Source of the DNA: Haliotis rufescens
Lineage: Eukaryota
Length of the DNA stretch: 64,000 bases
Assembly (NCBI RefSeq): GCF_023055435.1
Contig: NW_025964112.1
Location: 20,770,001 to 20,834,000, forward strand
Direction: 5' to 3'
Under the pieces are notes generated by a model. It was not told the origin of the DNA and ran no database searches. It worked only from the letters and a program-made list of their open reading frames with translations. The translations under genes were made by a program, and so were the position numbers. Shown piece after piece: positions 1 through 64,000 of this stretch (positions are counted from its first letter, which is position 1; each line of letters opens with the position of its first letter).

Positions 1-978
1 GATTGCCATGATAAAACATGGACCAAATATTATGTTGTTATTTTCAATAAACATAACCTTTACACCACTTTGTTTGAAACTTCTTTTTTACTTTTTTCCG
101 TTAGTATTATATGTTAAAGTAGTGTTGTTTGATTTTGCGTGTACAGTATAATTTTCAAATGTGATTATCAAATGTAGTTTCTTAGCTTTGAATATTTAAC
201 AACATTTGAATCATTTATATTAACACTAGTATTGTATTGTAGGCGATAGCGACACAACATTCGGAATATCGTTCAAAGGATTATTGAAATCACGTGTGTA
301 TTTCTAAATACATTTATGTCTTATCCGACCAGACATACGTAAAAGGATGCGGGCTCCATGGATTAGGATTTGTTTTTATTTAACCATGATAATTTTAACA
401 CGATTCTTTGATTTGGCAACCTATTCTTCTAAAATCTTGACTGAAAAAAAATGACTTGACTAACAGCTGATGATGTCACCTCTGATAAGTCGCCGTAATT
501 CTATGACCTCTTCAGGGTTGTTTAGCTGAAAACAGGACGCAATCTCCATATCACCATGACCTTATGAGATTAGCCTCCATTCGACTGAGAAAACTACTAG
601 TGTGGCTTTGATAATTCCGATTGATTCAGTCTCCGGGTCCATCGACCTACATCGGACAGTGTAACAAATTATTTAGTTTACAGAAAGTCAGGACTTTCAG
701 ATTTATACCAATGTTTTCTCAGCTGATTGCGCAGTAGTTCTAGGAATGTAAGATTTGTCAGAAGTAAACATTCAAATCACGAGATACATCATCAACATTG
801 TCCGTTAGTGTCTTACTTAAATATCCAGTGAGCTATTCCACGTGGGCAATACACATAAATTTATTATATATACGTGTCCGCGCTCGATAGCTTTTTCAAT
901 ACAACCCTTGTTTTTAAAAACATACGTTTATATAAACAGCTATCGCTCTTGAGATACACGTTGAAACGCCCGTTATAA
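1..978 (+). repeat. Segmental duplication block, copy of 48959-49936
   Basis: Near-identical colinear sequence at offset 48958; identity ends after CGTTATAA. Confidence 0.95.
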
Positions 979-1629
979 CCAAAACTACCTCTGAAACATA
1001 CTAACGGGCATGCCTAAACCCACAGAGAGAATGTACCAGCCCTCGTCCACTGCATTGGATGTATGTAGGTTATCTGATGCTAACACGGATATACAGTGTG
1101 AACTAAATATAATTGAAGAACGAAAACAAGAGATATACCACATTCTCACATATGTTTGCCAATGGCTACATTTGTCACGACCTAGTTTATTTACTTAGTT
1201 CCGGGTTGCTATTTTCTGTTAGTTCCGTTTCGTTCCCTCTAAAATATTCTACGTCGTAGTTTACAGATAGAGTAACGTAATCATCAGAAAAATACGTCTC
1301 GGTGCACTCATCCATGTGAAAAGATAAGACACACAAGTGGCGTTGTTTCCTTACGTACTACATTCATAAGAAAAACAACAGTTTACCTCAATTCATCAAG
1401 TCAACAACATGAAAGGGCTTAATGTCTCTGAAGTATATGTAACCATTTAAGCTAAAGATATGATTCACTCGTGGAAGCTGTGCTGTTTTAAACAGATGGT
1501 CATATAGGTTTAATGTTGACGCCTATGTCCGAACAGCTCCTTACGATAAAGGATAACGGTCCAGTTAGTGGTAGGAGTGTTAAAGTTAAAGCGTTCGCAC
1601 GACACGCCAAGGCCGAAGTCCACAAAACA

Positions 1630-1783
1630 GGGTGAATGAGTATGGTTTTACGCCGCTTTTAGCAATATTCCATCAATATCACGTCGGGGGACACCAGAAA
1701 TGGCCTTCACTCATTGTACCCATGTCGGGAATCGAACCCGGGTCTTCGAACGCTTCAACCAGTAGGCTACCCGACCGCCCCTC
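1630..1783 (-). mobile_element. tRNA-derived SINE (family 1)
   Basis: Reverse complement shows A-box GTAGCCTA.TGG, B-box GGTTCGATTCC and an ACTC-type tail; same family as 6290 and 50376. Confidence 0.85.
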
Positions 1784-2589
1784 CACGACACAGATGCTAG
1801 CCACATAGTTGTCCAAGGAATGAGTCTTTGTGTCCATGTGATTTCATCGTGCATGTGTGCACTGTATGTGTATATGTATGTGTATTTGAACAGTATTTCG
1901 GTCATATCAGGATCGTAGACATTTTTATACTTGGTGACACTCACGTGCATGGGTATAATGCTACCTCAGACCACGACATGCAGGCCAAGTGTGATGAAAT
2001 TGTGCAGATATACTACTATGCCCTTATATTTGGTTAAACACATTCTGCGTGTCTCAGGGTTGATCATGGTCTCCTATATTAGGAACGCCTGCTCAATCCT
2101 TTACAAATTGATATGAATCATTTGTGATGTTTTAATTTGTCAAATGTGGCTATCCAACGTTGATACATATTATGTGCGAGTGTGTGTAGTGGGTACATAC
2201 ATTGTTTCAGTGACATGTCAAATATTGCCACATATAAGGCCGGTATGTTAACAGAAGAAGGAATCTGCCAAACTATCACCTGTCACTGCTATCAAATATG
2301 GCTTAACTCTAAAACGTGAAAATATGTTCAGCGCTCTTTTGTACTGGATTCCAAAACTCTATAAAGATCTTTACAAAGAGATATACATTGCCGGGTCAAG
2401 CTAAATGTAATCCCTGATTAACCATTGTTAATCTAGAAAGGCCTGTTTATATATTCAAAGAAAGTATTTGAAACAAGTCAAATGAATACCATGTGGATTC
2501 TAAAAATCTCATATGATTTCCTTGAATACTAGTATCAGACAAGAACCAAGTTGAATTTTGTGAATTTTTTTAATTATTCAGGCTACACA

Positions 2590-3400
2590 CCACTATCCCA
2601 CACAACGAACTCAAGGCAAATGTTCATTTCTTGATCTATGGGGTATTTGTCACTAAACCTGATGACCAATGATATAGTTACTTCTCTATCTACAAAGGTG
2701 CAGGAATATGTGTCAAAAATGAAAGCAAAAGTCGTCTGAAGTTTAATGAGAAGCCAATATGTGAAATGCTGGACTTCCTCATAGAAACCCACATGTCAAA
2801 TCTGGGGATAGGACATTTTGACAAGCAGTGTTGTCCTCCCTTCCTTGCTGATCTGTTTCTTTAAGTCTATGAATCTGAATTTCTGATCGGATTTGCAAAT
2901 TCAAATTATGAGAATTTAACACAAGCTTTAGGTATATATGGATGGTCTGAAGTCGTTCAGTAATTGTCAAATAGCCAATTCCCTTCCATTGGTTTACCCT
3001 CCTGAACTAGAAAGAAAGGATACCAATGAAAACGCCACATGTGTTTAATATTTAGATCAATTTTCAAAGATTCAGTGACAGAAATCTCTCTACGAGACTG
3101 TTAGACAAGGCGATACAAATTTGATGCATCAGTGACGAAAATGACATCCTATGCAAAATTCCTTAGTTTATCTTGTACCATATGTTCCCTTGTTTGTTCA
3201 GGTGATCACTTGACTTACGTTTGATGTGTTAAAGGTGGGTTCAACTGATGCGGCAGGATACGCTCACCTCTACGCGAACATCTGGTAGCACAACTATTTA
3301 GTAGTGATTCTTAGACACATGCTTATGACATCGTCGGAATTGTACAATAGACTGATTTTAGCAGAGATAATGATGGAAGGGTTTTGTCACTTTTATTTAC
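2590..3400 (+). mobile_element. Degenerate Penelope-like retroelement RT remnant
   Basis: Broken frames read LLADLFL..YESEF, FRYI and YPPELE; homologous to 32330-33262. Confidence 0.6.
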
Positions 3401-4044
3401 AATATAAAATACAATAATAAAATTGTCAATGCAAGGTAATATCCAGCCTAGATTTTCTGCCCAAACAGATTCAACTTGGCGTAAAGGGCAAATAGCTGTG
3501 GAAATTATATGAATGGACCTCTGAAAATCAGTGATGACACCAGGTGTTCGCGAAAAGGGTAGGCATATCCTGCCCTGCCGTAGAATTACAGTGTTTCTGT
3601 TATATTCATGCGACTGTCATGGTCTTTGAGCACCACCATTACCGGCTTTAAGCGTACGTTAACTTAGCGTAGTTCTCTTCACCAATCACAATTTCTATGT
3701 TGCAAATCCCGCTTTCTTTCTTCCAAACCTTCCAATTACATTGCAACAACTGAAGACGATTCCAGTGGTCAGGACTGGTAATTCAGAAAGTGATTTGGTA
3801 GGTCATTAAAATGTGTCCCTGCTATTCAATGGGCAGAAGAAGGATTGGAAATGTTTAATGGGTGTGTCAGTGGAGGTTCAGGCCGCCTTTATTAACAATA
3901 TTCCAGCTATATCACGACTTGGGATACCATCAATGGCCTTCACACATTGGGGAAAAAGCTACAGATCATGCCGTTGCTTTGCAACAATTTGTGTAGATTT
4001 TCGAAATCTACGCCCAATTTCGAACCTGCATTACATTTTTGATG

Positions 4045-4050
4045 TTTATT
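4045..4050 (-). promoter_or_regulatory. Candidate polyadenylation signal of the BRICHOS gene
   Basis: AATAAA on the minus strand about 170 nt after the stop codon. Confidence 0.4.
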
Positions 4051-4219
4051 CAACGCCTTTCAAAATATATTATATTATATTATGTCCTTATCTTGTGGTG
4101 TTTGTATAACTTTGTGTGGCATTTACATGAATGCTGTTACTTCCTGTAACGAATGAATCAGAAAACAGCAAGTTGACGACAGTGGTTCTTGTCTCATTGC
4201 TGAGAAGCAAACAGTTTCT

Positions 4220-4362
4220 CTAACAAACTACTGTAACGTCAGTGTTACACGGATCAAACACGACGCCACTTGTGACTCGTCTGGCAAACTGCGAAATGCA
4301 CTTTCTTATTGGCCTCCACTTAAAGAAAAATCCTCTCTTGTGGCGCATGTTGGGGTTGACCT
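4220..4362 (-). CDS. BRICHOS gene last exon (RHKR site and 37-aa mature peptide at 4333-4223)
   Basis: Acceptor CTCTATTTCAG|, phase 1 matches exon 4, stop TAG at 4222-4220. Confidence 0.8.
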
Positions 4363-5358
4363 CTGAAATAGAGTAATATCAATTAACTGTGTAGTGACAG
4401 CATATGATAGCTTTCATTTATAGCTCATCACTCGAGTATAGCATGTTCAAGTACACAATGTTTACCGAGGACAAATCGTATTTGTCCCTGTTTATCTCCA
4501 ATCGATCAGACCCATGTAAATTGGGGTGCTTTAAGTAGTGTCTGTATTTCAACACTGCAGCTTCTTTCTTTTTTTAAAACACACTGTGCTTAAACATTGA
4601 TCATGCCATGTACACCTCCTATTTAGGCCCAGGAAATGTGTGTGACATATTGATCATCATCAGGGAAATTATGCAGGAAAAGGTGGCACCAAATCCAGAG
4701 GTGAACTTTATACTAGGCAACTGAACATTTTGGGGGGGAATGTGCAACGAACAAACTGGAGTCCTGCAGCCAGATACCCAAGAGCGACTGAAATGTTCAC
4801 ATGTAATAATAAGAAGGGGAATGCTCTTATGCTTGTCTTGTCTATGAAGACATGGTGTGTTTGGAGGGGTGGGGGTGGGGTGTCCTTCCTGTAACCCCAT
4901 TTTCGTAATGAGGAGAAGTATACCTCACTGTATACCACTGTAACTGGATAGCAGTCCGATTTCCCCTAACGACAGGCTGCTATCTATTCTATTGCTCTGT
5001 GACGTCATTGGCGTCGTTTCTTGTTCGTGACGTCATCCTATAGTATGTTCTATGACGTTGCTATTTGTAACTCATTGACCTCCGTTGTAAGCTTTTTTCT
5101 CTATAATTTATATAAATAAAGTCACGAACGAGGTTTCTTTAATAAATAATGTCTTTGCTCATCACATTTAATGATATTTAAATACGGTCCCATATCAGGT
5201 CAGTCACAAGCATCTTGGAATTTTTACTGACGGTATATGCTCATGTGGGGTGAGTAGTTCTGTCTGATTGGTCAATCTCACTTTGAGGCATAATAAATAT
5301 ATATTTTATGACTCAAAATGTGCCCGCTTACCATCAGTTAACTCCAAGATGGTTGTTC

Positions 5359-5435
<77 letters not shown>

Positions 5436-7565
5436 TACTAAGATAAATTTAACGTGTGTGATGTGATAGTAGGCTAAGATTATCGGTTCTACATACGTTT
5501 TGCATCAACCAGTCCGGAATATTTGCTGTCCACTAGGAACACTTCGTGATGGAGACAGAAGTCAGCTATGTGTGGTCCAAAGAGGAGTTTTACTGTCCAA
5601 GTCTTCAGTGGTGACAGTTTATCTACTCTGAGCCATTCCTCTTTAACACCGTCCAGCACATCATGAGCCTAATGAACAAAGTATGGGTGTGTGGTTATTC
5701 ATGTCATACTAGACAAGGCAGGACTGGCATAGGTAAACCAGTGGGAGAATGAGCATCTTCCTTACTGTAGGGATACGTTGCGGTATATATTAACCATGTA
5801 GTACCCCGTTCAATTACTATCATATGGTGCATTTGTCAAATACGATGCTATCAAGACAGATATCTTTATACTCAGATGCCATCAAGGCCATCTGACGTGC
5901 GCCATTAAATGCAAACAATAAGAAATTCGTTGTATCATTGAATTATCGTGACAATGAATCATATGCAACAAACCTTGTTTTAAACCTAGTAGACAATTAA
6001 TTCCAAACTCACACGTTTAGCCTCTTCTAAGCGCCGCTTCATGCCTGTCATAGTGGCGTTGAATCGTTGAATGTAGCACTGTTGATCGACTGCATTCCTT
6101 ATGGCTACAAAACTCTGTAAGGTGAGTTTCAAAATAATTAAGTATGAATATTTGCCAGGTATTCCAGGGGCAAGATTGGTATTGTTTTCACATAATATGT
6201 CACAGTATTTTAAACAGTTATTGCTTCTGGAAACACAACTCAAACGAACGGCAGAATCCTTTCGAAACATGAGGCCAAAACATTCAAGAGTGAGTGAGAT
6301 CTTACGCCGCTTTTAGCAATATTCCAGCAATATCACGGCAGGGGACACCAGAAATGGGCTTCACACATTGTACCCATGTCGGGAATCGAACCCGGGTCTT
6401 CAGCGTGAAGAGCGAACGCTTTACCACTAGGCTACCCGACCGCCCCGAAACATTCAAGAAACTGACTATTACTTTTCTTCTTAAAAACAAAATATATATA
6501 TATGTCATCAATGCGAGAAGTATTATACTTCTAGCTAAATATAGAAAGTGAACAATTATTGTGAAAATTTTTATGATGTGTAATGGGATGTAACAAAACG
6601 CTATATGGCTGAAATAATGCCGACGCGACGTTAATTTTTAACTCACTCATTGTAACCGTCATCATACATTCACATTGCGTTGAACAATGGCCAAACGAAT
6701 ACATAATGTGAAAATGGCTTGACCAAATATGGACACGGTGTACCTGTGCATGAATACATTGTTGTAAAACATAGTCGTACAGTGATAGTACGAGTCTACG
6801 TGTTCATGTAAGCCTTTGTTTAAAACATTACCCTTTCAATTTAATCTGATCAGTCTAAGCCTACGCATTTATATCCCCTAAGAGTTTTACGGCGGATTCC
6901 GGATTCCGTTTAAACCGCATTTATATTCCCGTTTAAACTGATCAGATAATTAAGTTGTATTTAATTTAAGATTTGGATTAATTCATGATTGGGAAATGTT
7001 CTTCACCGTTGAGAACACGTGCAGGTTGGTTGTTTCTCTGAAGCTGTCGAGAGCATTGGCAGGTTTGTGTGCTGTCACTTCCATTATGTCAGTGCCGAAT
7101 GTGACGTCGATGGGGATGATCTGGTCTCCAAACTTCCCTACGACATGGTACCCCTACAAACACATGACATTATATTTACATATACGCATCAAACAATACA
7201 CTGTGGAAGTTGCAAACATTTGTTTTAAGCGTTCGCTTACTTCAAACAAATTAAAAAATGTAATTGAATAGGCTACCATCGAAGAAGCTGTTAAGGGCAA
7301 GGTCAGGAGGAAACAACGTACTAGCATGACTGTATATGGTATACAAATATAAACATGTTATAATACAAGTGTAATAATAGTACAAGTGCTGAGAATCCGA
7401 AATGTTAAAGATACGTATAAGTAAATTATTGTATAAATGAGGAGGGATCCGCGACTAACACAGTAATACAAGTGTAAACTGTTGACAATATTGCCGACAT
7501 ACCTGAACTCCCGCACAACATCCAAACAGGAGGACACAGACAGCAACAGCGCTGAAGACTTGCAT
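4220..7565 (-). CDS. Secreted BRICHOS-domain precursor (208 aa) with furin-released C-terminal cationic peptide; coding exons 7565-7503, 7153-7007, 6114-6013, 5668-5497, 4362-4220
   Basis: All four introns are GT..AG with compatible phases (0,0,0,1) and there is no internal stop. Translation: MQVFSAVAVCVLLFGCCAGVQ / GYHVVGKFGDQIIPIDVTFGTDIMEVTAHKPANALDSFRETTNLHVFST / SFVAIRNAVDQQCYIQRFNATMTGMKRRLEEAKR / AHDVLDGVKEEWLRVDKLSPLKTWTVKLLFGPHIADFCLHHEVFLVDSKYSGLVDAK / QVNPNMRHKR-GFFFKWRPIRKCISQFARRVTSGVVFDPCNTDVTVVC*. The BRICHOS pattern (LHxFxxxFVAIR..CYI, then GxxIxxFC) was recognised by eye. Confidence 0.85.
5207..5355. mobile_element. Small MITE-like inverted-repeat element in the last BRICHOS intron
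   Basis: CAAGCATCTTGGAA..ACTGACGGTA pairs imperfectly with TACCATCAGT..CTCCAAGATGGTTG. Confidence 0.5.
5360..5433. repeat. (CA)n microsatellite
   Basis: Perfect dinucleotide run. Confidence 0.98.
5497..5668 (-). CDS. BRICHOS gene coding exon 4 (second BRICHOS Cys, GPHIADFC)
   Basis: Acceptor TTTGTTCATTAG|, 57 open codons plus 1 nt, donor |GTATGT. Confidence 0.85.
6013..6114 (-). CDS. BRICHOS gene coding exon 3 (first BRICHOS Cys, CYI)
   Basis: Acceptor CCTTACAG|, donor |GTGAGT; lies inside ORF 5986..6270. Confidence 0.85.
6290..6447 (-). mobile_element. tRNA-derived SINE (family 1), full length with TSD
   Basis: Flanked by direct repeat AAACATTCAAGA (6278-6289 and 6448-6459). Confidence 0.92.
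7007..7153 (-). CDS. BRICHOS gene coding exon 2
   Basis: Acceptor TTTGTAG|, 49 open codons, donor ACG|GTGAAG. Confidence 0.82.
7503..7565 (-). CDS. BRICHOS gene coding exon 1 (signal peptide)
   Basis: ATG at 7565, hydrophobic MQVFSAVAVCVLLFGCCAGVQ, donor CAG|GTATGT. Confidence 0.85.
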
Positions 7566-8499
7566 GATTTGGGGCTTGATGTCACAAACTAAGAATAAAG
7601 TAAACGATTGGTCATTTTAATGCACGTGATGGTAAGTAAAAGAATGACATTGACTCCACAGTCGATAACAACGTATACATAATGTTGCATAAACCGTCAG
7701 TAAGTTCATTTGTACATGTAACAATAATAAAGTGACGTCTTCTCAGCTGTCGTATGAACATCATGTTTATAATACTTGAACGTATTGTTATAGTGCAAAC
7801 CATTTCAATACTTTTATTTAAAATAGTGCAAACCATATTTCAAAACTTATTTAACATTTCATTTATCTAAATACCTAACTGGTTCAATATGTTTCCAAGT
7901 GCACCGAAATTCTATGCCTTTGTCTGTTTAATATATTCAGCAAACATTCGGCGTATCCCCTTTTATCATAAACCCCTCCGGGCAGGACCCTTAATCTCCA
8001 GCGCTATCTATAAATTCCAATTAACACCTCCTTACGTCGCCGGATCTTACGTATATACATACACGTCGGACAATGACCTTGCCACACGTTACGTAATACC
8101 TCGCTCTACAAAACCCGACTGACATTGTCAGTCAGGGAGACAGCCAGAAGGTAAGTGACAGAGCGAGTCTCCAACCGGGAACATTGGCCACTCGGTCCCG
8201 GTGTGCGTTCTGTCACGTTATTATGAACATGTACCTTTTCGACTCATTTCAACCTGCACCAATAAACATGGCTGTTGTCGTCTTAACTTCACCCCTGAGG
8301 TTTGTCTTCCGTCATCCCCCTGAGCTACCATCCGAGGGCCGACACTTACGCCCTTGGACAGTATGTTTGGCCGTTGATTTCAGCAGGGCGTGTAAGTACA
8401 AATGGTCCAGTGTTCACTTTCAATGCATGGAGAATCGTTACATTCCAGTAGTCCAAGCAATGAGTAAATATCCCAGGCATATACTTCTCCATGAAGATA

Positions 8500-8665
8500 A
8501 AGCTGCACTCAGCAATAGTCCAGCTATATGACGGCGGTCTGTTAAATAATCGAGTCTGGACCAGACAATCCAGTGATTGGGATCGATGACATGCATCAAC
8601 CAAGACAGCGAGCCTGACCACCCGATCCCGTTAGTCGCCTCTTACGACAAGCATAGTCGCCTGTT
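8500..8665 (-). mobile_element. SINE family 2 fragment
   Basis: Shares ATGACGGCGGTCTG..TCGAGTCTGGACCAGAC..CCCGATCCCGTTAGTCGCCTCTTACGAC with 17081, 34058 and 62330. Confidence 0.8.
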
Positions 8666-8939
8666 ACTGAACAGATAACATGTATGCTGTATAACGCCGC
8701 AGTCAGGCATATTTCAAACTATAAATAATCGATTCACAGTATTGTTCTGGGAACAAAATATGACAAGACGACTTCAGTGTGCAGAACTATAACTTTGTTT
8801 GTTTGTTGTTTAATGCACTTAGCAATAATCCAGCGAAATGACGGCTGCCTGTAAGTTATTGAGTCATTCACCGTCATTTATAGGTAATCATGGGATGGGT
8901 GTAGATTCATTTAATGAATTCATTTAATGAATCTACAAA

Positions 8940-9890
8940 CTTAGTCTAGGACAATCGCGCACAGGAGATTACGTGGGCGTAAAGTTTTCCGATCGGTTCC
9001 AAGCAGCAGGACGAACATGTCTTTGGCCATTAAGATCACTGTCAATTACAAACTTTTAAGAATTGAGTGGACAGGGCGTCAGACAGTTATATTGTGGTTC
9101 ATTCTCGACTTGATAGATCAGAGTAGTGTTTAGAGACGTGTCCATAAGCGCTACCAGCTGTGTACCATAGCACGTCAAGGCCGTGTCTGTGATGGCTTTG
9201 TGATGGTGTGTGCTGGCATCAGCTGCAGCGGGAGGACAGACCCAATATGTCCTGATGGTCGACTCCCGAGAACAAGGCGTTCGTTATCGTGATGGGATTT
9301 TCACTTCAGTCGTGGTACCCTTTACGTGTAGAATTGAAACAGAAAAATACCCGCCAACTCACACACAAGGTGTTTGTAAATGAGTTTTGTAAGAAATGGG
9401 ATCATCTGGGTATTGCCTTGGCGAGCTAAATGTTTTGACCAAAGCTGCCTTTGGGTATTTGTAGGGTGGACAACGTCCTGTAGCGCCTCATAATGTGAAC
9501 TGACACCTTTCAGCTCTGCAAGAGTAGTGGCTCCGGATCCAAAAGAGCTACCTACGGGACCCAAATCCAGAACAAATCTGAAGAGGACAGACGGTTGTCG
9601 GTTTCACCTTGGTTATAATCGTTATTAACATGCACTCCCCACGTCATTTCCTGGATGCTAGTAGCTGGTAAACATGTAAGCTATGGCCATTGATTTTCCA
9701 ATTAATTCGTGTTAATTCGTTTAACTATTTTTGTTATTAATTAGTATATTTTCCAGCAATTATTTGTCTATCTTGAAAAAATCAAATTAAACTGAGTTCA
9801 CTTCTATAATATATGATCAGCAATGCTATTTAATAAAAGACTGAGATAGGTGACATTTGACTAAATTCCATTCGTATTTTTGGGTCATCA
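8940..9890 (+). mobile_element. Highly degenerate Tc1-like transposon remnant
   Basis: Fragments read MVCAGISCSGRT and VLPW; many stops and frameshifts; ends approximate. Confidence 0.5.
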
Positions 9891-11829
9891 GTCAACGTTA
9901 TTGTGTTATTGATAATTCACCTGTCTTGTAGGTATAATTAATAGATATGTTCCAATATCTGGCAAATGGAATTTGAGGAAAACAAAACCATAACTGAATG
10001 TAATTCCCCGGCCGCGTCAAAAAAACAACGTTAAAAGGTGGTACATGTACTTGATGTAACCCTGCCTGGCGCTCGGCATTGTGGGGCTGAAACAACTACT
10101 GATCGGCTCGGAGTCAGTATGCTGTATGTGAGTGGATTCGTGTTAAACTGCAGCATGGTATCTCAGTGGGCTAGCTGTAGAAACTCGGCATTAGTCAGGA
10201 CTATTAAAAGCTTTCTCTTCATTTTTTGTTGGAAGAAAATTGTGAGTTAATTTATCACAATGTCCCAAATGAAACCATGACTAATCGAATGTGCATTCAT
10301 CATTCACGTGGTCATAACTGGTTGGCAGTTTCGTGTTCTTGGCAATTTTCACGAAGTCTCTATTTGTAGGAGAAAATACGCCTCCGTGGTTTTGGTTGAA
10401 AATGTAAACTCAATGGGAGAGGGATTTTACATTTCCAACCAAAACCGGAGGGTAGTGTTTTCTCTTGCTTATAAACCGTCAAACGAGTTTAATTCAACAA
10501 CAAAGCCTGTTCATGTATACGACTGTTGGCGAAAGCAGTCACTGCCCGAGAAATTGCGAACCAAAACAGAGGAGGAGTGTTTTATCCAACTTATGAACCG
10601 TCTAAACGCAAGAAATACGGGGGGGGGGGGGGGGGGGGGGGGGAATAAGAATCATCGGGATACATTTTAGTGAAACAATACAGGATGTCGTGGTATCAAG
10701 GGAATTCGATCAAAGAGTGCGAGAAAGAGAACACGTGCATCATGCAGCACAAACAGAAGTCGTGACAATTAACAACTTTTCATCACCTGCCCCGGTGGCT
10801 CAGTGGGAAAACAGTGGGTTACCAAACTAGACACGGTATGTGAGGTTCCATAATGAAAACTTTTATTTCTTGTCTTCGGTTTTAGAACATTGGACGTTTG
10901 AAACACCAAGTACTAATTTCATCTACTTCTTAACTCATCAGGTCTTACAAGGAAAATGTAAAACCTCATACCCTATGAAAAAGTAAAACCTCCCAAGAGG
11001 TTATTACGAGATAGGAAGATACCTACAATACAATAAGCAAAAGTGACAGTAGGTTTATAACTTAAGGACATTCTCAACTGAATGATCGCTGAACACTTTT
11101 TCCGCTCTGTAGGTATATGTGATAGAGACAGGCGAGTTGTTTGATTTCAAGCTAGGCCCTATTGTAGTATCAGTCAAATCTTAATTGCTCGGTACTTATC
11201 AATAATTAGGAGACACGCGAAGACGTTTGCATGAAATTACTTCACTGAAACACTTACCTCTATTCTGTCCGGTGAATATCAAGATGTGGTGTTTTGACTG
11301 AGATAGTAAAGCTTTATATACTGGTACTGTAGGTCCCAAATGAGAAAGTTATGTTAATGAATGCATATCATTCACGGTTTTAAGCACGCATATATCAAAC
11401 GTCTTCCCTTGTAGGACGTACTCCGCTTTCAGGATTTACATTTTGTGTAAACTTCCGTATTAACGCCCCCAGGGATGGGTCCGATGACGTCAAACGTCAT
11501 CCGTTTGTTACACTTAATATATGCGCCGCAAACAGCTGTTTGGCACTATGAATTTCCAAGTTGTTTACATCATTGAAATATATTTTTAATAGCCATGGCA
11601 TACGCTTGTTAACTGGCCTGTGTGTGAATATTCATAGTCTACCAACCTGCCACATCTCGTCAAGTTGTTGACATAACACCGAGTAGTCCAGACATACGCC
11701 AGCCTGTCTATTCTGTCAGATAAACATGACGCTCCAACCTCCCTTGTCAACTACAACAACACATGTATCTATAGTTTAAAAACCGCTTCCTCCTTATGAA
11801 ATAAATTTATAACAATAATAGGTCATTTA

Positions 11830-12120
11830 TATTGCGCCTATTTCCACACCACAATGGGGCAGCTCAAAGCAATCTTATTACCCCGGTTACTGGATCAGTG
11901 TGCACTAAACAATCATTCTCAGCTCCCTGGGGAGTTTACAACGCAAGCTGCCTGATAGGCGCTGGAAGGTTAACAACCGTCAGAGGCACGAACAAAGTCA
12001 CTTGCCCAAGGAGACACAACATGTGTTAAATGTGTTTCAGTGTGGGGCAAGACCGAAGCCCTAGAAACTCTCAGGAACCAAGCTGCCGACACGCGGTCAT
12101 CCACGGACTCCGCGACCTGT
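11830..12120 (+). repeat. Interspersed repeat, diverged copy at ~43880-44070
   Basis: Shared CTCCCTGGG..CAAGCTGCCT..AGGCGC..GAAGGTTAA..AAGTCACTTGCCCAA..CCAAGCTGCCG. Confidence 0.6.
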
Positions 12121-13032
12121 AAAAGTAGCTTTGATATTTGTCCATCATATCAGGGTGTCGCAAAACCTTCCAGGCGCAGTTAAGGCTATTGTTAGCCACT
12201 CGCTGTAATTTCATGTCTGAAAACTTTTCAGAATTACAGTATATGGGTAGGTGTTGTAAGGGACCGAAAATATATCCAGGGAGTAAATTGTTCCAGATAA
12301 TACGTGGAAAATTATAACTTGTCCTCGGGTTTTAAATCTTCAGCATTTGTCGCAAAGGTCGAGGGTGAAAAAAACATCCGGTTACGTTCACATTAAGCAT
12401 CCCATCGGGTGGTCAGACTCGCTGTTTTTGTTGATGCATATCATCGTATTTCAGCTGGAATATTGCTGAGTGTGACGTTAAACAACAAACAAACATTTAT
12501 ACTGCGGGTGATTAATATGTAGATCTACTGAGAGAAGTTATAAAATCAAACAATATTTAAGTTCTATACATAACCCTTTCGGTCCATGGGTGTACATGGA
12601 GTGGAGCGGCACTCGTGTGGAGGGGATTCTTAGTAACGAGGTGTAGCAGAACAACAGTAATACAGAATTTCCCAAACTACTAATTGACGGAGTGAAGGCT
12701 GTTTTTCTACGCACTCAGCCTTGTTCCAGATATATTACAATGGACTCTAAGTAGTCTAGTCAGTAAAATGATGATCAACGATATGTGCCATAGGCTCACG
12801 GTGTCACACAATAAGTGAGGTTTACCACAAGCACACCAGTTAATCTCAACTGACAACACAGCTGGCTTCTTATTCATTCATTCATTCATTCATGAGGACA
12901 TTGTGTGTTTCCGTCTCTATCTGTCAATTTACTCAAGCGTGACGTTACACTCACGGATACACTCCATCGCCTGAAGGGTTTGACCCCGTTCCTACCTCGG
13001 AATACAGCATTACAGGAAAATGTTTGCACCAA

Positions 13033-13245
13033 TCAGAGTTTTATAAGGCGAGAAAGCGATACCATTCTGTCTCGTGTTATCGCTTTCTCGTATCGTTCTA
13101 TCGCTTTCTCGCTTTCCCGTATCGATCTATGGCTTTATCGCTTTCTCGACTCGTTCAATCGCTTTCTCGCTCTATCACTTTCTCGTCTCATGGTATCGCC
13201 TTATGGCTTTCTCGTGGCCGTAGTTGAAGGCGAAAAAGCGATGTC
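13033..13245. repeat. Short tandem repeats of (TA)TCGCTTTCTCG with inverted copies at the flanks, probably a non-autonomous DNA element
   Basis: Several TCGCTTTCTCG units, plus GGCGAGAAAGCGAT and GGCGAAAAAGCGAT in opposite orientation. Confidence 0.55.
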
Positions 13246-13699
13246 CCCTCTCGGCCACCATAATACTCAGTTTCACCAAGGTTATAAACAACTATGGCCA
13301 TGGTCACGTTGGTCTTTATCCAGCATGAAGCTGACACGTGACAACAAGCACTCTTAAAACCGGGAACTAAACCCAGCTCACTCATTCACAACAACTGTTT
13401 TGAAGGTTAAAAGATGTGATAGACTAAATGTCATTTAGTTTGATTATCAAATATTTTCTCTGTTCCCATATGTTCAGTAGTTTGTGCATGGATGATTGAG
13501 TGTGGGATTTTATGGACAATATTACCCCGAAAAATCTTGAAAAAAGTAATTATGCTTCAGACTATTGATCAAAAAAGAAATTGTTAAGATTGTTGCAAGG
13601 TGATTTTCTAATCTTAAAACAAACTTCTGGGTCAGAGTTTTAAATAAGAAAATATCTGGTATTGCAGACTTATCTAATCTAAATACAAAATCCTAATAT

Positions 13700-14780
13700 T
13701 TCGCGATAAACATTTCGCTATTTGATTAAATTCATCCACAGCTATTGAAGTGTCTGCTAAAGTGTTTTGAATATCGTGTTACAGCATAATAAACTGTTTC
13801 TGTTGATATGAAGTCTGTGACTTTGATTGGTCAAGACTGACTCTTGAAATGTTGATATCTATTATCGTCATACATTAGACATTCTGATGGTAAGTAGTGA
13901 ATTTCGTTTTCTAGGGTATTGCAAGCATAGCATAGTGGAGCATCTAAAGGCGTGACCGACCATGTATAACGACCTGTTTCTGTCGCCACATCAAACTTTA
14001 GTAGGTATCTTTCTCTTATCTCTGGACTTTGCAAACCGTCAATATGTCTCTGCCTTCTGTCGTGCTTCAACGTTCTGTACGTTCGATGTTTAGTGCCATG
14101 TGGTAAATTCCTATCATCCCATAATTCGTGAAACCACAATTGGTCCTCTGTCACAGCACATCTTCTTTGATATGAGAAATGTGTTGCGTCCACTTTCAAG
14201 TCGCGGGAAGCAAGGGAGATAACTTCCATGTTTGGACAATTCTGAAACGATGTCATGTTGACTTCTCTTCTGTGTTGACAGTTTTGAGTTAAATCAAAAT
14301 ATTTCAATCCTTTGCCTCAATACTCTTTGCCTGAACTTGCGACAAGGCTCCACTGACTGCGATTTCTTTAGTGGTAAAGTCCAAGTTTTCATATATAAAA
14401 GAAACCAAAGGTACTTGTACTTAAAGGCGAACTCCATTTATCGCAATCCACAATGGAACTTTGTAGTTGTACGAGATTAGTTTTATTCCTAAAACCATTC
14501 GTTTACTATAGCCAACATGTTTTGTAATGATTGTTCGCGTGGTGATAAAAGAACAATATAATGTGCGAAAAATTGAAGTTAAAATGAAATATTATCCACA
14601 TACCACAGCTGAGAGAGTTAATGTCATCTGCTCGATCATTAATGTATAAGGAGAACATGGCTGGCGAGATAGGGCATCCCTGTTTTACACCGCTGATGAT
14701 GTTGAAAGGTGAGTTCATGCAGTTGTTGTCTTCAGCTGAACACTGGACGTCCTCATACAGAGCCTTGGTCATTGAAGTCT
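13700..14780 (-). mobile_element. Degenerate CR1/L2-group LINE, 3' part of ORF2
   Basis: GVKQGCPISPAMFSLYIND (RT) and K.RTYR..K..ETGRY..LC..C..ENEIHYL..C, parallel to the LINE at 44553. Confidence 0.8.
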
Positions 14781-16351
14781 CGATAGCACGCACTGAAGCA
14801 ACTTCAAAGTCAGTCTGTACGCTGGGGACAAGTACGTGTCCTTTCTTATCAAGCACTAGCTGCTTTACATAAGTGAAAAGTCTCTCATAGGTCTGTTGGC
14901 GTCTGGCACCATGGTGTAAACTGTTGGAAATGTGTTCTTCATAACCTCACAATGTATAACATACAGTTGATGTCGATGCTATGGTGGGATGGGATGTAAG
15001 GAACAACTTCTTGGGGAACAGGCGCCAGCTTTTAAAGACTAGGAATAGTCGTAAATTCTTCTCTGGTTCTCTTTCTGGGGTTAATTATGTAACCGGGGGT
15101 GTTCATGAATAACACAGGTCGTTATTTGTCGTGAGGATTTATTATCAGAACAAACGCCCTGAAACATATTAAAATCAAAGATAAATATACACGTAAATAT
15201 ATGTTTGTTAATATACACAAACATACAGTGTAGATATATAAGAGCACATCACATTATATTCATTCACATCGTCACACCGACGACATCATAGAAATAGATA
15301 GAACTCTTGCTTTCAACAAATACATTGAAGGATGTGTTATAACTTACAATAACTATATATACACTGTATCCCTATACATGTGTAATAATATGATAAATAC
15401 AATTAATTAATTTCATTAATACACAAGAAAATACAAGCATACCCTGTAGTTGAAACTGGGGCGGGAACTGCGTTCACCAACACAACTGACAGGACTTATG
15501 GTGTCTGCATCTAAATACAAATACAAAGACAAATATACTTACTTAGGTAAAACGGGTTACCTTAGAAAACATGAATTATGTGTTACACATAACATACCAA
15601 TGAATGCTTTACATTATACATAAATAACATTGTCATAACCAAACACATACATCATAAATACATACCCACTCGCTCACTCATTCTCAAATGAAACATTTAG
15701 GAAAGGTGACGATATACAGTGCTAACATAGTTAAAACATTTACATGGCTACAATTATATGACTATATGTAATGACCTATCTAAATATGTATTAAGACTGT
15801 GTAATACTACAGATGATTACACAAATAGATGCAAGTACAATATAACAATACGTACAGAAACATAACTAACCTATCTGGACGGTCTCAGATGAAAATACTA
15901 CACAGAGCAGATATTTGTTGTCCGCATGGTCAAGGTGTAGTGGCTGGTGTGCTGGTTAAATGCTGGGTGTTAGTATTTGAAACAAGGCCAATCAGGCGCA
16001 GGCTATACTAAACAAAGGACCGACCCAAGCTACCTACTCTACCCCACAACCAGTAGAAGTTAAAAGAAAAGAAAACTCCACGCAGAGAACAAGTCGTTAT
16101 GCAGAGCTGTAGAATACAGCAGCCATACAGGTTTATTTTATTTAATTCAACATAATAAAAGGTTAAAACACCATTTCATTACAAAAAATTATATGTATAC
16201 AAATATATAAAATACAGAAAATATACATATATACAACACTGCCACAAAAGTACATGGCATGAAAACCTACAACAATTGCAATCACACACAATCTCTGTTA
16301 TTTGTGAAGTTCGGGGTTGGTGCAACCTTGGTCGTTTAAGTAGACATAAGT

Positions 16352-16352
<1 letters not shown>

Positions 16353-16403
<51 letters not shown>
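16353..16403. repeat. (ACT)n microsatellite
   Basis: Perfect trinucleotide run; source of the poly-Val in ORF 16298..16546. Confidence 0.97.
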
Positions 16404-16404
<1 letters not shown>

Positions 16405-17080
16405 TAGAAAACCTCCTGACTACTACCTTCGGTGATTCTCTCAGAGATAAGAGAGTTGGACTTTTGTACCGCCAAAAGCTTGACTCCAACCCACACAGAC
16501 TGTTTAATCTACCCTTCATCAACCTTTGCACCTGCTTCATTTGCAATGAGCCAATTTAGTAACATTTACAGTGATTCAATCTATTTCCACGTATATTTTG
16601 TCATTTCATTCTTCATACACACGTGTATACGATAGGGTAGCAAATCATACCGTGCTTCGATCTACGGTCTTATTTCAAGAAGATTGAAGACATTCTGATT
16701 CATATTTTAATTTAATCAATGCATTGATCTTTTGCCACAATGTGTATAAATTTCGGTTTTGGGGTCCAGCTTGCTCTCAATACACTTAAATTGTCAAATA
16801 TTTGGCATGGATCGTCTAAACCCTGAATGGGTATTCTGCAATAAGCAGCCTTTTTTTGTTCCCTTTTTTTTATCCGACCGCCCATTTCTGGGAAAACCTT
16901 GGAGATGAGAAACACAAAAATAAGTAAAGACTCCCTTACTGCTACTAACTGCATGGCTTTAGATAGGTAAATCATAAACTATACATCATGTCCTCTGCAC
17001 ATTACTTGCCATTGTAAAATGCATACTGGGACGTCAAGTTGTAATCTAATGTTATATTGGATTATGCCAAAATGTTTTTG

Positions 17081-17205
17081 TTTGTTTGTTTGTTGTTTAA
17101 CGCCGCACTCGGCAATATTCCAGCTATATGACGGCGGTCTGTGTAAATAATCGAGTCTGGACCAGACAATCCAGTGATTGATATCATGAGCATCGATCAA
17201 CGCAA
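17081..17205 (-). mobile_element. 5'-truncated SINE family 2 with 14-bp TSD
   Basis: CCAAAATGTTTTTG on both sides; (AAAC)n tail. Confidence 0.88.
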
Positions 17206-17491
17206 CCAAAATGTTTTTGGTAAGAAAAAGGTATCTATATGATATTCACTGTACCACAATGATATTCTGAAAGATTGATCAGTCTGAAACAAGGCATCAG
17301 ACGCTAAGGATATTCCGGAAGGTCTGTGTGTGACATAAAATGTCCTAATGATCCTAATAGGCGTACACAAATAACGAACAATGAATCAACACTGAAGTGA
17401 ACACGAGGCGTTTATATAGAAAGATTACCCCGCCAGCGAGATGTGTTGTGAAGGCTGCAAGCCGTGCCGCGCCATCAATGCAGTTTATGGT

Positions 17492-18415
17492 CTAAGGGAG
17501 ATAATTGTTTGATCCAAAAGTAATTTTGTCAGGAAGTTTGGTTCCTTTGAAAGTCAGGATGATAGTGGAGGTGTTTGTTGGGGGACCTTGTGGGTTTTGT
17601 CTGGTGATCCTTAAAAGATTAATGATTTGAGGCTGGGTTTGGAGTTTATTTGATTCAATTACGTAAGCTTTGAGGTCGTGGTCAGACTCTGCAGGGTCGG
17701 TGTAAATGACCCCTTTTGTTTCAGATAGCCAACGAGGAGTCTGCCACGACAGATTGATGCCATCTATTGATGTTTGTTTCATTGCCACATTGAGGTCATA
17801 TTGTAAGTTAAAGTTTATTTTGAAGGCTCTGCCGCAGCTGTTTATAAATTTGAATTTTAGATGGGCTTGTTTTAGTATAAGCCCAAATCTGTTTTTGGTG
17901 TACAGTGAAGTGAGTGGGGTGGGACCTGTATTGAATGCTAGAAGTACAAGATGTTGATTGTTGTTTGAGTTAGGTTGTGTACAACTCTGTCGTTTCTGTA
18001 TCTTCGACTGCGTTTCAAGATCTTCGGGTGATTGTAGAGGGCGTTTTCCCCCAATGGCGGTGGCTGTGGCTAAGTTATTTAGTAGATTAGACTGGGAGCT
18101 GCGGGGAGTAGTCATTGAGATGCTGGGCGAAATTGGAGGGGATTTTCCGAAAGTGGGAGGGATGAGGTTAGTGGGATTACTTAGATCGAGTGGAGGGTAC
18201 TGGAAACTAGTGGAGATTTTAGCGGGGGTTGAAGTGAGTGAAGGGGAAGGAGAAGTGGTGAAGGTAGATGATCGTAGCTTACAGTCTTTTCTTGAGGGAC
18301 GTTTGTCTTTCTGTTTGTCTAGGGTTGAAGTTGATATTGTTGCTTGGGGTGTGGACAGCGGGCGGTCATGTCGGTTTTTCTGCCGATCGAGTGATAGGGT
18401 CCGATTTGCCGCCAT
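17492..18415 (-). mobile_element. Gag-like ORF1 of a non-LTR retrotransposon (I/Jockey group), truncated before the zinc knuckles
   Basis: 307-aa ORF with Ser/Pro/Thr-rich N-terminus, then KGVIY...RITR..TSTIILTF.G.KLP.KI.FG typical of LINE ORF1; no CCHC motif or ORF2 follows. Confidence 0.7.
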
Positions 18416-21236
18416 GTTTGAAGTTCGAATGGTTGGCCTCCTTCAGCTTGATTTCAGCTGAGGCCACCTGGTTGCGAGCGACAGGTCCGAGGGGAAGAGG
18501 GTTTCTTCAAGCAAAGCCGATTACTGCTTCTTGCTGATCTTGGTGTAAAATGGGGACACGATCTATGGGGGATCCAATGTCGGGAGCGATTGAGCGTGAG
18601 CAACATGTAACTATGAGTGATTTGAATCGAAAAAACTAAGCCGTCACTACTCAATTAAGTAATTAACAGACAATTGCAAGTGCTAATACCCACCCGACAC
18701 TAATTGCCCTGTTAATCCCTAGTCCACAATGAGTTAACATTGAGTTCATTTTGCTAATTAGCTGTTTTTAGAGCAGCAAGGTAATAAACATCATAGGTGG
18801 GGCAGGCTTTGATCATGTGTTCTGTAGAAGAGATGATGTCACTTGTTTTATGTTTATTTAGGATTAGCTACATCCCTTGATGCTACCAAGGCAGCCCTTG
18901 AGATTATCAACAGTTTGCCTGGACACAAACTGATGTCTCCCTTGTAGCACACTATGTGTCAGACAAGGACTTTTACCACTCTGTGCAGATGCATATCAAT
19001 GCATAAAGAACATTGGGTAGATGATTCAATAATGTCACGCAAGTCAAAGTTGGGTTTCACTGTATTTAGAAACAGACGATGGATCCAAAACTTTATAACA
19101 GTAATTATGATTAATTTAAACTTTGCCAGACCAATTGTTTGGCAGATTTGCATGTTATTGTTAATCTTCATTAAGTTAATTTTCAAAAAAGATAGGATAA
19201 ATGATAAAATATGATAATGAGTCATGAATATTTGAATTCAGATCAGAACAAACAGGGAGGGTCACCCAAAAATGTGAGAGTCTCTAGGGGAGGCTTTTGA
19301 CAAAATGGACAATAAAATATAAAGTGCTTTGCATTTTCTTTCAGGGAGGGTAGTGTCAAAAATGAATGAGAACATACCGGTAATACATGACCGGCCCCTT
19401 TAATGTAATATACATAGTTTTAAGTTGATGGTTCAGGTTGTACTTTTCAGATGAATTTCTTATCACTGTCTATGATGGACTACCAATTAACGGTAGATAT
19501 TAAATATCCATAATAACTTAGATAAATACTTCTACAGTCTCATCCTAATTTGTCAAAATTTGAATTTCAATATAGCTTCCAATAATGAATTAATGAATTT
19601 GGAGAGAATATCTATTGTCTGAATTCCTAATGTACTTTATTTGTATTTGGTGTGCTAGGGTAGCCTAGTGGGTAAAACAGTCTCTGAAACCTGGGTTAAA
19701 TTCACCACATGGGTACAATGTGTGAAGCCCATAGCTGGAATATTGCTAACAAGCTGCATCAAACTATACCAACTCACTCGCTCATTATGTTGTATTTTGA
19801 GATCACTTACATGACCTGTGTTTTGATTATTATGAATAGTTCTGTTTTTATGTATAAGAACCTAAATAACTTAGTTTTGCATTGTCTTGTTCCTTCCTTA
19901 CATTTTGATGTAATGCAAACATTCTAGCAAAATTCAGGTGAACCATGTGGCCCTTAAGGTATTGTTTTAGAAGACCGGATACATTTTTGTATTTTCTGAA
20001 CACTTTTCTGTTTGCAATGGCTTATTTACATGTTCAAAGATTGGTTACATATCAGTTGCAAGATAAATTGTCAATACCTCACTGTTCGAGAAAACAACTT
20101 TAAACATTTGTAAATATGTGTGTGTTTCATAATTTTTGAATAACAAGCTTCTAAAGATGTTATGAATTGTTTCAGGTACCTGGATTTCACAATCTGACAC
20201 CAGCTACATTTAAGAAGATCTTGCTCACACCATTCAGACAAGGGACTCACCGGATGATGAACAATCCTCCCGATAACAACCAACAGATTCACCTCAGAAA
20301 GTGATGATTCTGAATGAATAATGCCACATCAGTGTGACTGTAGGTGGTTTTATTATTACACTAATCAAGTCTGAATGAATTTATGCCAAAGCACTGTGAC
20401 TATGTCCAGGTTGTGTACGCCGACGCTGACTATACAAATCTGAATGACTTTTGTGGTTTACTGCAGAAACATAATTGACTTTAGATATTCTTCTTACATG
20501 AAATTCTTCTGAGATTTGACTAATTTGTTTATTTAGAAAATGGCATTGAAGCGTCTGTTCTGTAAGGCCTTGCAAACACCACTGGTTACTTTATGCTAGT
20601 TCCTCTTCTTGCTTGATCAAATTTTTAATTTGTGATATGTACCAATGAAATGCCATATAATAAAAAAATAAGATTTTTTTCCAAAAACATTATTTGTTTT
20701 GCTTCATTAGCATAAAGAAATATAATACTGATCAGCCATAACATAGGTGCTGAACAAATATAAAATGTACTAATGTCCTGAATGTTTTCCTACTATAAAT
20801 ACAGCTCACTTAACAAAAGTTGTAGTTCCACGTTAGTAGACAAATGAAATTGATATTTTTTCTGTTCTTTATTTAGGTGTTTTCTATGGATGCCATTAGT
20901 CTTATGCACCAATTTGGGACAATTGTATTCTGTTTCATATTCCCATGAAACTATATTCCAGATATAACAAGTACTGATACCGTTCCAAACTAATCTTTTA
21001 ATCTCACCAGGGCCAAATGCCAAAGCACATAGCCATTTTTTCTGAGTGAGAATAATGTTTTGCCACTTTTAGCAATATTGCAACAAAATCATGGTGGGGG
21101 ACACCAGCTATAAGCTTCACACATTTATACCCATGTCGCGAAACAACTTGTGAACAATGCATGCCCACATATCTCAGTTTGAGGAGGATATTTACAACTA
21201 AAATAACACAGAATATTACAACAGCTATCTGATATG

Positions 21237-21570
21237 CACAGGCTAACATTGATAACTAGAAACAAGACATGAAGAAAATTTGCATCTGGAAACCTTCCGG
21301 AAACCTTCAAGATGCCTTCAGCAACCTTCAAATTTCTTGGTATTTTCAAGATAATTTTTTTATGTGTTNNNNNNNNNNNNNNNNNNNNNNNNNNNNNNNN
21401 NNNNNNNNNNNNNNNNNNNNNNNNNNNNNNNNNNNNNNNNNNNNNNNNNNNNNNNNNNNNNNNNNNNNNNNNNNNNNNNNNNNNNNNNNNNNNNNNNNNN
21501 NNNNNNNNNNNNNNNNNNAAGGTTTCAGGAAGGTTTCCGGAAGACGGAAACCTACACTTTTTTTGCTGTG
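21237..21570. mobile_element. Non-autonomous DNA transposon with CACAG..CTGTG ends and 5-bp TSD (Transib-like), spanning an N gap
   Basis: ATATG|CACAG...CTGTG|ATATG; subterminal inverted repeats GGAAACCTTCCGGAAACCTT and AAGGTTTCAGGAAGGTTTCC. Confidence 0.6.
21369..21518. other. Assembly gap
   Basis: Run of N. Confidence 1.
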
Positions 21571-22681
21571 ATATGTCCAAAGCAGTGTTAAACCCAGCGG
21601 ACTCACTCACTCACTCACTAACATGTACATGTAATAAATATAATTCAAATGAAGAAGGCAATTTGAAAGAGCGGTAGGCCTAATATCTTAACTTGGAATA
21701 TTCATGAAAATTGTCTATCCACATCTGACCATGATAATCAAGACAACTTTGTCTGAACCCCTGTACAAAATCAGGGATCGATTCAACACCTTGTTCTTTC
21801 CATGCATATCCATAGTCACACTTATAGGGTAAATTTTTAACTTTAAGTCCCCTACAGTCGATAAACCTTTTCTTCCAGCTTATATTATGATAGATGTTTG
21901 ATGTTGGGGCAAAATTATATATGAATAACCTAAGTGGTTACATATGTTTAAAAATGCTTTCAATCAATCATTAATAAACATTTAATAAACTGTGCACAGA
22001 ATGTATGTTCTACTAGTTACCGATTTGGAAACCATAATGCAGTGTCACATATCACAATCATATGCATCAACAAAAATGTATGAACGTACACATGGTACAT
22101 GCATATCTAAAAATCATTATCCCGCGATATGCCAAGGAGAGGCACGGGCCACCGAGCCGTGGATGCCCGTGCCTATAATAAAAACAGAAGATGAGATTGG
22201 GTTAAATGGCCGAGGGTGTGCAGGTACTAGTGGGCTACTTAGCTGCTAATTGTGTATACCAAAATGCTACCGTTGCCATGGCCACGCGCGTGGCCAACGG
22301 CGATTGCAGCTAGCGCTGCTGGCCTGAGACTGCTACCGCTGTCCGGCCCCCACGGTAGCATATTTAAACGCTACCATTGCTTGGCAACTCCCACGCTGCC
22401 AAAAGCAGCTCCACGCTGCTGGCCTAAGTCAGACTACCGCTGCCCGGCCCCAGGTAGCCGGCCAAAGCAGATCACACTGCCCGGCCCCATTAGCAAAACC
22501 ATTGTGCGGCCCCCGCCGCGGACCCAACTGTCAGCTACTGCTTGACAAGACGACTTCCGCCGCCGGTCTGGGTCATTTATCAACAGCTCCCTGTCAAGTA
22601 TTTAGACTCTGCCGACCGACACATATTCCTGGGGATTTTCATTTTCCTGGAAAGTCCAGAGTCGTGTAGCAGTCAAGCATG

Positions 22682-23458
22682 TAGGGTTGCGACGGGTACT
22701 CGAGTACCCCATAACGGGTCGGGTAGCTTAGGACTCGAGTCCAATTTACCAGATCTGATTAAGTACTTTCCATGAGACAGGCGTACAATGAGAAAGTCCA
22801 TGTTGTGGTGATAAGAAATCACAAATGACATTCCACAAGTGTTAGTTAAAATTCGTTTGATAACTTTTCATGATCCCTGATTTTTTTTATTTTTGTTCGG
22901 ATAAAAAACAAATTAGGTTGTTCAAAGTTGCAAGTTTGTCTTTATGCTTCAGCACGATAAAAACAGAAAAGTTGTTCTGTTGGACTATTTCAACATAAAA
23001 CTAAACAGTTTTCTATAATTTGCTGATCTGTTCAATAAAAATGTGAAATCTAATGTTATTTGTGTTTGTCATTATTGTCGAAATCATTTTACGAAATACT
23101 GAAATAGTGCAATGTTACAAATTACAATACAAGCCTAGTTCACTCAGACACATATCGATTTATTACCCATGTCACGACTCGCGTGTCAGGCAGTCATGTG
23201 ATCTTGCCGTTTCCCGCTCTCGCCTGTTTTGGTGACGGTGCTCAATGACTGGCGCCAGATTACTTTGATATTCTGCGTCACTTGTGGTTTTTAATAAAAA
23301 AACATAATACCTTAGAACAGATTGATAGATGTTTGACCTTTTATTCGCAAAAGCGTTTCAAAAAAGTGGGACAACATTGAACTACGGGTACTCGAGTCCG
23401 GTTCGGGTATCGTCTGCCGGGTACTCGAGTTCAGTTTTCGTACCCGGTCGCAACCCTA
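22682..23458. mobile_element. hAT-family MITE
   Basis: TIRs TAGGGTTGCGAC and GTCGCAACCCTA; 8-bp TSD CAAGCATG/CAGGCATG; empty site in the duplicate at ~52104. Confidence 0.92.
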
Positions 23459-23678
23459 CAGGCATGGCTGCGTGCATTGCCAACGGGGTTTAGTGTTGTA
23501 TTGACGTGTATTCACAATGACATAACGTTTACTGTAATAATGCCTTAACAAGCTTGCTCATATTGCTCAGTGTTAAAAGGATGGAGTTGGTTTAGCACAG
23601 CAGTTGAGGGGTTCAATCTTCTGCCGCGCCATACAAAAAGTCGTGGTATCTAAGTGTGCTAGCACTATAAATCGGCAG

Positions 23679-23846
23679 NNNNNNNNNNNNNNNNNNNNNN
23701 NNNNNNNNNNNNNNNNNNNNNNNNNNNNNNNNNNNNNNNNNNNNNNNNNNNNNNNNNNNNNNNNNNNNNNNNNNNNNNNNNNNNNNNNNNNNNNNNNNNN
23801 NNNNNNNNNNNNNNNNNNNNNNNNNNNNNNNNNNNNNNNNNNNNNN
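23679..23846. other. Assembly gap inside a ~128-bp tandem repeat
   Basis: Run of N; ACCCTGAGTACGCTGTGACATG recurs at 23847 and ~23975. Confidence 0.95.
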
Positions 23847-25662
23847 ACCCTGAGTACGCTGTGACATGTCTGTATTCAAGTGTGGACCAGATACTTGGGT
23901 ATCTAAGTGTGATAGCACTATAAACAAGTACAAGTGCAAGAAGCAACACACACACACAAAATTGGTGTTCCTAGACCCTGAGTACGCTGTGACATGTCTG
24001 TATTCAAGTGTGGACCAGACACGCCCGTGCTTCATGTCATCAGTAATAACCCACAAATCAGAGAAATAACATACCCATTTCAAAAGGATTGAAACTGTTA
24101 CAATGTTTGTACAAATTACACACAAAGACGGTGTTTGTGGGGGCATGGGATGGGCTGTGATGTTAACACCGAAAACCGGTTGTTTCAGATGCATTTACAT
24201 TGGAGCACTTCATATATGCTGTTAAGAAAAGAAATGGGGGGTTACCTAACGATGGTCTTCTATTTCCTTCAGCTTTCAGCCTGCTGTCAGCCTGTACAGG
24301 CTACTTCACACAAGATTAAATGCAGATATTGGTGTATAGCAACTATATTGTAGAAATTAAGCATCGTTGCGCATTCGCAAGATATTGTCTGTGAGATAAA
24401 GTGTTTCATTTCTATAAAAGATACACGAAGACTAGGGCAACATCAGAGTTATCTACTACCCGATTCAGCGAAGTAGCCTCTTTTGACCCGAAAAGGAGTG
24501 TTGGTGACTTATTTGAATACGATATATGAGCTCACAGTACAAACAGATGTAGAGTAGACATGTTATGGATACGTACTGCATAACAAGAAAATCGACCAGG
24601 TGACATGTATTAGCAAGTCATATTGTTAACGGTTACCTGTCTGTACATTCTATAGCTAAAGCAATACAGAATCATAGGCTATGTTTTCACATGAACGTAA
24701 TATTGATTATCACAACTTTGTGTTGTGCTAATCTTCGTCTTAGAAATTATTCGTTTGTTTGTGCAACTGTGTTGTTGAAATAAAACATTCAGCAAAATAC
24801 ATGTACCTGCAGTTGCAAACGGTCGCCATATAATTCATGATGTAACTTGAGGTACGTCAACAGATACATGTATAACTAATTTCCTTCACTTTCTTTGCTA
24901 AATGCATGATTTTGTATGCAGGTGCTACCAGTGTTGACATGAACTTTTAGGTTAACATTACTATTACATTACTATTACAATAATGTATGTATTTCAAATA
25001 CTTCTCCAACTGAACTCATAACCGTCCGATATATTATATAGTACTTATTTTGATTATTCACACCACTGAAAACTAAAAATTGAATTATTGAATCATCTTT
25101 GCAGTCAATACACAGCATGCGTTATGACCAAGGCTGTATACAAAGATGTGATTCAGTAGAAATCGTGTTTTCCAGGAATGGCATACCATATATGGGATTT
25201 GTAATGTGCACGAACATGTTCAACAGGTAATATATATGAAGAGTTAGGCTGAGGCCGCGCAAAGCGTTACCTGGTCTCACTGTGTGCAAGCTGGGTGGGT
25301 AGACGCTCATATCTCTACCTCTTTGATTTAACTAAGATTGTTCAGTTTAGATTGATGTACATGTTACGTCTTCATTAGTGCACTGACAAATAGTATCATC
25401 AGATAAAGTGTAAACGTTGATATTTTATATATCATTACACTTTATCATCGCATGCACATGACATAGTCTGAATCGTGCAAGGGACTTTGCTTTGAGCGCT
25501 GATATCTTATGATTATGGAAATGGTTTTGTGGTTGATATTTACATCTTGCTTTTCAAAAAGGATATGAAATGTGGAAACATTCGTTCTGTTAATCACAAT
25601 AAGTCTATAAAATAGTTAAGAGGTGACACGTTTCTGTTTTATTAAAGTTAGATTTCTGTTAG

Positions 25663-25704
25663 ACGAACCGGGAACAGACATTTGGAGGAATCTTCAAGAC
25701 AAAA
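25663..25704 (+). other. Candidate upstream exon of GIMAP-A (5'UTR or coding)
   Basis: TTTCTGTTAG|42 nt|GTGAGT; open and in phase with the acceptor at 28647; conserved in the duplicate near 53796. Confidence 0.4.
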
Positions 25705-26319
25705 GTGAGTACCACATGTATACTTCTGTGTTTTTTTGTCATGTATTCAGGACAGTGTGTATATGTTTTAGATAACGATCCATTCCTAAATAATGCGCTC
25801 ATATACACATACTTTGACTACTTTTAAATTCCCCAAATCAACAGGTGATACTGATATATATATGGCAGATATTAACACATAAACGATACGTAAAGCATGC
25901 ATATAAAGTTATTTGTTACACAATAATAAAATAAATAAAGATTTAAAATAATTTAACACAACGCCAGATAATAATCAGTGTCAAACATCTGCCGAAACAG
26001 ATTCCATAAGGCGGTAAAGGCAAAGTGACGAAACCTTTCCGAATATATATCACTGGAAATCAGTGATGACCCCAGGCGATGCTTTACCGGTAGCATCCAT
26101 ACTAAACACTTTTCGTTACTAAAGTCAGCTCCAAAAAGTAGGGAGGTGTGAAAACTCTCTCTAACGGTCGTAGCACTGGACAGCCTCACCTATTATGTTG
26201 ACAAGCGACGAGTCATATCATGTCTACCACATAATTTCTGGAATGACCTAAAAGCTTAGTTGTAAGTTAATGTATTCTTCAGGGAAAATTGAATAGCATG
26301 TACATGGTCTGAAGCAATA

Positions 26320-26432
26320 CGATGACATGCATCAGCCAAGTCAGCAACCCTGACTACCCGATCCCGTTAGCCGCCTTTTACGACAAGCATAGGTTGCTGA
26401 AGACCTTTTCTCTACCCTGATCTTCGCGGGTC
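26320..26432 (-). mobile_element. SINE family 2, 5' fragment
   Basis: CCCGATCCCGTTAGCCGCC..GACAAGCAT..GTTGCTGAAGA..CGCGGG. Confidence 0.75.
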
Positions 26433-26966
26433 AGTTACGAATATGTTCGAATTTAACGGTATGATCTATTAAATGACATACATAGAGGTTATACACACTT
26501 CTCTTGCGTATGCATTTTATTTACCTAATTGATGTTTTGTCATGGGCTCAACTGTCATAAAAAATATTAGATGCATGGTGCCTTTGTATCGTAAAAATAT
26601 GCTTTGGTTCCTAACGTCTTTTCTTCTAGTAAGTTGGTGGTTTATTTTTTATTTTTTTTACAAAACAATGAATTAATCTAATGTGACACCGGTGCGTCAA
26701 AGGACAAAATTATATCGTTGTGTATCTCACCGACCACGCAATTGTACACATGACTAATGGTTTGTGTCACTGCATTCTCTAGGCATCGTGTTTCCAATGT
26801 GAAATCGTATAATTACATATTGATGGTTTATGTGTCCCCAAACATTTGCAGGTTTCACCAAATTTAGGATATGCTCCACAAAGAGGACCATATTGTACCT
26901 TGTCTTTTGCCAATAAGTACATCCCCAACTTACCAGGATTCAAACCAATCTAAATGGTGATACTTT

Positions 26967-28324
26967 CATAGGGCTTTTCCTGAATCTGGCTGCTCCCGCT
27001 GCCACCGCCGCCGCCGCCGCACATTGATTTTTAACCCAAGGATATTACAATATGCATATCTCCCTTTAGGCCCTTGGTAATGTTTTTAATACACTGATCA
27101 GTCATCCTCAAGGTAATATCCTTAAGAAAGGGGCGTTTTAACGATAACACATGAAGCATTCACTGTAGGACATTGAAACTTGCTACATGTCATTCCAAAT
27201 CTGAAATGACAGTGAGTGACTTCAGTGAAAGGTAAAGGTCACAGTGAAGGTCATTCATGAAATATTGTTGCCGTGTTTACTCAAATGGCTTTCTTCTGCA
27301 GTATTATTACGTCTTGTGTATGCCGTGGTTATATTAATTTGATAACAATGTTCTGATATCAGTATCACGGTGACCTATTTTCAATGAATAGTATATGCTA
27401 TATTTTCGTTGTTACATTTAAACGTGGGACATCCTATTTTCTGTTATGAGGCTGTACTCCATTCAAATGTTATTTTTACAAACCGGATGGGAAGTTATCA
27501 AAACAATAATGCCTGTAACGTTCTTATTAATGTAATTGGGACTCTTTTTAAAAGATGTCTTCCATGAGACATGTGTCTTCCCATACCGGAAGTAAAGTAA
27601 TTAAACAAGGTGTACTTATATCGTTCTTATCAATGTACCTAGAGGCATTGGCGTTTTGCTTTAAAATCACACTGTCTATGACATGGGCTTTCAAGGACTG
27701 GAAGTTAAGTCATTAAACCGGATGTGCATATATCGTTCTCATCAATGAATTTAGATGCATTCGCATTGAAACCTTCTGTTTTAAAACCACACTGCAAATA
27801 ACAGGTACAGTAAAGTACGGTTATAACGAACTCAAAGGGACTCCTATTTTAGTTTGTTATAACCGTAGTTCGTTATAAGCATATATACAGCATAACCACA
27901 GCAAATAGTCGGGACTAAAAAGTAAGTTCGTTATATCCGTCAGTTCGTTATAAGCGTGTTCGTTATAACCGTAGTTTACTGTATGTTCAGAAACTAGGGC
28001 GGATATCATTCAACCGGAAGTGGGTATAAATGTATTTCAAACAGCCAGAGGAACAGGTTAAATAATTATCTGCATTGGGCTTGTGTTTCCCAAGCCAGAA
28101 ATGATGTCATTTAACTGAAAGTGATGTCTTAAGAATGGAGATGGCTGTATATTCACAATTGTATAAGCTAGAGGTGAGGTACTTTTAATATGATGTGGTG
28201 TTGCAGTAGGTCGGTAATGGTTTCACACTGGAAATGCGTGGTAGTATTGTGTGACATCTGGGGCCTTCTAGAAATGATGGGTGTGCTACCATTTGGAAAG
28301 TCCTTGCAATCAAGTTTTCTAGTT
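26967..28324 (+). mobile_element. HINE/Helentron-like non-autonomous element
   Basis: Subterminal inverted repeat AGGGCTTTTCC and GGAAAGTCCT, 5' (GCC)n microsatellite, internal ACCGGAAGT-type repeats, CTAGTT 3' end. Confidence 0.55.
27808..27981. mobile_element. Tc1/mariner(pogo)-type MITE nested in the HINE
   Basis: 24-bp TIRs CAGTAAA(G/C)TACGGTTATAACGAAC with TA on both sides. Confidence 0.92.
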
Positions 28325-28650
28325 ATCTACATCATACAATGGACTAGTAATTAAGAAGATTGTATTGTCCATTTGCCTGTACCTTTACGCTGTGTATCTT
28401 ATGTCAAGTTTCAATGAGGGATCTCACACTGGCATGGCGGTAGTGTGAAGCAGACATCTTGATTTCATGTGGTAAGTTGTTTTAGACTAATTGCTACATG
28501 TTACATTTTTTAGCAATATCATCGCTTAAAACGTATTCGGTAACAATGAATTAATTTGAAGAAATCCACATTAAGGAAGGAATACATTTCTGAAGCTTCA
28601 TCCGTCGAGCGAAAAACAATACTGACATTGTTACATTTTCTTGCAGGAGC

Positions 28651-31600
28651 ATGAACAACCAGGTGAAAATGGTTCTGCTTGGTCGTCATGGTTGCGGCAA
28701 AACTGCAGTGATAGAATCATTTCGTTGCACATCCATTACGCAGCCAACATCTTCGCTTTTGGCGGACAATGTTCATACAGTGACAAAGCATGACTCTAAC
28801 ATAAGCATTATTGAAATGACTGGGCTGTTTGCAGAAGGACAAGATAAAAAAGCAAATAAAATGAGACTTGCAGAATCGGTGTACACCTTCACACCAGGCC
28901 CTGATGCTTTTGGGCTTGTAGTTCGAATAGGTCGATTTACGCCAGAAGTGAGGACAATGATAGACACTCTTAGAGAAACGTTTGGTGCAGATATGTTCCG
29001 ATTTACCGTCCTCATCTTTACAAGATTGGATGATCTCAAGTATGATGGCATCACTCTGGAGAAATACCTACAAGAGAGTACACCAGAGCTGAAGAGTGTC
29101 CTTGATGCTTGTGGGGGAAGATACATCGGCTTTGACAACACAGGAACGTGGGAATCCAGAGCGGAGGATGCCGATAAACTTCTATCCATGTTGAAGAATC
29201 TCCAGAAGCAGAACAACAACATGGTCTATACAGTGGCCATGCTCGAGTACGCCACAAGGTGTCAACAGAAGAAAGAGGAAGAAGATCGGAATCAACAAGA
29301 TGAGCGCAACCGAAATATTAAAGAAGAGTTGAAAAGTACCATGAGACAGGAACTTGAAGAACAGATAAGAAGAGAGATGCAAGCTGAACTCACGTCAAAC
29401 ACTCAACAGACATGTATTACAACAGGATGTAGTATGTACACTTTTGTACATTATACTGTTCTGGGCATGGATTCTCACCTTCGTGTTTAATATTATATTA
29501 ATATTCAGTATAATTATTTTTAGTTTAGTATTTAGTGAAATTGTGCAACTATTTAATGGGTACGAGTAATATTTCTACAAATATATGGAATGAGATATGA
29601 ACATCATATACTCTTCAAAAAAAGAAACGCAAAGCCGGATTTGTGTGAGGTAGAAAAATACATTTATACAAGGAACCGTACAAGGTATTGAGCCAAAATG
29701 TTGTGGAGAGAACACTTAGTGATTGTAGTCATCTCAGTTATCGGTACCGGTAGGAAAAGCCCAAGGTGAAGGTCAACTACTATCAATAGTATCGATAGCG
29801 GCCTGACATCTCCTGCATAATGGAAGAAACGAGTATTCCTGGGGAATGGTAGCCCACTCGGCCTGCTACGCAAAACCCAACTACTGCAACGTCAGGGGTT
29901 GTGGTTGACGTCGGCGTAGCCGTCTATCCAATTCATCCCACGGGTGCTTTATCGGGTTCAAATCCGGGGATCTGGAGGGCCAGGGGAGAACATCAACGTT
30001 GTTGTGTAGACAGGTTCTTGTGATCCGTGCTGTATGCGGTTGAGCGTTGTCCTGATGGAATACAGCGTTGCCGTTGGCTGCAATTGGGAGGACGTGTGGT
30101 AGGAGAATATCGTTGATGTATCGTTGAGCCGCAAGATTGCCCTGTATATGGACCATACCTGCCCTGCCATGATGAGAGATTACCGCCCGCATCATAACGC
30201 TACCCCCATCAAATCTGTCCACTACCTGTACGCAGTTTCCGGCGCAACGTTCTTCCCAACGTCTGTAGACCCGTGCTCTTCGATCCCGTCTACGGAGGAG
30301 AATTCTTGACTCGTCGCTGGACCAGACATCTCCTCATCGCAGTTGACGACACCAATGCAGTCGTTGTTGACGATGTTGTCCACTCATGGGATGCGGTTGA
30401 GGTGGCTGTGGTCGTCCTTTCACGTAGGTGGCGCAGTCGGATGTAGCGATGTTGGGCAGGGATGGTTACTCTTGGTCGTCCCGACCTTGGCCGATCACGT
30501 GTTGACCAATGCTGTTGAAACCAATCCCATATCCTTGTGATGGTGCTGGGCGCTACATTGAAAGCCCTAGCTACAGCTGATCGGGATTCCCCTGCCTGCA
30601 AGCGGCCTATGACGTTGTTTCTTTGCACTTCTGTTAATCTTGGCATGTTGTTGAATTGTCACTGTTCTATTGACGCAGATGCCAGGCAATCAAAAACCCT
30701 GCAATTTAATACCGTTCATAGTGCTTCTGCATGTGCACTGGTGCGTTTTTCCGAACCGTACGTGTTTCCCGACCAATGGTTTGCATGTCCTTGCTATGAT
30801 CATTTTGATCCGGGACATTTTCACTGACACTTTAACGGATGACCAAACATATCCGTTTTGCGTTTCTTTTTTTTAAGAGTATATTTCATTTTAAATGTTC
30901 ATTATTTTGTTGTCAAATTTGTTTTATATAACAGAACGTATCACCTTCTTTTTGTGTTGTAATCATAGAGCCACGCAAACTCCAAACACAAATATATACC
31001 AGACAGACTGTTGAATCGGGGGACAAGTTCAATGAGAGAATACCAAAAAAAGGTAAACTTTTTCTTGAATATTTTAGTTTCCTACCCACTGACAAAATCT
31101 ATTAAGTGCTCTTCATTCTTTTAGACATTATGCACGGCATGCGTCATACATTTGTTAGTCTCAAGTACTCTTTAACATATACCTTATTTCCAGGTGCTAA
31201 TCGATCCAAACACGAAAGAGGACCAAGGCCGGAGTTTAAGCCAAAGCCTACAACTCGAAAAGTGCAAGAAAATATCATTTCCCGAGACACTCATGAGCAA
31301 GATGCTGGTATGTGTTAAATGCAGTGTTGCATAATCAGAAATCTCGTAAACGTTTACCATGGCAGAGATATGTTCTGTGTGATCTTTGATTCCACAATTC
31401 AGCTGTAAGGGTTAAATAAGTAAATATAATCATGTTGTGTCGTAAATGTATGAGTGAGTGAGTGAGTATACGTGTGCGTGTGCGAATAATAGATTGTAAA
31501 TTACTAATTACTGTTCAATTGACTTGGCAATAATTAATATATCTTATATTTGTTTGTTTGTAGCTCAAAACGAAAGACATGCAACTGTAGACGACACCAG

Positions 31601-31679
31601 TGGAAATCATGCCAAACCAAAACGAAGCGGGCTGATTGCAAGAATGCTTCATTTTTGGGAGTCTTTTCGCCCAAAATAA
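28651..31679 (+). CDS. GIMAP: GIMAP/AIG1-family GTPase A, copy 1; exons 28647-29431, 31194-31307, 31564-31679
   Basis: G1 GRHGCGKT, conserved box PGPDAFGLVVRIGRFTPE, G4 FTRLDD, G5 FDN, coiled coil. Donor A|GTATGT at 29432, then two phase-1 GT-AG exons ending ..SGLIARMLHFWESFRPK*. Confidence 0.88.
29609..30881 (-). mobile_element. Tc1 transposon with defective transposase, in a GIMAP-A intron
   Basis: TIRs TACTCTT.AAAAAAAGAAACGCAAA with TA flanks; HTH MPRL..RSGRPR (30290-30646); frameshifted DDE half QDNA..PWPSRSPDLNPIKH with the catalytic E replaced by K. Confidence 0.95.
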
Positions 31680-31939
31680 AACTTTGCGTCAGACGGTATT
31701 AATGTGATTAGAACATTTGGTTACATGTCTGATATTTTGTCATGATCCGCAGATAAAGCAAAATCATGTTTATAAGGCACACATAGTGCAACTATTACAT
31801 CATGAAAGACTGCTTAATATGCCTATCATAGGCACATTATGTCAAGTTTCGAATAAAAGTAAACAGAGAAATAAAATTGTATGAATCAATGTATAACAAA
31901 AATCTTTTACTTTGCAAGCATTGTCAAAACACAAAATAA

Positions 31940-32087
31940 GTGAGTGAGTGAGTGAATGAGTGAATGAGTGAGAGAGTGAGTGAGTGAGTGAGTTTGATTT
32001 TACGCCGCTTTTAGCATTATTCCAGCAATATCACGGCGGGGGACACCAGAAATGGGCTTCACACATTGTACCCATGTAACCCGGGAC
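31940..32087 (-). mobile_element. SINE family 1, truncated, with long (GAGT)n tail
   Basis: Matches the 3' body of the 50376 copy. Confidence 0.85.
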
Positions 32088-32329
32088 TTGGAAATTATGG
32101 AAATGGTTTTGTCGCTTATATTTGCTTCAACTCAAACCAGACATAAATGCATTGTCTGAAGCAACACTATTATGACCCTAAGTGCAGAAGCAGAACAACC
32201 TTAACGAATGATCATTCTAGTGCCATTGACATTCCTTGAGTGTCGTTCAAAACCTTGTCCGCTCTAAGGATGATATTACCCAATTTTATTACGGTAATAC
32301 CTAATTCTATGAAAAAGATGATATTACCT

Positions 32330-33262
32330 AATTCTATGAAAACAAATGCCATCCGAGGTTTACTGAGAAAACAATATGTGAAATGCTGGAAATCTACGTA
32401 AAATTGATATCATCCACGTAAAATTTGGGGTAAGATATTTAGGCAAGAAGCAGGCATCCCCATTGGCACCAAGTGTGGCCCCCTTCTTTGCTGGTCTATT
32501 TCTTTATGCATATGAATCCGAATTTCTGTTCGGATTGGCAAAGTCAAAACAAGGTAATTTGGCCAAGAAGTTTTACTTAAGCTTCAGGTACATCGATGAA
32601 CTCATATCGTTAAATAACCATCAAATAGCCAATTCCCTTCCACTGATCTACCCACCTGAACTAGAAACAAAGGAGACCAGTGAGACCGCATAACGATTCA
32701 GAGTGACAAAACACTCTCCACAAGACTGTATGACAAGAGGGATGACTTCAACTTTCCAAAGTCAACTTTCCCTTCATGTCGAGCATTATTCCAGCAGCTC
32801 CAGCCTGTTTACATTTCACAGCTTTTGAGATACAATCGAGCATGCTCTTTCTACCAAGAGTTCAAAGAGCGTCATACGACTCTTGCTAAGAAGTTGTTTG
32901 ATCAATGTTACACAACATTCAAGTTTTCAAAACGTTTTATGGTAGACATGTGGACATTTCCAAGTTTGACGCATCAGTGACAAAAATGATGTCCGATGCA
33001 ATTCCCTATTTTGACTCGTACCATATGTTCCCATGGGGTTTTTTTCAGGTGAACAATTGACTCGCCTTTGCATGTGTTTATGACGGGTGGTACAGGTTGG
33101 GCATGATTCGCTCACCTTTTCGCGGCCACCTGGTATCAGCACTACATGTATTTGATAGCGATTCTTAAACACACTCACATGATATAGTTGGAATCGTACA
33201 ATCGACTCTGCTTTATGCAGAGATTTCTATTAGTTATGGAAAGGATTTTGTCGCTTTATTTA
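32330..33262 (+). mobile_element. Degenerate Penelope-like retroelement RT remnant
   Basis: GIPIG..APFFAGLFLYAYESEF..FRYIDE..IYPPELE..RLYDKRDDFNF with stops and frameshifts. Confidence 0.75.
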
Positions 33263-34057
33263 ATTATTCTATAGTAAACACTTCTTGAGTTACCACAAAC
33301 AAAATGCATGTTTGAGTAAGTTTGACCTTCAATACCAGTGACAAGTATTTCAAGAACACATCAACGGGCTATCAAGCAATTAAACCAAATATGACGTCCC
33401 GAGGAGTTGAGGTCACCATGACACACTACCGTCAGATCACAGCTAACGGCCATGATCTAATTAGGAGATTTAGCTTGTATGTTTTTATTTATTTTGGATT
33501 CGCACTGAAGATTAGATATCTTTTTTTAATTTGGAGCCCAGTGCTTTAGCTAAAAGGAGGTATCTTGTCTACAGTGGGACGACATCAAATTTCAAAACCT
33601 AGTAGTTCTATCTCCATTTTACTATGACGGAAAGAATGATTTCAAAACGGTAGTCTTTGTGGAATGAGTAATTACATATGGGTACATAGGTCAGCGATCT
33701 TCGATGGTTCGGAAAAGGGGTCACAGGTAGTGATAAATTTGAAAAATATTACTCAAGTTCAATATTATCTTCTTAAAATATTAAGGGGTTTTCAAAACGA
33801 ATTTATGAAATATCAATCCATCGAAATATTTTAATTTTCAACGCAACCTGTTGGATATTTGTACTGCTTGACGACTCAACAAAGTCTTTCTTGGACATCG
33901 ACGTCAGAAGTCAATTCTTGGAAATCAATAAAACATTCCCACTGTAGGGGTGACAAAAAGAAAAATTCAACTTTGTTAAATCAGTATTTTTGGGATTATT
34001 TAAGTTGTACTTTTGTAGCAGTTGGTTGAAATATCTCGCCAGCAGTAATTTATTTAC

Positions 34058-34295
34058 GAACTCAGCAACATTCCTGCTATATGACGGCGGTCTGTAAATA
34101 ATCGAGTTTGGGCCAGACAGTCCAGTGAGTGACATCATGAGCATCGATCCACACAAATGGGATACGATGACATACATCAACCAAATCAGCGGGCCTGGCC
34201 ACCCGATCCCGTTTGTCGCCTCTTACAAGCAAAGTCGCCTCTTAAGGCAAGCATGAGTTGCTGAAGCCCTATTCTACCCGGGATCCTCACGGGTC
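34058..34295 (-). mobile_element. SINE family 2, tail deleted in this copy
   Basis: Complete version at 62330-62592. Confidence 0.85.
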
Positions 34296-35035
34296 GGTTA
34301 TTGATTTATCATGTTTACTGTTAATTATTGATTTGAGTCTCTTTATGTTCTTAGAAATATTTATTACTATTAGCCAAAGTAGGCAGCCTAAAAAACTATA
34401 TTGATTGATTTATCTCTACCATAAGATTTATAACATTTTTAGCAGTGTAAATGGCAGCACAAGGATGGAAATTGTTTACAATGAATTTGATCAATTAAGA
34501 ACAACATTTAAAGTTTAAATAATTTAACTATTGATACTGCAGCATCTAAAATAAGATGAAATAAGGATATAAGGAAATGAGTGTCTTGGATCTTGAGGAC
34601 AATTCTGAGAGTTAATTTTAGCGATTTTGAGTTAATCCTTTTGTAATTTTGGAGAATCTATCATCGTGAATGCTAATCATATAAATGCATTATTGAAATA
34701 CATAATTCAGAATAAAGCCGAAATAATGGTAGTTTAAATTGTCTTTTATCTAAAGTTTTGTGCCAAAATGGCATTTTCAGTGCGATTGTTTTACAGGCAT
34801 ATCGAATACGTTCTTGAAATATTAAACTTCATAGCTTAAAGAAGATTGAGTAGTAAAATTATCTTTCAAGCTTGTCAATGAAGGGAGATAACTTTGAGCT
34901 CATGCAATATACATGCACGTGTGGTAAATCCTTTTGAATGATTTTGCACATCGGTCGCTTCTTGCGAGCAACAGTCACCAAAGATGTCCAGACTTTGAGT
35001 GTTTGTGACGAAAGTTATTTATTTTTTTATTTCAG

Positions 35036-38000
35036 TGTGGGTATGTGCAACCTGTTATCATAACAACGATGCCGCCAATGACAGTTGTCAAGGATGTGGA
35101 ACATCCAAATTGACGAGGAAGAGAATTGTGAAAAGGGGTATGAACATCTCTCTTACCAGAATAGTCACGTTTAGCCTTCCCAAAGACAGTTGATTATTTT
35201 GATTACCGATTTTGATTTCAAACATTTTACATAGCATTACCACTTAGTTCCAAACATGCTTTAATCTTATGTTTGGACATAAGTTTGCAGTAGGTAGAAT
35301 ACACATGTATGGATGTGAATTGTGAATTCTTTTCTGCGGATAAACAATACAAAAGTGTTCGACTCAAGAACACTTAACAGTAGGTACTTGTTGAAGTATA
35401 TATCAGAACATATAATAGGCAACAAATACAGTAAGTTTTACTTTCTTTGAGGATACATTCATAACGCAAAATAGTGCGTTGCTCAAACACACCATGCTTC
35501 GGGGAATTTGCCTGCTGCACGTACTTCACGTACTTCATGTAGTATATTTAGTGCAAAAGTTCATATCGTTTTCCAGTCATATAAGTCTTATAAAAGACGG
35601 GTTTGAGTGTCTGTGTATTAACTCGCATAGTCATGTCAAGAAGGGGACACGTTATTAGTCTTTTCTTGATGACAGTATCTTTTTACAACACTTTGACATG
35701 GCTTTAGTATTCTAGCCACATTTATCACACTTTGCGACGTTTTGTGGTACATTTTCTGAAAAAAGTATCCTAAAGTTTTAGTTGTCCATTTTTTGCTGTC
35801 ATGAGTGCTATTTAGGCATGTTATGGCAACGTATGTAACCAACACATTTTCATTATGAATAGGAAAGTTTTCACATTTCGATTTTTACATTCTCCGATTT
35901 TAATGTAGTTCCTTGGTGTTAGTATCTATTATCGTCAAATCTAGGCGTCTTGCTCAGTTGCACAGTTATGTCGTATGAGAGAATCACTTTATTTTCTGTT
36001 GTTGTTAATTCAACCATATTCTTTCGTCTCTTTCCACTGCGCACCAACTTTATTGACAACAGGGGAGTGTTTAACAATGACATAATTAACAGGTATAGTT
36101 CCACTTCATTTCCTTGTAGATGCACAACGGACATCTCCTCCCCTGCCTGTTCAGGCTCCTCCACCTCCTCCATTGCAGATGGTCGATCAAGTCTACACTA
36201 AGCCAACGCAGAAGGTGGCCCGTGTCAATCCTATTCCAAAACCCTCACGACAAGGAATTGGTATGTTCCTAATCTATGGGGCTAGGACAAAAAAATGATT
36301 GTCACATATCTATGGTATAGATTCCTGGTACATCTATTATAGTTGGCCAACAAATGTGGATTAACATTATGTTATATTATTTGATTAAAAACAAGAAAAC
36401 AGCATTATCACTAATGCAACTACTCTGTAAAAAGTAATATGGCACCAATTCTCGAACTCAGTCTACATAAGAATCATTAGCTAACTTCAGGAGTTTCTGA
36501 GAAAACTTGTCCCCATTGCAGACACTGTGCACTTTGTAAATTAACATGGATGAAGGGCCCCAACTGTGTATGCTCCAAATCTAAAAACATGTAACAAGGG
36601 AAGTTACTCTGGGTAAAAAGAATTTACAGGACCAATTTTGCGAACATTGTCTTAGATAAGCTTGTAAAGATTCATTCATGTAACGTAAGTAGTTTCTGAG
36701 AAAACTTGTAAAAAGAAATAATTTACGGCACCAATTTTCGAACTCAATTTTGACAAGCAGCTCTTCGATAAGCATGCAAACTTTCATTCATGTAATTTCA
36801 GTAGGTTTTTTTTAGAAAACTTTTCCCCATTCACACAGTATGCACTAAGTTGAAAATCACCGAGCAAGGGCCATAACGTAAAAAATGAATTCATGACACC
36901 AAATTTCAAACTCATTTGAGAACATTACCAGTAATATTAGTGTGTAAAATTCCATTTCTCAAACCCCAAACTTCATGGTATATGACGAATTTGGCCAATT
37001 TCCTCTTCACATAACCATAGCTAACTATTGGCACAAACTGAAATTCGTGATAACCCTATTAAATTATCACAATATGTTCTTCGCTTTAAGAAAGCAAATA
37101 ATTCTGTAAATACAAGGGATAATAGCTGGTTGAACAATGTCCAGAAAAGTCTTGATAACTGTGGCATGTCATGTGTGTTCAATGACCCATATTTGTACAC
37201 CAGCAAGTGGCTAGTCTCTAAGGTAGATTTAACGTTAAAAGATCAATTTACATAATCATGACGGAGAATTATGTGCAATAGTTACAAAGGAACTTGCTAC
37301 AAATTACTTAAATCTGCCCCATCCTTTGAAACATACCTCCTCCTTCCAAGGACAATATCTTTCCCACTCCTTTTCAAACCTGTAACCATAATTTACCCTG
37401 CTGAGACTGGCCGCTGGCTTGGTATACTGAGAGAAGAAGGAACCTCTACACCTTGTAACTCACCAGCTATTGCTGACGAGTTCCACTATTTAGTTATATG
37501 TCAGGCCTCCGTAGTAGATATATACCAGTAAAATGTTATTTATAGCCTAATCTTAATAAGCTCAAATAATTACTGTGTGCAACGAGAATAGCAGAAATAA
37601 GCAAGTTGTCCAAGTTTATTTCCAATGAGTACAAATGCGTTAGAAATAATACATAAACATACTCTTGATGAACATATACTTGTCTGTAAAACACGCTCTT
37701 GTACCACCGTGGGTGGTTCCATGAGAATAAACTATTTATATTTTGAATTTCTAACAAAAAGAGTTTATTAGCAATTGTGTCCCCTTTTAGAAGCGAACGG
37801 ACAGACGGGCGAACTTTGTGGCGGGGGATAATAACTATCACGATTACTATTTGGTTTATATCTAGGCACCTTTTTTTTGTTTATTCAACTTCGTCATGAA
37901 GTCAGGGGATGTACCAAACGTAATATAACACAGGTACATATGACATATTCATGAAAGTTGGATTGTAAAGTGCTACCATGAGACAATCTAACACAGACAT

Positions 38001-39290
38001 GTCGTATTTCTCAGCGTTTAGTAATATGTCTCATTCTTAAACAATGATATTTGATATATGCTGTATGATGTTTGTGCGCCATATATAAAAGCATTTTTTT
38101 GTCTTTCAGAATTGGGCGAATTGAGACTGGTACTACTTGGTAAAACTGGAGCAGGAAAGAGTGCAACAGCAAACACAATAATGAATAAGAAGGTTTTTGA
38201 TTCAAGATCGTCGATGACCTCGGTAACCGAAAAATGTCAGTTTGTTCATGGCGATTTATTTGGCAACACCATCCAGATTGTTGATACACCCGGATTATTT
38301 GACACCAACACAAAGAAGGAGGTTATTGATACAGAAATTAAGAAATGTATTGCACTTTCGGCCCCAGGACCACATGCCTTTTTGTTGGTTTCATCCTTAA
38401 CCAACAGGTTCACAGAGGAAGAAGGGAAAGTCTTTGACGAAATTGACGACATGTTTGGGGAGCAAGTGCTCAACTACATGGTCATCGTCTTCACTGGAAG
38501 AGATCAGATCGAACCTAAGACAGTGGAGACACACATTCAAGGCGCACCTGACAAATTAAAACAGATTTTAAGTAACGCTGGAGGAGGATATGTCACCTTC
38601 AACAACAGAGGAAAGGAACTTGAAAAGGAAGCGGATGTAAAATGCCTTATTCAACGCATCAAAGACACAGTGAATAAGAATGGAGGGAAACATTTCACCT
38701 CAAAAATGTTCCAGGAGGCAGAAGAAATTATTCAAGAGAGAATCAAGAGAGATAGAGCTGACAAAGAAAAAGAGATGAGAAGGGAAATTGAGGAAGAATT
38801 GCGCGAAGAGATGAACGAGTTCATGCAGAACGAGAGGGAGTATTATGAGAAGCTTCATGAAGCCAATGTGAAAGAAATGGAAGATTTAAAACTTCAACTA
38901 AAGGGAGAGCGGGATACACATGCCAGAAAGCGTTCACTTGTTAGAGAGAATGAGAGGACCATGGGGGAGCTGGTACAGAGTGAGATGGAGATGAGGGCAA
39001 AGAAGAACAAACTTGTAGGGCAGTTGCAGAAGGCTGATGGTGAAGAGAAAGTGCAAATGCAGCGTCAACTGGCAAATGTTGGGGAGGAGGTGACGCGCAT
39101 ACTTGCTAAAAGGAAGAGAGTAGAAGATGAAGTCACAAATGACCGATTTTCAGCAGAATGTAATTTGAGAGCACAACAAGTAAGAGAAACTGAAAGGGAA
39201 AACATACAGAACGAAGATGAAGCAACACTCAGTAGATTCGCTGCAGGCATGAAGAATATGGGGAGGCGTTTTCTCAAGTTATTTAAGTAG
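35036..39290 (+). CDS. GIMAP: GIMAP/AIG1-family GTPase B with N-terminal RanBP2-type zinc finger and Pro-rich linker; exons 35036-35137, 36120-36260, 38110-39290; first exon unresolved
   Basis: Canonical GKTGAGKS, SVT, DTPG, PGPHAFLLV..RFT.EE, FTGRD, FNN and a long coiled coil. Two upstream phase-1/phase-1 exons: WVCATCYHNNDAANDSCQGC and DAQRTSPPLPVQAPPPPP. Confidence 0.85.
36388..37838 (-). mobile_element. HINE-like element in a GIMAP-B intron
   Basis: Minus-strand 5' end TTATCCCCCGCCAC..GTCTGTCCG resembles the 39890 element; 3' hairpin GCATTA..TAATGC followed by CTTGTT. Confidence 0.5.
37020..37745 (+). mobile_element. 3' fragment of a LINE nested in the HINE
   Basis: WLNNVQKSL..CGM; ETGRW..ADEFHYL..C; AATAAA near 37726. 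Confidence 0.65.
38110..39290 (+). CDS. GIMAP: GIMAP-B main exon (AIG1 domain and coiled coil)
   Basis: Acceptor TTTTTGTCTTTCAG| at 38109; the ORF-track start at 38058 is intronic. Confidence 0.95.
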
Positions 39291-39889
39291 GCATACGTAG
39301 TGTGACATTTAGTGAAGATGAAGCAACACTCGGTAGATTCGCTGCAGGCATGAAGAATATGGGGAGGCGTTTTCTCAATTTATTTAAGTAGGCATACATA
39401 GTGTGACATTTAGTGAAGATGAAGCAACACTTCGAAGATTCGCTGCAGGCATGAAGAATATGGGGAGGCGTTTCCTCAAGTTATTTTAGTAGGCATACAT
39501 AGTGTGATATTAAGTGAAGATGAAGCAACACCTCGATGATTCGCTGCAGGCATGAAGAATATGGGGAGGCGTTTCCTCAAGTTATTTAAGTAGGCATACA
39601 TAGTGTGACATTTAGTGAAGATGAAGCAACACTTCGAAGATTCGCTGCAGGCATGAAGAATATGGGGAGGCGTTTTCTCAAGTTATTTTAGTAGGCATAC
39701 ATAGTGTGATATTAAGTGAAGATGAAGCAACACCTCGATGATTCGCTGCAGGCATGAAGAATATGGGGAGGCGTTTCCTCAAGTTATTTAAGTAGGCATA
39801 CATAGTGTGACATTTAGTGAAGATGAAGCAACACCTCGAAGATTCGCTGCAGGCATGAAGAATATGGGGAGGAGTTTTCTCAAGTTATT
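39213..39889 (+). repeat. 101-bp tandem array derived from the GIMAP-B C-terminal codons, stop and proximal 3'UTR (7 units)
   Basis: Units start at 39213, 39314, 39415, 39516, 39617, 39718 and 39819; further units near 41011 and 42203. Confidence 0.97.
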
Positions 39890-40979
39890 ATCACCCGCCA
39901 CGAAGTGGAAGGGGGATATAGGAATGGGTGCGTCCGTCCGTCCGTCGCATTTCGAAAGTATTTTTCAAATTTCCATGGCAACGATTTTGGCTTAGACTGA
40001 AAATGGCGGTAGTCCTCGTTTCCGGAGCAGATGTTGAAAACCGTACCATATTTCTTCACCAAACTTGGCACATAGCTGGGTCTAGTGGTGAACTGGTGCC
40101 TTTTGATTGTTTGGGATTTTTGAAGAAATTAGTTTTCGAGTTTCCATGGCTACGACTTTGGTTTAGACTCAAAAATGGCGGTAGTCCTCGTTTCCGGAGC
40201 AGATCTTCAAAATCGTACCATATTTCTTCACCAAACTTGGCACATTGATAGGTCTTGTGGTGAACTGGTGCCTTTTGAAAGTTTGGAATTTTTTAAGAAA
40301 TCATTTTTCGAGTTTCCATGGCATCAACTTTGGCTTAGACTAAAAATGGTGGGAGACCTCGTTTCCGCACAAATTTTCAAAATCGTACCATATTTCTTAA
40401 CCAAACTTGTCACATAGATAGGTCTAGTGGTGAACTGGTGCCTTTTGATAGTTTGGGATTTTTGAAGCGATTATTTTTCGAGTTTCCATGGCAACGACTT
40501 TGATTTAGACTGAAAATGGCGGTAGTCCTCGTTTCCGGAGCAGATCTTGAAAACCGTACTATATTTCATCTTCATTTGTTGCATTCACTGACTAACTTCA
40601 TACAGAAACACAACTCATTACAAATACAATAGTGTAACTGATCTTAAACCTGCTCAACTGTATAAACAATATATAATCTTGTCAACCATACTCTGTACTT
40701 CACTTGCTTGATAATGGTGTTAGAACCTACACCGAAACCATCGCTCCTAATTGTAATAAAGAAGTTGTTCGTCCATATGTCTCATCCTTACTCATTACAA
40801 ATTCAGTAACATATTCTATCATAAACTGCAGATGGAAAAACAACACCAGTATTAACCTTTTTTAGTGCTGCAATTAGGCCATATCCTAAAAGGCCCAGTG
40901 AACATAGTTCACAGGAGCTAATGCATTGCACACACCCGACATGTCATATTGGTGGGGGATGTGAGTATTTCATTCTTGT
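39890..40979 (+). mobile_element. HINE/Helentron-like element inserted in the 101-bp array
   Basis: Inserted at TT; ATCACCCGCCA and TGGTGGGGGAT sub-TIR, (GTCC)n, about 3.5 internal repeats of ~171 bp, CTTGTT end. Confidence 0.7.
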
Positions 40980-41081
40980 TTAAGTAGGCATACATGGTGT
41001 GACATTTAGTGAAGATGAAGCAACACTTCGAAGATTCGCTGCAGGCATGAAGAATATGGGGAGGAGTTTTCTCAAGTTATT

Positions 41082-42171
41082 ATCACCCGCCACGAAGTGG
41101 AAGGGGGATATAGGAATGGGTGCGTCCGTCCGTCCGTCGCATTTCGAAAGTATTTTTCAAATTTCCATGGCAACGATTTTGGCTTAGACTGAAAATGGCG
41201 GTAGTCCTCGTTTCCGGAGCAGATGTTGAAAACCGTACCATATTTCTTCACCAAACTTGGCACATAGCTGGGTCTAGTGGTGAACTGGTGCCTTTTGATT
41301 GTTTGGGATTTTTGAAGAAATTAGTTTTCGAGTTTCCATGGCTACGACTTTGGTTTAGACTCAAAAATGGCGGTAGTCCTCGTTTCCGGAGCAGATCTTC
41401 AAAATCGTACCATATTTCTTCACCAAACTTGGCACATTGATAGGTCTTGTGGTGAACTGGTGCCTTTTGAAAGTTTGGAATTTTTTAAGAAATCATTTTT
41501 CGAGTTTCCATGGCAACAACTTTGGCTTAGACTAAAAATGGTGGGAGACCTCGTTTCCGCACAAATTTTCAAAATCGTACCATATTTCTTAACCAAACTT
41601 GGCACATAGATAGGTCTAGTGGTGAACTGGTGCCTTTTGATAGTTTGGGATTTTTGAAGAGATTATTTTTCGAGTTTCCATGGCAACGACTTTGATTTAG
41701 ACTGAAAATGGCGGTAGTCCTCGTTTCCGGAGCAGATCTTGAAAACCGTACTATATTTCATCTTCATTTGTTGCATTCACTGACTAACTTCATACAGAAA
41801 CACAACTCATTACAAATACAATAGTGTAACTGATCTTAAACCTGCTCAACTGTATAAACAATATATAATCTTGTCAACCATACTCTGTACTTCACTTGCT
41901 TGATAATGGTGTTAGAACCTACACCGAAACCATCGCTCCTAATTGTAATAAAGAAGTTGTTCGTCCATATGTCTCATCCTTACTCATTACAAATTCAGTA
42001 ACATATTCTATCATAAACTGCAGATGGAAAAACAACACCAGTAATAACCTTTTTTAGTGCTGCAATTAGGCCATATCCTAAAAGGCCCAGTGAACATAGT
42101 TCACAGGAGCTAATGCATTGCACACACCCGACATGTCATATTGGTGGGGGATGTGAGTATTTCATTCTTGT
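41082..42171 (+). mobile_element. Second copy of the HINE-like element (1192-bp tandem duplication with one array unit)
   Basis: Near-identical to 39890-40979 at offset 1192. Confidence 0.75.
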
Positions 42172-43209
42172 TTAAGTAGGCATACATGGTGTGACATTTA
42201 GTGAAGATGAAGCAACACTTCGAAGATTCGCTGCAGGCATGAAGAATATGGGGAGGAGTTTTCTAAAGTTATTTAAGTAGGCATACATATTGTGACATTA
42301 AGTACTTAGTTTAATAGGGTCAAACAAATGACCTTTTTGGCGTCTGTATGTATCTCTATCTAATCCTTATGCTGTCACAATTTGTTTATTGTTAACGCAG
42401 CACTCACCAATATTCAAGCTATGTGAATACGGCTGTCATTGCATTGCTATCCTTGCATCTTGAAGGACTATATAACGGATACAACAGTCCGTTTGCCACA
42501 CCGTTTTCAAGTGGATTAGTATTGAGACGCCCCCAACCAAAACTATGTAATTCTCTCTAACACCGAGCTCCCCCACCCCTGTAAAAAGAGAATTGCCGTA
42601 TTTCAAAACATCATAGTTTTTTTAAACTAGTCCGGTGTTGTGGTAAATAAACTTCAAATCTGGGTGGGTAAAAGACATTCAATAACATATGTGTCATTTA
42701 TTGGCAAACGGACTGAACTCCGAATCCATGTTATATTTGATCAAATATATAGATATTACATAATGTGATGTGTGCATTACAAGAACCAGGATTACCATCC
42801 TGTTTGGTGTATTTTTGTCCTCTTTTCTGCAATATTTTATTAGATTAGGTGGGAGTATGTCTATAACGTCACAATCATTATCAGAAATAGTCCCGGTAAA
42901 TTAAGACTGCCTTTAAATAACCAAGTATGGCCATGGTGAATCAGTGGCTGAATGTCTAATCAACGATCCACGACATCGGAGTTTGATGACATACAATGAG
43001 ACAAGTCACAATGCCCGACCACCTGACCCCCATTGTAGCCAGAATCAAACCATCGGACTAACGAATCTGAGAAATTATTATGTCTTTTTTCTGATATCAT
43101 GCCCTTACGTGGCAGAATCTTTTCGTAGAGGCCAGTGGTAGACATGGAATGAATGAATGAATATGCATTGTGCTAGTATTTATATAGATAGGTGCATTAT
43201 TAACACATG

Positions 43210-43266
<57 letters not shown>
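43210..43266. repeat. (TA)n microsatellite
   Basis: Perfect run. Confidence 0.97.
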
Positions 43267-43269
<3 letters not shown>

Positions 43270-44552
43270 GTCATTAACTATGTACACAAGTGAGCACTAT
43301 CAGTGAAACATCTTCTTTGAAACCATTGGATAATTTAATAATGCTGAAATGGTTTTCGCTTGTATCCGCCCGTGACGACACCTAGATATAATCGAAAAAT
43401 GATTTAGCTTGAGCATGTCATTTGAAAATGAAACGAAATTGGACGAGGGTTTCTGCAATAATATTACCCAGGAAAATAGCGTTACTGTTATTATCATTAT
43501 AACTAAACATTGTCCTTAGCATACCTAAACCAAATCAGTTTCCACACGGACACAACGGAGGTAAATGACGCACTGGTCTAGGACCACGTTAACAATGGAT
43601 TACGTATCTATAAGACGTCATTCGACCTTGCATTTTGACATCGGAGAGAAACAGTTTTGTGAGCAAATGTGAGTGCAGCTGTTTATACAGTGACCTGCCA
43701 GGGAGAGGATCAGAACACTGAGTGAACGTCATTGAGTAACGTGATTGATAATGGCCAGTCGCTCGGGGGGCATTATCAAGATACAGCGTTCCGTTTTTTG
43801 ATAATTATATCCATTTTAGCTGTAATGATGTTTAACGCCTGTCACATACCGGCATGTAAATTATCGACTTTTTTATTCTTCACTCCCTGGGAAGTATACA
43901 AAACAAGCTGCCTTAGGCGCAAGAAGGTTAATAGTGCTAGGTGAACAGAGGCTTATTTCAAATAAGTCACTTGCCCAAAAGTGCTACATGTGCTTAAGTG
44001 TGGGGCTGGACCGAAACTCAGAAGCCAAGCTGCCGGACCCGATCACCCATCCAAGAACGCCCCACGACAAACGTTGCTTAACTTCAGCATATTTATGAAC
44101 AGATGGCACGTGGCTATGTCTTATACAGTTTCAAGTGAAATAGCTTCAAGCATCCAAGATTGCATAGAAACGTCAAGTTAAACGAATTGTGAAGATATAA
44201 TAAAAAACAAATAGTTTTCGTGTTTGTCATACTTAGGTGATATGACATCGAAATGACGAGTCACGTGGATTAGAGTGGGATACTCCTATCATGAGTAAAC
44301 AGTATTCTGTTAAATATGTTCCTTATGAATGGTTTTACGACGCTCTTGACAATGTTTTAGCAATATCTCTTCGGGGACACAAAAATGGGTGTCACATATT
44401 TATATGGTGCGAGTGCATTTTGTTAGATTGGCTGTGAAATGTTCATTTCACTTGTGAGATGGCCCCTTTATATCCCGTCATCGCTGAGGGATCGGGTGCC
44501 CAGGCTCGCTGATGCATGTTATCCAATTACATAGATCGATGCTCATGATGGC

Positions 44553-47500
44553 TAAGCGATGCTGAAAGTTTTTTCGACACATTGCTTGAAAAGTATTATT
44601 TGTATCAAAATGAAGGTTTCACAATTATTTGTGGGGACTTTAATGCACGGATGGGGTCACAAAGAGACTATATAGCCGGGGTAGACGAGGTGCCCGACAG
44701 AGATGTCATAGACCATACCGATAATTCTCATGGTTCTCTATTTTTAGATTTTCTCATTAACTGCAATCTATGTATGTTAAATGGCCGTATTGGAAATCAT
44801 GACTATACATATGTTAAAAATGGATGTTCGATCGTAGACTATATTGTGACCTCACATGAGAACTTACCTTTGTTTACTGATTTTAATGTCACTAGAATGA
44901 CAAGCTTTGTTGACGCCTCGTCTGTCCCTGATGTTATCCCTGATCACTCTGTTATTACTTGTGATGTGAGGATTCCTAATGAGGTCAGTAGCCCTCGGTG
45001 TGATGAACCTTTACCTGATTACTATAGCCGTAAGAGATATAAACAAAGTGGGATTGATGACAATCTTTTTGACGATACGAGTACAACACTTGTCTCTGAT
45101 ACTATCCGTAGAATTGAGTTTAATTTATCGGTACAACAAGATGTTAATGCTGCATATGAGGAGTTCTTAACTTGTTTATACTCTGAGCTAGACAGTAAAG
45201 TTGGCACGTATGAAAATAAAACGAAAACGTCTAACAAGAAATCCCTCCGTAAACCTTATTGGTGTGCAGAGCTTCAGTCTGCCTGGGACCTAGTAGTTGA
45301 TAGTGAACGTCTATGGCTCAGATGTAAGAATGTCTCTCAGAAACGGGCATTAAAACACGTCTTTGTCTCTAATCGTAAATCTTTTGATAAGCTGCATAGA
45401 AAATTCAAACGCTCCTTTCAGTTAGAACGTCAGCAGCGACTGTTGCATAAATACAAAGATAGTAATAGCAGAGATTTTTGGAAACTTATTGGTAAGATTG
45501 GCTTAGCTTCCGATCGGGATTCTGTCATTCCATGGGAGATAATCCAGGGAGACACGGTTGTCACCGATAAGTCGCGGGTTTTAGATGCATGGAAATGTGA
45601 GTATAGCTCGTTGTTTAACGCTGATCCAGTGGGTGTATTTGATGAATCTTTCTATGATCAGATCAAGGACGAGTTAAGCAACATGGTTGTTGACCCCCCT
45701 CAGGTAGATGTAGATGTAAACAGTCTGCAGGCCCCTATATCACGCGATGAGGTAGTACGCTCTGTTAGCCGCTCTAAGTGTGGTAAGGCCGTAGGCTGTG
45801 ACCATATACCTGCAGATGCACTTAAGAATGAGACTTGTGTTGACATTCTGCACCGGATATTTACTTACTGCTTCGAGAATAATGTTTTTCCAGATATTTG
45901 GCATGAAAGTATAATAACGCCTATTAAGAAACCGGGTAGTGACCCCAGAGATCCCCTTGGCTATCGTGGTATATCACTACTTTCCATTCCCTGTAAGATA
46001 TATTCAGATATACTAAACTCTCGTTTCACAAGTTGGCTAGAAGATAATGACATATTGGCTGAGGAGCAAAATGGATTTCGAAGTAAGCGTAATACTATTG
46101 AGCACATATACACTTTGTTTTCAGTAATTAATAACAGGAAATCTTCAAAGTCCTCTACATTTGTCTGTTATATTGATGCCATGAAGGCCTTTGACCGTGT
46201 TAATCGAGACTGCTTATTATGGTACAAACTGATGAAGTTAGGAATTAATGGTAAATTTTATTCTGCTGTAAAGTCTTTATATGACAACAGTGTATCCCGT
46301 GTATCGGTAAATGATCGGCTTACTGAAGGGTTTGATATACAGAGCGGTGTCAGGCAGGGATGTGTCTTGTCCCCATCACTATTCTCAGTATTCATTAATG
46401 ACCTGGCCCATGAGATAAACAATCCAAAATGCGGTGTAGACGTTGGTGGTAGTCTTCTCAGTCTTTTGATGTATGCTGATGACATAGCATTAATTGCGCC
46501 AAATGAGCATTCATTACAATCAATGCTTCACTGTGTTGCTGATTGGTGTAAGAGATGGCGAATTCAAGTTAATACCAGCAAAACTAAAGTAGTACATTAC
46601 CGGCCACCATCTGTGAAACGAACATCATTTGAGTTTCAGTGTGGCAATGACAACATTGACATATGCTCATCATACAAATATCTTGGTTTATGGCTAGAAG
46701 AACACTTAAATTTGAATTCTACAGCCAAAGAAATCGCCAAATCCGCGAGTAGAGCTCTGGGTGTAATTATAAGTAAATTTAAACTATTTGGAGGAATGCC
46801 ATATGACGTATATAATACGCTATTCAATAATCTTGTTCAACCAATTTTATCATATGGCTCAGTTATTTTTGGCAATCGAGAATTCAGTTGTATAAACGCA
46901 GTTCAAAATAAAGCTTGTCGTTTTTTTCTCGGGGTGGGTAAATATACTCCAAATTTAGCTGTCCGGGGCGAGATGGGTTGGCCTGCTCAGCTTACTAAAC
47001 AGAAAATAGAAGTTTTCCGATTTTGGAGAAAGATAAACTCTGTTCCGCCATCTAGACTTGTTTCACAGATTCGAAATTGGTCTCTTACCTTCCGCAAATC
47101 ATGGGATAAGACAGTTAACGCAATGTTTATATCACTACAACTTCCATCTATGGATTTGTTTAATTTCTCTATTAGTGAATTCCATCTAATCACACGCACT
47201 TTGAGATGCAAGGACGCCGATTGTTGGTCACGTGATTTATGGAATGACACTGGTCATGAACATGGGAATAAGTTGAGGACTTTCAGACTCTTTAAGAATA
47301 CTCTAAATACGTCGACCTATGTCCGCTCTGTTTTAGACAGACAGCAACGTAGTACCTTGGCAAAACTACGCTGCAGTTCTCTCCCTTTGGAGGTTGAAGT
47401 TGGTCGCTACTCCCGTCCAAAGACACCACTACACCTCCGTTTATGGAGGTTATGTGACCGCCAGTGAACACGAAGTACATTTCCTCACAGAATGTGAATT

Positions 47501-47892
47501 CTACTCTGATCTACGATATGACTATTCTCATTTGTTTTCTCCAATACATACTTGTCTAAGAAGTTTAACCCCAGAAGACCAATTTATATATGTTATGCAG
47601 AATGACAGTCTAGCTATTCCCCTAGCCGCAGTTGCTACTGCTATGTATAAAAGAAGAAAATTTCAACTTGCATTGTAAGTAGTGCACTTCTGATCCACAA
47701 GTATCTCACTAAACGATACTAGCATAATCTCTTCATATAAAACTGAGCTACTTTAAATTTTGATCTCTCGTGTCTCATAGGCCAACCGGCCGGGTGGTAT
47801 ATTATATATTTTGTCTTGTACTTTGAATGTATGTATTTTTATACTGCGTGACACGCAAATAAAATACTAACTTATCTTATCTTATCTTATCT
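44553..47892 (+). mobile_element. CR1/L2-group LINE, 5'-truncated inside the APE domain, inserted into a family-2 SINE
   Basis: 961-aa frame with GDFNAR, SIVDY, DH (APE) and YRGISLL, EQNGFR, KAFDRV, GVRQG, YADD, YKYLG (RT). C-terminal frameshift into 47394..47678. AATAAA then (CTTAT)n tail. SINE halves at ~44485-44550 and 47893-47993. Confidence 0.95.
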
Positions 47893-48529
47893 GTAAGTGG
47901 CTGGATTGTCTGGTCAAAATTCGATTATTTACAGACCGCCGTCATAAAGTTTGAATATTACTGAGTTCGGCGTTTAACAACAAACAAACAAACAGAAGAG
48001 AGTATAATATGGCTTCTTTTAGAATTTTAAATTAAACAATAATGACTCAATAAATGGATGAGCAGTGGACCAACACATTAAGTTCTATGGATGTCAACGT
48101 ACATATTATTTTTATAAGTAGTATTCCCATATGCTTCTTACAGCAATAAGGCATTTCTCATCGGAATAATGGCGGCAAACATGAGTGAAGTCATTGGAGC
48201 GATCATTGGTGCAAAATTGTAGTTGAGGTGGACAACTTTCTTCGTTGAGTTTTGCACTTTATCATAAGGGCGTACACACCGAATTTTGATGGCATATAAG
48301 TTTAAATGACACGTGGACGATATTCTTATAGAACCACACGACCATTATTGTTCTCAAATACATATTGTCTGTCTCGTGAATTTAAATTTCAAAAGACAAG
48401 AATCCTTTACTGCTGTTAGTCCTAGGACCAGAACGTAGGTAAGTTTGCCTATATAATTTATATATAAACCACCAAATTTGGGATCAGTGCTATATCACGC
48501 AGTACTGTCCCAAAATACTTTAAGTTAAC

Positions 48530-49070
48530 CGTAAATGATGCTTACGCAATGTCAGGTCTTGCTGAATTCTTTTGCAAATTGAAAGACGTCACGCTATATT
48601 GCAGCACGCTAAAGCTGGCCGACTCGTTGCACGTGTTGTAACATACGTTTTGAGGCAGCACTGCTGGTATTTCTCCAGATTTCTCCTCCACAGAACATGT
48701 CTGGGATTGGGTGAAAAGGCGCCAACGATTGGATCAGAACTAGCCGGTAACGCTAGCTCACTTGGCCAATCTTTTGAACAACCTCCCCAAGGCTGTTTTC
48801 AATCAACCGGTGTCTTCAAAGCGGCGCCGCTGCCTTGGCTGTATCAACATTAACGGTGGTCACACCCGATATTTACACTGTTAACTGAGTTGTTACACCC
48901 CGCTCTTTTAGGGCGTGTCTCTCCCGTTCCTTTTACCAGGTATGGGTTTTGTCAATGAGATTGCCATGATAAAGCATGCACCAAATATTATGTTGTTATT
49001 TTCAATAAACATAACCTTTACACCACTTTGTTTGAAACTTCTTTTTTACTTTTTTCCGTTAGTAGTATAT
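48530..49070 (+). mobile_element. Degenerate Tc1-like 3' fragment
   Basis: EHVWD and GGHTRY remnants followed by a T-rich TIR-like end; the last ~110 bp recur at 1-112. Confidence 0.5.
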
Positions 49071-49936
49071 GTTAAAGTAGTGTTGTTTGATTTTGCGTGT
49101 ACAGTATAATTTTCAAATGTGATTATCAAATGTAGTTTCTTAGCTTTGAATATTTAACAACATTTGAATCATTTATATTAACACTAGTATTGTATTGTAG
49201 GCGATAGCGACATAACATTCGGAATATCGTTCAAAGGATTATTGAAATCACGTGTGTATTTCTAAATACATTTATGTCTTATCCGACCAGACATACGTAA
49301 AAGGATGCGGGCTCCATGGATTAGGATTTGTTTTTATTTAACCATGATAATTTTAACACGATTCTTTGATTTGGCAACCTATTCTTCTAAAATCTTGACT
49401 GAAAAAAAATGACTTGACTAACAGCTGATGATGTCACCTCTGATAAGTCGCCGTAATTCTATGACCTCTTCAGGGTTGTTTAGCTGAAAACAGGACGCAA
49501 TCTCCATATCACCATGACCTTATGAGATTAGCCTCCATTCGACTGAGAAAACTACTAGTGTGGCTTTGATAATTCCGATTGATTCAGTCTCCGGGTCCAT
49601 CGACCTACATCGGACAGTGTAACAAATTATCTAGTTTACAGAAAGTCAGGACTTTCAGATTTATTGCAATGTTTTCTCAGCTGATTGCGCAGTAGTTCTA
49701 GGAATGTAAGATTTGTCAGAAGTAAACATTCAAATCACGAGATACATCATCAACATTGTCCGTTAGTGTCTTACTTAAATATCCAGTGAGCTATTCCACG
49801 TGGGCAATACACATAAATTTATTATATATACGTGTCCGCGTTCGATAGCTTTTTCAATACAACCCTTGTTTTTAAAAACATACGTTTATATAAACAGCTA
49901 TCGCTCTTGAGATACACGTTGAAACGCCCGTTATAA
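48959..49936 (+). repeat. Segmental duplication block, copy of 1-978
   Basis: Near-identical to the window start. Confidence 0.95.
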
Positions 49937-50375
49937 TACATTTCCTAATAATTTCACCTTTCCCGGCAAACGCACGTCACCTCAGCCTTGAAAGACGGGG
50001 TGTAATAATATAATCTTGTTCATTGTAGCATCCAAGGTTGACACAAAGCGGTGATTGCAACGTCTAGATAGAGTCCGAAATATTACCCAGACCCTACCAA
50101 GCTATGAGTGAGCCAATTTGTACTTACAATTGTGAAATAGTCGGATTGGTACCAAATTATCTAAGTTTACTATAGCTACCACCCACGGTATTATGTTATA
50201 AACTGTGAAAACTCGTTTTGTTACTCATATATATGAGAGAGTGAATGCAGTAAAACGCCACATTGAGCTATATTTCACGATATCACGACGGTTTTAAATA
50301 ATTGGGTCTGGACCTGACAAATAAACGACTGAAGACATGTTCAACGATCCATGCCCTGGGCGCACGCTGACTCGA

Positions 50376-50541
50376 GTGAGTGAGTGAGTATGGTTTTACG
50401 CCGCTTTTGGCAATATTCCAGCAATATCACGGCGGGGGACACCAGAAATGGGCTTCACACAATGTACCCATGTCGGGAATCGGACCCGGGTCTTCGGCGT
50501 GACAAGCTAACGCTTTAACGACTAGGCTACCCGACCGCCCC
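50376..50541 (-). mobile_element. tRNA-derived SINE (family 1), full length with 13-bp TSD
   Basis: CACGCTGACTCGA at 50363-50375 and 50542-50554; tRNA-like head and (ACTC)n tail. Confidence 0.95.
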
Positions 50542-53500
50542 CACGCTGACTCGATGGCACGCTGTCATAAAAGTCACAGAACGTTACAATCGATCCATTC
50601 AAACAAATTTATGAAACTACCACGTTTTGTGAAAGTAGGACTTAAGTGTTATTCGAAAGATACCATTTCCATTGAACAAACTACTAAGGTGGTGTGTGAC
50701 GCGGTACACGTGCAGTTAATGCTTTTCGTATATATGTCAATGCTTCTAGTCGACTTGACACATGTCTGGGAACAAGCCCTCAAACTCCGATGTTGTTATA
50801 CACTGCGGATTATGCAGGTTGAATCCCCGGGTTTGGCACTACGACAAGCAAAGTCTACCGGGGAACAGTTCTATTCCGGAAATCCCAGAATTCATGGAAC
50901 ATAGCGTTTGATGTAAGTAGGGAAAAAATATCATTTCTCTCGAGATCTCTTTGTTCAAGTCATTTCCTTGTTAGGCGTGTCGGGTCCATCTTGAAATCGG
51001 AAAGGAGCTGTCTTGGAGTCTTCTACGAAATTATTCGTCTGGGATTAGCTGTGCATCGTATTCAGTAGTACAACGAATGACCAATCCACGGTGTCGGAAA
51101 GTTGGTAGAATGAGATCGAGTGTACAGCAATGGTGTACCCTATCCTGATAAACGAATATTAGAAGAAAATCAACCCAATCGGTGTCGCAACAGCAAGTAA
51201 ACTATCCCCATTTATATAGGATAGGATCATAATCGGTAAAACGACACATCACTGCTCGGCATTCAACATTCAAAACACCTATTCAATGCACTTTATTTCC
51301 CTTGGGCACGCCAGGAATCCGATTATGTTTCTGAGTTCGTCAACACCATACCCCTGCTCGTTGGTTTCATCAAAGTGGCAAATGTCTGAGGCCTGCAACA
51401 TATCTGGCTTTCCTCCCACATATACTGTCCAAAGCAGTGTTAAACCCAGCTGACTCACTCACTCACTCACTAACATGTACATGTAATAAATATAATTCAA
51501 ATGAAGAAGGCAATTTGAAAGAGCGGTAGGCCTAATATCTTAACTTGGAATATTCATGTAAATTGTCTATCCACATCTGACCATGATAATCAAGACAACT
51601 TTGTCTGTACCCCGTACAAAATCAGGGATCGATTCAACACCTTGTTCTTTCCATGCATATCCATAGTCACACTTATAGGGTAATTTTTTAACTTTAAGTC
51701 CCCTACAGTCGATAAACCTTTTCTTCCAGCTTATATTATGATAGATGTTTGATGTTGGGGCAAAATTATATATGGATAACCCAAGTGGTTACATATGTTT
51801 AAAAATGCTTTCAATCAATCATTAATAAACATTTAATAAACTGTGCACAGAATGTATTTTCTACTAGTTACCGATTTGGAAACCATAATGCAGTGTCACA
51901 TATCACAATCATATGCATCAACAAAAATGTATGAACGTACACGCATATCTAAAAATCATATTGTCCATTCAAACTAGGTCATTCATCAACAGCTCCCTGT
52001 CAAGTATTTAGACTCTGCCGACAGGACCGACACGGTGAATGTCGTTCAAACATCATTCCTGGGGATTTTCATTTTCCTGGAAAGTCCACAGACGTGTAGC
52101 AGTCAAGCATGGTTGCGTGCATTGCCAACAGGTTTAGTGTTGTATTGACGTGTATTCACAAAGGATGGAGTTGGTTTAGCACAGCAGTTGAGGGGTTCTA
52201 TCTTCTGCCGCGCCATACAAAAAGACGTGGTATCTAAGTGTGCTAGCACTATAAATAGGCAGTCCGGACAATACAAGCAGCAACACACACACACACACCG
52301 AAAACCGGTTGTTTCAGATGCCATGTTCATTGGAACACTTTATATATGCTGTTAAGAAAAGAAATGGGGGGTTACCTAACGATGGTCTTCTATTTCCTTC
52401 AGCTTTCAGCCTGCTGTCAGCCTGTACAGGCTACTTCACACAAGATTAAATGCAGATATTGGTGTATAGCAACTATATTGTAGAAATTAAGCATCGTTGT
52501 GCATTCGCAAGATATTGTCTGTGAGATAAAGTGTTTCATTTCTATAAAAGATACACGAAGACTAGGGCAACATCAGCGTTATCTACTACCCGATTCAGCG
52601 AAGTAGCTTGTTTTTACCCGAAAAGGAGTGTTGGGGACTTATTTGAACACGATATATGAGCTCACAGTACAATCAGATGTAGAGTAGACATGTTATGGAT
52701 ACGTACTGCACAACAAGAAAATCGTCCAGGTGACATGTATTAGAAACATCATATTGTTAACGGTTACCTGTCTGTATATTCTATAGCTAAAGCAATACAG
52801 AATCATAAGCTATGTTTTCACATGAACGTAATATTGATTATCACAACTTTGTGTTGTGCTAAGCTTCGTCCTAGAAATTATTCGTTTGTTTGTGCAACTG
52901 TGTTGTTGAAATAAAACATTCAGCAAAATACATGTACCTGCAGTTGCAAACGGTCGCCATATAATTCATGATGTAACTTGAGGTACGTCAACAGATATGT
53001 GTATAACTAATTTCCTTCACTTTCTTTGCTAAATACATGATTTTGTATGCAGGTGCTACCAGTGTTGACATGAACTTTTAGGTTAACATTACTATTACAT
53101 TACTATTACCATAATGTATGTATTTCAAATACTTCTCCAACTGAACTCATAACCGTCCGATATATTATATAGTACCTATTTTGATTATTCACACCACTGA
53201 AAAATAAAATTTGAATCACTGAATCATCTTTGCAGTCAATACACAGCATGCGTTATGACTAAGGCTGTATACAAAGATGTGATTCAGTAGAAATCGTGTT
53301 TTCCAGGAATGGCATACCATATATGGGATTTGTAATGTGCACGAACAGGTTCGAGAGGTAATATATATGAAAGAGTTAGGCTGGGGCCGCGCAAAGCGTT
53401 ACCTGGTCTCACTGTGTGCAAGCTGGGTGGGTAGACGCTCATATCTCTACCTCTTTGATTTAACTATTGTTGAGTTTAGATTGACGTACATGTTACGTCT

Positions 53501-55099
53501 TCATTAGTGCACTGACAAATTTTTAGTATCATCAGATAAAGTGTAAACGTTGATATTTTATATATCATTACACTTTATCATCGCATTGACATGACATAGT
53601 CTGAATCGTGCAATGGACTTTGCTTTGAGCGCTGATATCTTATGATTTAAGAAAAGGTTTTGTGGTTGATATTTACATCTTGCTTTTCAAAAAGGATATG
53701 AAATGTGGAAACATTCGTTCTGTTAATCACAATAAGTCTATAAAATTGTGAAGAGGTGACACATTTCTGTTTTATTAAAGTTAGATTTCTGTCAGACGAA
53801 CCGGGAACAGACATTTGGAGGAATCTTCAAGACAAAAGTGAGTACCACATGTATACTTCTGTGTTTTTTTGTCATGTATTCAGGACAGTGTGTATATGTT
53901 TTAGATAACGATCCATTCCTAAATAATGCGCTCATATACACATACTTTGACTACTTTACAATTCCCCAAATCAACAGGTGAAACTGATATATATATGGCA
54001 GATATTCACACATAAACGATACGTAAAGCATGCATATAAATTATTTGTTACACAATAATAAACGAAATCAAAATTTTAAATAATTTAACACAACGCCAGA
54101 TAATAATCAGTGTCAAATATCTGCCTAAACAGATTCCATAAGGCGGTAAAGGCAAAGTGACGAAACCTTTACGAATATATATCACTGGAAATCAGTGATG
54201 ACCCCAGGTGATGCTCTACCGGTAGCATCCATACTAAACACTTTTCGTTACTAAAGTCAGCTCCAAAAAGTAGGGAGGTGTGAGAACTCTCTCTAACGGT
54301 CGTAGCACTGGACAGCCTCGCCTATTATGTTGACAAGCGACGAGTCATATCATGTCTACCACATAATTTCTGGAATGACCTAAAAGCTTAGTTGTAAGTA
54401 AATGTATCCTTCAGGGAAAATTGAATAGCATGTACATGGTCTGAAGCAATACGATGACATGCATCAGCCAAGTCAGCGAGCCTGACTACCCGATCCCGTT
54501 AGCCGCCTTTTACGACAAGCATAGGTTGCTGAAGACCTTTTCTCTACCCTGACCTTCACGGGTCAGTTACGAATATGTTCGAATTTAACGGTATGATCTA
54601 TTACATGACATACATAGAGGTTATGCACACTTCTCTTGCGTATGCATTTTATTTACCTTATTGATGTTTTGTCATGGGCTCAACTGTCATAAAAAACATT
54701 AGATGCATGGTGCCTTTGTATCGTAAAAATATGCTTTGGTTCCTAACGTCTTTTCTGCTAGTAAGTTGGTGGTTTATTTTTAATTTTTTTGACAAAACAA
54801 TGAATTAATCTAATGTGACACCGGTGCGTCAAAGGACCATATTATATCGTTGTGTATCTCACCGACCACGCAATTGTACACATGACTAATGGTTTGTGTC
54901 ACTGCATTCTCTAGGCATCGTGTTTCCAATGTGAAATCGTATAATGACATATTTGATGGTTTATGTGTTCCCAAACATTTGCAAGTTTCACCAAATTTAG
55001 GATATGCTACACAAAGTGGACCATATTGTACCTTGTCTTTTGCCGATAACTACATCCCCAACTTACCAGGATTCAAACCAATCTAAATGGTGATACTTT

Positions 55100-56473
55100 C
55101 ATAGGGCTTTTCCTGAATCTGGCTGCTCCCGCTGCCACCGCCGCCGCCGCCGCCGCCGCCGCCGCACATTGATTTTTAACCCAATGATATTACAATATGC
55201 ATATCTCCCTTTAGGGCCCTTGGTATGTTTTTAATACACTGATCAGTCATCCTCAAGGTAATATCCTTAAGAAAGGGGCGTTTAAACGATAACACATGAA
55301 GCATTCACTGTAGGACATTGAAACTTGCTACATGTCATTCCAAATCTGAAATGACAGTGAGTGACTTCAGTGAAAGGTAAAGGTCACAGTGAAGGTCATT
55401 CATGAAATATTGTTGCCGTGTTTACTCAAATGGCTTTCTTCTGCAGTATTATTACGTCTTGTGTATGCCGTGGTTATATTAATTTGATAACAATGACTGT
55501 TCTGATATCAGTATCACGGTGACCTATTTTCAATGAATAGTATATGCTATATTTTCGTTGTTACATTTAAACGTGGGACATCCTATTTTCTGTTATGAGG
55601 CTGTACTCCATTCAAATGTTATTTTTACAAACCGGATGGGAAGTTATCAAAACAATAATGCCTGTAACGTTCTTATTAATGTAATTGGGACTCTTTTTAA
55701 AAGATGTCTTCCATGAGACATGTGTCTTCCCAAACCGGAAGTAAAGTAATTAAACAAGGTGTACTTATATCGTTCTTATCAATGTACCTAGAGGCATTGG
55801 CGTTTTGCTTTAAAATCACACTGTCTATGACATGGGCTTTCAAGGACTGGAAGTTAAGTCATTAAACCGGATGTGCATATATCGTTCTCATCAATGAATT
55901 TAGATGCATTCGCATTGAAACCTTCTGTTTTAAAACCACACTGCAAATAACAGGTACAGTAAAGTACGGTTATAACGAACTCAAAGGGACTCCTATTTTA
56001 GTTCGTTATAACCGTAGTTCGTTATAAGCATATATACAGCATAACCACAGCAAATAGTCGGGACTAAAAAGTAAGTTCGTTATATCCGTCAGTTCGTTAT
56101 AAGCGTGTTCGTTATAACCGTAGTTTACTGTATGTTCAGAAACTAGGGCGGATATCATTCAACCGGAAGTGGGTATAAATGTATTTCAAACAGCCAGAGG
56201 AACAGGTTAAATAATTATCTGCATTGGGCTTGTGTTTCCCAAGCCAGAAATGATGTCATTTAACTGAAAGTGATGTCTTAAGAATGGAGATGGCTGTATA
56301 TTCACAATTGTATAAGCTAGAGGTGAGGTACTTTTAATATGATGTGGTGTTGCAGTAGGTCGGTAATGGTTTCACACTGGAAATGCGTGGTAGTATTGTG
56401 TGACATCTGGGGCCTTCTAGAAATGATGGGTGTGCTACCATTTGGAAAGTCCTTGCAATCAAGTTTTCTAGTT
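55100..56473 (+). mobile_element. HINE-like element (duplicate) with nested MITE at 55957-56130
   Basis: Copy of 26967-28324 with a longer (GCC)n run. Confidence 0.55.
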
Positions 56474-56799
56474 ATCTACATCATACAATGGACTAGTAAT
56501 TAAGAAGATTGTATTGTCCATTTGCCTGTACCTTTACGCTGTGTATCTTATGTCAAGTTTCAATGAGGGATCTCACACTGGCATGGCGGTAGTGTGAAGC
56601 AGACATCTTGATTTCATGTGGTAAGTTGTTTTAGACTAATTGCTACATGTTACATTTTTTAGCAATATCATCGCTTAAAACGTATTCGGTAACAATGAAT
56701 TAATTTGAAGAAATCCACATTAAGGAAGGAATAAATTTCTGAAGCTTCATCCGTCGAGCGAAAAACAATACTGACATTGTTACATTTTCTTGCAGGAGC

Positions 56800-59700
56800 A
56801 TGAACAACCAGGTGAAAATGGTTCTGCTTGGTCGTCATGGTTGCGGCAAAACTGCAGTGATAGAATCATTTCGTTGGACATCCATTACGCAGCCAACATC
56901 TTCGCTTTTGGCGGACAATGTTCATACAGTGACAAAGCATGACTCTAACATAAGCATTATTGAAACGACTGGGCTGTTTGCAGAAGGACAAGATAAAAAA
57001 GCAAATAAAATGAGACTTGCAGAATCGGTGTACACCTTCACACCAGGCCCTGATGCTTTTGGGCTTGTAGTTCGAATAGGTCGATTTACGCCAGAAGTGA
57101 GGACAATGATAGACACTCTTAGAGAAACGTTTGGTGAAGATATGTTCCGATTTACCGTCCTCATCTTTACAAGACTGGATGATCTCAAGTATGATGGCAT
57201 CACTCTGGAGAAATACCTACAAGAGAGTACACCAGAGCTGAAGAGTGTCCTTGATGCTTGTGGGGGAAGATACATCGGCTTTGACAACACAGGAACGTGG
57301 GAATCCAGAGCGGAGGATGCCGATAAACTTCTATCCATGTTGAAGAATCTCCAGAAGCAGAACAACAACATGGTCTATACAGTGGCCATGCTCGAGTACG
57401 CCACAAGGTGTCAACAGAAGAAAGAGGAAGAAGATCGGAATCAACAAGATGAGCGCAACCGAAATATTAAAGAAGAGTTGAAAAGTACCATGAGACAGGA
57501 ACTTGAAGAACAGATAAGAAGAGAGATGCAAGCTGAACTCACGTCAAACACTCAACAGACATGTATTACAACAGGATGTAGTATGTACACTTTCGTACAT
57601 TATACTGTTCTGGGCATGGATTCTCACCTTCGTGTTTAATATTATATTAATATTCAATATAATTATTTTTAGTTTAGTATTTAGTGAAATTGTGCAACTA
57701 TTTAATGGGTACGAGTAATATTTCTACAAATATATGAAATGAGATATGAACATCATATACTCTTCAAAAAAAGAAACGCAAAGCCGGATTTGTGTGAGGT
57801 AGAAAAATACATTTATACAAGGAACCGTACAAGGTATTGAGCCAAAATGTTGTGGAGAGAACACTTAGTGATTGTAGTCATCTCAGTTATCGGTACCGGT
57901 AGGAAAAGTCCAAGGTGAAGGTCAACTACTATCAATAGTATCGATAGCGGCCTGACATCTCCTGCATAATGGAAGAAACGAGTATTCCTGGGGAATGGTA
58001 GCCCAATCGGCCTGCTACGCAAAACCCAACTGCTGCAACGTCAGGGGTTGTGGTTGACGTCGGCGTAGCCGTCTATCCAATTCATCCCACGGGTGCTTTA
58101 TCGGGTTCAAATCCGGGGATCTGGAGGGCCAGGGGAGAACATCAACGTTGTTGTGTAGGCAGGTTCTTGTGATCCGTGCTGTATGCGGTTGAGCGTTGTC
58201 CTGATGGAATACAGCGTTGCCGTTGGCTGCAATTGGGAGGACGTGTGGTAGGAGAATATCGTTGATGTATCGTTGAGCCGTAAGATTGCCCTGTATATGG
58301 ACCATACCTGCCCTGCCATGATGAGAGATTACCGCTCGCATCATAACGCTACCCACATCAAATCTGTCCACTACCTGTACGCAGTTTCCGGCGTAACGTT
58401 CTTCCCAACGTCTGTAGACCCGTGCTCTTCGATCCCGTCTACGGAGGAGAAATCTTGACTCGTCGCTGGACCAGACATCTCCTCATCGCAGTTGACGACA
58501 CCAATGCAGTCGTTGTTGACGATGTTGTCCACTCATGGGATGCGGTTGAGGTGGCTGTGGTCGTCCTTTCACGTAGGTGGCGCAGTCGGATGTAGCGATG
58601 TTGGGCAGGGATGGTTACTCTTGGTCGTCCCGACCTTGGCCGATCACGTGTTGACCAATGCTGTTGAAACCAATCCCATATCCTTGTGATGGTGCTGGGC
58701 GCTACATTGAAAGCCCTAGCTACAGCTGATCGGGATTCCCCTGCCTGCAAGCGGCCTATGACGTTGTTTCTTTGCACTTCTGTTAATCTTGGCATGTTGT
58801 TGAATTGTCACTGTTCTATTGACGCAGATGCCAGGCAATCAAAAACCCTGCAATTTAATACCGTTCATAGTGCTTCTGCATGTGCACTGGTGCGTTTTTC
58901 CGAACCGTACGTGTTTCCCGACCAATGGTTTGCATGTCCTTGCTATGATCATTTTGATCCGGGACATTTTCACTGACACTTTAACGGATGACCAAACATA
59001 TCCGTTTTGCGTTTCTTTTTTTTAAGAGTATATTTCATTTTAAATGTTCATTATTTTGTTGTCAAATTTGTTTTATATAACAGAACGTATCACCTTCTTT
59101 TTGTGTTGTAATCATAGAGCCACGCAAACTCCAAACACAAATATATACCAGACAGACTGTTGAATCGGGGGACAAGTTCAATGAGAGAATACCAAAAAAA
59201 GGTAAACTTTTTCTTGAATATTTTAGTTTCCTACCCACTGACAAAATCTATTAAGTGCTCTTCATTCTTTTAGACATTATGCACGGCATGCGTCATACAT
59301 TTGTAAGTCTCAAGTACTCTTTAACATATACCTTATTTCCAGGTGCTAATCGATCCAAACACGAAAGAGGACCAAGGCCGGAGTTGAAGCCAAAGCCTAC
59401 AACTCGAAAAGTGCAAGAAAATATCATTTCCCGAGACACTCATGAGCAAGATGCTGGTATGTGTTAAATGCAGTGTTGCATAATCAGAAATCTCGTAAAC
59501 GTTTACCATGGCAGAGATATGTTCTGTGTGATCTTTGATTCCACAATTCAGCTGTAAGGGTTAAATAAGTAAATATAATCATGTTGTGTCGTAAATGTAT
59601 GAGTGAGTGAGTGAGTATACGTGTGCGTGTGCGAATAATAGATTGTAAATTACTAATTACTGTTCAATTGACTTGGCAATCATTAATATATCTTATATTT

Positions 59701-59828
59701 GTTTGTTTGTAGCTCAAAACGAAAGACATGCAACTGTAGACGACACCAGTGGAAATGATGCCAAACCAAAACGAAGCGGGCTGATTGCAAGAATGCTTCA
59801 TTTTTGGGAGTCTTTTCGCCCAAAATAA
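56800..59828 (+). CDS. GIMAP: GIMAP/AIG1-family GTPase A, copy 2; exons 56796-57580, 59343-59456, 59713-59828
   Basis: Same structure as copy 1, splice sites intact, five amino-acid differences seen. Confidence 0.88.
57758..59030 (-). mobile_element. Tc1 transposon (duplicate)
   Basis: Same TIRs and lesions as 29609-30881, but CAG where copy 1 has TAG. Confidence 0.95.
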
Positions 59829-60087
59829 AACTTTGCGTCAGACGGTATTAATGTGATTAGAACATTTGGTTACATGTCTGATATTTTGTCATGATCCGCA
59901 GATACAGCAAAATCATGTTTATAAGGCACACATAGTGCAACTATTACATCATGAAAGACTGCTTAATATGCCTATCATAGGCACATTATGTCAAGTTTCG
60001 AATAAAAGTAAACAGAGAAATAAAATTGTATGAATCAATGTATAACAAAAATCTTTTACTTTGCAAGCATTGTCAAAACACAAAATA

Positions 60088-60236
60088 AGTGAGTGAGTGA
60101 GTGAGTGAGTGAGTGAGTGAGTGAGTGAGTGAGTGAGTGAGTTTGATTTTACGCCGCTTTTAGCATTATTCCAGCAATATCACGGCGGGGGACACCAGAA
60201 ATGGGCTTCACACATTGTACCCATGTAACCCGGGAC
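60088..60236 (-). mobile_element. SINE family 1, truncated (duplicate)
   Basis: Copy of 31940-32087. Confidence 0.85.
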
Positions 60237-60479
60237 TTGGAAATTATGGAAATGGTTTTGTCGCTTATATTTGCTTCAACTCAAACCAGACATAAATGCA
60301 TTGTCTGAAGCAACACTATTATGACCCTAAGTGCAGAAGCAGAACAACCTTAACGAATGATCATTCTAGTGCCATTGACATTCCTTGAGTGTCGTTCAAA
60401 ACCTTGTCCGCTCTAAGGATGATATTACCTAATTTTATTACGGTAATACCTAATTCTATGAAAAAGATGATATTACCTA

Positions 60480-61411
60480 ATTCTATGAAAACAAATGCCA
60501 TCCGAGGTTTACTGAGAAAACAATATGTGAAATGCTGGAAATCTTCGTAAAATTGATATCATCCACGTAAAATTTGGGGTAAGATATTTAGGCAAGAAGC
60601 AGGCATCCCCATTGGCACCAAGTGTGGCCCCCTTCTTTGCTGGTCTATTTCTTTATGCATATGAATCCGAATTTCTGTTCGGATTGGCAAAGTCAAAACA
60701 AGGTAATTTGGCCAAGAAGTTTTACTTAAGCTTCAGGTACGTCGATGAACTCATATCGTTAAATAACCATCAAATAGCCAATTCCCTTCCACTGATCTAC
60801 CCACCTGAACTAGAAACAAAGGAGACCAGTGAGACCGCATAACGATTCAGAGTGACAAAACACTCTCCACAAGACTGTATGACAAGAGGGATGACTTCAA
60901 CTTTCCAAAGTCAACTTTCCCTTCATGTCGAGCATTATTCCAGCAGCTCCAGCCTGTTTACATTTCACAGCTTTTGAGATACAATCGAGCATGCTCTTTC
61001 TACCAAGAGTTCAAAGAGCGTCATACGACTCTTGCTAAGAAGTTGTTTGATCAATGTTACACAACATTCAAGTTTTCAAAACGTTTTATGGTAGACATGT
61101 GGACATTTCCAAGTTTGACGCATCAGTGACAAAAATGATGTCCGATGCAATTCCCTATTTTGACTCGTACCATATGTTCCCATGGGGTTTTTTTCAGGTG
61201 AACAATTGACTCGCCTTTGCATGTGTTTATGACGGGTGGTACAGGTTGGGCATGATTCGCTCACCTTTTCGCGGCCACCTGGTATCAGCACTACATGTAT
61301 TTGATAGCGATTCTTAAACACACTCACATGATATAGTTGGAATCGTACAATCGACTCTGCTTTATGCAGAGATTTCTATTAGTTATGGAAAGGATTTTGT
61401 CGCTTTATTTA
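60480..61411 (+). mobile_element. Penelope-like RT remnant (duplicate)
   Basis: Copy of 32330-33262. Confidence 0.75.
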
Positions 61412-62329
61412 ATTATTCTATAGTAAACACTTCTTGAGTTACCACAAACATAATGCATGTTTGAGTAAGTTTGACCTTCAATACCAGTGACAAGTATTTC
61501 AAGAACACATCAACGGGCTATCAAGCAATTAAACCAAATATGACGTCCCGAGGAGTTGAGGTCACCATGACACACTACCGTCAGATCACAGCTAACGGCC
61601 ATGATCTAATTAGGAGATTTAGCTTGTATGTTTTTATTTATTTTGGATTCGCACTGAAGATTAGATATCTTTTTTTAATTTGGAGCCCAGTGCTTTAGCT
61701 AAAAGGAGGTATCTTGTCTACAGTGGGACGACATCAAATTTCAAAACCTAGTAGTTCTATCTCCATTTTACTATGACGGAAAGAATGATTTCAAAACGGT
61801 AGTCTTTGTGGAATGAGTAATTACATATGGGTACATAGGTCAGCGATCTTCGATGGTTCGGAAAAGGGGTCACAGGTAGTGATAAATTTGAAAAATATTA
61901 CTCAAGTTCAATATTATCTTCTTAAAATATTAAGGGGTTTTCAAAACGAATTTATGAAATATCAATCCATCGAAATATTTTAATTTTCAACGCAACCTGT
62001 TGGATATTTGTACTGCTTGACGACTCAACCAAGTCTTTCTTGGACATCGACGTCAGAAGTCAATTCTTGGAAATCAATAAAACATTCCCACTGTAGGGGT
62101 GACAAAAAGAAAAATTCAACTTTGTTAAATCAGTATTTGTGGGATTATTTAAGTTGTACTTTTGTAGCAGTTGGTTGAAATATCTCGCCAGCAGTAATTT
62201 ATTTACGAATGAGTGTCTCTCCATTCCCGACTTGACCTGAATACAAAAGTACAAAGTCGCACCATTTTAGTCCTTTGACACACATTTGTCCCTGAAATGA
62301 TAATAAATTTTAATTTTGGTTATTAATTT

Positions 62330-62592
62330 GTTTGCTTGTTTGTTGTTTAACGCCGAACTCAGCAACATTCCTGCTATATGACGGCGGTCTGTAAATAATC
62401 GAGTTTGGGCCAGACAGTCCAGTGAGTGACATCATGAGCATCGATCCACACAAATGGGATACGATGACATACATCAACCAAATCAGCGGGCCTGGCCACC
62501 CGATCCCGTTTGTCGCCTCTTACAAGCAAAGTCGCCTCTTAAGGCAAGCATGAGTTGCTGAAGCCCTATTCTACCCGGGATCCTCACGGGTC
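62330..62592 (-). mobile_element. SINE family 2, full length
   Basis: Minus strand runs from CCCGTGAGGATCCCGGGTAGAAT to an AAAC-rich tail. Confidence 0.85.
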
Positions 62593-63332
62593 GGTTATTG
62601 ATTTATCATGTTTACTGTTAATTATTGATTTGAGTCCCTTTATGTTCTTAGAGATGTTTATTACTATTAGCCAAAGTAGGCAGCCTAAAAAACTATATTG
62701 ATTGATTGATCTCTACCATAAGATTTATAACATTTTTAGCAGTGTAAATGGCAGCACAAGGATGGAAATTGTTTACAATGAATTTGATCAATTAAGAACA
62801 AAATTTAAAGTTTAAATAATTTAACTATTGATACTACAGCATCTAAAATAAGATGAAATAAGGATATAAGGAAATGAGTGTCTTGGATCTTGAGGACAAT
62901 TCTGAGAGTTATTTTTAGCGATTTTGAGTTAATCCTTTTGTAATTTTGGAGAATCTATCATCGTGAATGCTAATCATATAAATGCATTATTGAAATACAT
63001 AATTCAGAATAAAGCCGAAATAATGGTAGTTTAAATTGTCTTTTATCTAAAGTTTTGTGCCAAAATGGCATTTTCAGTGCGATTGTTTTACAGGCATATC
63101 GAATACGTTCTTGAAATATTAAACTTCATAGCTTAAAGAAGATTGAGTAGTAAAATTATCTTTCAAGCTTGTCAATGAAGGGAGATAACTTTGAGCTCAT
63201 GCAATATACATGCACGTGTGGTAAATCCTTTTGAATGATTTTGCACATCGGTCGCTTCTTGCGAGCAACAGTCACCAAAGATGTCCAGACTTTGAGTGTT
63301 TGTGACGAAAGTTATTTATTTTTTTATTTCAG

Positions 63333-63434
63333 TGTGGGTATGTGCAACCTGTTATCATAACAACGATGCCGCCAATGACAGTTGTCAAGGATGTGGAACA
63401 TCCAAATTGATGAGGAAGAGAATTGTGAAAAGGG
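63333..63434 (+). CDS. GIMAP: RanBP2-type zinc-finger exon of a second GIMAP-B copy (rest expected beyond the window)
   Basis: Copy of 35036-35137 with one T->M change; splice sites intact. Confidence 0.75.
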
Positions 63435-64000
63435 GTATGAACATCTCTCTTACCAGAATAGTCACGTTTAGCCTTCCCAAAGACAGTTGATTATTTTGAT
63501 TACCGATTTTGATTTCAAACATTTTGCATAGCATTACCACTTAGTGCCAAACATGCTTTAATCTTATGTTTGGACATAAGTTTGCAGTAGGTAGTATTCA
63601 CATGTATGGATGTGAATTGTGAATTCTTTTCTGCGGATAAACAATACAAAAGTGTTCGACTCAAGAACACTTAACAGTAGGTACTTGTTGAAGTATATAT
63701 CAGAACATATAATAGGCAACAAATACAGTAAGTTTTACTTTCTTTGAGGATACATTCATAACGCAAAATAGTGCGTTGCTCAAACACACCATGCTTCGGG
63801 GAATTTGCCTGCTGCACGTACTTCACGTACTTCATGTAGTATATTTAGTGCAAAAGTTCATATCGTTTTCCAGTCATATAAGTCTTATAAAAGACGCGTT
63901 TGAGTGTCTGTGTATTAACTCGCATAGTCATGTCAAGAAGGGGACACGTTATTAGTCTTTTCTTGATGACAGTATCTTTTTACAACACTTTGACATGGCT

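What the first reader, a model, noticed from the sequence alone, without database searches (positions are those of the whole stretch)
4223..4333. Predicted mature 37-aa peptide: cationic aromatic head, beta-prone tail, three cysteines
Seen: GFFFKWRPIRKCISQFARRVTSGVVFDPCNTDVTVVC follows R-H-K-R, which fits the R-X-K/R-R furin consensus. It has six K/R, all in the first 19 residues, and two D (net about +4), is rich in F/W/V/I/T, and has Cys at 12, 29 and 37. The peptide and its cleavage site sit on their own exon. Inference: a C12-C37 disulfide-closed beta-hairpin with a membrane-seeking GFFFKW head; the spare Cys could form a covalent dimer. A signalling or amyloid-like structural role is an alternative.
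Basis: partly seen in the sequence, partly recalled or inferred. Interest (0 to 1): 0.8.

Follow-up and report, generated by a model that had tools for sequence, protein, structure and literature searches.

The report
Abalone chaperone-carried candidate defence peptide
An abalone gene makes a secreted chaperone-type precursor that probably releases a short, positively charged peptide, laid out like the antibiotic peptides so far described only in marine worms, although its activity is untested and its chaperone lacks a residue that almost all such chaperones keep.

Summary
The peptide lies on the minus strand (4333-4223) and is the last exon of a five-coding-exon, 208-aa gene: signal peptide, divergent BRICHOS domain, RHKR, 37-aa peptide. 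The protein is identical to an uncharacterised Haliotis rufescens entry, and all four coding introns are seen spliced in RNA-like contigs. The furin-type site, three Cys and net +3/+4 are kept in H. asinina and H. rubra. The proposed C12-C37 beta-hairpin is not supported. Residues about 7-21 look like an amphipathic helix, and prolines interrupt the tail, so a C29-C37 loop with C12 spare (nicomicin/HfBRI-38-like) fits better. Two points are new. First, all 13 abalone family proteins carry Val/Ile at the BRICHOS hallmark Asp (published: 97% Asp, none hydrophobic), while 9 of 9 clam relatives keep Asp. Second, the genome holds at least 14 family genes in three subfamilies that share the exon layout but carry unrelated last-exon cargoes (cationic 3-Cys, poly-Cys, Cys-free hairpin-like). 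A host-defence peptide is the best reading (about 0.45). The charge is modest, the pro-region is not acidic, and most relatives' peptides are not cationic. No activity is shown.

The parts
8235..8400 (-). probable upstream non-coding exon (its 5' end was not determined; 8400 is the edge of the stretch laid)
   Evidence: joint 7587-8235 and piece 8235-8400 in 1 of 4 runs (X6); weak
7503..7565 (-). coding exon 1: ATG and predicted signal peptide, residues 1-21 (acceptor at 7588)
   Evidence: hydrophobic N-terminus judged by eye, no signal-peptide predictor run; intron 7152-7502 spliced in 3 of 4 runs
7007..7153 (-). coding exon 2: residues 22-70, first BRICHOS strands
7016..7018 (-). Val67, at the position of the hallmark BRICHOS Asp (Bri2 D148)
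   Evidence: aligned to the D of the HDF motif of 8rnu_A; 16 residues before the first BRICHOS Cys in 22 of 22 family rows; D148 context from the mutagenesis primer and the 113-231 construct in PMC9627735
6013..6114 (-). coding exon 3: residues 71-104, with Cys83 (6078-6076), N-glycosylation sequon N89-A-T and helix 1
5497..5668 (-). coding exon 4: residues 105-161, with helix 2 and Cys142 (5557-5555)
4334..4345 (-). RHKR furin-type cleavage site (residues 168-171), within exon 5 (4362-4220)
   Evidence: R168, K170, R171, G172 invariant in 6 of 6 type-A proteins; R171 invariant in 18 of 18 aligned family proteins
4223..4333 (-). predicted mature 37-aa peptide; Cys12 4300-4298, Cys29 4249-4247, Cys37 4225-4223; stop 4222-4220
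3600..4219 (-). 3' untranslated region (at least to 3600, the edge of the stretch laid)
   Evidence: one X5 contig spans 5668-5497, 4362-4082 and 4074-3600

Best explanation
A secreted BRICHOS proprotein that delivers a membrane-active host-defence peptide. Shown: the gene, its splicing, a BRICHOS-type fold for residues about 21-160, and a conserved R-x-K-R site before a conserved 37-aa, net +3/+4, three-Cys peptide. Inferred: (1) the signal peptide is removed and the BRICHOS domain keeps the hydrophobic peptide from aggregating in the secretory pathway (family knowledge). (2) A furin-type convertase cuts after RHKR (about 0.8). (3) On anionic membranes the aromatic head anchors and residues about 7-21 fold as an amphipathic cationic helix. 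A Ser/Gly-Gly hinge follows, then a C29-C37 loop, leaving Cys12 free for an intermolecular bond. My odds for the pairing: C29-C37 0.5, C12-C29 0.25, C12-C37 0.15, other 0.1. (4) It damages microbial membranes, as nicomicin-1 and the HfBRI peptides do. The Asp-to-Val change probably removes the pH-titrating residue described for Bri2 and proSP-C (inference).
For: Gene and splicing. BRICHOS: Pfam PF04089 at E 0.004-0.0004 for the three orthologues; all 12 of 12 family members match at E<=1; clam relatives pass the cut-off (27.0 and 32.4 bits); the top Foldseek row is proSP-C BRICHOS 2yad (E 0.071, prob 0.97); the atlas's best hits are BRICHOS clusters (0.94, 211 of 256 features). Site, Cys and positive charge are conserved in three species. 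Helical moment 0.78-0.81 for windows within residues 7-21; residues 9-20 give p 0.036 against shuffles; model helix 6-23. The peptide varies more than the domain across species (16 of 37 against 36 of 140 columns, p 0.044). A sister subfamily is an 11-copy cluster with two broken copies and an excess of amino-acid change in its cargo (11 of 30 against 28 of 327 non-synonymous sites, p 8e-5). The same precursor layout yields AMPs in polychaetes, including helix-plus-disulfide-loop types (PMC6265681; PMC10745061).
Against: Net charge is only +3/+4, and the C-terminal half is acidic. The pro-region is net +1 to +7 in type A, whereas the nicomicin BRICHOS sits in an acidic proregion. The family's cargoes are not generally cationic: 7 of 9 clam peptides are net negative and type C is -2 to +1, so family membership does not imply an AMP. 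The peptide is identical in the two genomic copies and 36 of 37 identical in H. cracherodii. Pairwise peptide-versus-domain differences are not significant (p 0.06-0.11). The helix window was chosen after a scan, is weaker in the orthologues (p 0.068, 0.081), and residues 1-13 of both orthologues have a high beta moment (0.68-0.76). In the sister cluster the ratio 2.1 is not significantly above neutral (p 0.26). The three Pfam scores (17.8-21.1 bits) are under the 25-bit cut-off. Bri23 is said to have no antimicrobial activity, and nicomicin-2 is inactive on bacteria.
Confidence: 0.45

Rival explanations
1. The peptide is a structural or cross-linking secreted cargo (amyloid-like or disulfide-polymerising, for mucus, egg coat, cuticle or shell matrix). 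BRICHOS delays its assembly until it is cut.
For: Sister cargoes on the same exon look like assembly elements: 4-6 clustered Cys in type B, and strictly alternating V/I/T without Cys in type C. An odd Cys number allows chains. BRICHOS cargoes are generally aggregation-prone (PMC9714404). Ten of the 18 tail residues are V, T or F.
Against: Prolines in the tail and no beta periodicity there. A conserved cationic amphipathic segment is not needed for this role. No tissue data.
Confidence: 0.25
2. The BRICHOS domain or the uncut protein is the effector (a gastrokine-like secreted mucosal chaperone). The tail is a tethered or discarded element, or is cut again at R18-R19.
For: The domain is more conserved than the tail. 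The atlas's third hit is a gastrokine-2 cluster (0.92). One clam relative has only a 13-aa, Cys-free tail (P0007). R18-R19 falls exactly between the cationic and acidic halves in two species.
Against: The site, three Cys, W6-R7-P8 and D27-P28-C29-N30-T31 are invariant in 6 of 6 type-A proteins, which implies selection on the tail. R18-R19 is Q-R in H. rubra.
Confidence: 0.17
3. The released peptide is a signalling or growth-regulating ligand, like the mature C-terminal parts of chondromodulin or tenomodulin (family knowledge, recalled).
For: Low copy number (two in this assembly), 62-78% identity across three abalone species, and a furin-type site.
Against: No likeness to a known ligand was found; unrelated cargoes in close paralogues argue against one receptor-constrained ligand.
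Confidence: 0.13

Closest known systems
Polychaete BRICHOS-AMPs: nicomicin-1/-2 and HfBRI-38a-c
   Same: Signal peptide, BRICHOS, dibasic site, then a 33-38 aa cationic peptide with an N-terminal amphipathic helix and a C-terminal single-disulfide element (passages of PMC6265681; PMC10745061 parts 1-2).
   Different: A gastropod, whereas reviews say polychaetes only. Three Cys, not two. A 9-residue loop if C29-C37, against a 6-residue Rana box. Pro-region not acidic. Hallmark Asp replaced. No activity shown. No direct sequence comparison with these peptides was made.
Polaricin (Amphitritides sp.)
   Same: BRICHOS-derived peptide with an unpaired Cys in an intermolecular disulfide (table passage; named as BRICHOS-related).
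   Different: 19 aa with one Cys; here 37 aa with three.
Human Bri2/ITM2B, gastrokines and OAF (general BRICHOS proproteins)
   Same: Domain order, the strand-4 to helix-2 disulfide pair (C83, C142), a convertase site and C-terminal cargo.
   Different: A short N-terminal signal rather than a type II anchor after a cytosolic part. Val/Ile in place of the Asp. Only weak sequence likeness (E 0.55 to 8rnu_A). The genome has a separate ITM2-like gene that keeps HDF (L042).
Uncharacterised venerid clam BRICHOS proteins (Mercenaria, Ruditapes)
   Same: The nearest non-abalone relatives found (20-25% identity): same layout, several paralogues.
   Different: They keep HDF (9 of 9). Their cargoes are 13-31 aa, mostly anionic, 8 of 9 with three Cys in a C-x2-C arrangement.

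Membership tests
BRICHOS proprotein superfamily | N-terminal signal peptide or membrane anchor | tested here: inconclusive
   Hydrophobic residues 3-19 on their own exon, by eye; no predictor was run
BRICHOS proprotein superfamily | Pfam PF04089 above the curated cut-off (25 bits) | tested here: not met
   17.8, 18.3, 21.1 bits for the three orthologues; clam relatives reach 27.0 and 32.4, so homology is by transitivity
BRICHOS proprotein superfamily | Fold: extended antiparallel sheet with two helices | tested here: met
   Model strands 21-87, helix 92-104, strand 113-117, helices 127-141, strand 146-149, block pLDDT 73-91; top Foldseek row 2yad, but E 0.071; VIA Z 4.8, rmsd 2.9, 66 of 77 aligned, tied with unrelated LolA/LolB rows, so structural support alone is modest
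BRICHOS proprotein superfamily | Two conserved Cys (strand 4, helix 2) | tested here: met
   C83 and C142 invariant in 18 of 18
BRICHOS proprotein superfamily | Hallmark Asp at the end of strand 2 (97% Asp, 2.7% Asn, 0.3% Glu/Ser in PMC9627735) | tested here: not met
   Val in 12 and Ile in 1 of 13 abalone proteins; Asp in 9 of 9 clam proteins
BRICHOS proprotein superfamily | Convertase site before a C-terminal cargo | tested here: met
   R-x-K/R-R in 18 of 22 rows and a dibasic site in 22 of 22 (P0006 and the fragment P0024 left out)
BRICHOS proprotein superfamily | Chaperone activity on its cargo or on amyloid | not testable with these tools
   needs a bench assay
BRICHOS-AMP family (polychaete) | Short cationic, hydrophobic, Cys-containing C-terminal peptide | tested here: met
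   37 aa, net +3/+4, GRAVY 0.14-0.25, three Cys in 6 of 6 type-A proteins
BRICHOS-AMP family (polychaete) | Disulfide-closed beta-hairpin (classical members) | tested here: inconclusive
   Low-confidence model and moments favour a helix; orthologue heads have a beta moment; helical members also exist
BRICHOS-AMP family (polychaete) | Acidic pro-region (stated for nicomicins) | tested here: not met
   net +1 to +7 in type A against 'acidic proregion'
BRICHOS-AMP family (polychaete) | Phylogenetic grouping with the AMP clade of BRICHOS domains | not tested
   no polychaete sequence was returned by any search; the tree holds only abalone and clam rows
BRICHOS-AMP family (polychaete) | Demonstrated antimicrobial, membrane-damaging activity | not testable with these tools
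   needs MIC and permeabilisation assays

The most novel reading that the evidence does not exclude
Abalones have evolved their own BRICHOS delivery platform, independent of the worm one. One Asp-less, presumably pH-insensitive chaperone is fused to a swappable last-exon cargo, now diversified into a cationic helix-loop antibiotic (this gene), an expanding cluster of poly-cysteine peptides, and a Cys-free amyloid-like hairpin. This gene would then be the first mollusc BRICHOS-derived antimicrobial peptide in the literature searched, and the family a natural test of whether the 'essential' Asp is needed for client chaperoning.
Probability: 0.3. Interest if true: 0.75.

Novelty: new variant of a known kind. 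Interest (0 to 1): 0.52.

Why it matters
Reviews up to 2022 state that BRICHOS-derived antimicrobial peptides occur only in polychaetes, and the BRICHOS passages of 2025-2026 reviews list only worm examples. An active abalone peptide would extend the class to molluscs and add an unrecognised immune effector in a farmed animal. Separately, the BRICHOS Asp is reported as 97% conserved, with no hydrophobic replacement among about 2000 domains, and it controls anti-amyloid behaviour in human Bri2 and proSP-C. A whole natural clade with Val/Ile there, carrying three kinds of cargo, is a ready-made test of what that residue does.

Tried and rejected
Complex prediction of domain 22-160 with peptide 172-208: no answer (score 0.02, mark 0.34; the alignments were not used; peptides are outside the tool's tested range). 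It is not used as evidence either way. In the full-length model the tail had pLDDT under 50, but that alignment forced unrelated tails together, so it says nothing on docking. The mature peptide found no Pfam family, no usable atlas hit and only chance PDB rows (E about 0.9); none of this shows novelty. The profile A2 search of PDB gave only ARNT PAS rows at E about 0.8, rejected as chance. The wide structural search had no row at Z 8 or more; LolA/LolB/ependymin rows (Z 4.5-6.1) are read as a common curved sheet. Run search: no RNA holder listed on record; the runs are guessed to be RNA; 4 of 24 were laid, all contigs, so expression level, tissue, strand and which genomic copy is expressed could not be read, and whether the joined form exists in DNA runs was not given. 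P0006 (1213-aa repeat protein) was dropped as unrelated, and P0024 as a fragment. The C201 hit (E 0.48, L041) showed no family exons. The clam protein P0017 found nothing in G000: not found with this query. dN/dS for this exon across species could not be computed, because only proteins of the orthologues were available; amino-acid variability was used instead. The pairwise pN/pS of 3.17 for type B was set aside as non-independent, in favour of minimum-step counts. An arenicin-1/Bri23-like C-x16-C spacing for C12-C29 is recalled, not confirmed in any passage read. Earlier-findings look-ups returned nothing.

Full report
OBSERVATION. The stated peptide is on the minus strand, 4333-4223, after R-H-K-R (4345-4334) and before TAG. 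Composition is as described: six K/R, all within residues 1-19 (chance 0.012), two Asp, Cys at 12, 29 and 37, net +4, pI 9.6.

THE GENE. Four further exons with GT-AG introns join it into a 208-aa frame: 7565-7503, 7153-7007, 6114-6013, 5668-5497, 4362-4220, intron phases 0, 0, 0, 1. A search with exon 4 returned 3 proteins of 9 candidates. P0001, named as an uncharacterised Haliotis rufescens protein, equals the model; P0002 (H. asinina) and P0003 (H. rubra) are 74% and 73% identical over 208 ungapped columns. Four of 24 listed runs were laid. They are contigs, guessed to be RNA. They skip the introns at 4362-5497, 5667-6012 and 6114-7007 in 4 of 4 runs and at 7152-7502 in 3 of 4. So the gene, in this or closely related animals, is spliced as modelled. 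A second copy lies 76,110 bases further along the contig, 98.5-98.9% identical over about 9.5 kb, with three amino-acid differences outside the peptide and none inside. It may be a recent duplicate or an unmerged haplotype.

THE DOMAIN. Residues 61-148 match Pfam BRICHOS at E 0.004-0.0004 but at 17.8-21.1 bits, under the cut-off of 25. All 12 members of a family alignment match at E<=1, and clam relatives pass the cut-off. The atlas's best clusters are BRICHOS. An AlphaFold2 model gives a confident sheet-and-two-helix domain at about 21-160. Its top Foldseek row is proSP-C BRICHOS, at E 0.071; in the wide search that chain scores Z 4.8, no better than unrelated LolA/LolB rows. C83 and C142 are invariant in 18 of 18 aligned proteins. 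Together this makes BRICHOS homology secure, though no single test is strong.

THE MISSING ASP. The family profile aligns its H-V-F motif with the H-D-F of human Bri2 (8rnu_A, E 0.55). That D is D148: it is chain position 36 of a 119-residue chain, the paper's construct is residues 113-231, and its D148N primer covers this motif (counted by eye). The position is 16 residues before the first Cys in 22 of 22 rows. It is Val in 12 and Ile in 1 of 13 abalone proteins, and Asp in 9 of 9 clam proteins (P0006 and P0024 dropped). PMC9627735 reports 97% Asp, 2.7% Asn and 0.3% Glu/Ser among single BRICHOS domains. In a 17-row tree the 10 abalone rows and 7 clam rows are split at 100/100 (no outgroup). 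A separate ITM2-like gene in the same genome keeps H-D-F at the same spacing (L042). The published survey drew on profile-detected domains, so sub-threshold families like this one may simply have been missed; that is inference.

THE FAMILY. Searching G000 with P0001 gave 35 matches; fetched stretches resolve into at least 14 genes in three types with the same exon boundaries and the cleavage site plus cargo on the last exon. Type A: this gene, two copies. Type B: 11 copies on C90, cargoes of 17-30 aa with an Ala-rich start and 4-6 clustered Cys. L037 has a stop in exon 2, L031 a 4-base loss in exon 4, and exon 2 of L039 was not found in the stretch fetched. Type C: one gene on C112, with a Cys-free cargo of alternating V/I/T around a Gly-Pro turn. 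In the 8 intact type-B copies, the first 14 cargo codons need 11 non-synonymous and 2 synonymous steps, against 28 and 23 in the domain (ratios 2.1 and 0.35). The excess per non-synonymous site is significant (p 8e-5), the N/S contrast is borderline (p 0.06), and the cargo is not significantly above neutral (p 0.26). Relaxed constraint or gene conversion is therefore not excluded. Outside abalones only venerid clam proteins were found; their cargoes are net negative in 7 of 9.

THE PEPTIDE. In 6 of 6 type-A proteins the R-x-K-R-G junction, three Cys, W6-R7-P8, G23 and D27-P28-C29-N30-T31 are invariant, and net charge is +3 or +4. It varies at 16 of 37 columns against 36 of 140 for the domain (p 0.044; pairwise tests p 0.06-0.11). 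Folded alone it gives a helix at 6-23 with low confidence (pLDDT 55). The moment of residues 9-20 is 0.80 at the helical angle (p 0.036, window chosen after the scan) and 0.31 at the strand angle; orthologues give p 0.068 and 0.081 (scale values recalled). Against this, residues 1-13 of both orthologues have a strand moment of 0.68-0.76. A C12-C37 hairpin would centre its turn on V24-V25 and put Pro28, and Pro34 of the orthologues, in a strand; residues 24-37 show no strand periodicity. A C29-C37 loop after a helix and a Gly hinge matches the layouts of nicomicin and HfBRI-38, with Cys12 spare as in polaricin. C12-C29 stays possible. Pairing was not determined.

HOW IT WORKS. Most likely the proprotein is secreted with its cargo shielded, cut by a furin-type enzyme, and the freed peptide acts on microbial membranes (0.45). 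Rivals: structural or polymerising cargo (0.25), domain as effector (0.17), signalling ligand (0.13). Gene, splicing, domain type and conservation are shown; cleavage, chaperoning, pairing and activity are inferred.

LITERATURE. Searches: BRICHOS with mollusc, Haliotis, gastropod, abalone, bivalve terms, Crassostrea, snail, polychaete and polaricin terms; six locus or protein ids, 0 papers. No title or abstract start described an abalone BRICHOS peptide; most listed papers were seen only as listings. Seen in more detail: PMC9714404, parts 1-2 of 3; PMC10745061, parts 1-2 of 8; passages only of PMC11168071, PMC9627735, PMC6265681, PMC6780910, PMC11767717, PMC4203926 (one table row, a mussel BRICHOS transcript up-regulated by toxic algae), PMC10608444, PMC13001179, PMC10182729, PMC9756803. 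No supplements or figures were read. The supplementary alignments of PMC9627735, abalone transcriptome tables and subscription papers could hold these proteins or other non-Asp domains.

VERDICT. Real, expressed and previously uncharacterised. A new variant of a known kind: a BRICHOS proprotein lacking the hallmark Asp, with a plausible but unproven defence peptide. Interest 0.52.

Noticed in passing
G000:C90:11.11-11.61 Mb (L029-L039): Cluster of 11 paralogous BRICHOS-type genes (10 on minus, 1 inverted) whose 17-30 aa cargoes end in runs of up to six Cys, some with His; two copies broken. Possible metal-binding, lipidated or cross-linking peptides (speculation).
   Followed up: partly
G000:C112:8960210-8963934 (L040): Single paralogue with a Cys-free cargo of about 21 aa, alternating V/I/T around Gly-Pro, a textbook amyloid-prone hairpin pattern; orthologues P0005 and P0015 differ in net charge (+1, -2).
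   Followed up: partly
window 28594-29487, 56743-57636 and 38055-39287 (+): Three AIG1/GIMAP GTPase reading frames (Pfam E 2.7e-31 and 5.2e-64; the 56743 frame is a near copy of 28594), immune-associated neighbours of the gene.
   Followed up: partly
window 24166-35703 and 52295-64000: Tandem segmental duplication, 98.5-99.2% identical, offset about 28.1 kb; also 1-978 repeated at 48959-49936. Real duplication or assembly effect not resolved.
   Followed up: no
window 44549-47464 (+): 972-aa open frame of a LINE-type retrotransposon (endonuclease and reverse transcriptase domains).
   Followed up: no
window 29884-30658 and 58018-58807 (-): Tc1/mariner-type DDE transposase in two frames, present in both duplicated blocks.
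   Followed up: no
window 6288-6446 (intron 2) and about 1629-1782: High-copy SINE-like repeat; very many contigs of all four runs lie on 6288-6446.
   Followed up: no
window 4074-4082: The window's 3' UTR lacks about 162 letters that stand in contigs of 3 of 4 runs; the alignment to the second genomic copy breaks at the same place.
   Followed up: partly
G000:C34:406000-415999 (L042): ITM2-like BRICHOS gene keeping the canonical H-D-F motif; the only Pfam BRICHOS match over the cut-off in the genome search.
   Followed up: partly
P0007, P0008, P0016-P0023: Multi-copy BRICHOS family in Mercenaria and Ruditapes with short, mostly anionic C-x2-C cargoes; all named uncharacterised.
   Followed up: partly
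window 39213-41759: Nested tandem repeats (about 100-bp and 171-bp units, plus a 1.2-kb duplication) at the end of the 411-aa GIMAP frame.
   Followed up: no

What the first reader, a model, noticed from the sequence alone, without database searches (positions are those of the whole stretch)
4220..7565. Hidden five-exon BRICHOS precursor gene, a candidate host-defence peptide system
Seen: five minus-strand exons with GT-AG introns join into an uninterrupted 208-aa ORF; only exon 3 appears in frame in the ORF track. Architecture is signal peptide, BRICHOS-like domain with the two conserved Cys (QQCYI, IADFC), RHKR, then a short C-terminal peptide. Established: polychaete antimicrobial peptides (arenicin, alvinellacin, capitellacin, nicomicin) are made from BRICHOS proproteins, where BRICHOS is thought to chaperone a beta-prone C-terminal peptide; ITM2B likewise releases a peptide by furin cleavage. 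Inference: this is a mollusc-type BRICHOS peptide precursor, possibly uncharacterised, sitting in a GIMAP immune cluster.
Basis: partly seen in the sequence, partly recalled or inferred. Interest (0 to 1): 0.9.

Follow-up and report, generated by a model that had tools for sequence, protein, structure and literature searches.

The report
Abalone BRICHOS-like peptide precursor gene
This is a real, spliced and transcribed red-abalone gene, already in RefSeq as an "uncharacterized protein", that encodes a secreted divergent BRICHOS-type proprotein with a conserved furin-type site before a 37-residue cationic peptide; it is a plausible but untested first mollusc counterpart of the worm BRICHOS antimicrobial-peptide precursors.

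Summary
Five minus-strand exons with GT..AG introns join into a 208-codon frame. All four junctions appear exactly in spliced contigs of four runs from four studies.

The gene is not hidden. The product is identical to Haliotis rufescens XP_046351798.2, "uncharacterized protein LOC124132144", with no domain on record. A near-identical second copy lies 76 kb away.

The BRICHOS assignment is probable but below threshold:
- Pfam PF04089 scores 17.8 bits against a cut-off of 25, while covering 4-87 of 91 profile positions.
- BRICHOS is the top or near-top Pfam hit in most relatives.
- The language-model neighbours are all BRICHOS.

R-x-K-R followed by a three-cysteine peptide is invariant in four Haliotis species. 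About 15 paralogues in three subfamilies share the plan of signal peptide, BRICHOS and polybasic site, with different short tails.

Antimicrobial function is inference only. The papers I could search report BRICHOS antimicrobial peptides from annelids alone. Verdict: new member of a known kind, of moderate interest. The scan had also flagged a BRICHOS-like domain on another piece of this genome (s1-818259).

The parts
7503..7565 (-). Exon 1 coding part: start codon and 21 residues forming a hydrophobic signal-peptide-like segment. The transcript 5' end lies near 7590.
   Evidence: frame, GT donor at 7502-7501. (joint 7153/7503 in X1, X2 and X6; contig end near 7590 in X1). (Kyte-Doolittle mean 2.61 over residues 3-18; small residues at -1/-3 around residues 18-22). 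(helix 4-15).
7007..7153 (-). Exon 2: residues 22-70. It encodes the N-terminal beta-strands that extend the sheet and the first BRICHOS strand (the FRETTNLHVF motif).
   Evidence: joint 6114/7007. (48-53% identical exon in the contig C90 paralogues). (strands 21-29, 32-40, 44-49, 62-67).
6013..6114 (-). Exon 3: residues 71-104. It holds the BRICHOS strand with Cys83 (CYI), an N-glycosylation sequon N89-A-T and helix 1.
   Evidence: this exon alone gives PF04089 E=0.095, profile 15-35 of 91. (joints on both sides). (sequon).
5497..5668 (-). Exon 4: residues 105-161 plus the first base of codon 162. It holds the second half of the BRICHOS-like domain with Cys142 (DFC) and the linker.
   Evidence: (the exon-4 translation finds the 208-aa public protein at residues 105-161). 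(paralogues 37-40% identical).
4220..4362 (-). Exon 5 coding part: residues 162-208 and the stop codon at 4220-4222.
   Evidence: (joint 4362/5497 in all four runs; no alternative last exon among the joints shown).
4334..4345 (-). Codons for R168-H-K-R171, a furin/proprotein-convertase consensus R-x-K-R.
   Evidence: R168, K170 and R171 are invariant in four Haliotis species (RHKR, RRKR, RSKR); paralogues carry RRRKR, RRHKR, RRYKR or RLRR at the same place.
4223..4333 (-). Predicted released peptide, residues 172-208 (37 aa). The N-half is cationic and aromatic (net +6); the C-half is hydrophobic and Val-rich (net -2). It has three conserved cysteines (183, 200, 208).
   Evidence: net charge +4, pI 9.6, helical hydrophobic moment 0.53 for the N-half. 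Identity to the H. rubra and H. asinina orthologues is 62-65% here, against 78-81% in the BRICHOS core. The structure is not predictable (pLDDT below 50).
5537..7036 (-). Genomic span of the BRICHOS-like domain (residues 61-148), interrupted by introns 2 and 3.
   Evidence: PF04089: residues 61-145 against profile 4-87 of 91, 17.8 bits, E=0.004. (AlphaFold pLDDT 71-92). (2YAD matches).
3392..4219 (-). 3' untranslated region down to an AATAAA signal at 3392-3397.
   Evidence: transcript contigs continuous from 4362 through 3700 and beyond, to about 3459-3532. (AATAAA). Three runs and genomic copy 2 carry an extra 162-170 nt between 4074 and 4082.

Best explanation
The locus is one of two near-identical copies (LOC124132144 here, LOC124132146 76 kb away) of a Haliotis gene for a secreted pre-pro-protein.

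Proposed mechanism:
1. Exon 1 supplies a cleavable signal peptide.
2. Residues about 22-160 fold into an extended beta-sheet with two helices. This is a divergent BRICHOS domain, closed by a Cys83-Cys142 disulfide between the CYI strand and the short second helix.
3. As in other BRICHOS proproteins, the domain is proposed to shield the aggregation-prone, Val-rich C-terminal segment during passage through the secretory pathway.
4. A furin-type convertase then cuts after R168-H-K-R171 and frees a 37-residue cationic, aromatic, three-cysteine peptide.
5. That peptide is the likely effector, most plausibly a membrane-active host-defence peptide.

What is shown: the gene model, splicing and transcription; conservation of the site and the peptide; the family-wide plan of signal peptide, BRICHOS and polybasic site, with a short tail in most members.

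What is inferred, with my odds: BRICHOS homology about 0.85; convertase cleavage about 0.7; chaperoning of the tail about 0.5; antimicrobial activity about 0.4.
For: Gene model and RNA:
-.
- The model is identical to a RefSeq protein.

BRICHOS assignment:
- PF04089 is the best Pfam family for P0001 (E=0.004, near full-length coverage). It is the best or a near-best family in most of the 17 relatives scanned (all but P0015 and P0017) and in all three subfamilies. Examples: P0005 at 21.1 bits and P0018 at 21.6 bits, both covering about 5-90 of 91 positions.
- Exon 3 alone hits profile positions 15-35.
- ESM Atlas: the ten best named neighbours are all BRICHOS clusters. The score is 0.94 for P0001 and 0.92 for the 34%-identical P0018; they include gastrokines and a mollusc cluster.
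- The AlphaFold model built from 17 sequences has pLDDT 71-92 over residues 21-160. Its order of strands and helices is the one described for BRICHOS, with Cys83 in a strand and Cys142 next to the short helix (topology from PMC9714404).
- Foldseek ranks five 2YAD chains first among 350,542 PDB chains (probability 0.85-0.96, TM by target 0.50-0.56). The Bri2 BRICHOS entry 8RNU is also listed.

Processing:
- R-x-K-R is invariant and the peptide is conserved, with all three cysteines, in four species.
- Most paralogues keep the polybasic site in front of quite different short tails. This is the pattern of the annelid BRICHOS-related peptide precursors: BRICHOS, then a dibasic motif, then an 18-91 aa cationic tail, with 13 precursors in one worm (PMC10745061).

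Peptide properties.
Against: - Every Pfam score is below the 25-bit gathering cut-off.
- Family profiles find no solved BRICHOS by sequence.
- The Asp conserved in BRICHOS appears to be replaced. By sequence register the position is H66 or V67 in the NLHVF motif. No explicit alignment could be obtained.
- The peptide has an odd number of cysteines and an acidic C-half, unlike the classical beta-hairpin peptides.
- Several paralogue tails are neutral or acidic, which fits poorly with a purely antimicrobial family.
- There are no tissue, induction, peptide-level or activity data.
- The RNA contigs are mosaics of the two reference copies, so expression cannot be assigned to the window's copy.
- The run kinds are guesses of the index; the RNA reading rests on the spliced contigs.
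Confidence: 0.55

Rival explanations
1. It is a gastrokine-like secreted BRICHOS protein of an epithelium such as gut, gill or mantle. The C-terminal part is not an antimicrobial. It may stay attached, or be released for another role such as mucosal protection, signalling, disulfide cross-linking into mucus or matrix, or metal binding.
For: - The size (about 180-210 aa) and the plan of signal peptide plus BRICHOS, without a transmembrane anchor, match gastrokines.
- Gastrokine-2 and gastrokine-1-like clusters are among the nearest language-model neighbours.
- Subfamily B tails end in CCCC and are often neutral or acidic.
- The odd cysteine count suggests intermolecular bonds.
Against: - Gastrokines lack a conserved R-x-K-R in front of a short tail. 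Here the site is invariant in subfamily A and kept in most members of the three subfamilies.
- The subfamily A peptide is strongly cationic and aromatic in its N-half.
Confidence: 0.25
2. It is a prohormone or neuropeptide-like precursor. The convertase-released C-terminal peptide would be a signalling ligand, and the upstream domain only a pro-region.
For: - Signal peptide plus a conserved R-x-K-R plus a conserved C-terminal peptide with cysteines.
- The peptide is only moderately more variable than the domain: 62-65% against 78-81% identity. This is less than many fast-evolving immune effectors.
Against: - There is no amidation signal and only a single peptide copy.
- The pro-region is a large, well-conserved folded domain with BRICHOS features.
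- The family is tandemly expanded to about 15 genes with unrelated tails. That is more typical of effector families than of hormones.
- Contig depth is high in all four runs, although depth is a poor measure of expression.
Confidence: 0.07
3. The domain is not BRICHOS. It would be a lineage-specific secreted beta-sheet domain of another kind, for example a LolA- or ependymin-like hydrophobic-ligand binder, and the BRICHOS signals would be chance.
For: - Pfam is below cut-off everywhere.
- There is no sequence hit to a solved BRICHOS.
- The BRICHOS Asp is apparently missing.
Against: - Four different methods point to the same family: an HMM, language-model features, Foldseek 3Di and the architecture.
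- Both cysteines fall on the expected strand and helix.
- 2YAD is aligned over 90% of its ordered residues, and its small size caps Z.
- The Foldseek probabilities of the LolA and EPDR hits are mostly lower, and their alignments have large rmsd.
Confidence: 0.13

Closest known systems
Annelid BRICHOS-related antimicrobial peptide precursors (preproarenicin, alvinellacin, capitellacin, nicomicins, HfBRI peptides)
   Same: - The plan: N-terminal hydrophobic segment, BRICHOS, basic cleavage motif, short C-terminal peptide.
- A multi-gene family in one genome with structurally different tails. Heteromastus filiformis has 13 precursors (PMC10745061); red abalone has about 15 genes in three subfamilies.
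- The subfamily A tail is cationic.
- The contig C112 paralogue has a 21-residue tail of alternating hydrophobic residues around a Gly-Pro, the same length as arenicin.
   Different: - The phylum. The papers I could search describe BRICHOS peptides only from annelids (PMC9756803, PMC11767717).
- No sequence similarity of the tails is known.
- Three cysteines, against the paired cysteines of the hairpin peptides.
- An acidic hydrophobic C-half.
- Activity is untested.
- Homology of the pro-domains to the worm precursors was not tested here, because no worm sequences were on hand by reference.
ITM2B / Bri2 (and the ITM2 family)
   Different: Bri2 is a type II membrane protein with a transmembrane anchor, whereas this protein has a cleavable-looking signal peptide. 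There is no detectable sequence similarity. The peptide is longer and has three cysteines.
Gastrokines (GKN1, GKN2)
   Same: Secreted proteins of about 185 aa with a signal peptide and one BRICHOS domain. They are among the nearest language-model neighbours (0.90-0.92).
   Different: Gastrokines have no conserved polybasic site releasing a C-terminal peptide, and they are a vertebrate stomach-mucosa family.
OAF (out at first)
   Same: It was recognised as BRICHOS only through structure and profile comparison. It has a signal peptide, a furin site and a disulfide-rich mature C-terminal polypeptide (PMC9714404). OAF clusters appear among the neighbours.
   Different: OAF's mature part has 70 residues and four disulfides and is highly conserved from fly to human. 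Here the tail has 37 residues and is restricted, so far, to Haliotis.

Membership tests
BRICHOS domain (Pfam PF04089) | Score at or above Pfam's gathering cut-off (25 bits) | tested here: not met
   P0001 scores 17.8 bits (E=0.004). The best family members reach 21.1 bits (P0005) and 21.6 bits (P0018). All are below 25 bits, but with near full-length collinear coverage of 4-90 of 91 positions. The cut-off is a curation threshold, not a biological feature, so I call the domain 'divergent BRICHOS-like, probable homologue'.
BRICHOS domain (Pfam PF04089) | Two conserved cysteines forming the strand-to-helix-2 disulfide | tested here: met
   Cys83 (CYI/CYV strand) and Cys142 (FC, at the end of the short helix 136-141) are invariant in all 17 family sequences. 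They sit on the expected elements of the model.
BRICHOS domain (Pfam PF04089) | [quoted passage not shown] | tested here: inconclusive
   No tool gave a residue-level alignment to a genuine BRICHOS. By register (my own reading against the D-Y-x4-I-A motif of proSP-C, recalled from memory) the position falls on H66 or V67 of the invariant N-L-H-V-F motif. The Asp is therefore probably replaced. Asp80 (VDxxCY) is conserved in 16 of 17 sequences (Asn in P0017) but lies elsewhere.
BRICHOS domain (Pfam PF04089) | The BRICHOS fold: a beta-sheet flanked by two helices | tested here: inconclusive
BRICHOS pro-protein architecture | N-terminal signal peptide or transmembrane segment, a convertase site after the domain, and an aggregation-prone C-terminal segment | tested here: met
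   Met by sequence only. There is a hydrophobic 21-residue N-terminus encoded by its own exon. R-x-K-R is invariant. The C-half of the tail is Val-rich. SignalP and ProP were not available, and cleavage has not been shown.
BRICHOS-related antimicrobial peptide precursors (annelid type) | BRICHOS followed by a dibasic motif and a positively charged C-terminal peptide of about 18-91 aa (the operational definition of PMC10745061) | tested here: met
   KR at 170-171 is followed by 37 residues with net charge +4 and pI 9.6. Several paralogue tails are neutral or acidic and would not meet the charge criterion.
BRICHOS-related antimicrobial peptide precursors (annelid type) | Demonstrated antimicrobial activity of the released peptide, and its presence in immune cells or secretions | not testable with these tools
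   There are no activity, peptidomic or tissue data. Run identities are coded, and no paper names the gene.
BRICHOS-related antimicrobial peptide precursors (annelid type) | Common descent with the annelid precursors | not tested
   No annelid precursor sequence was available by reference. Searches found relatives only in Haliotis, but those searches have limited reach.

The most novel reading that the evidence does not exclude
Abalones carry a lineage-expanded family of BRICHOS pro-proteins. Red abalone has about 15 genes in three subfamilies, with three unrelated classes of convertase-released tails. This would be the first BRICHOS-chaperoned host-defence peptide system outside annelids. The 37-residue three-cysteine peptide of this locus would be a new antimicrobial scaffold active against abalone pathogens, and the family would show that coupling BRICHOS to toxic or aggregation-prone peptides is either ancient in lophotrochozoans or has arisen repeatedly.
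Probability: 0.3. Interest if true: 0.65.

Novelty: new member of a known kind. Interest (0 to 1): 0.5.

Why it matters
In the literature I could search, BRICHOS-linked antimicrobial peptides have been reported only from annelids, where mining for BRICHOS precursors has been the most productive route to new beta-hairpin antibiotics. A mollusc family with the same precursor logic would:
- extend that mining strategy to a second phylum;
- give candidate defence peptides for a farmed and, in California, threatened group that suffers from bacterial disease;
- offer a natural series for studying how BRICHOS handles different clients, because one conserved domain is paired with three very different tails.

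It would also attach a domain and a testable function to about 15 RefSeq "uncharacterized" genes. It is not a conceptual surprise: the architecture is the textbook BRICHOS pro-protein plan.

Tried and rejected
- **Exon-by-exon Pfam scan.** Only exon 3 gave a weak BRICHOS hit. The pieces are too short to decide anything.
- **The joined model.** I joined it only inside scripts, to check the frame and to compare it with a public protein. All later searches used the public protein P0001, which the exon-4 search returned and which is identical to the model.
- **AlphaFold with five close orthologues.** It failed (pLDDT 34). The 17-sequence alignment was needed.
- **Sequence searches against PDB chains.** Queries were the family profiles A2 and A3 and the single protein P0018. 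None found a BRICHOS chain; the only matches, for A2 and P0018, were chance hits (ZP2, a PilZ protein, CT771).
- **Complex prediction of the domain (22-167) against the peptide (172-208).** No answer (score 0.01). This counts neither for nor against binding.
- **Pfam BRICHOS against the whole genome exon by exon.** One canonical exon on another contig was found. This locus was not found; it is too divergent at exon level.
- **Whole-library phmmer with the 57-residue exon 4.** It found only the protein itself plus a low-complexity false hit (P0002). This says nothing about distant relatives.
- **Literature search for the LOC and XP identifiers.** It found nothing.
- **Processed pseudogene or DNA origin of the spliced contigs.** Considered and rejected. 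The genome holds no intronless copy, and exon depth exceeds intron depth more than 100-fold.
- **The two N runs (21369-21518, 23679-23846).** Left untouched.
Full report
**1. The observation**

Reading the minus strand of 4100-7700 and joining 7565-7503, 7153-7007, 6114-6013, 5668-5497 and 4362-4220 in a script gives 627 nt. That is 208 codons and a stop, with no internal stop. All four introns have GT..AG ends, and the intron phases are 0, 0, 0, 1.

**2. Transcription and splicing**

An index search found 14 small runs that hold 20-37% of the stretch's words. That is roughly the exonic share.

I laid four of them on 3700-8100: X1, X2, X5 and X6, from four organism labels and four studies. Contigs skip exactly 4362/5497, 5668/6013 and 6114/7007 in all four runs, and 7153/7503 in three. 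Every skipped part ends CT..AC on the plus strand, which is GT..AG on the gene's strand.

Exon word depth is about 600-3500 against about 5 in introns. The genome holds no intronless copy. The contigs are therefore spliced RNA, even though the index only guesses the run type.

The transcript starts near 7590. It runs on through a 3'UTR to at least about 3460-3530, and an AATAAA lies at 3392-3397. No alternative last exon appeared among the joints shown.

One caveat: contig depth is not an expression level, and the tissue is unknown because run names are coded.

**3. Identity of the gene**

The exon-4 translation, searched by reference against 1.84 billion representative proteins, found one true hit. 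It is a 208-aa protein matching at its residues 105-161. That protein (P0001) is letter-for-letter the spliced model.

P0001 is Haliotis rufescens XP_046351798.2, "uncharacterized protein LOC124132144", with no Pfam domain on record. The gene is therefore not hidden, but it is uncharacterised.

Everything after one search used P0001.

A second copy, LOC124132146 (P0004), lies 76 kb away on the same contig:
- It is 98.5% identical over 6 kb, introns included.
- It has four coding differences: 7088 (silent), G94D, L99I and Q162H.
- It has a 170-nt insert in the 3'UTR.

The RNA contigs carry a mixture of these states: D94 and the insert, but Q162. Expression therefore cannot be assigned to one copy.

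Orthologues exist in H. cracherodii (98% identical), H. rubra (73%) and H. asinina (74%).

**4. Is it BRICHOS?**

Against:
- No score passes Pfam's 25-bit cut-off.
- The family profiles (A2, A3) and the single paralogue P0018 find no solved BRICHOS chain by sequence.

For:
- PF04089 is the best Pfam family for P0001 (17.8 bits, E=0.004). The match covers residues 61-145 against profile positions 4-87 of 91.
- Exon 3 alone maps to profile positions 15-35.
- PF04089 is also the best or a near-best family in most relatives in all three subfamilies, which are only 29-38% identical to P0001. Two of the 17 (P0015, P0017) gave no hit. Coverage is 4-90 of 91 in nearly all hits, and the best scores are 21.1 and 21.6 bits.
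- Language-model features place P0001 at 0.94 and the distant paralogue P0018 at 0.92 next to clusters that are all BRICHOS. These include cnidarian and mollusc BRICHOS proteins, gastrokines, OAF and proSP-C.
- AlphaFold with five orthologues failed. With 17 family sequences it gave pLDDT 71-92 over residues 21-160.
- The order of elements in that model is three N-terminal strands, three more strands, a long helix, a strand, a short helix pair and two strands. Cys83 sits in a strand and Cys142 at the end of the short helix. This is the arrangement described for BRICHOS in PMC9714404.
- Foldseek ranks five chains of 2YAD (proSP-C BRICHOS) first among 350,542 PDB chains, although at E about 0.1-0.2. 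Bri2 BRICHOS (8RNU) is also listed.

By register, the conserved BRICHOS Asp seems to be replaced by His or Val in the invariant NLHVF motif. I could not obtain a residue-level alignment to confirm this.

Taken together I put BRICHOS homology at about 0.85 and call the domain divergent.

**5. The processing site and the peptide**

In the four species R168, K170 and R171 are invariant (RHKR, RRKR, RSKR). The tail keeps its length, its three cysteines and the pattern G-x-F-F-x-W-R-P ... K-C ... D-P-C-N-T ... V-C.

The tail is 62-65% identical between distant species, against 78-81% for the BRICHOS core. It is conserved but somewhat freer to change.

The peptide (window:4223-4333:-) has net charge +4:
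- Its first 19 residues carry +6, five aromatic residues and a helical hydrophobic moment of 0.53.
- Its last 18 residues are hydrophobic, Val-rich and net -2.

AlphaFold cannot place the tail (pLDDT below 50). A domain-peptide complex prediction gave no answer.

**6. The family**

Searching the genome with the protein and with the family profile finds:
- two genes on this contig (subfamily A);
- at least eleven in a tandem array on contig C90 at 11.11-11.63 Mb (subfamily B);
- one on contig C112 (subfamily C).

All have the same exon plan. RefSeq models of the paralogues were retrieved through an open frame around the exon-3 homologue of a C90 paralogue. Most have a signal peptide, the BRICHOS-like domain and a polybasic site (RRRKR, RRHKR, RRYKR or RLRR). 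The tails differ:
- Subfamily B has a 14-25 residue tail that is Ala- and Val-rich and usually ends in CCCC.
- Subfamily C has a 21-residue cysteine-free tail of alternating hydrophobic residues around a Gly-Pro. It looks like a beta-hairpin and has the length of arenicin.

A few database models lack the site or the tail. P0016 has no R-x-[KR]-R, and P0014 ends before it.

One conserved domain and cleavage site, paired with unrelated tails, is the pattern reported for the annelid BRICHOS-related peptides. Heteromastus filiformis has 13 precursors with tails of 18-91 residues (PMC10745061). However, several abalone tails are neutral or acidic, so the family as a whole need not be antimicrobial.

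**7. Context**

Three ORFs in the window (28651-29490, 38058-39290, 56800-57639) are AIG1/GIMAP GTPases, with E from 2e-31 to 5e-64. Adjacency says nothing about function.

One mussel digestive-gland study lists a BRICHOS-domain protein, a defensin-like protein and an IMAP GTPase among the transcripts raised by toxic algae (PMC4203926). This is a hint only.

**8. Comparison with what is known, and novelty**

Reviews state that BRICHOS antimicrobial peptides are known only from polychaetes. Later additions are echiuran and other annelid peptides (PMC9756803, PMC11767717, PMC12466427, PMC13001179).

My searches for BRICHOS together with Haliotis, abalone, gastropod, oyster or mantle found no primary report of a mollusc BRICHOS peptide precursor. 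No paper names these loci.

The architecture itself is the standard BRICHOS pro-protein plan (Bri2, OAF, worm precursors). I therefore class this as a new member of a known kind. The gene, its splicing and the architecture are established. Cleavage, chaperoning and antimicrobial action are inferences, with odds of about 0.7, 0.5 and 0.4.

Relatives were found only in Haliotis. Those searches have limited reach, and a mollusc BRICHOS cluster near P0018 suggests a wider group.

**9. Limits**

- SignalP, ProP and HHpred were not available.
- The N runs were left as they are.

Noticed in passing
G000:C90:11110000-11630000 (loci L003-L015, L018): A tandem array of at least 11 paralogues (RefSeq 'uncharacterized' proteins P0007-P0009 and others). 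Each has a signal peptide, a BRICHOS-like domain, RR[RHY]KR and a 14-25 residue Ala/Val-rich tail that mostly ends in four or more consecutive cysteines. The role of the CCCC tail is unexplained; metal binding, cross-linking and lipidation are open possibilities.
   Followed up: partly
G000:C112:8960750-8961924 (L016; protein P0018): A third subfamily member. After RLRR its tail is a 21-residue, cysteine-free run of alternating hydrophobic residues around a Gly-Pro. It looks like a beta-hairpin and is arenicin-sized. Its Pfam BRICHOS score (21.6 bits) is the best in the family.
   Followed up: partly
G000:C334:20850333-20853697 (L017), 76 kb beyond the window's copy: A second gene copy (LOC124132146), 98.5% identical including introns. 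It has three amino-acid differences and a 170-nt insert in the 3'UTR. RNA contigs from four runs are mosaics of the two reference copies, which suggests allelic variation or gene conversion.
   Followed up: partly
window 6290-6450 (intron 2, minus strand): A tRNA-like SINE. Contig word depth is about 10^5 in all four runs, and there are many loose ends and rearranged joints. It is a very abundant, transcribed repeat family.
   Followed up: no
window 5353-5441 (intron 4): A long (GT)n microsatellite. The reads tool skipped it as a repeat.
   Followed up: no
window 28651-30646 and 56800-58795: Two nearly identical units 28.1 kb apart. Each has a 279-aa AIG1/GIMAP ORF followed on the other strand by Tc1/mariner-like transposase fragments.
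   Followed up: partly
window 44582-47467 (+) and 17492-18415 (-): A 961-aa ORF with the look of a LINE endonuclease/reverse transcriptase, which I did not scan against any family library, and a 307-aa Ser/Pro/Thr-rich ORF with no Pfam match. Both are probably mobile-element remains between the genes.
   Followed up: no
window 4074-4082: A presence/absence polymorphism of 162-170 nt in the 3'UTR. It is absent from the window's copy and present in copy 2 and in transcripts of three of four runs.
   Followed up: partly
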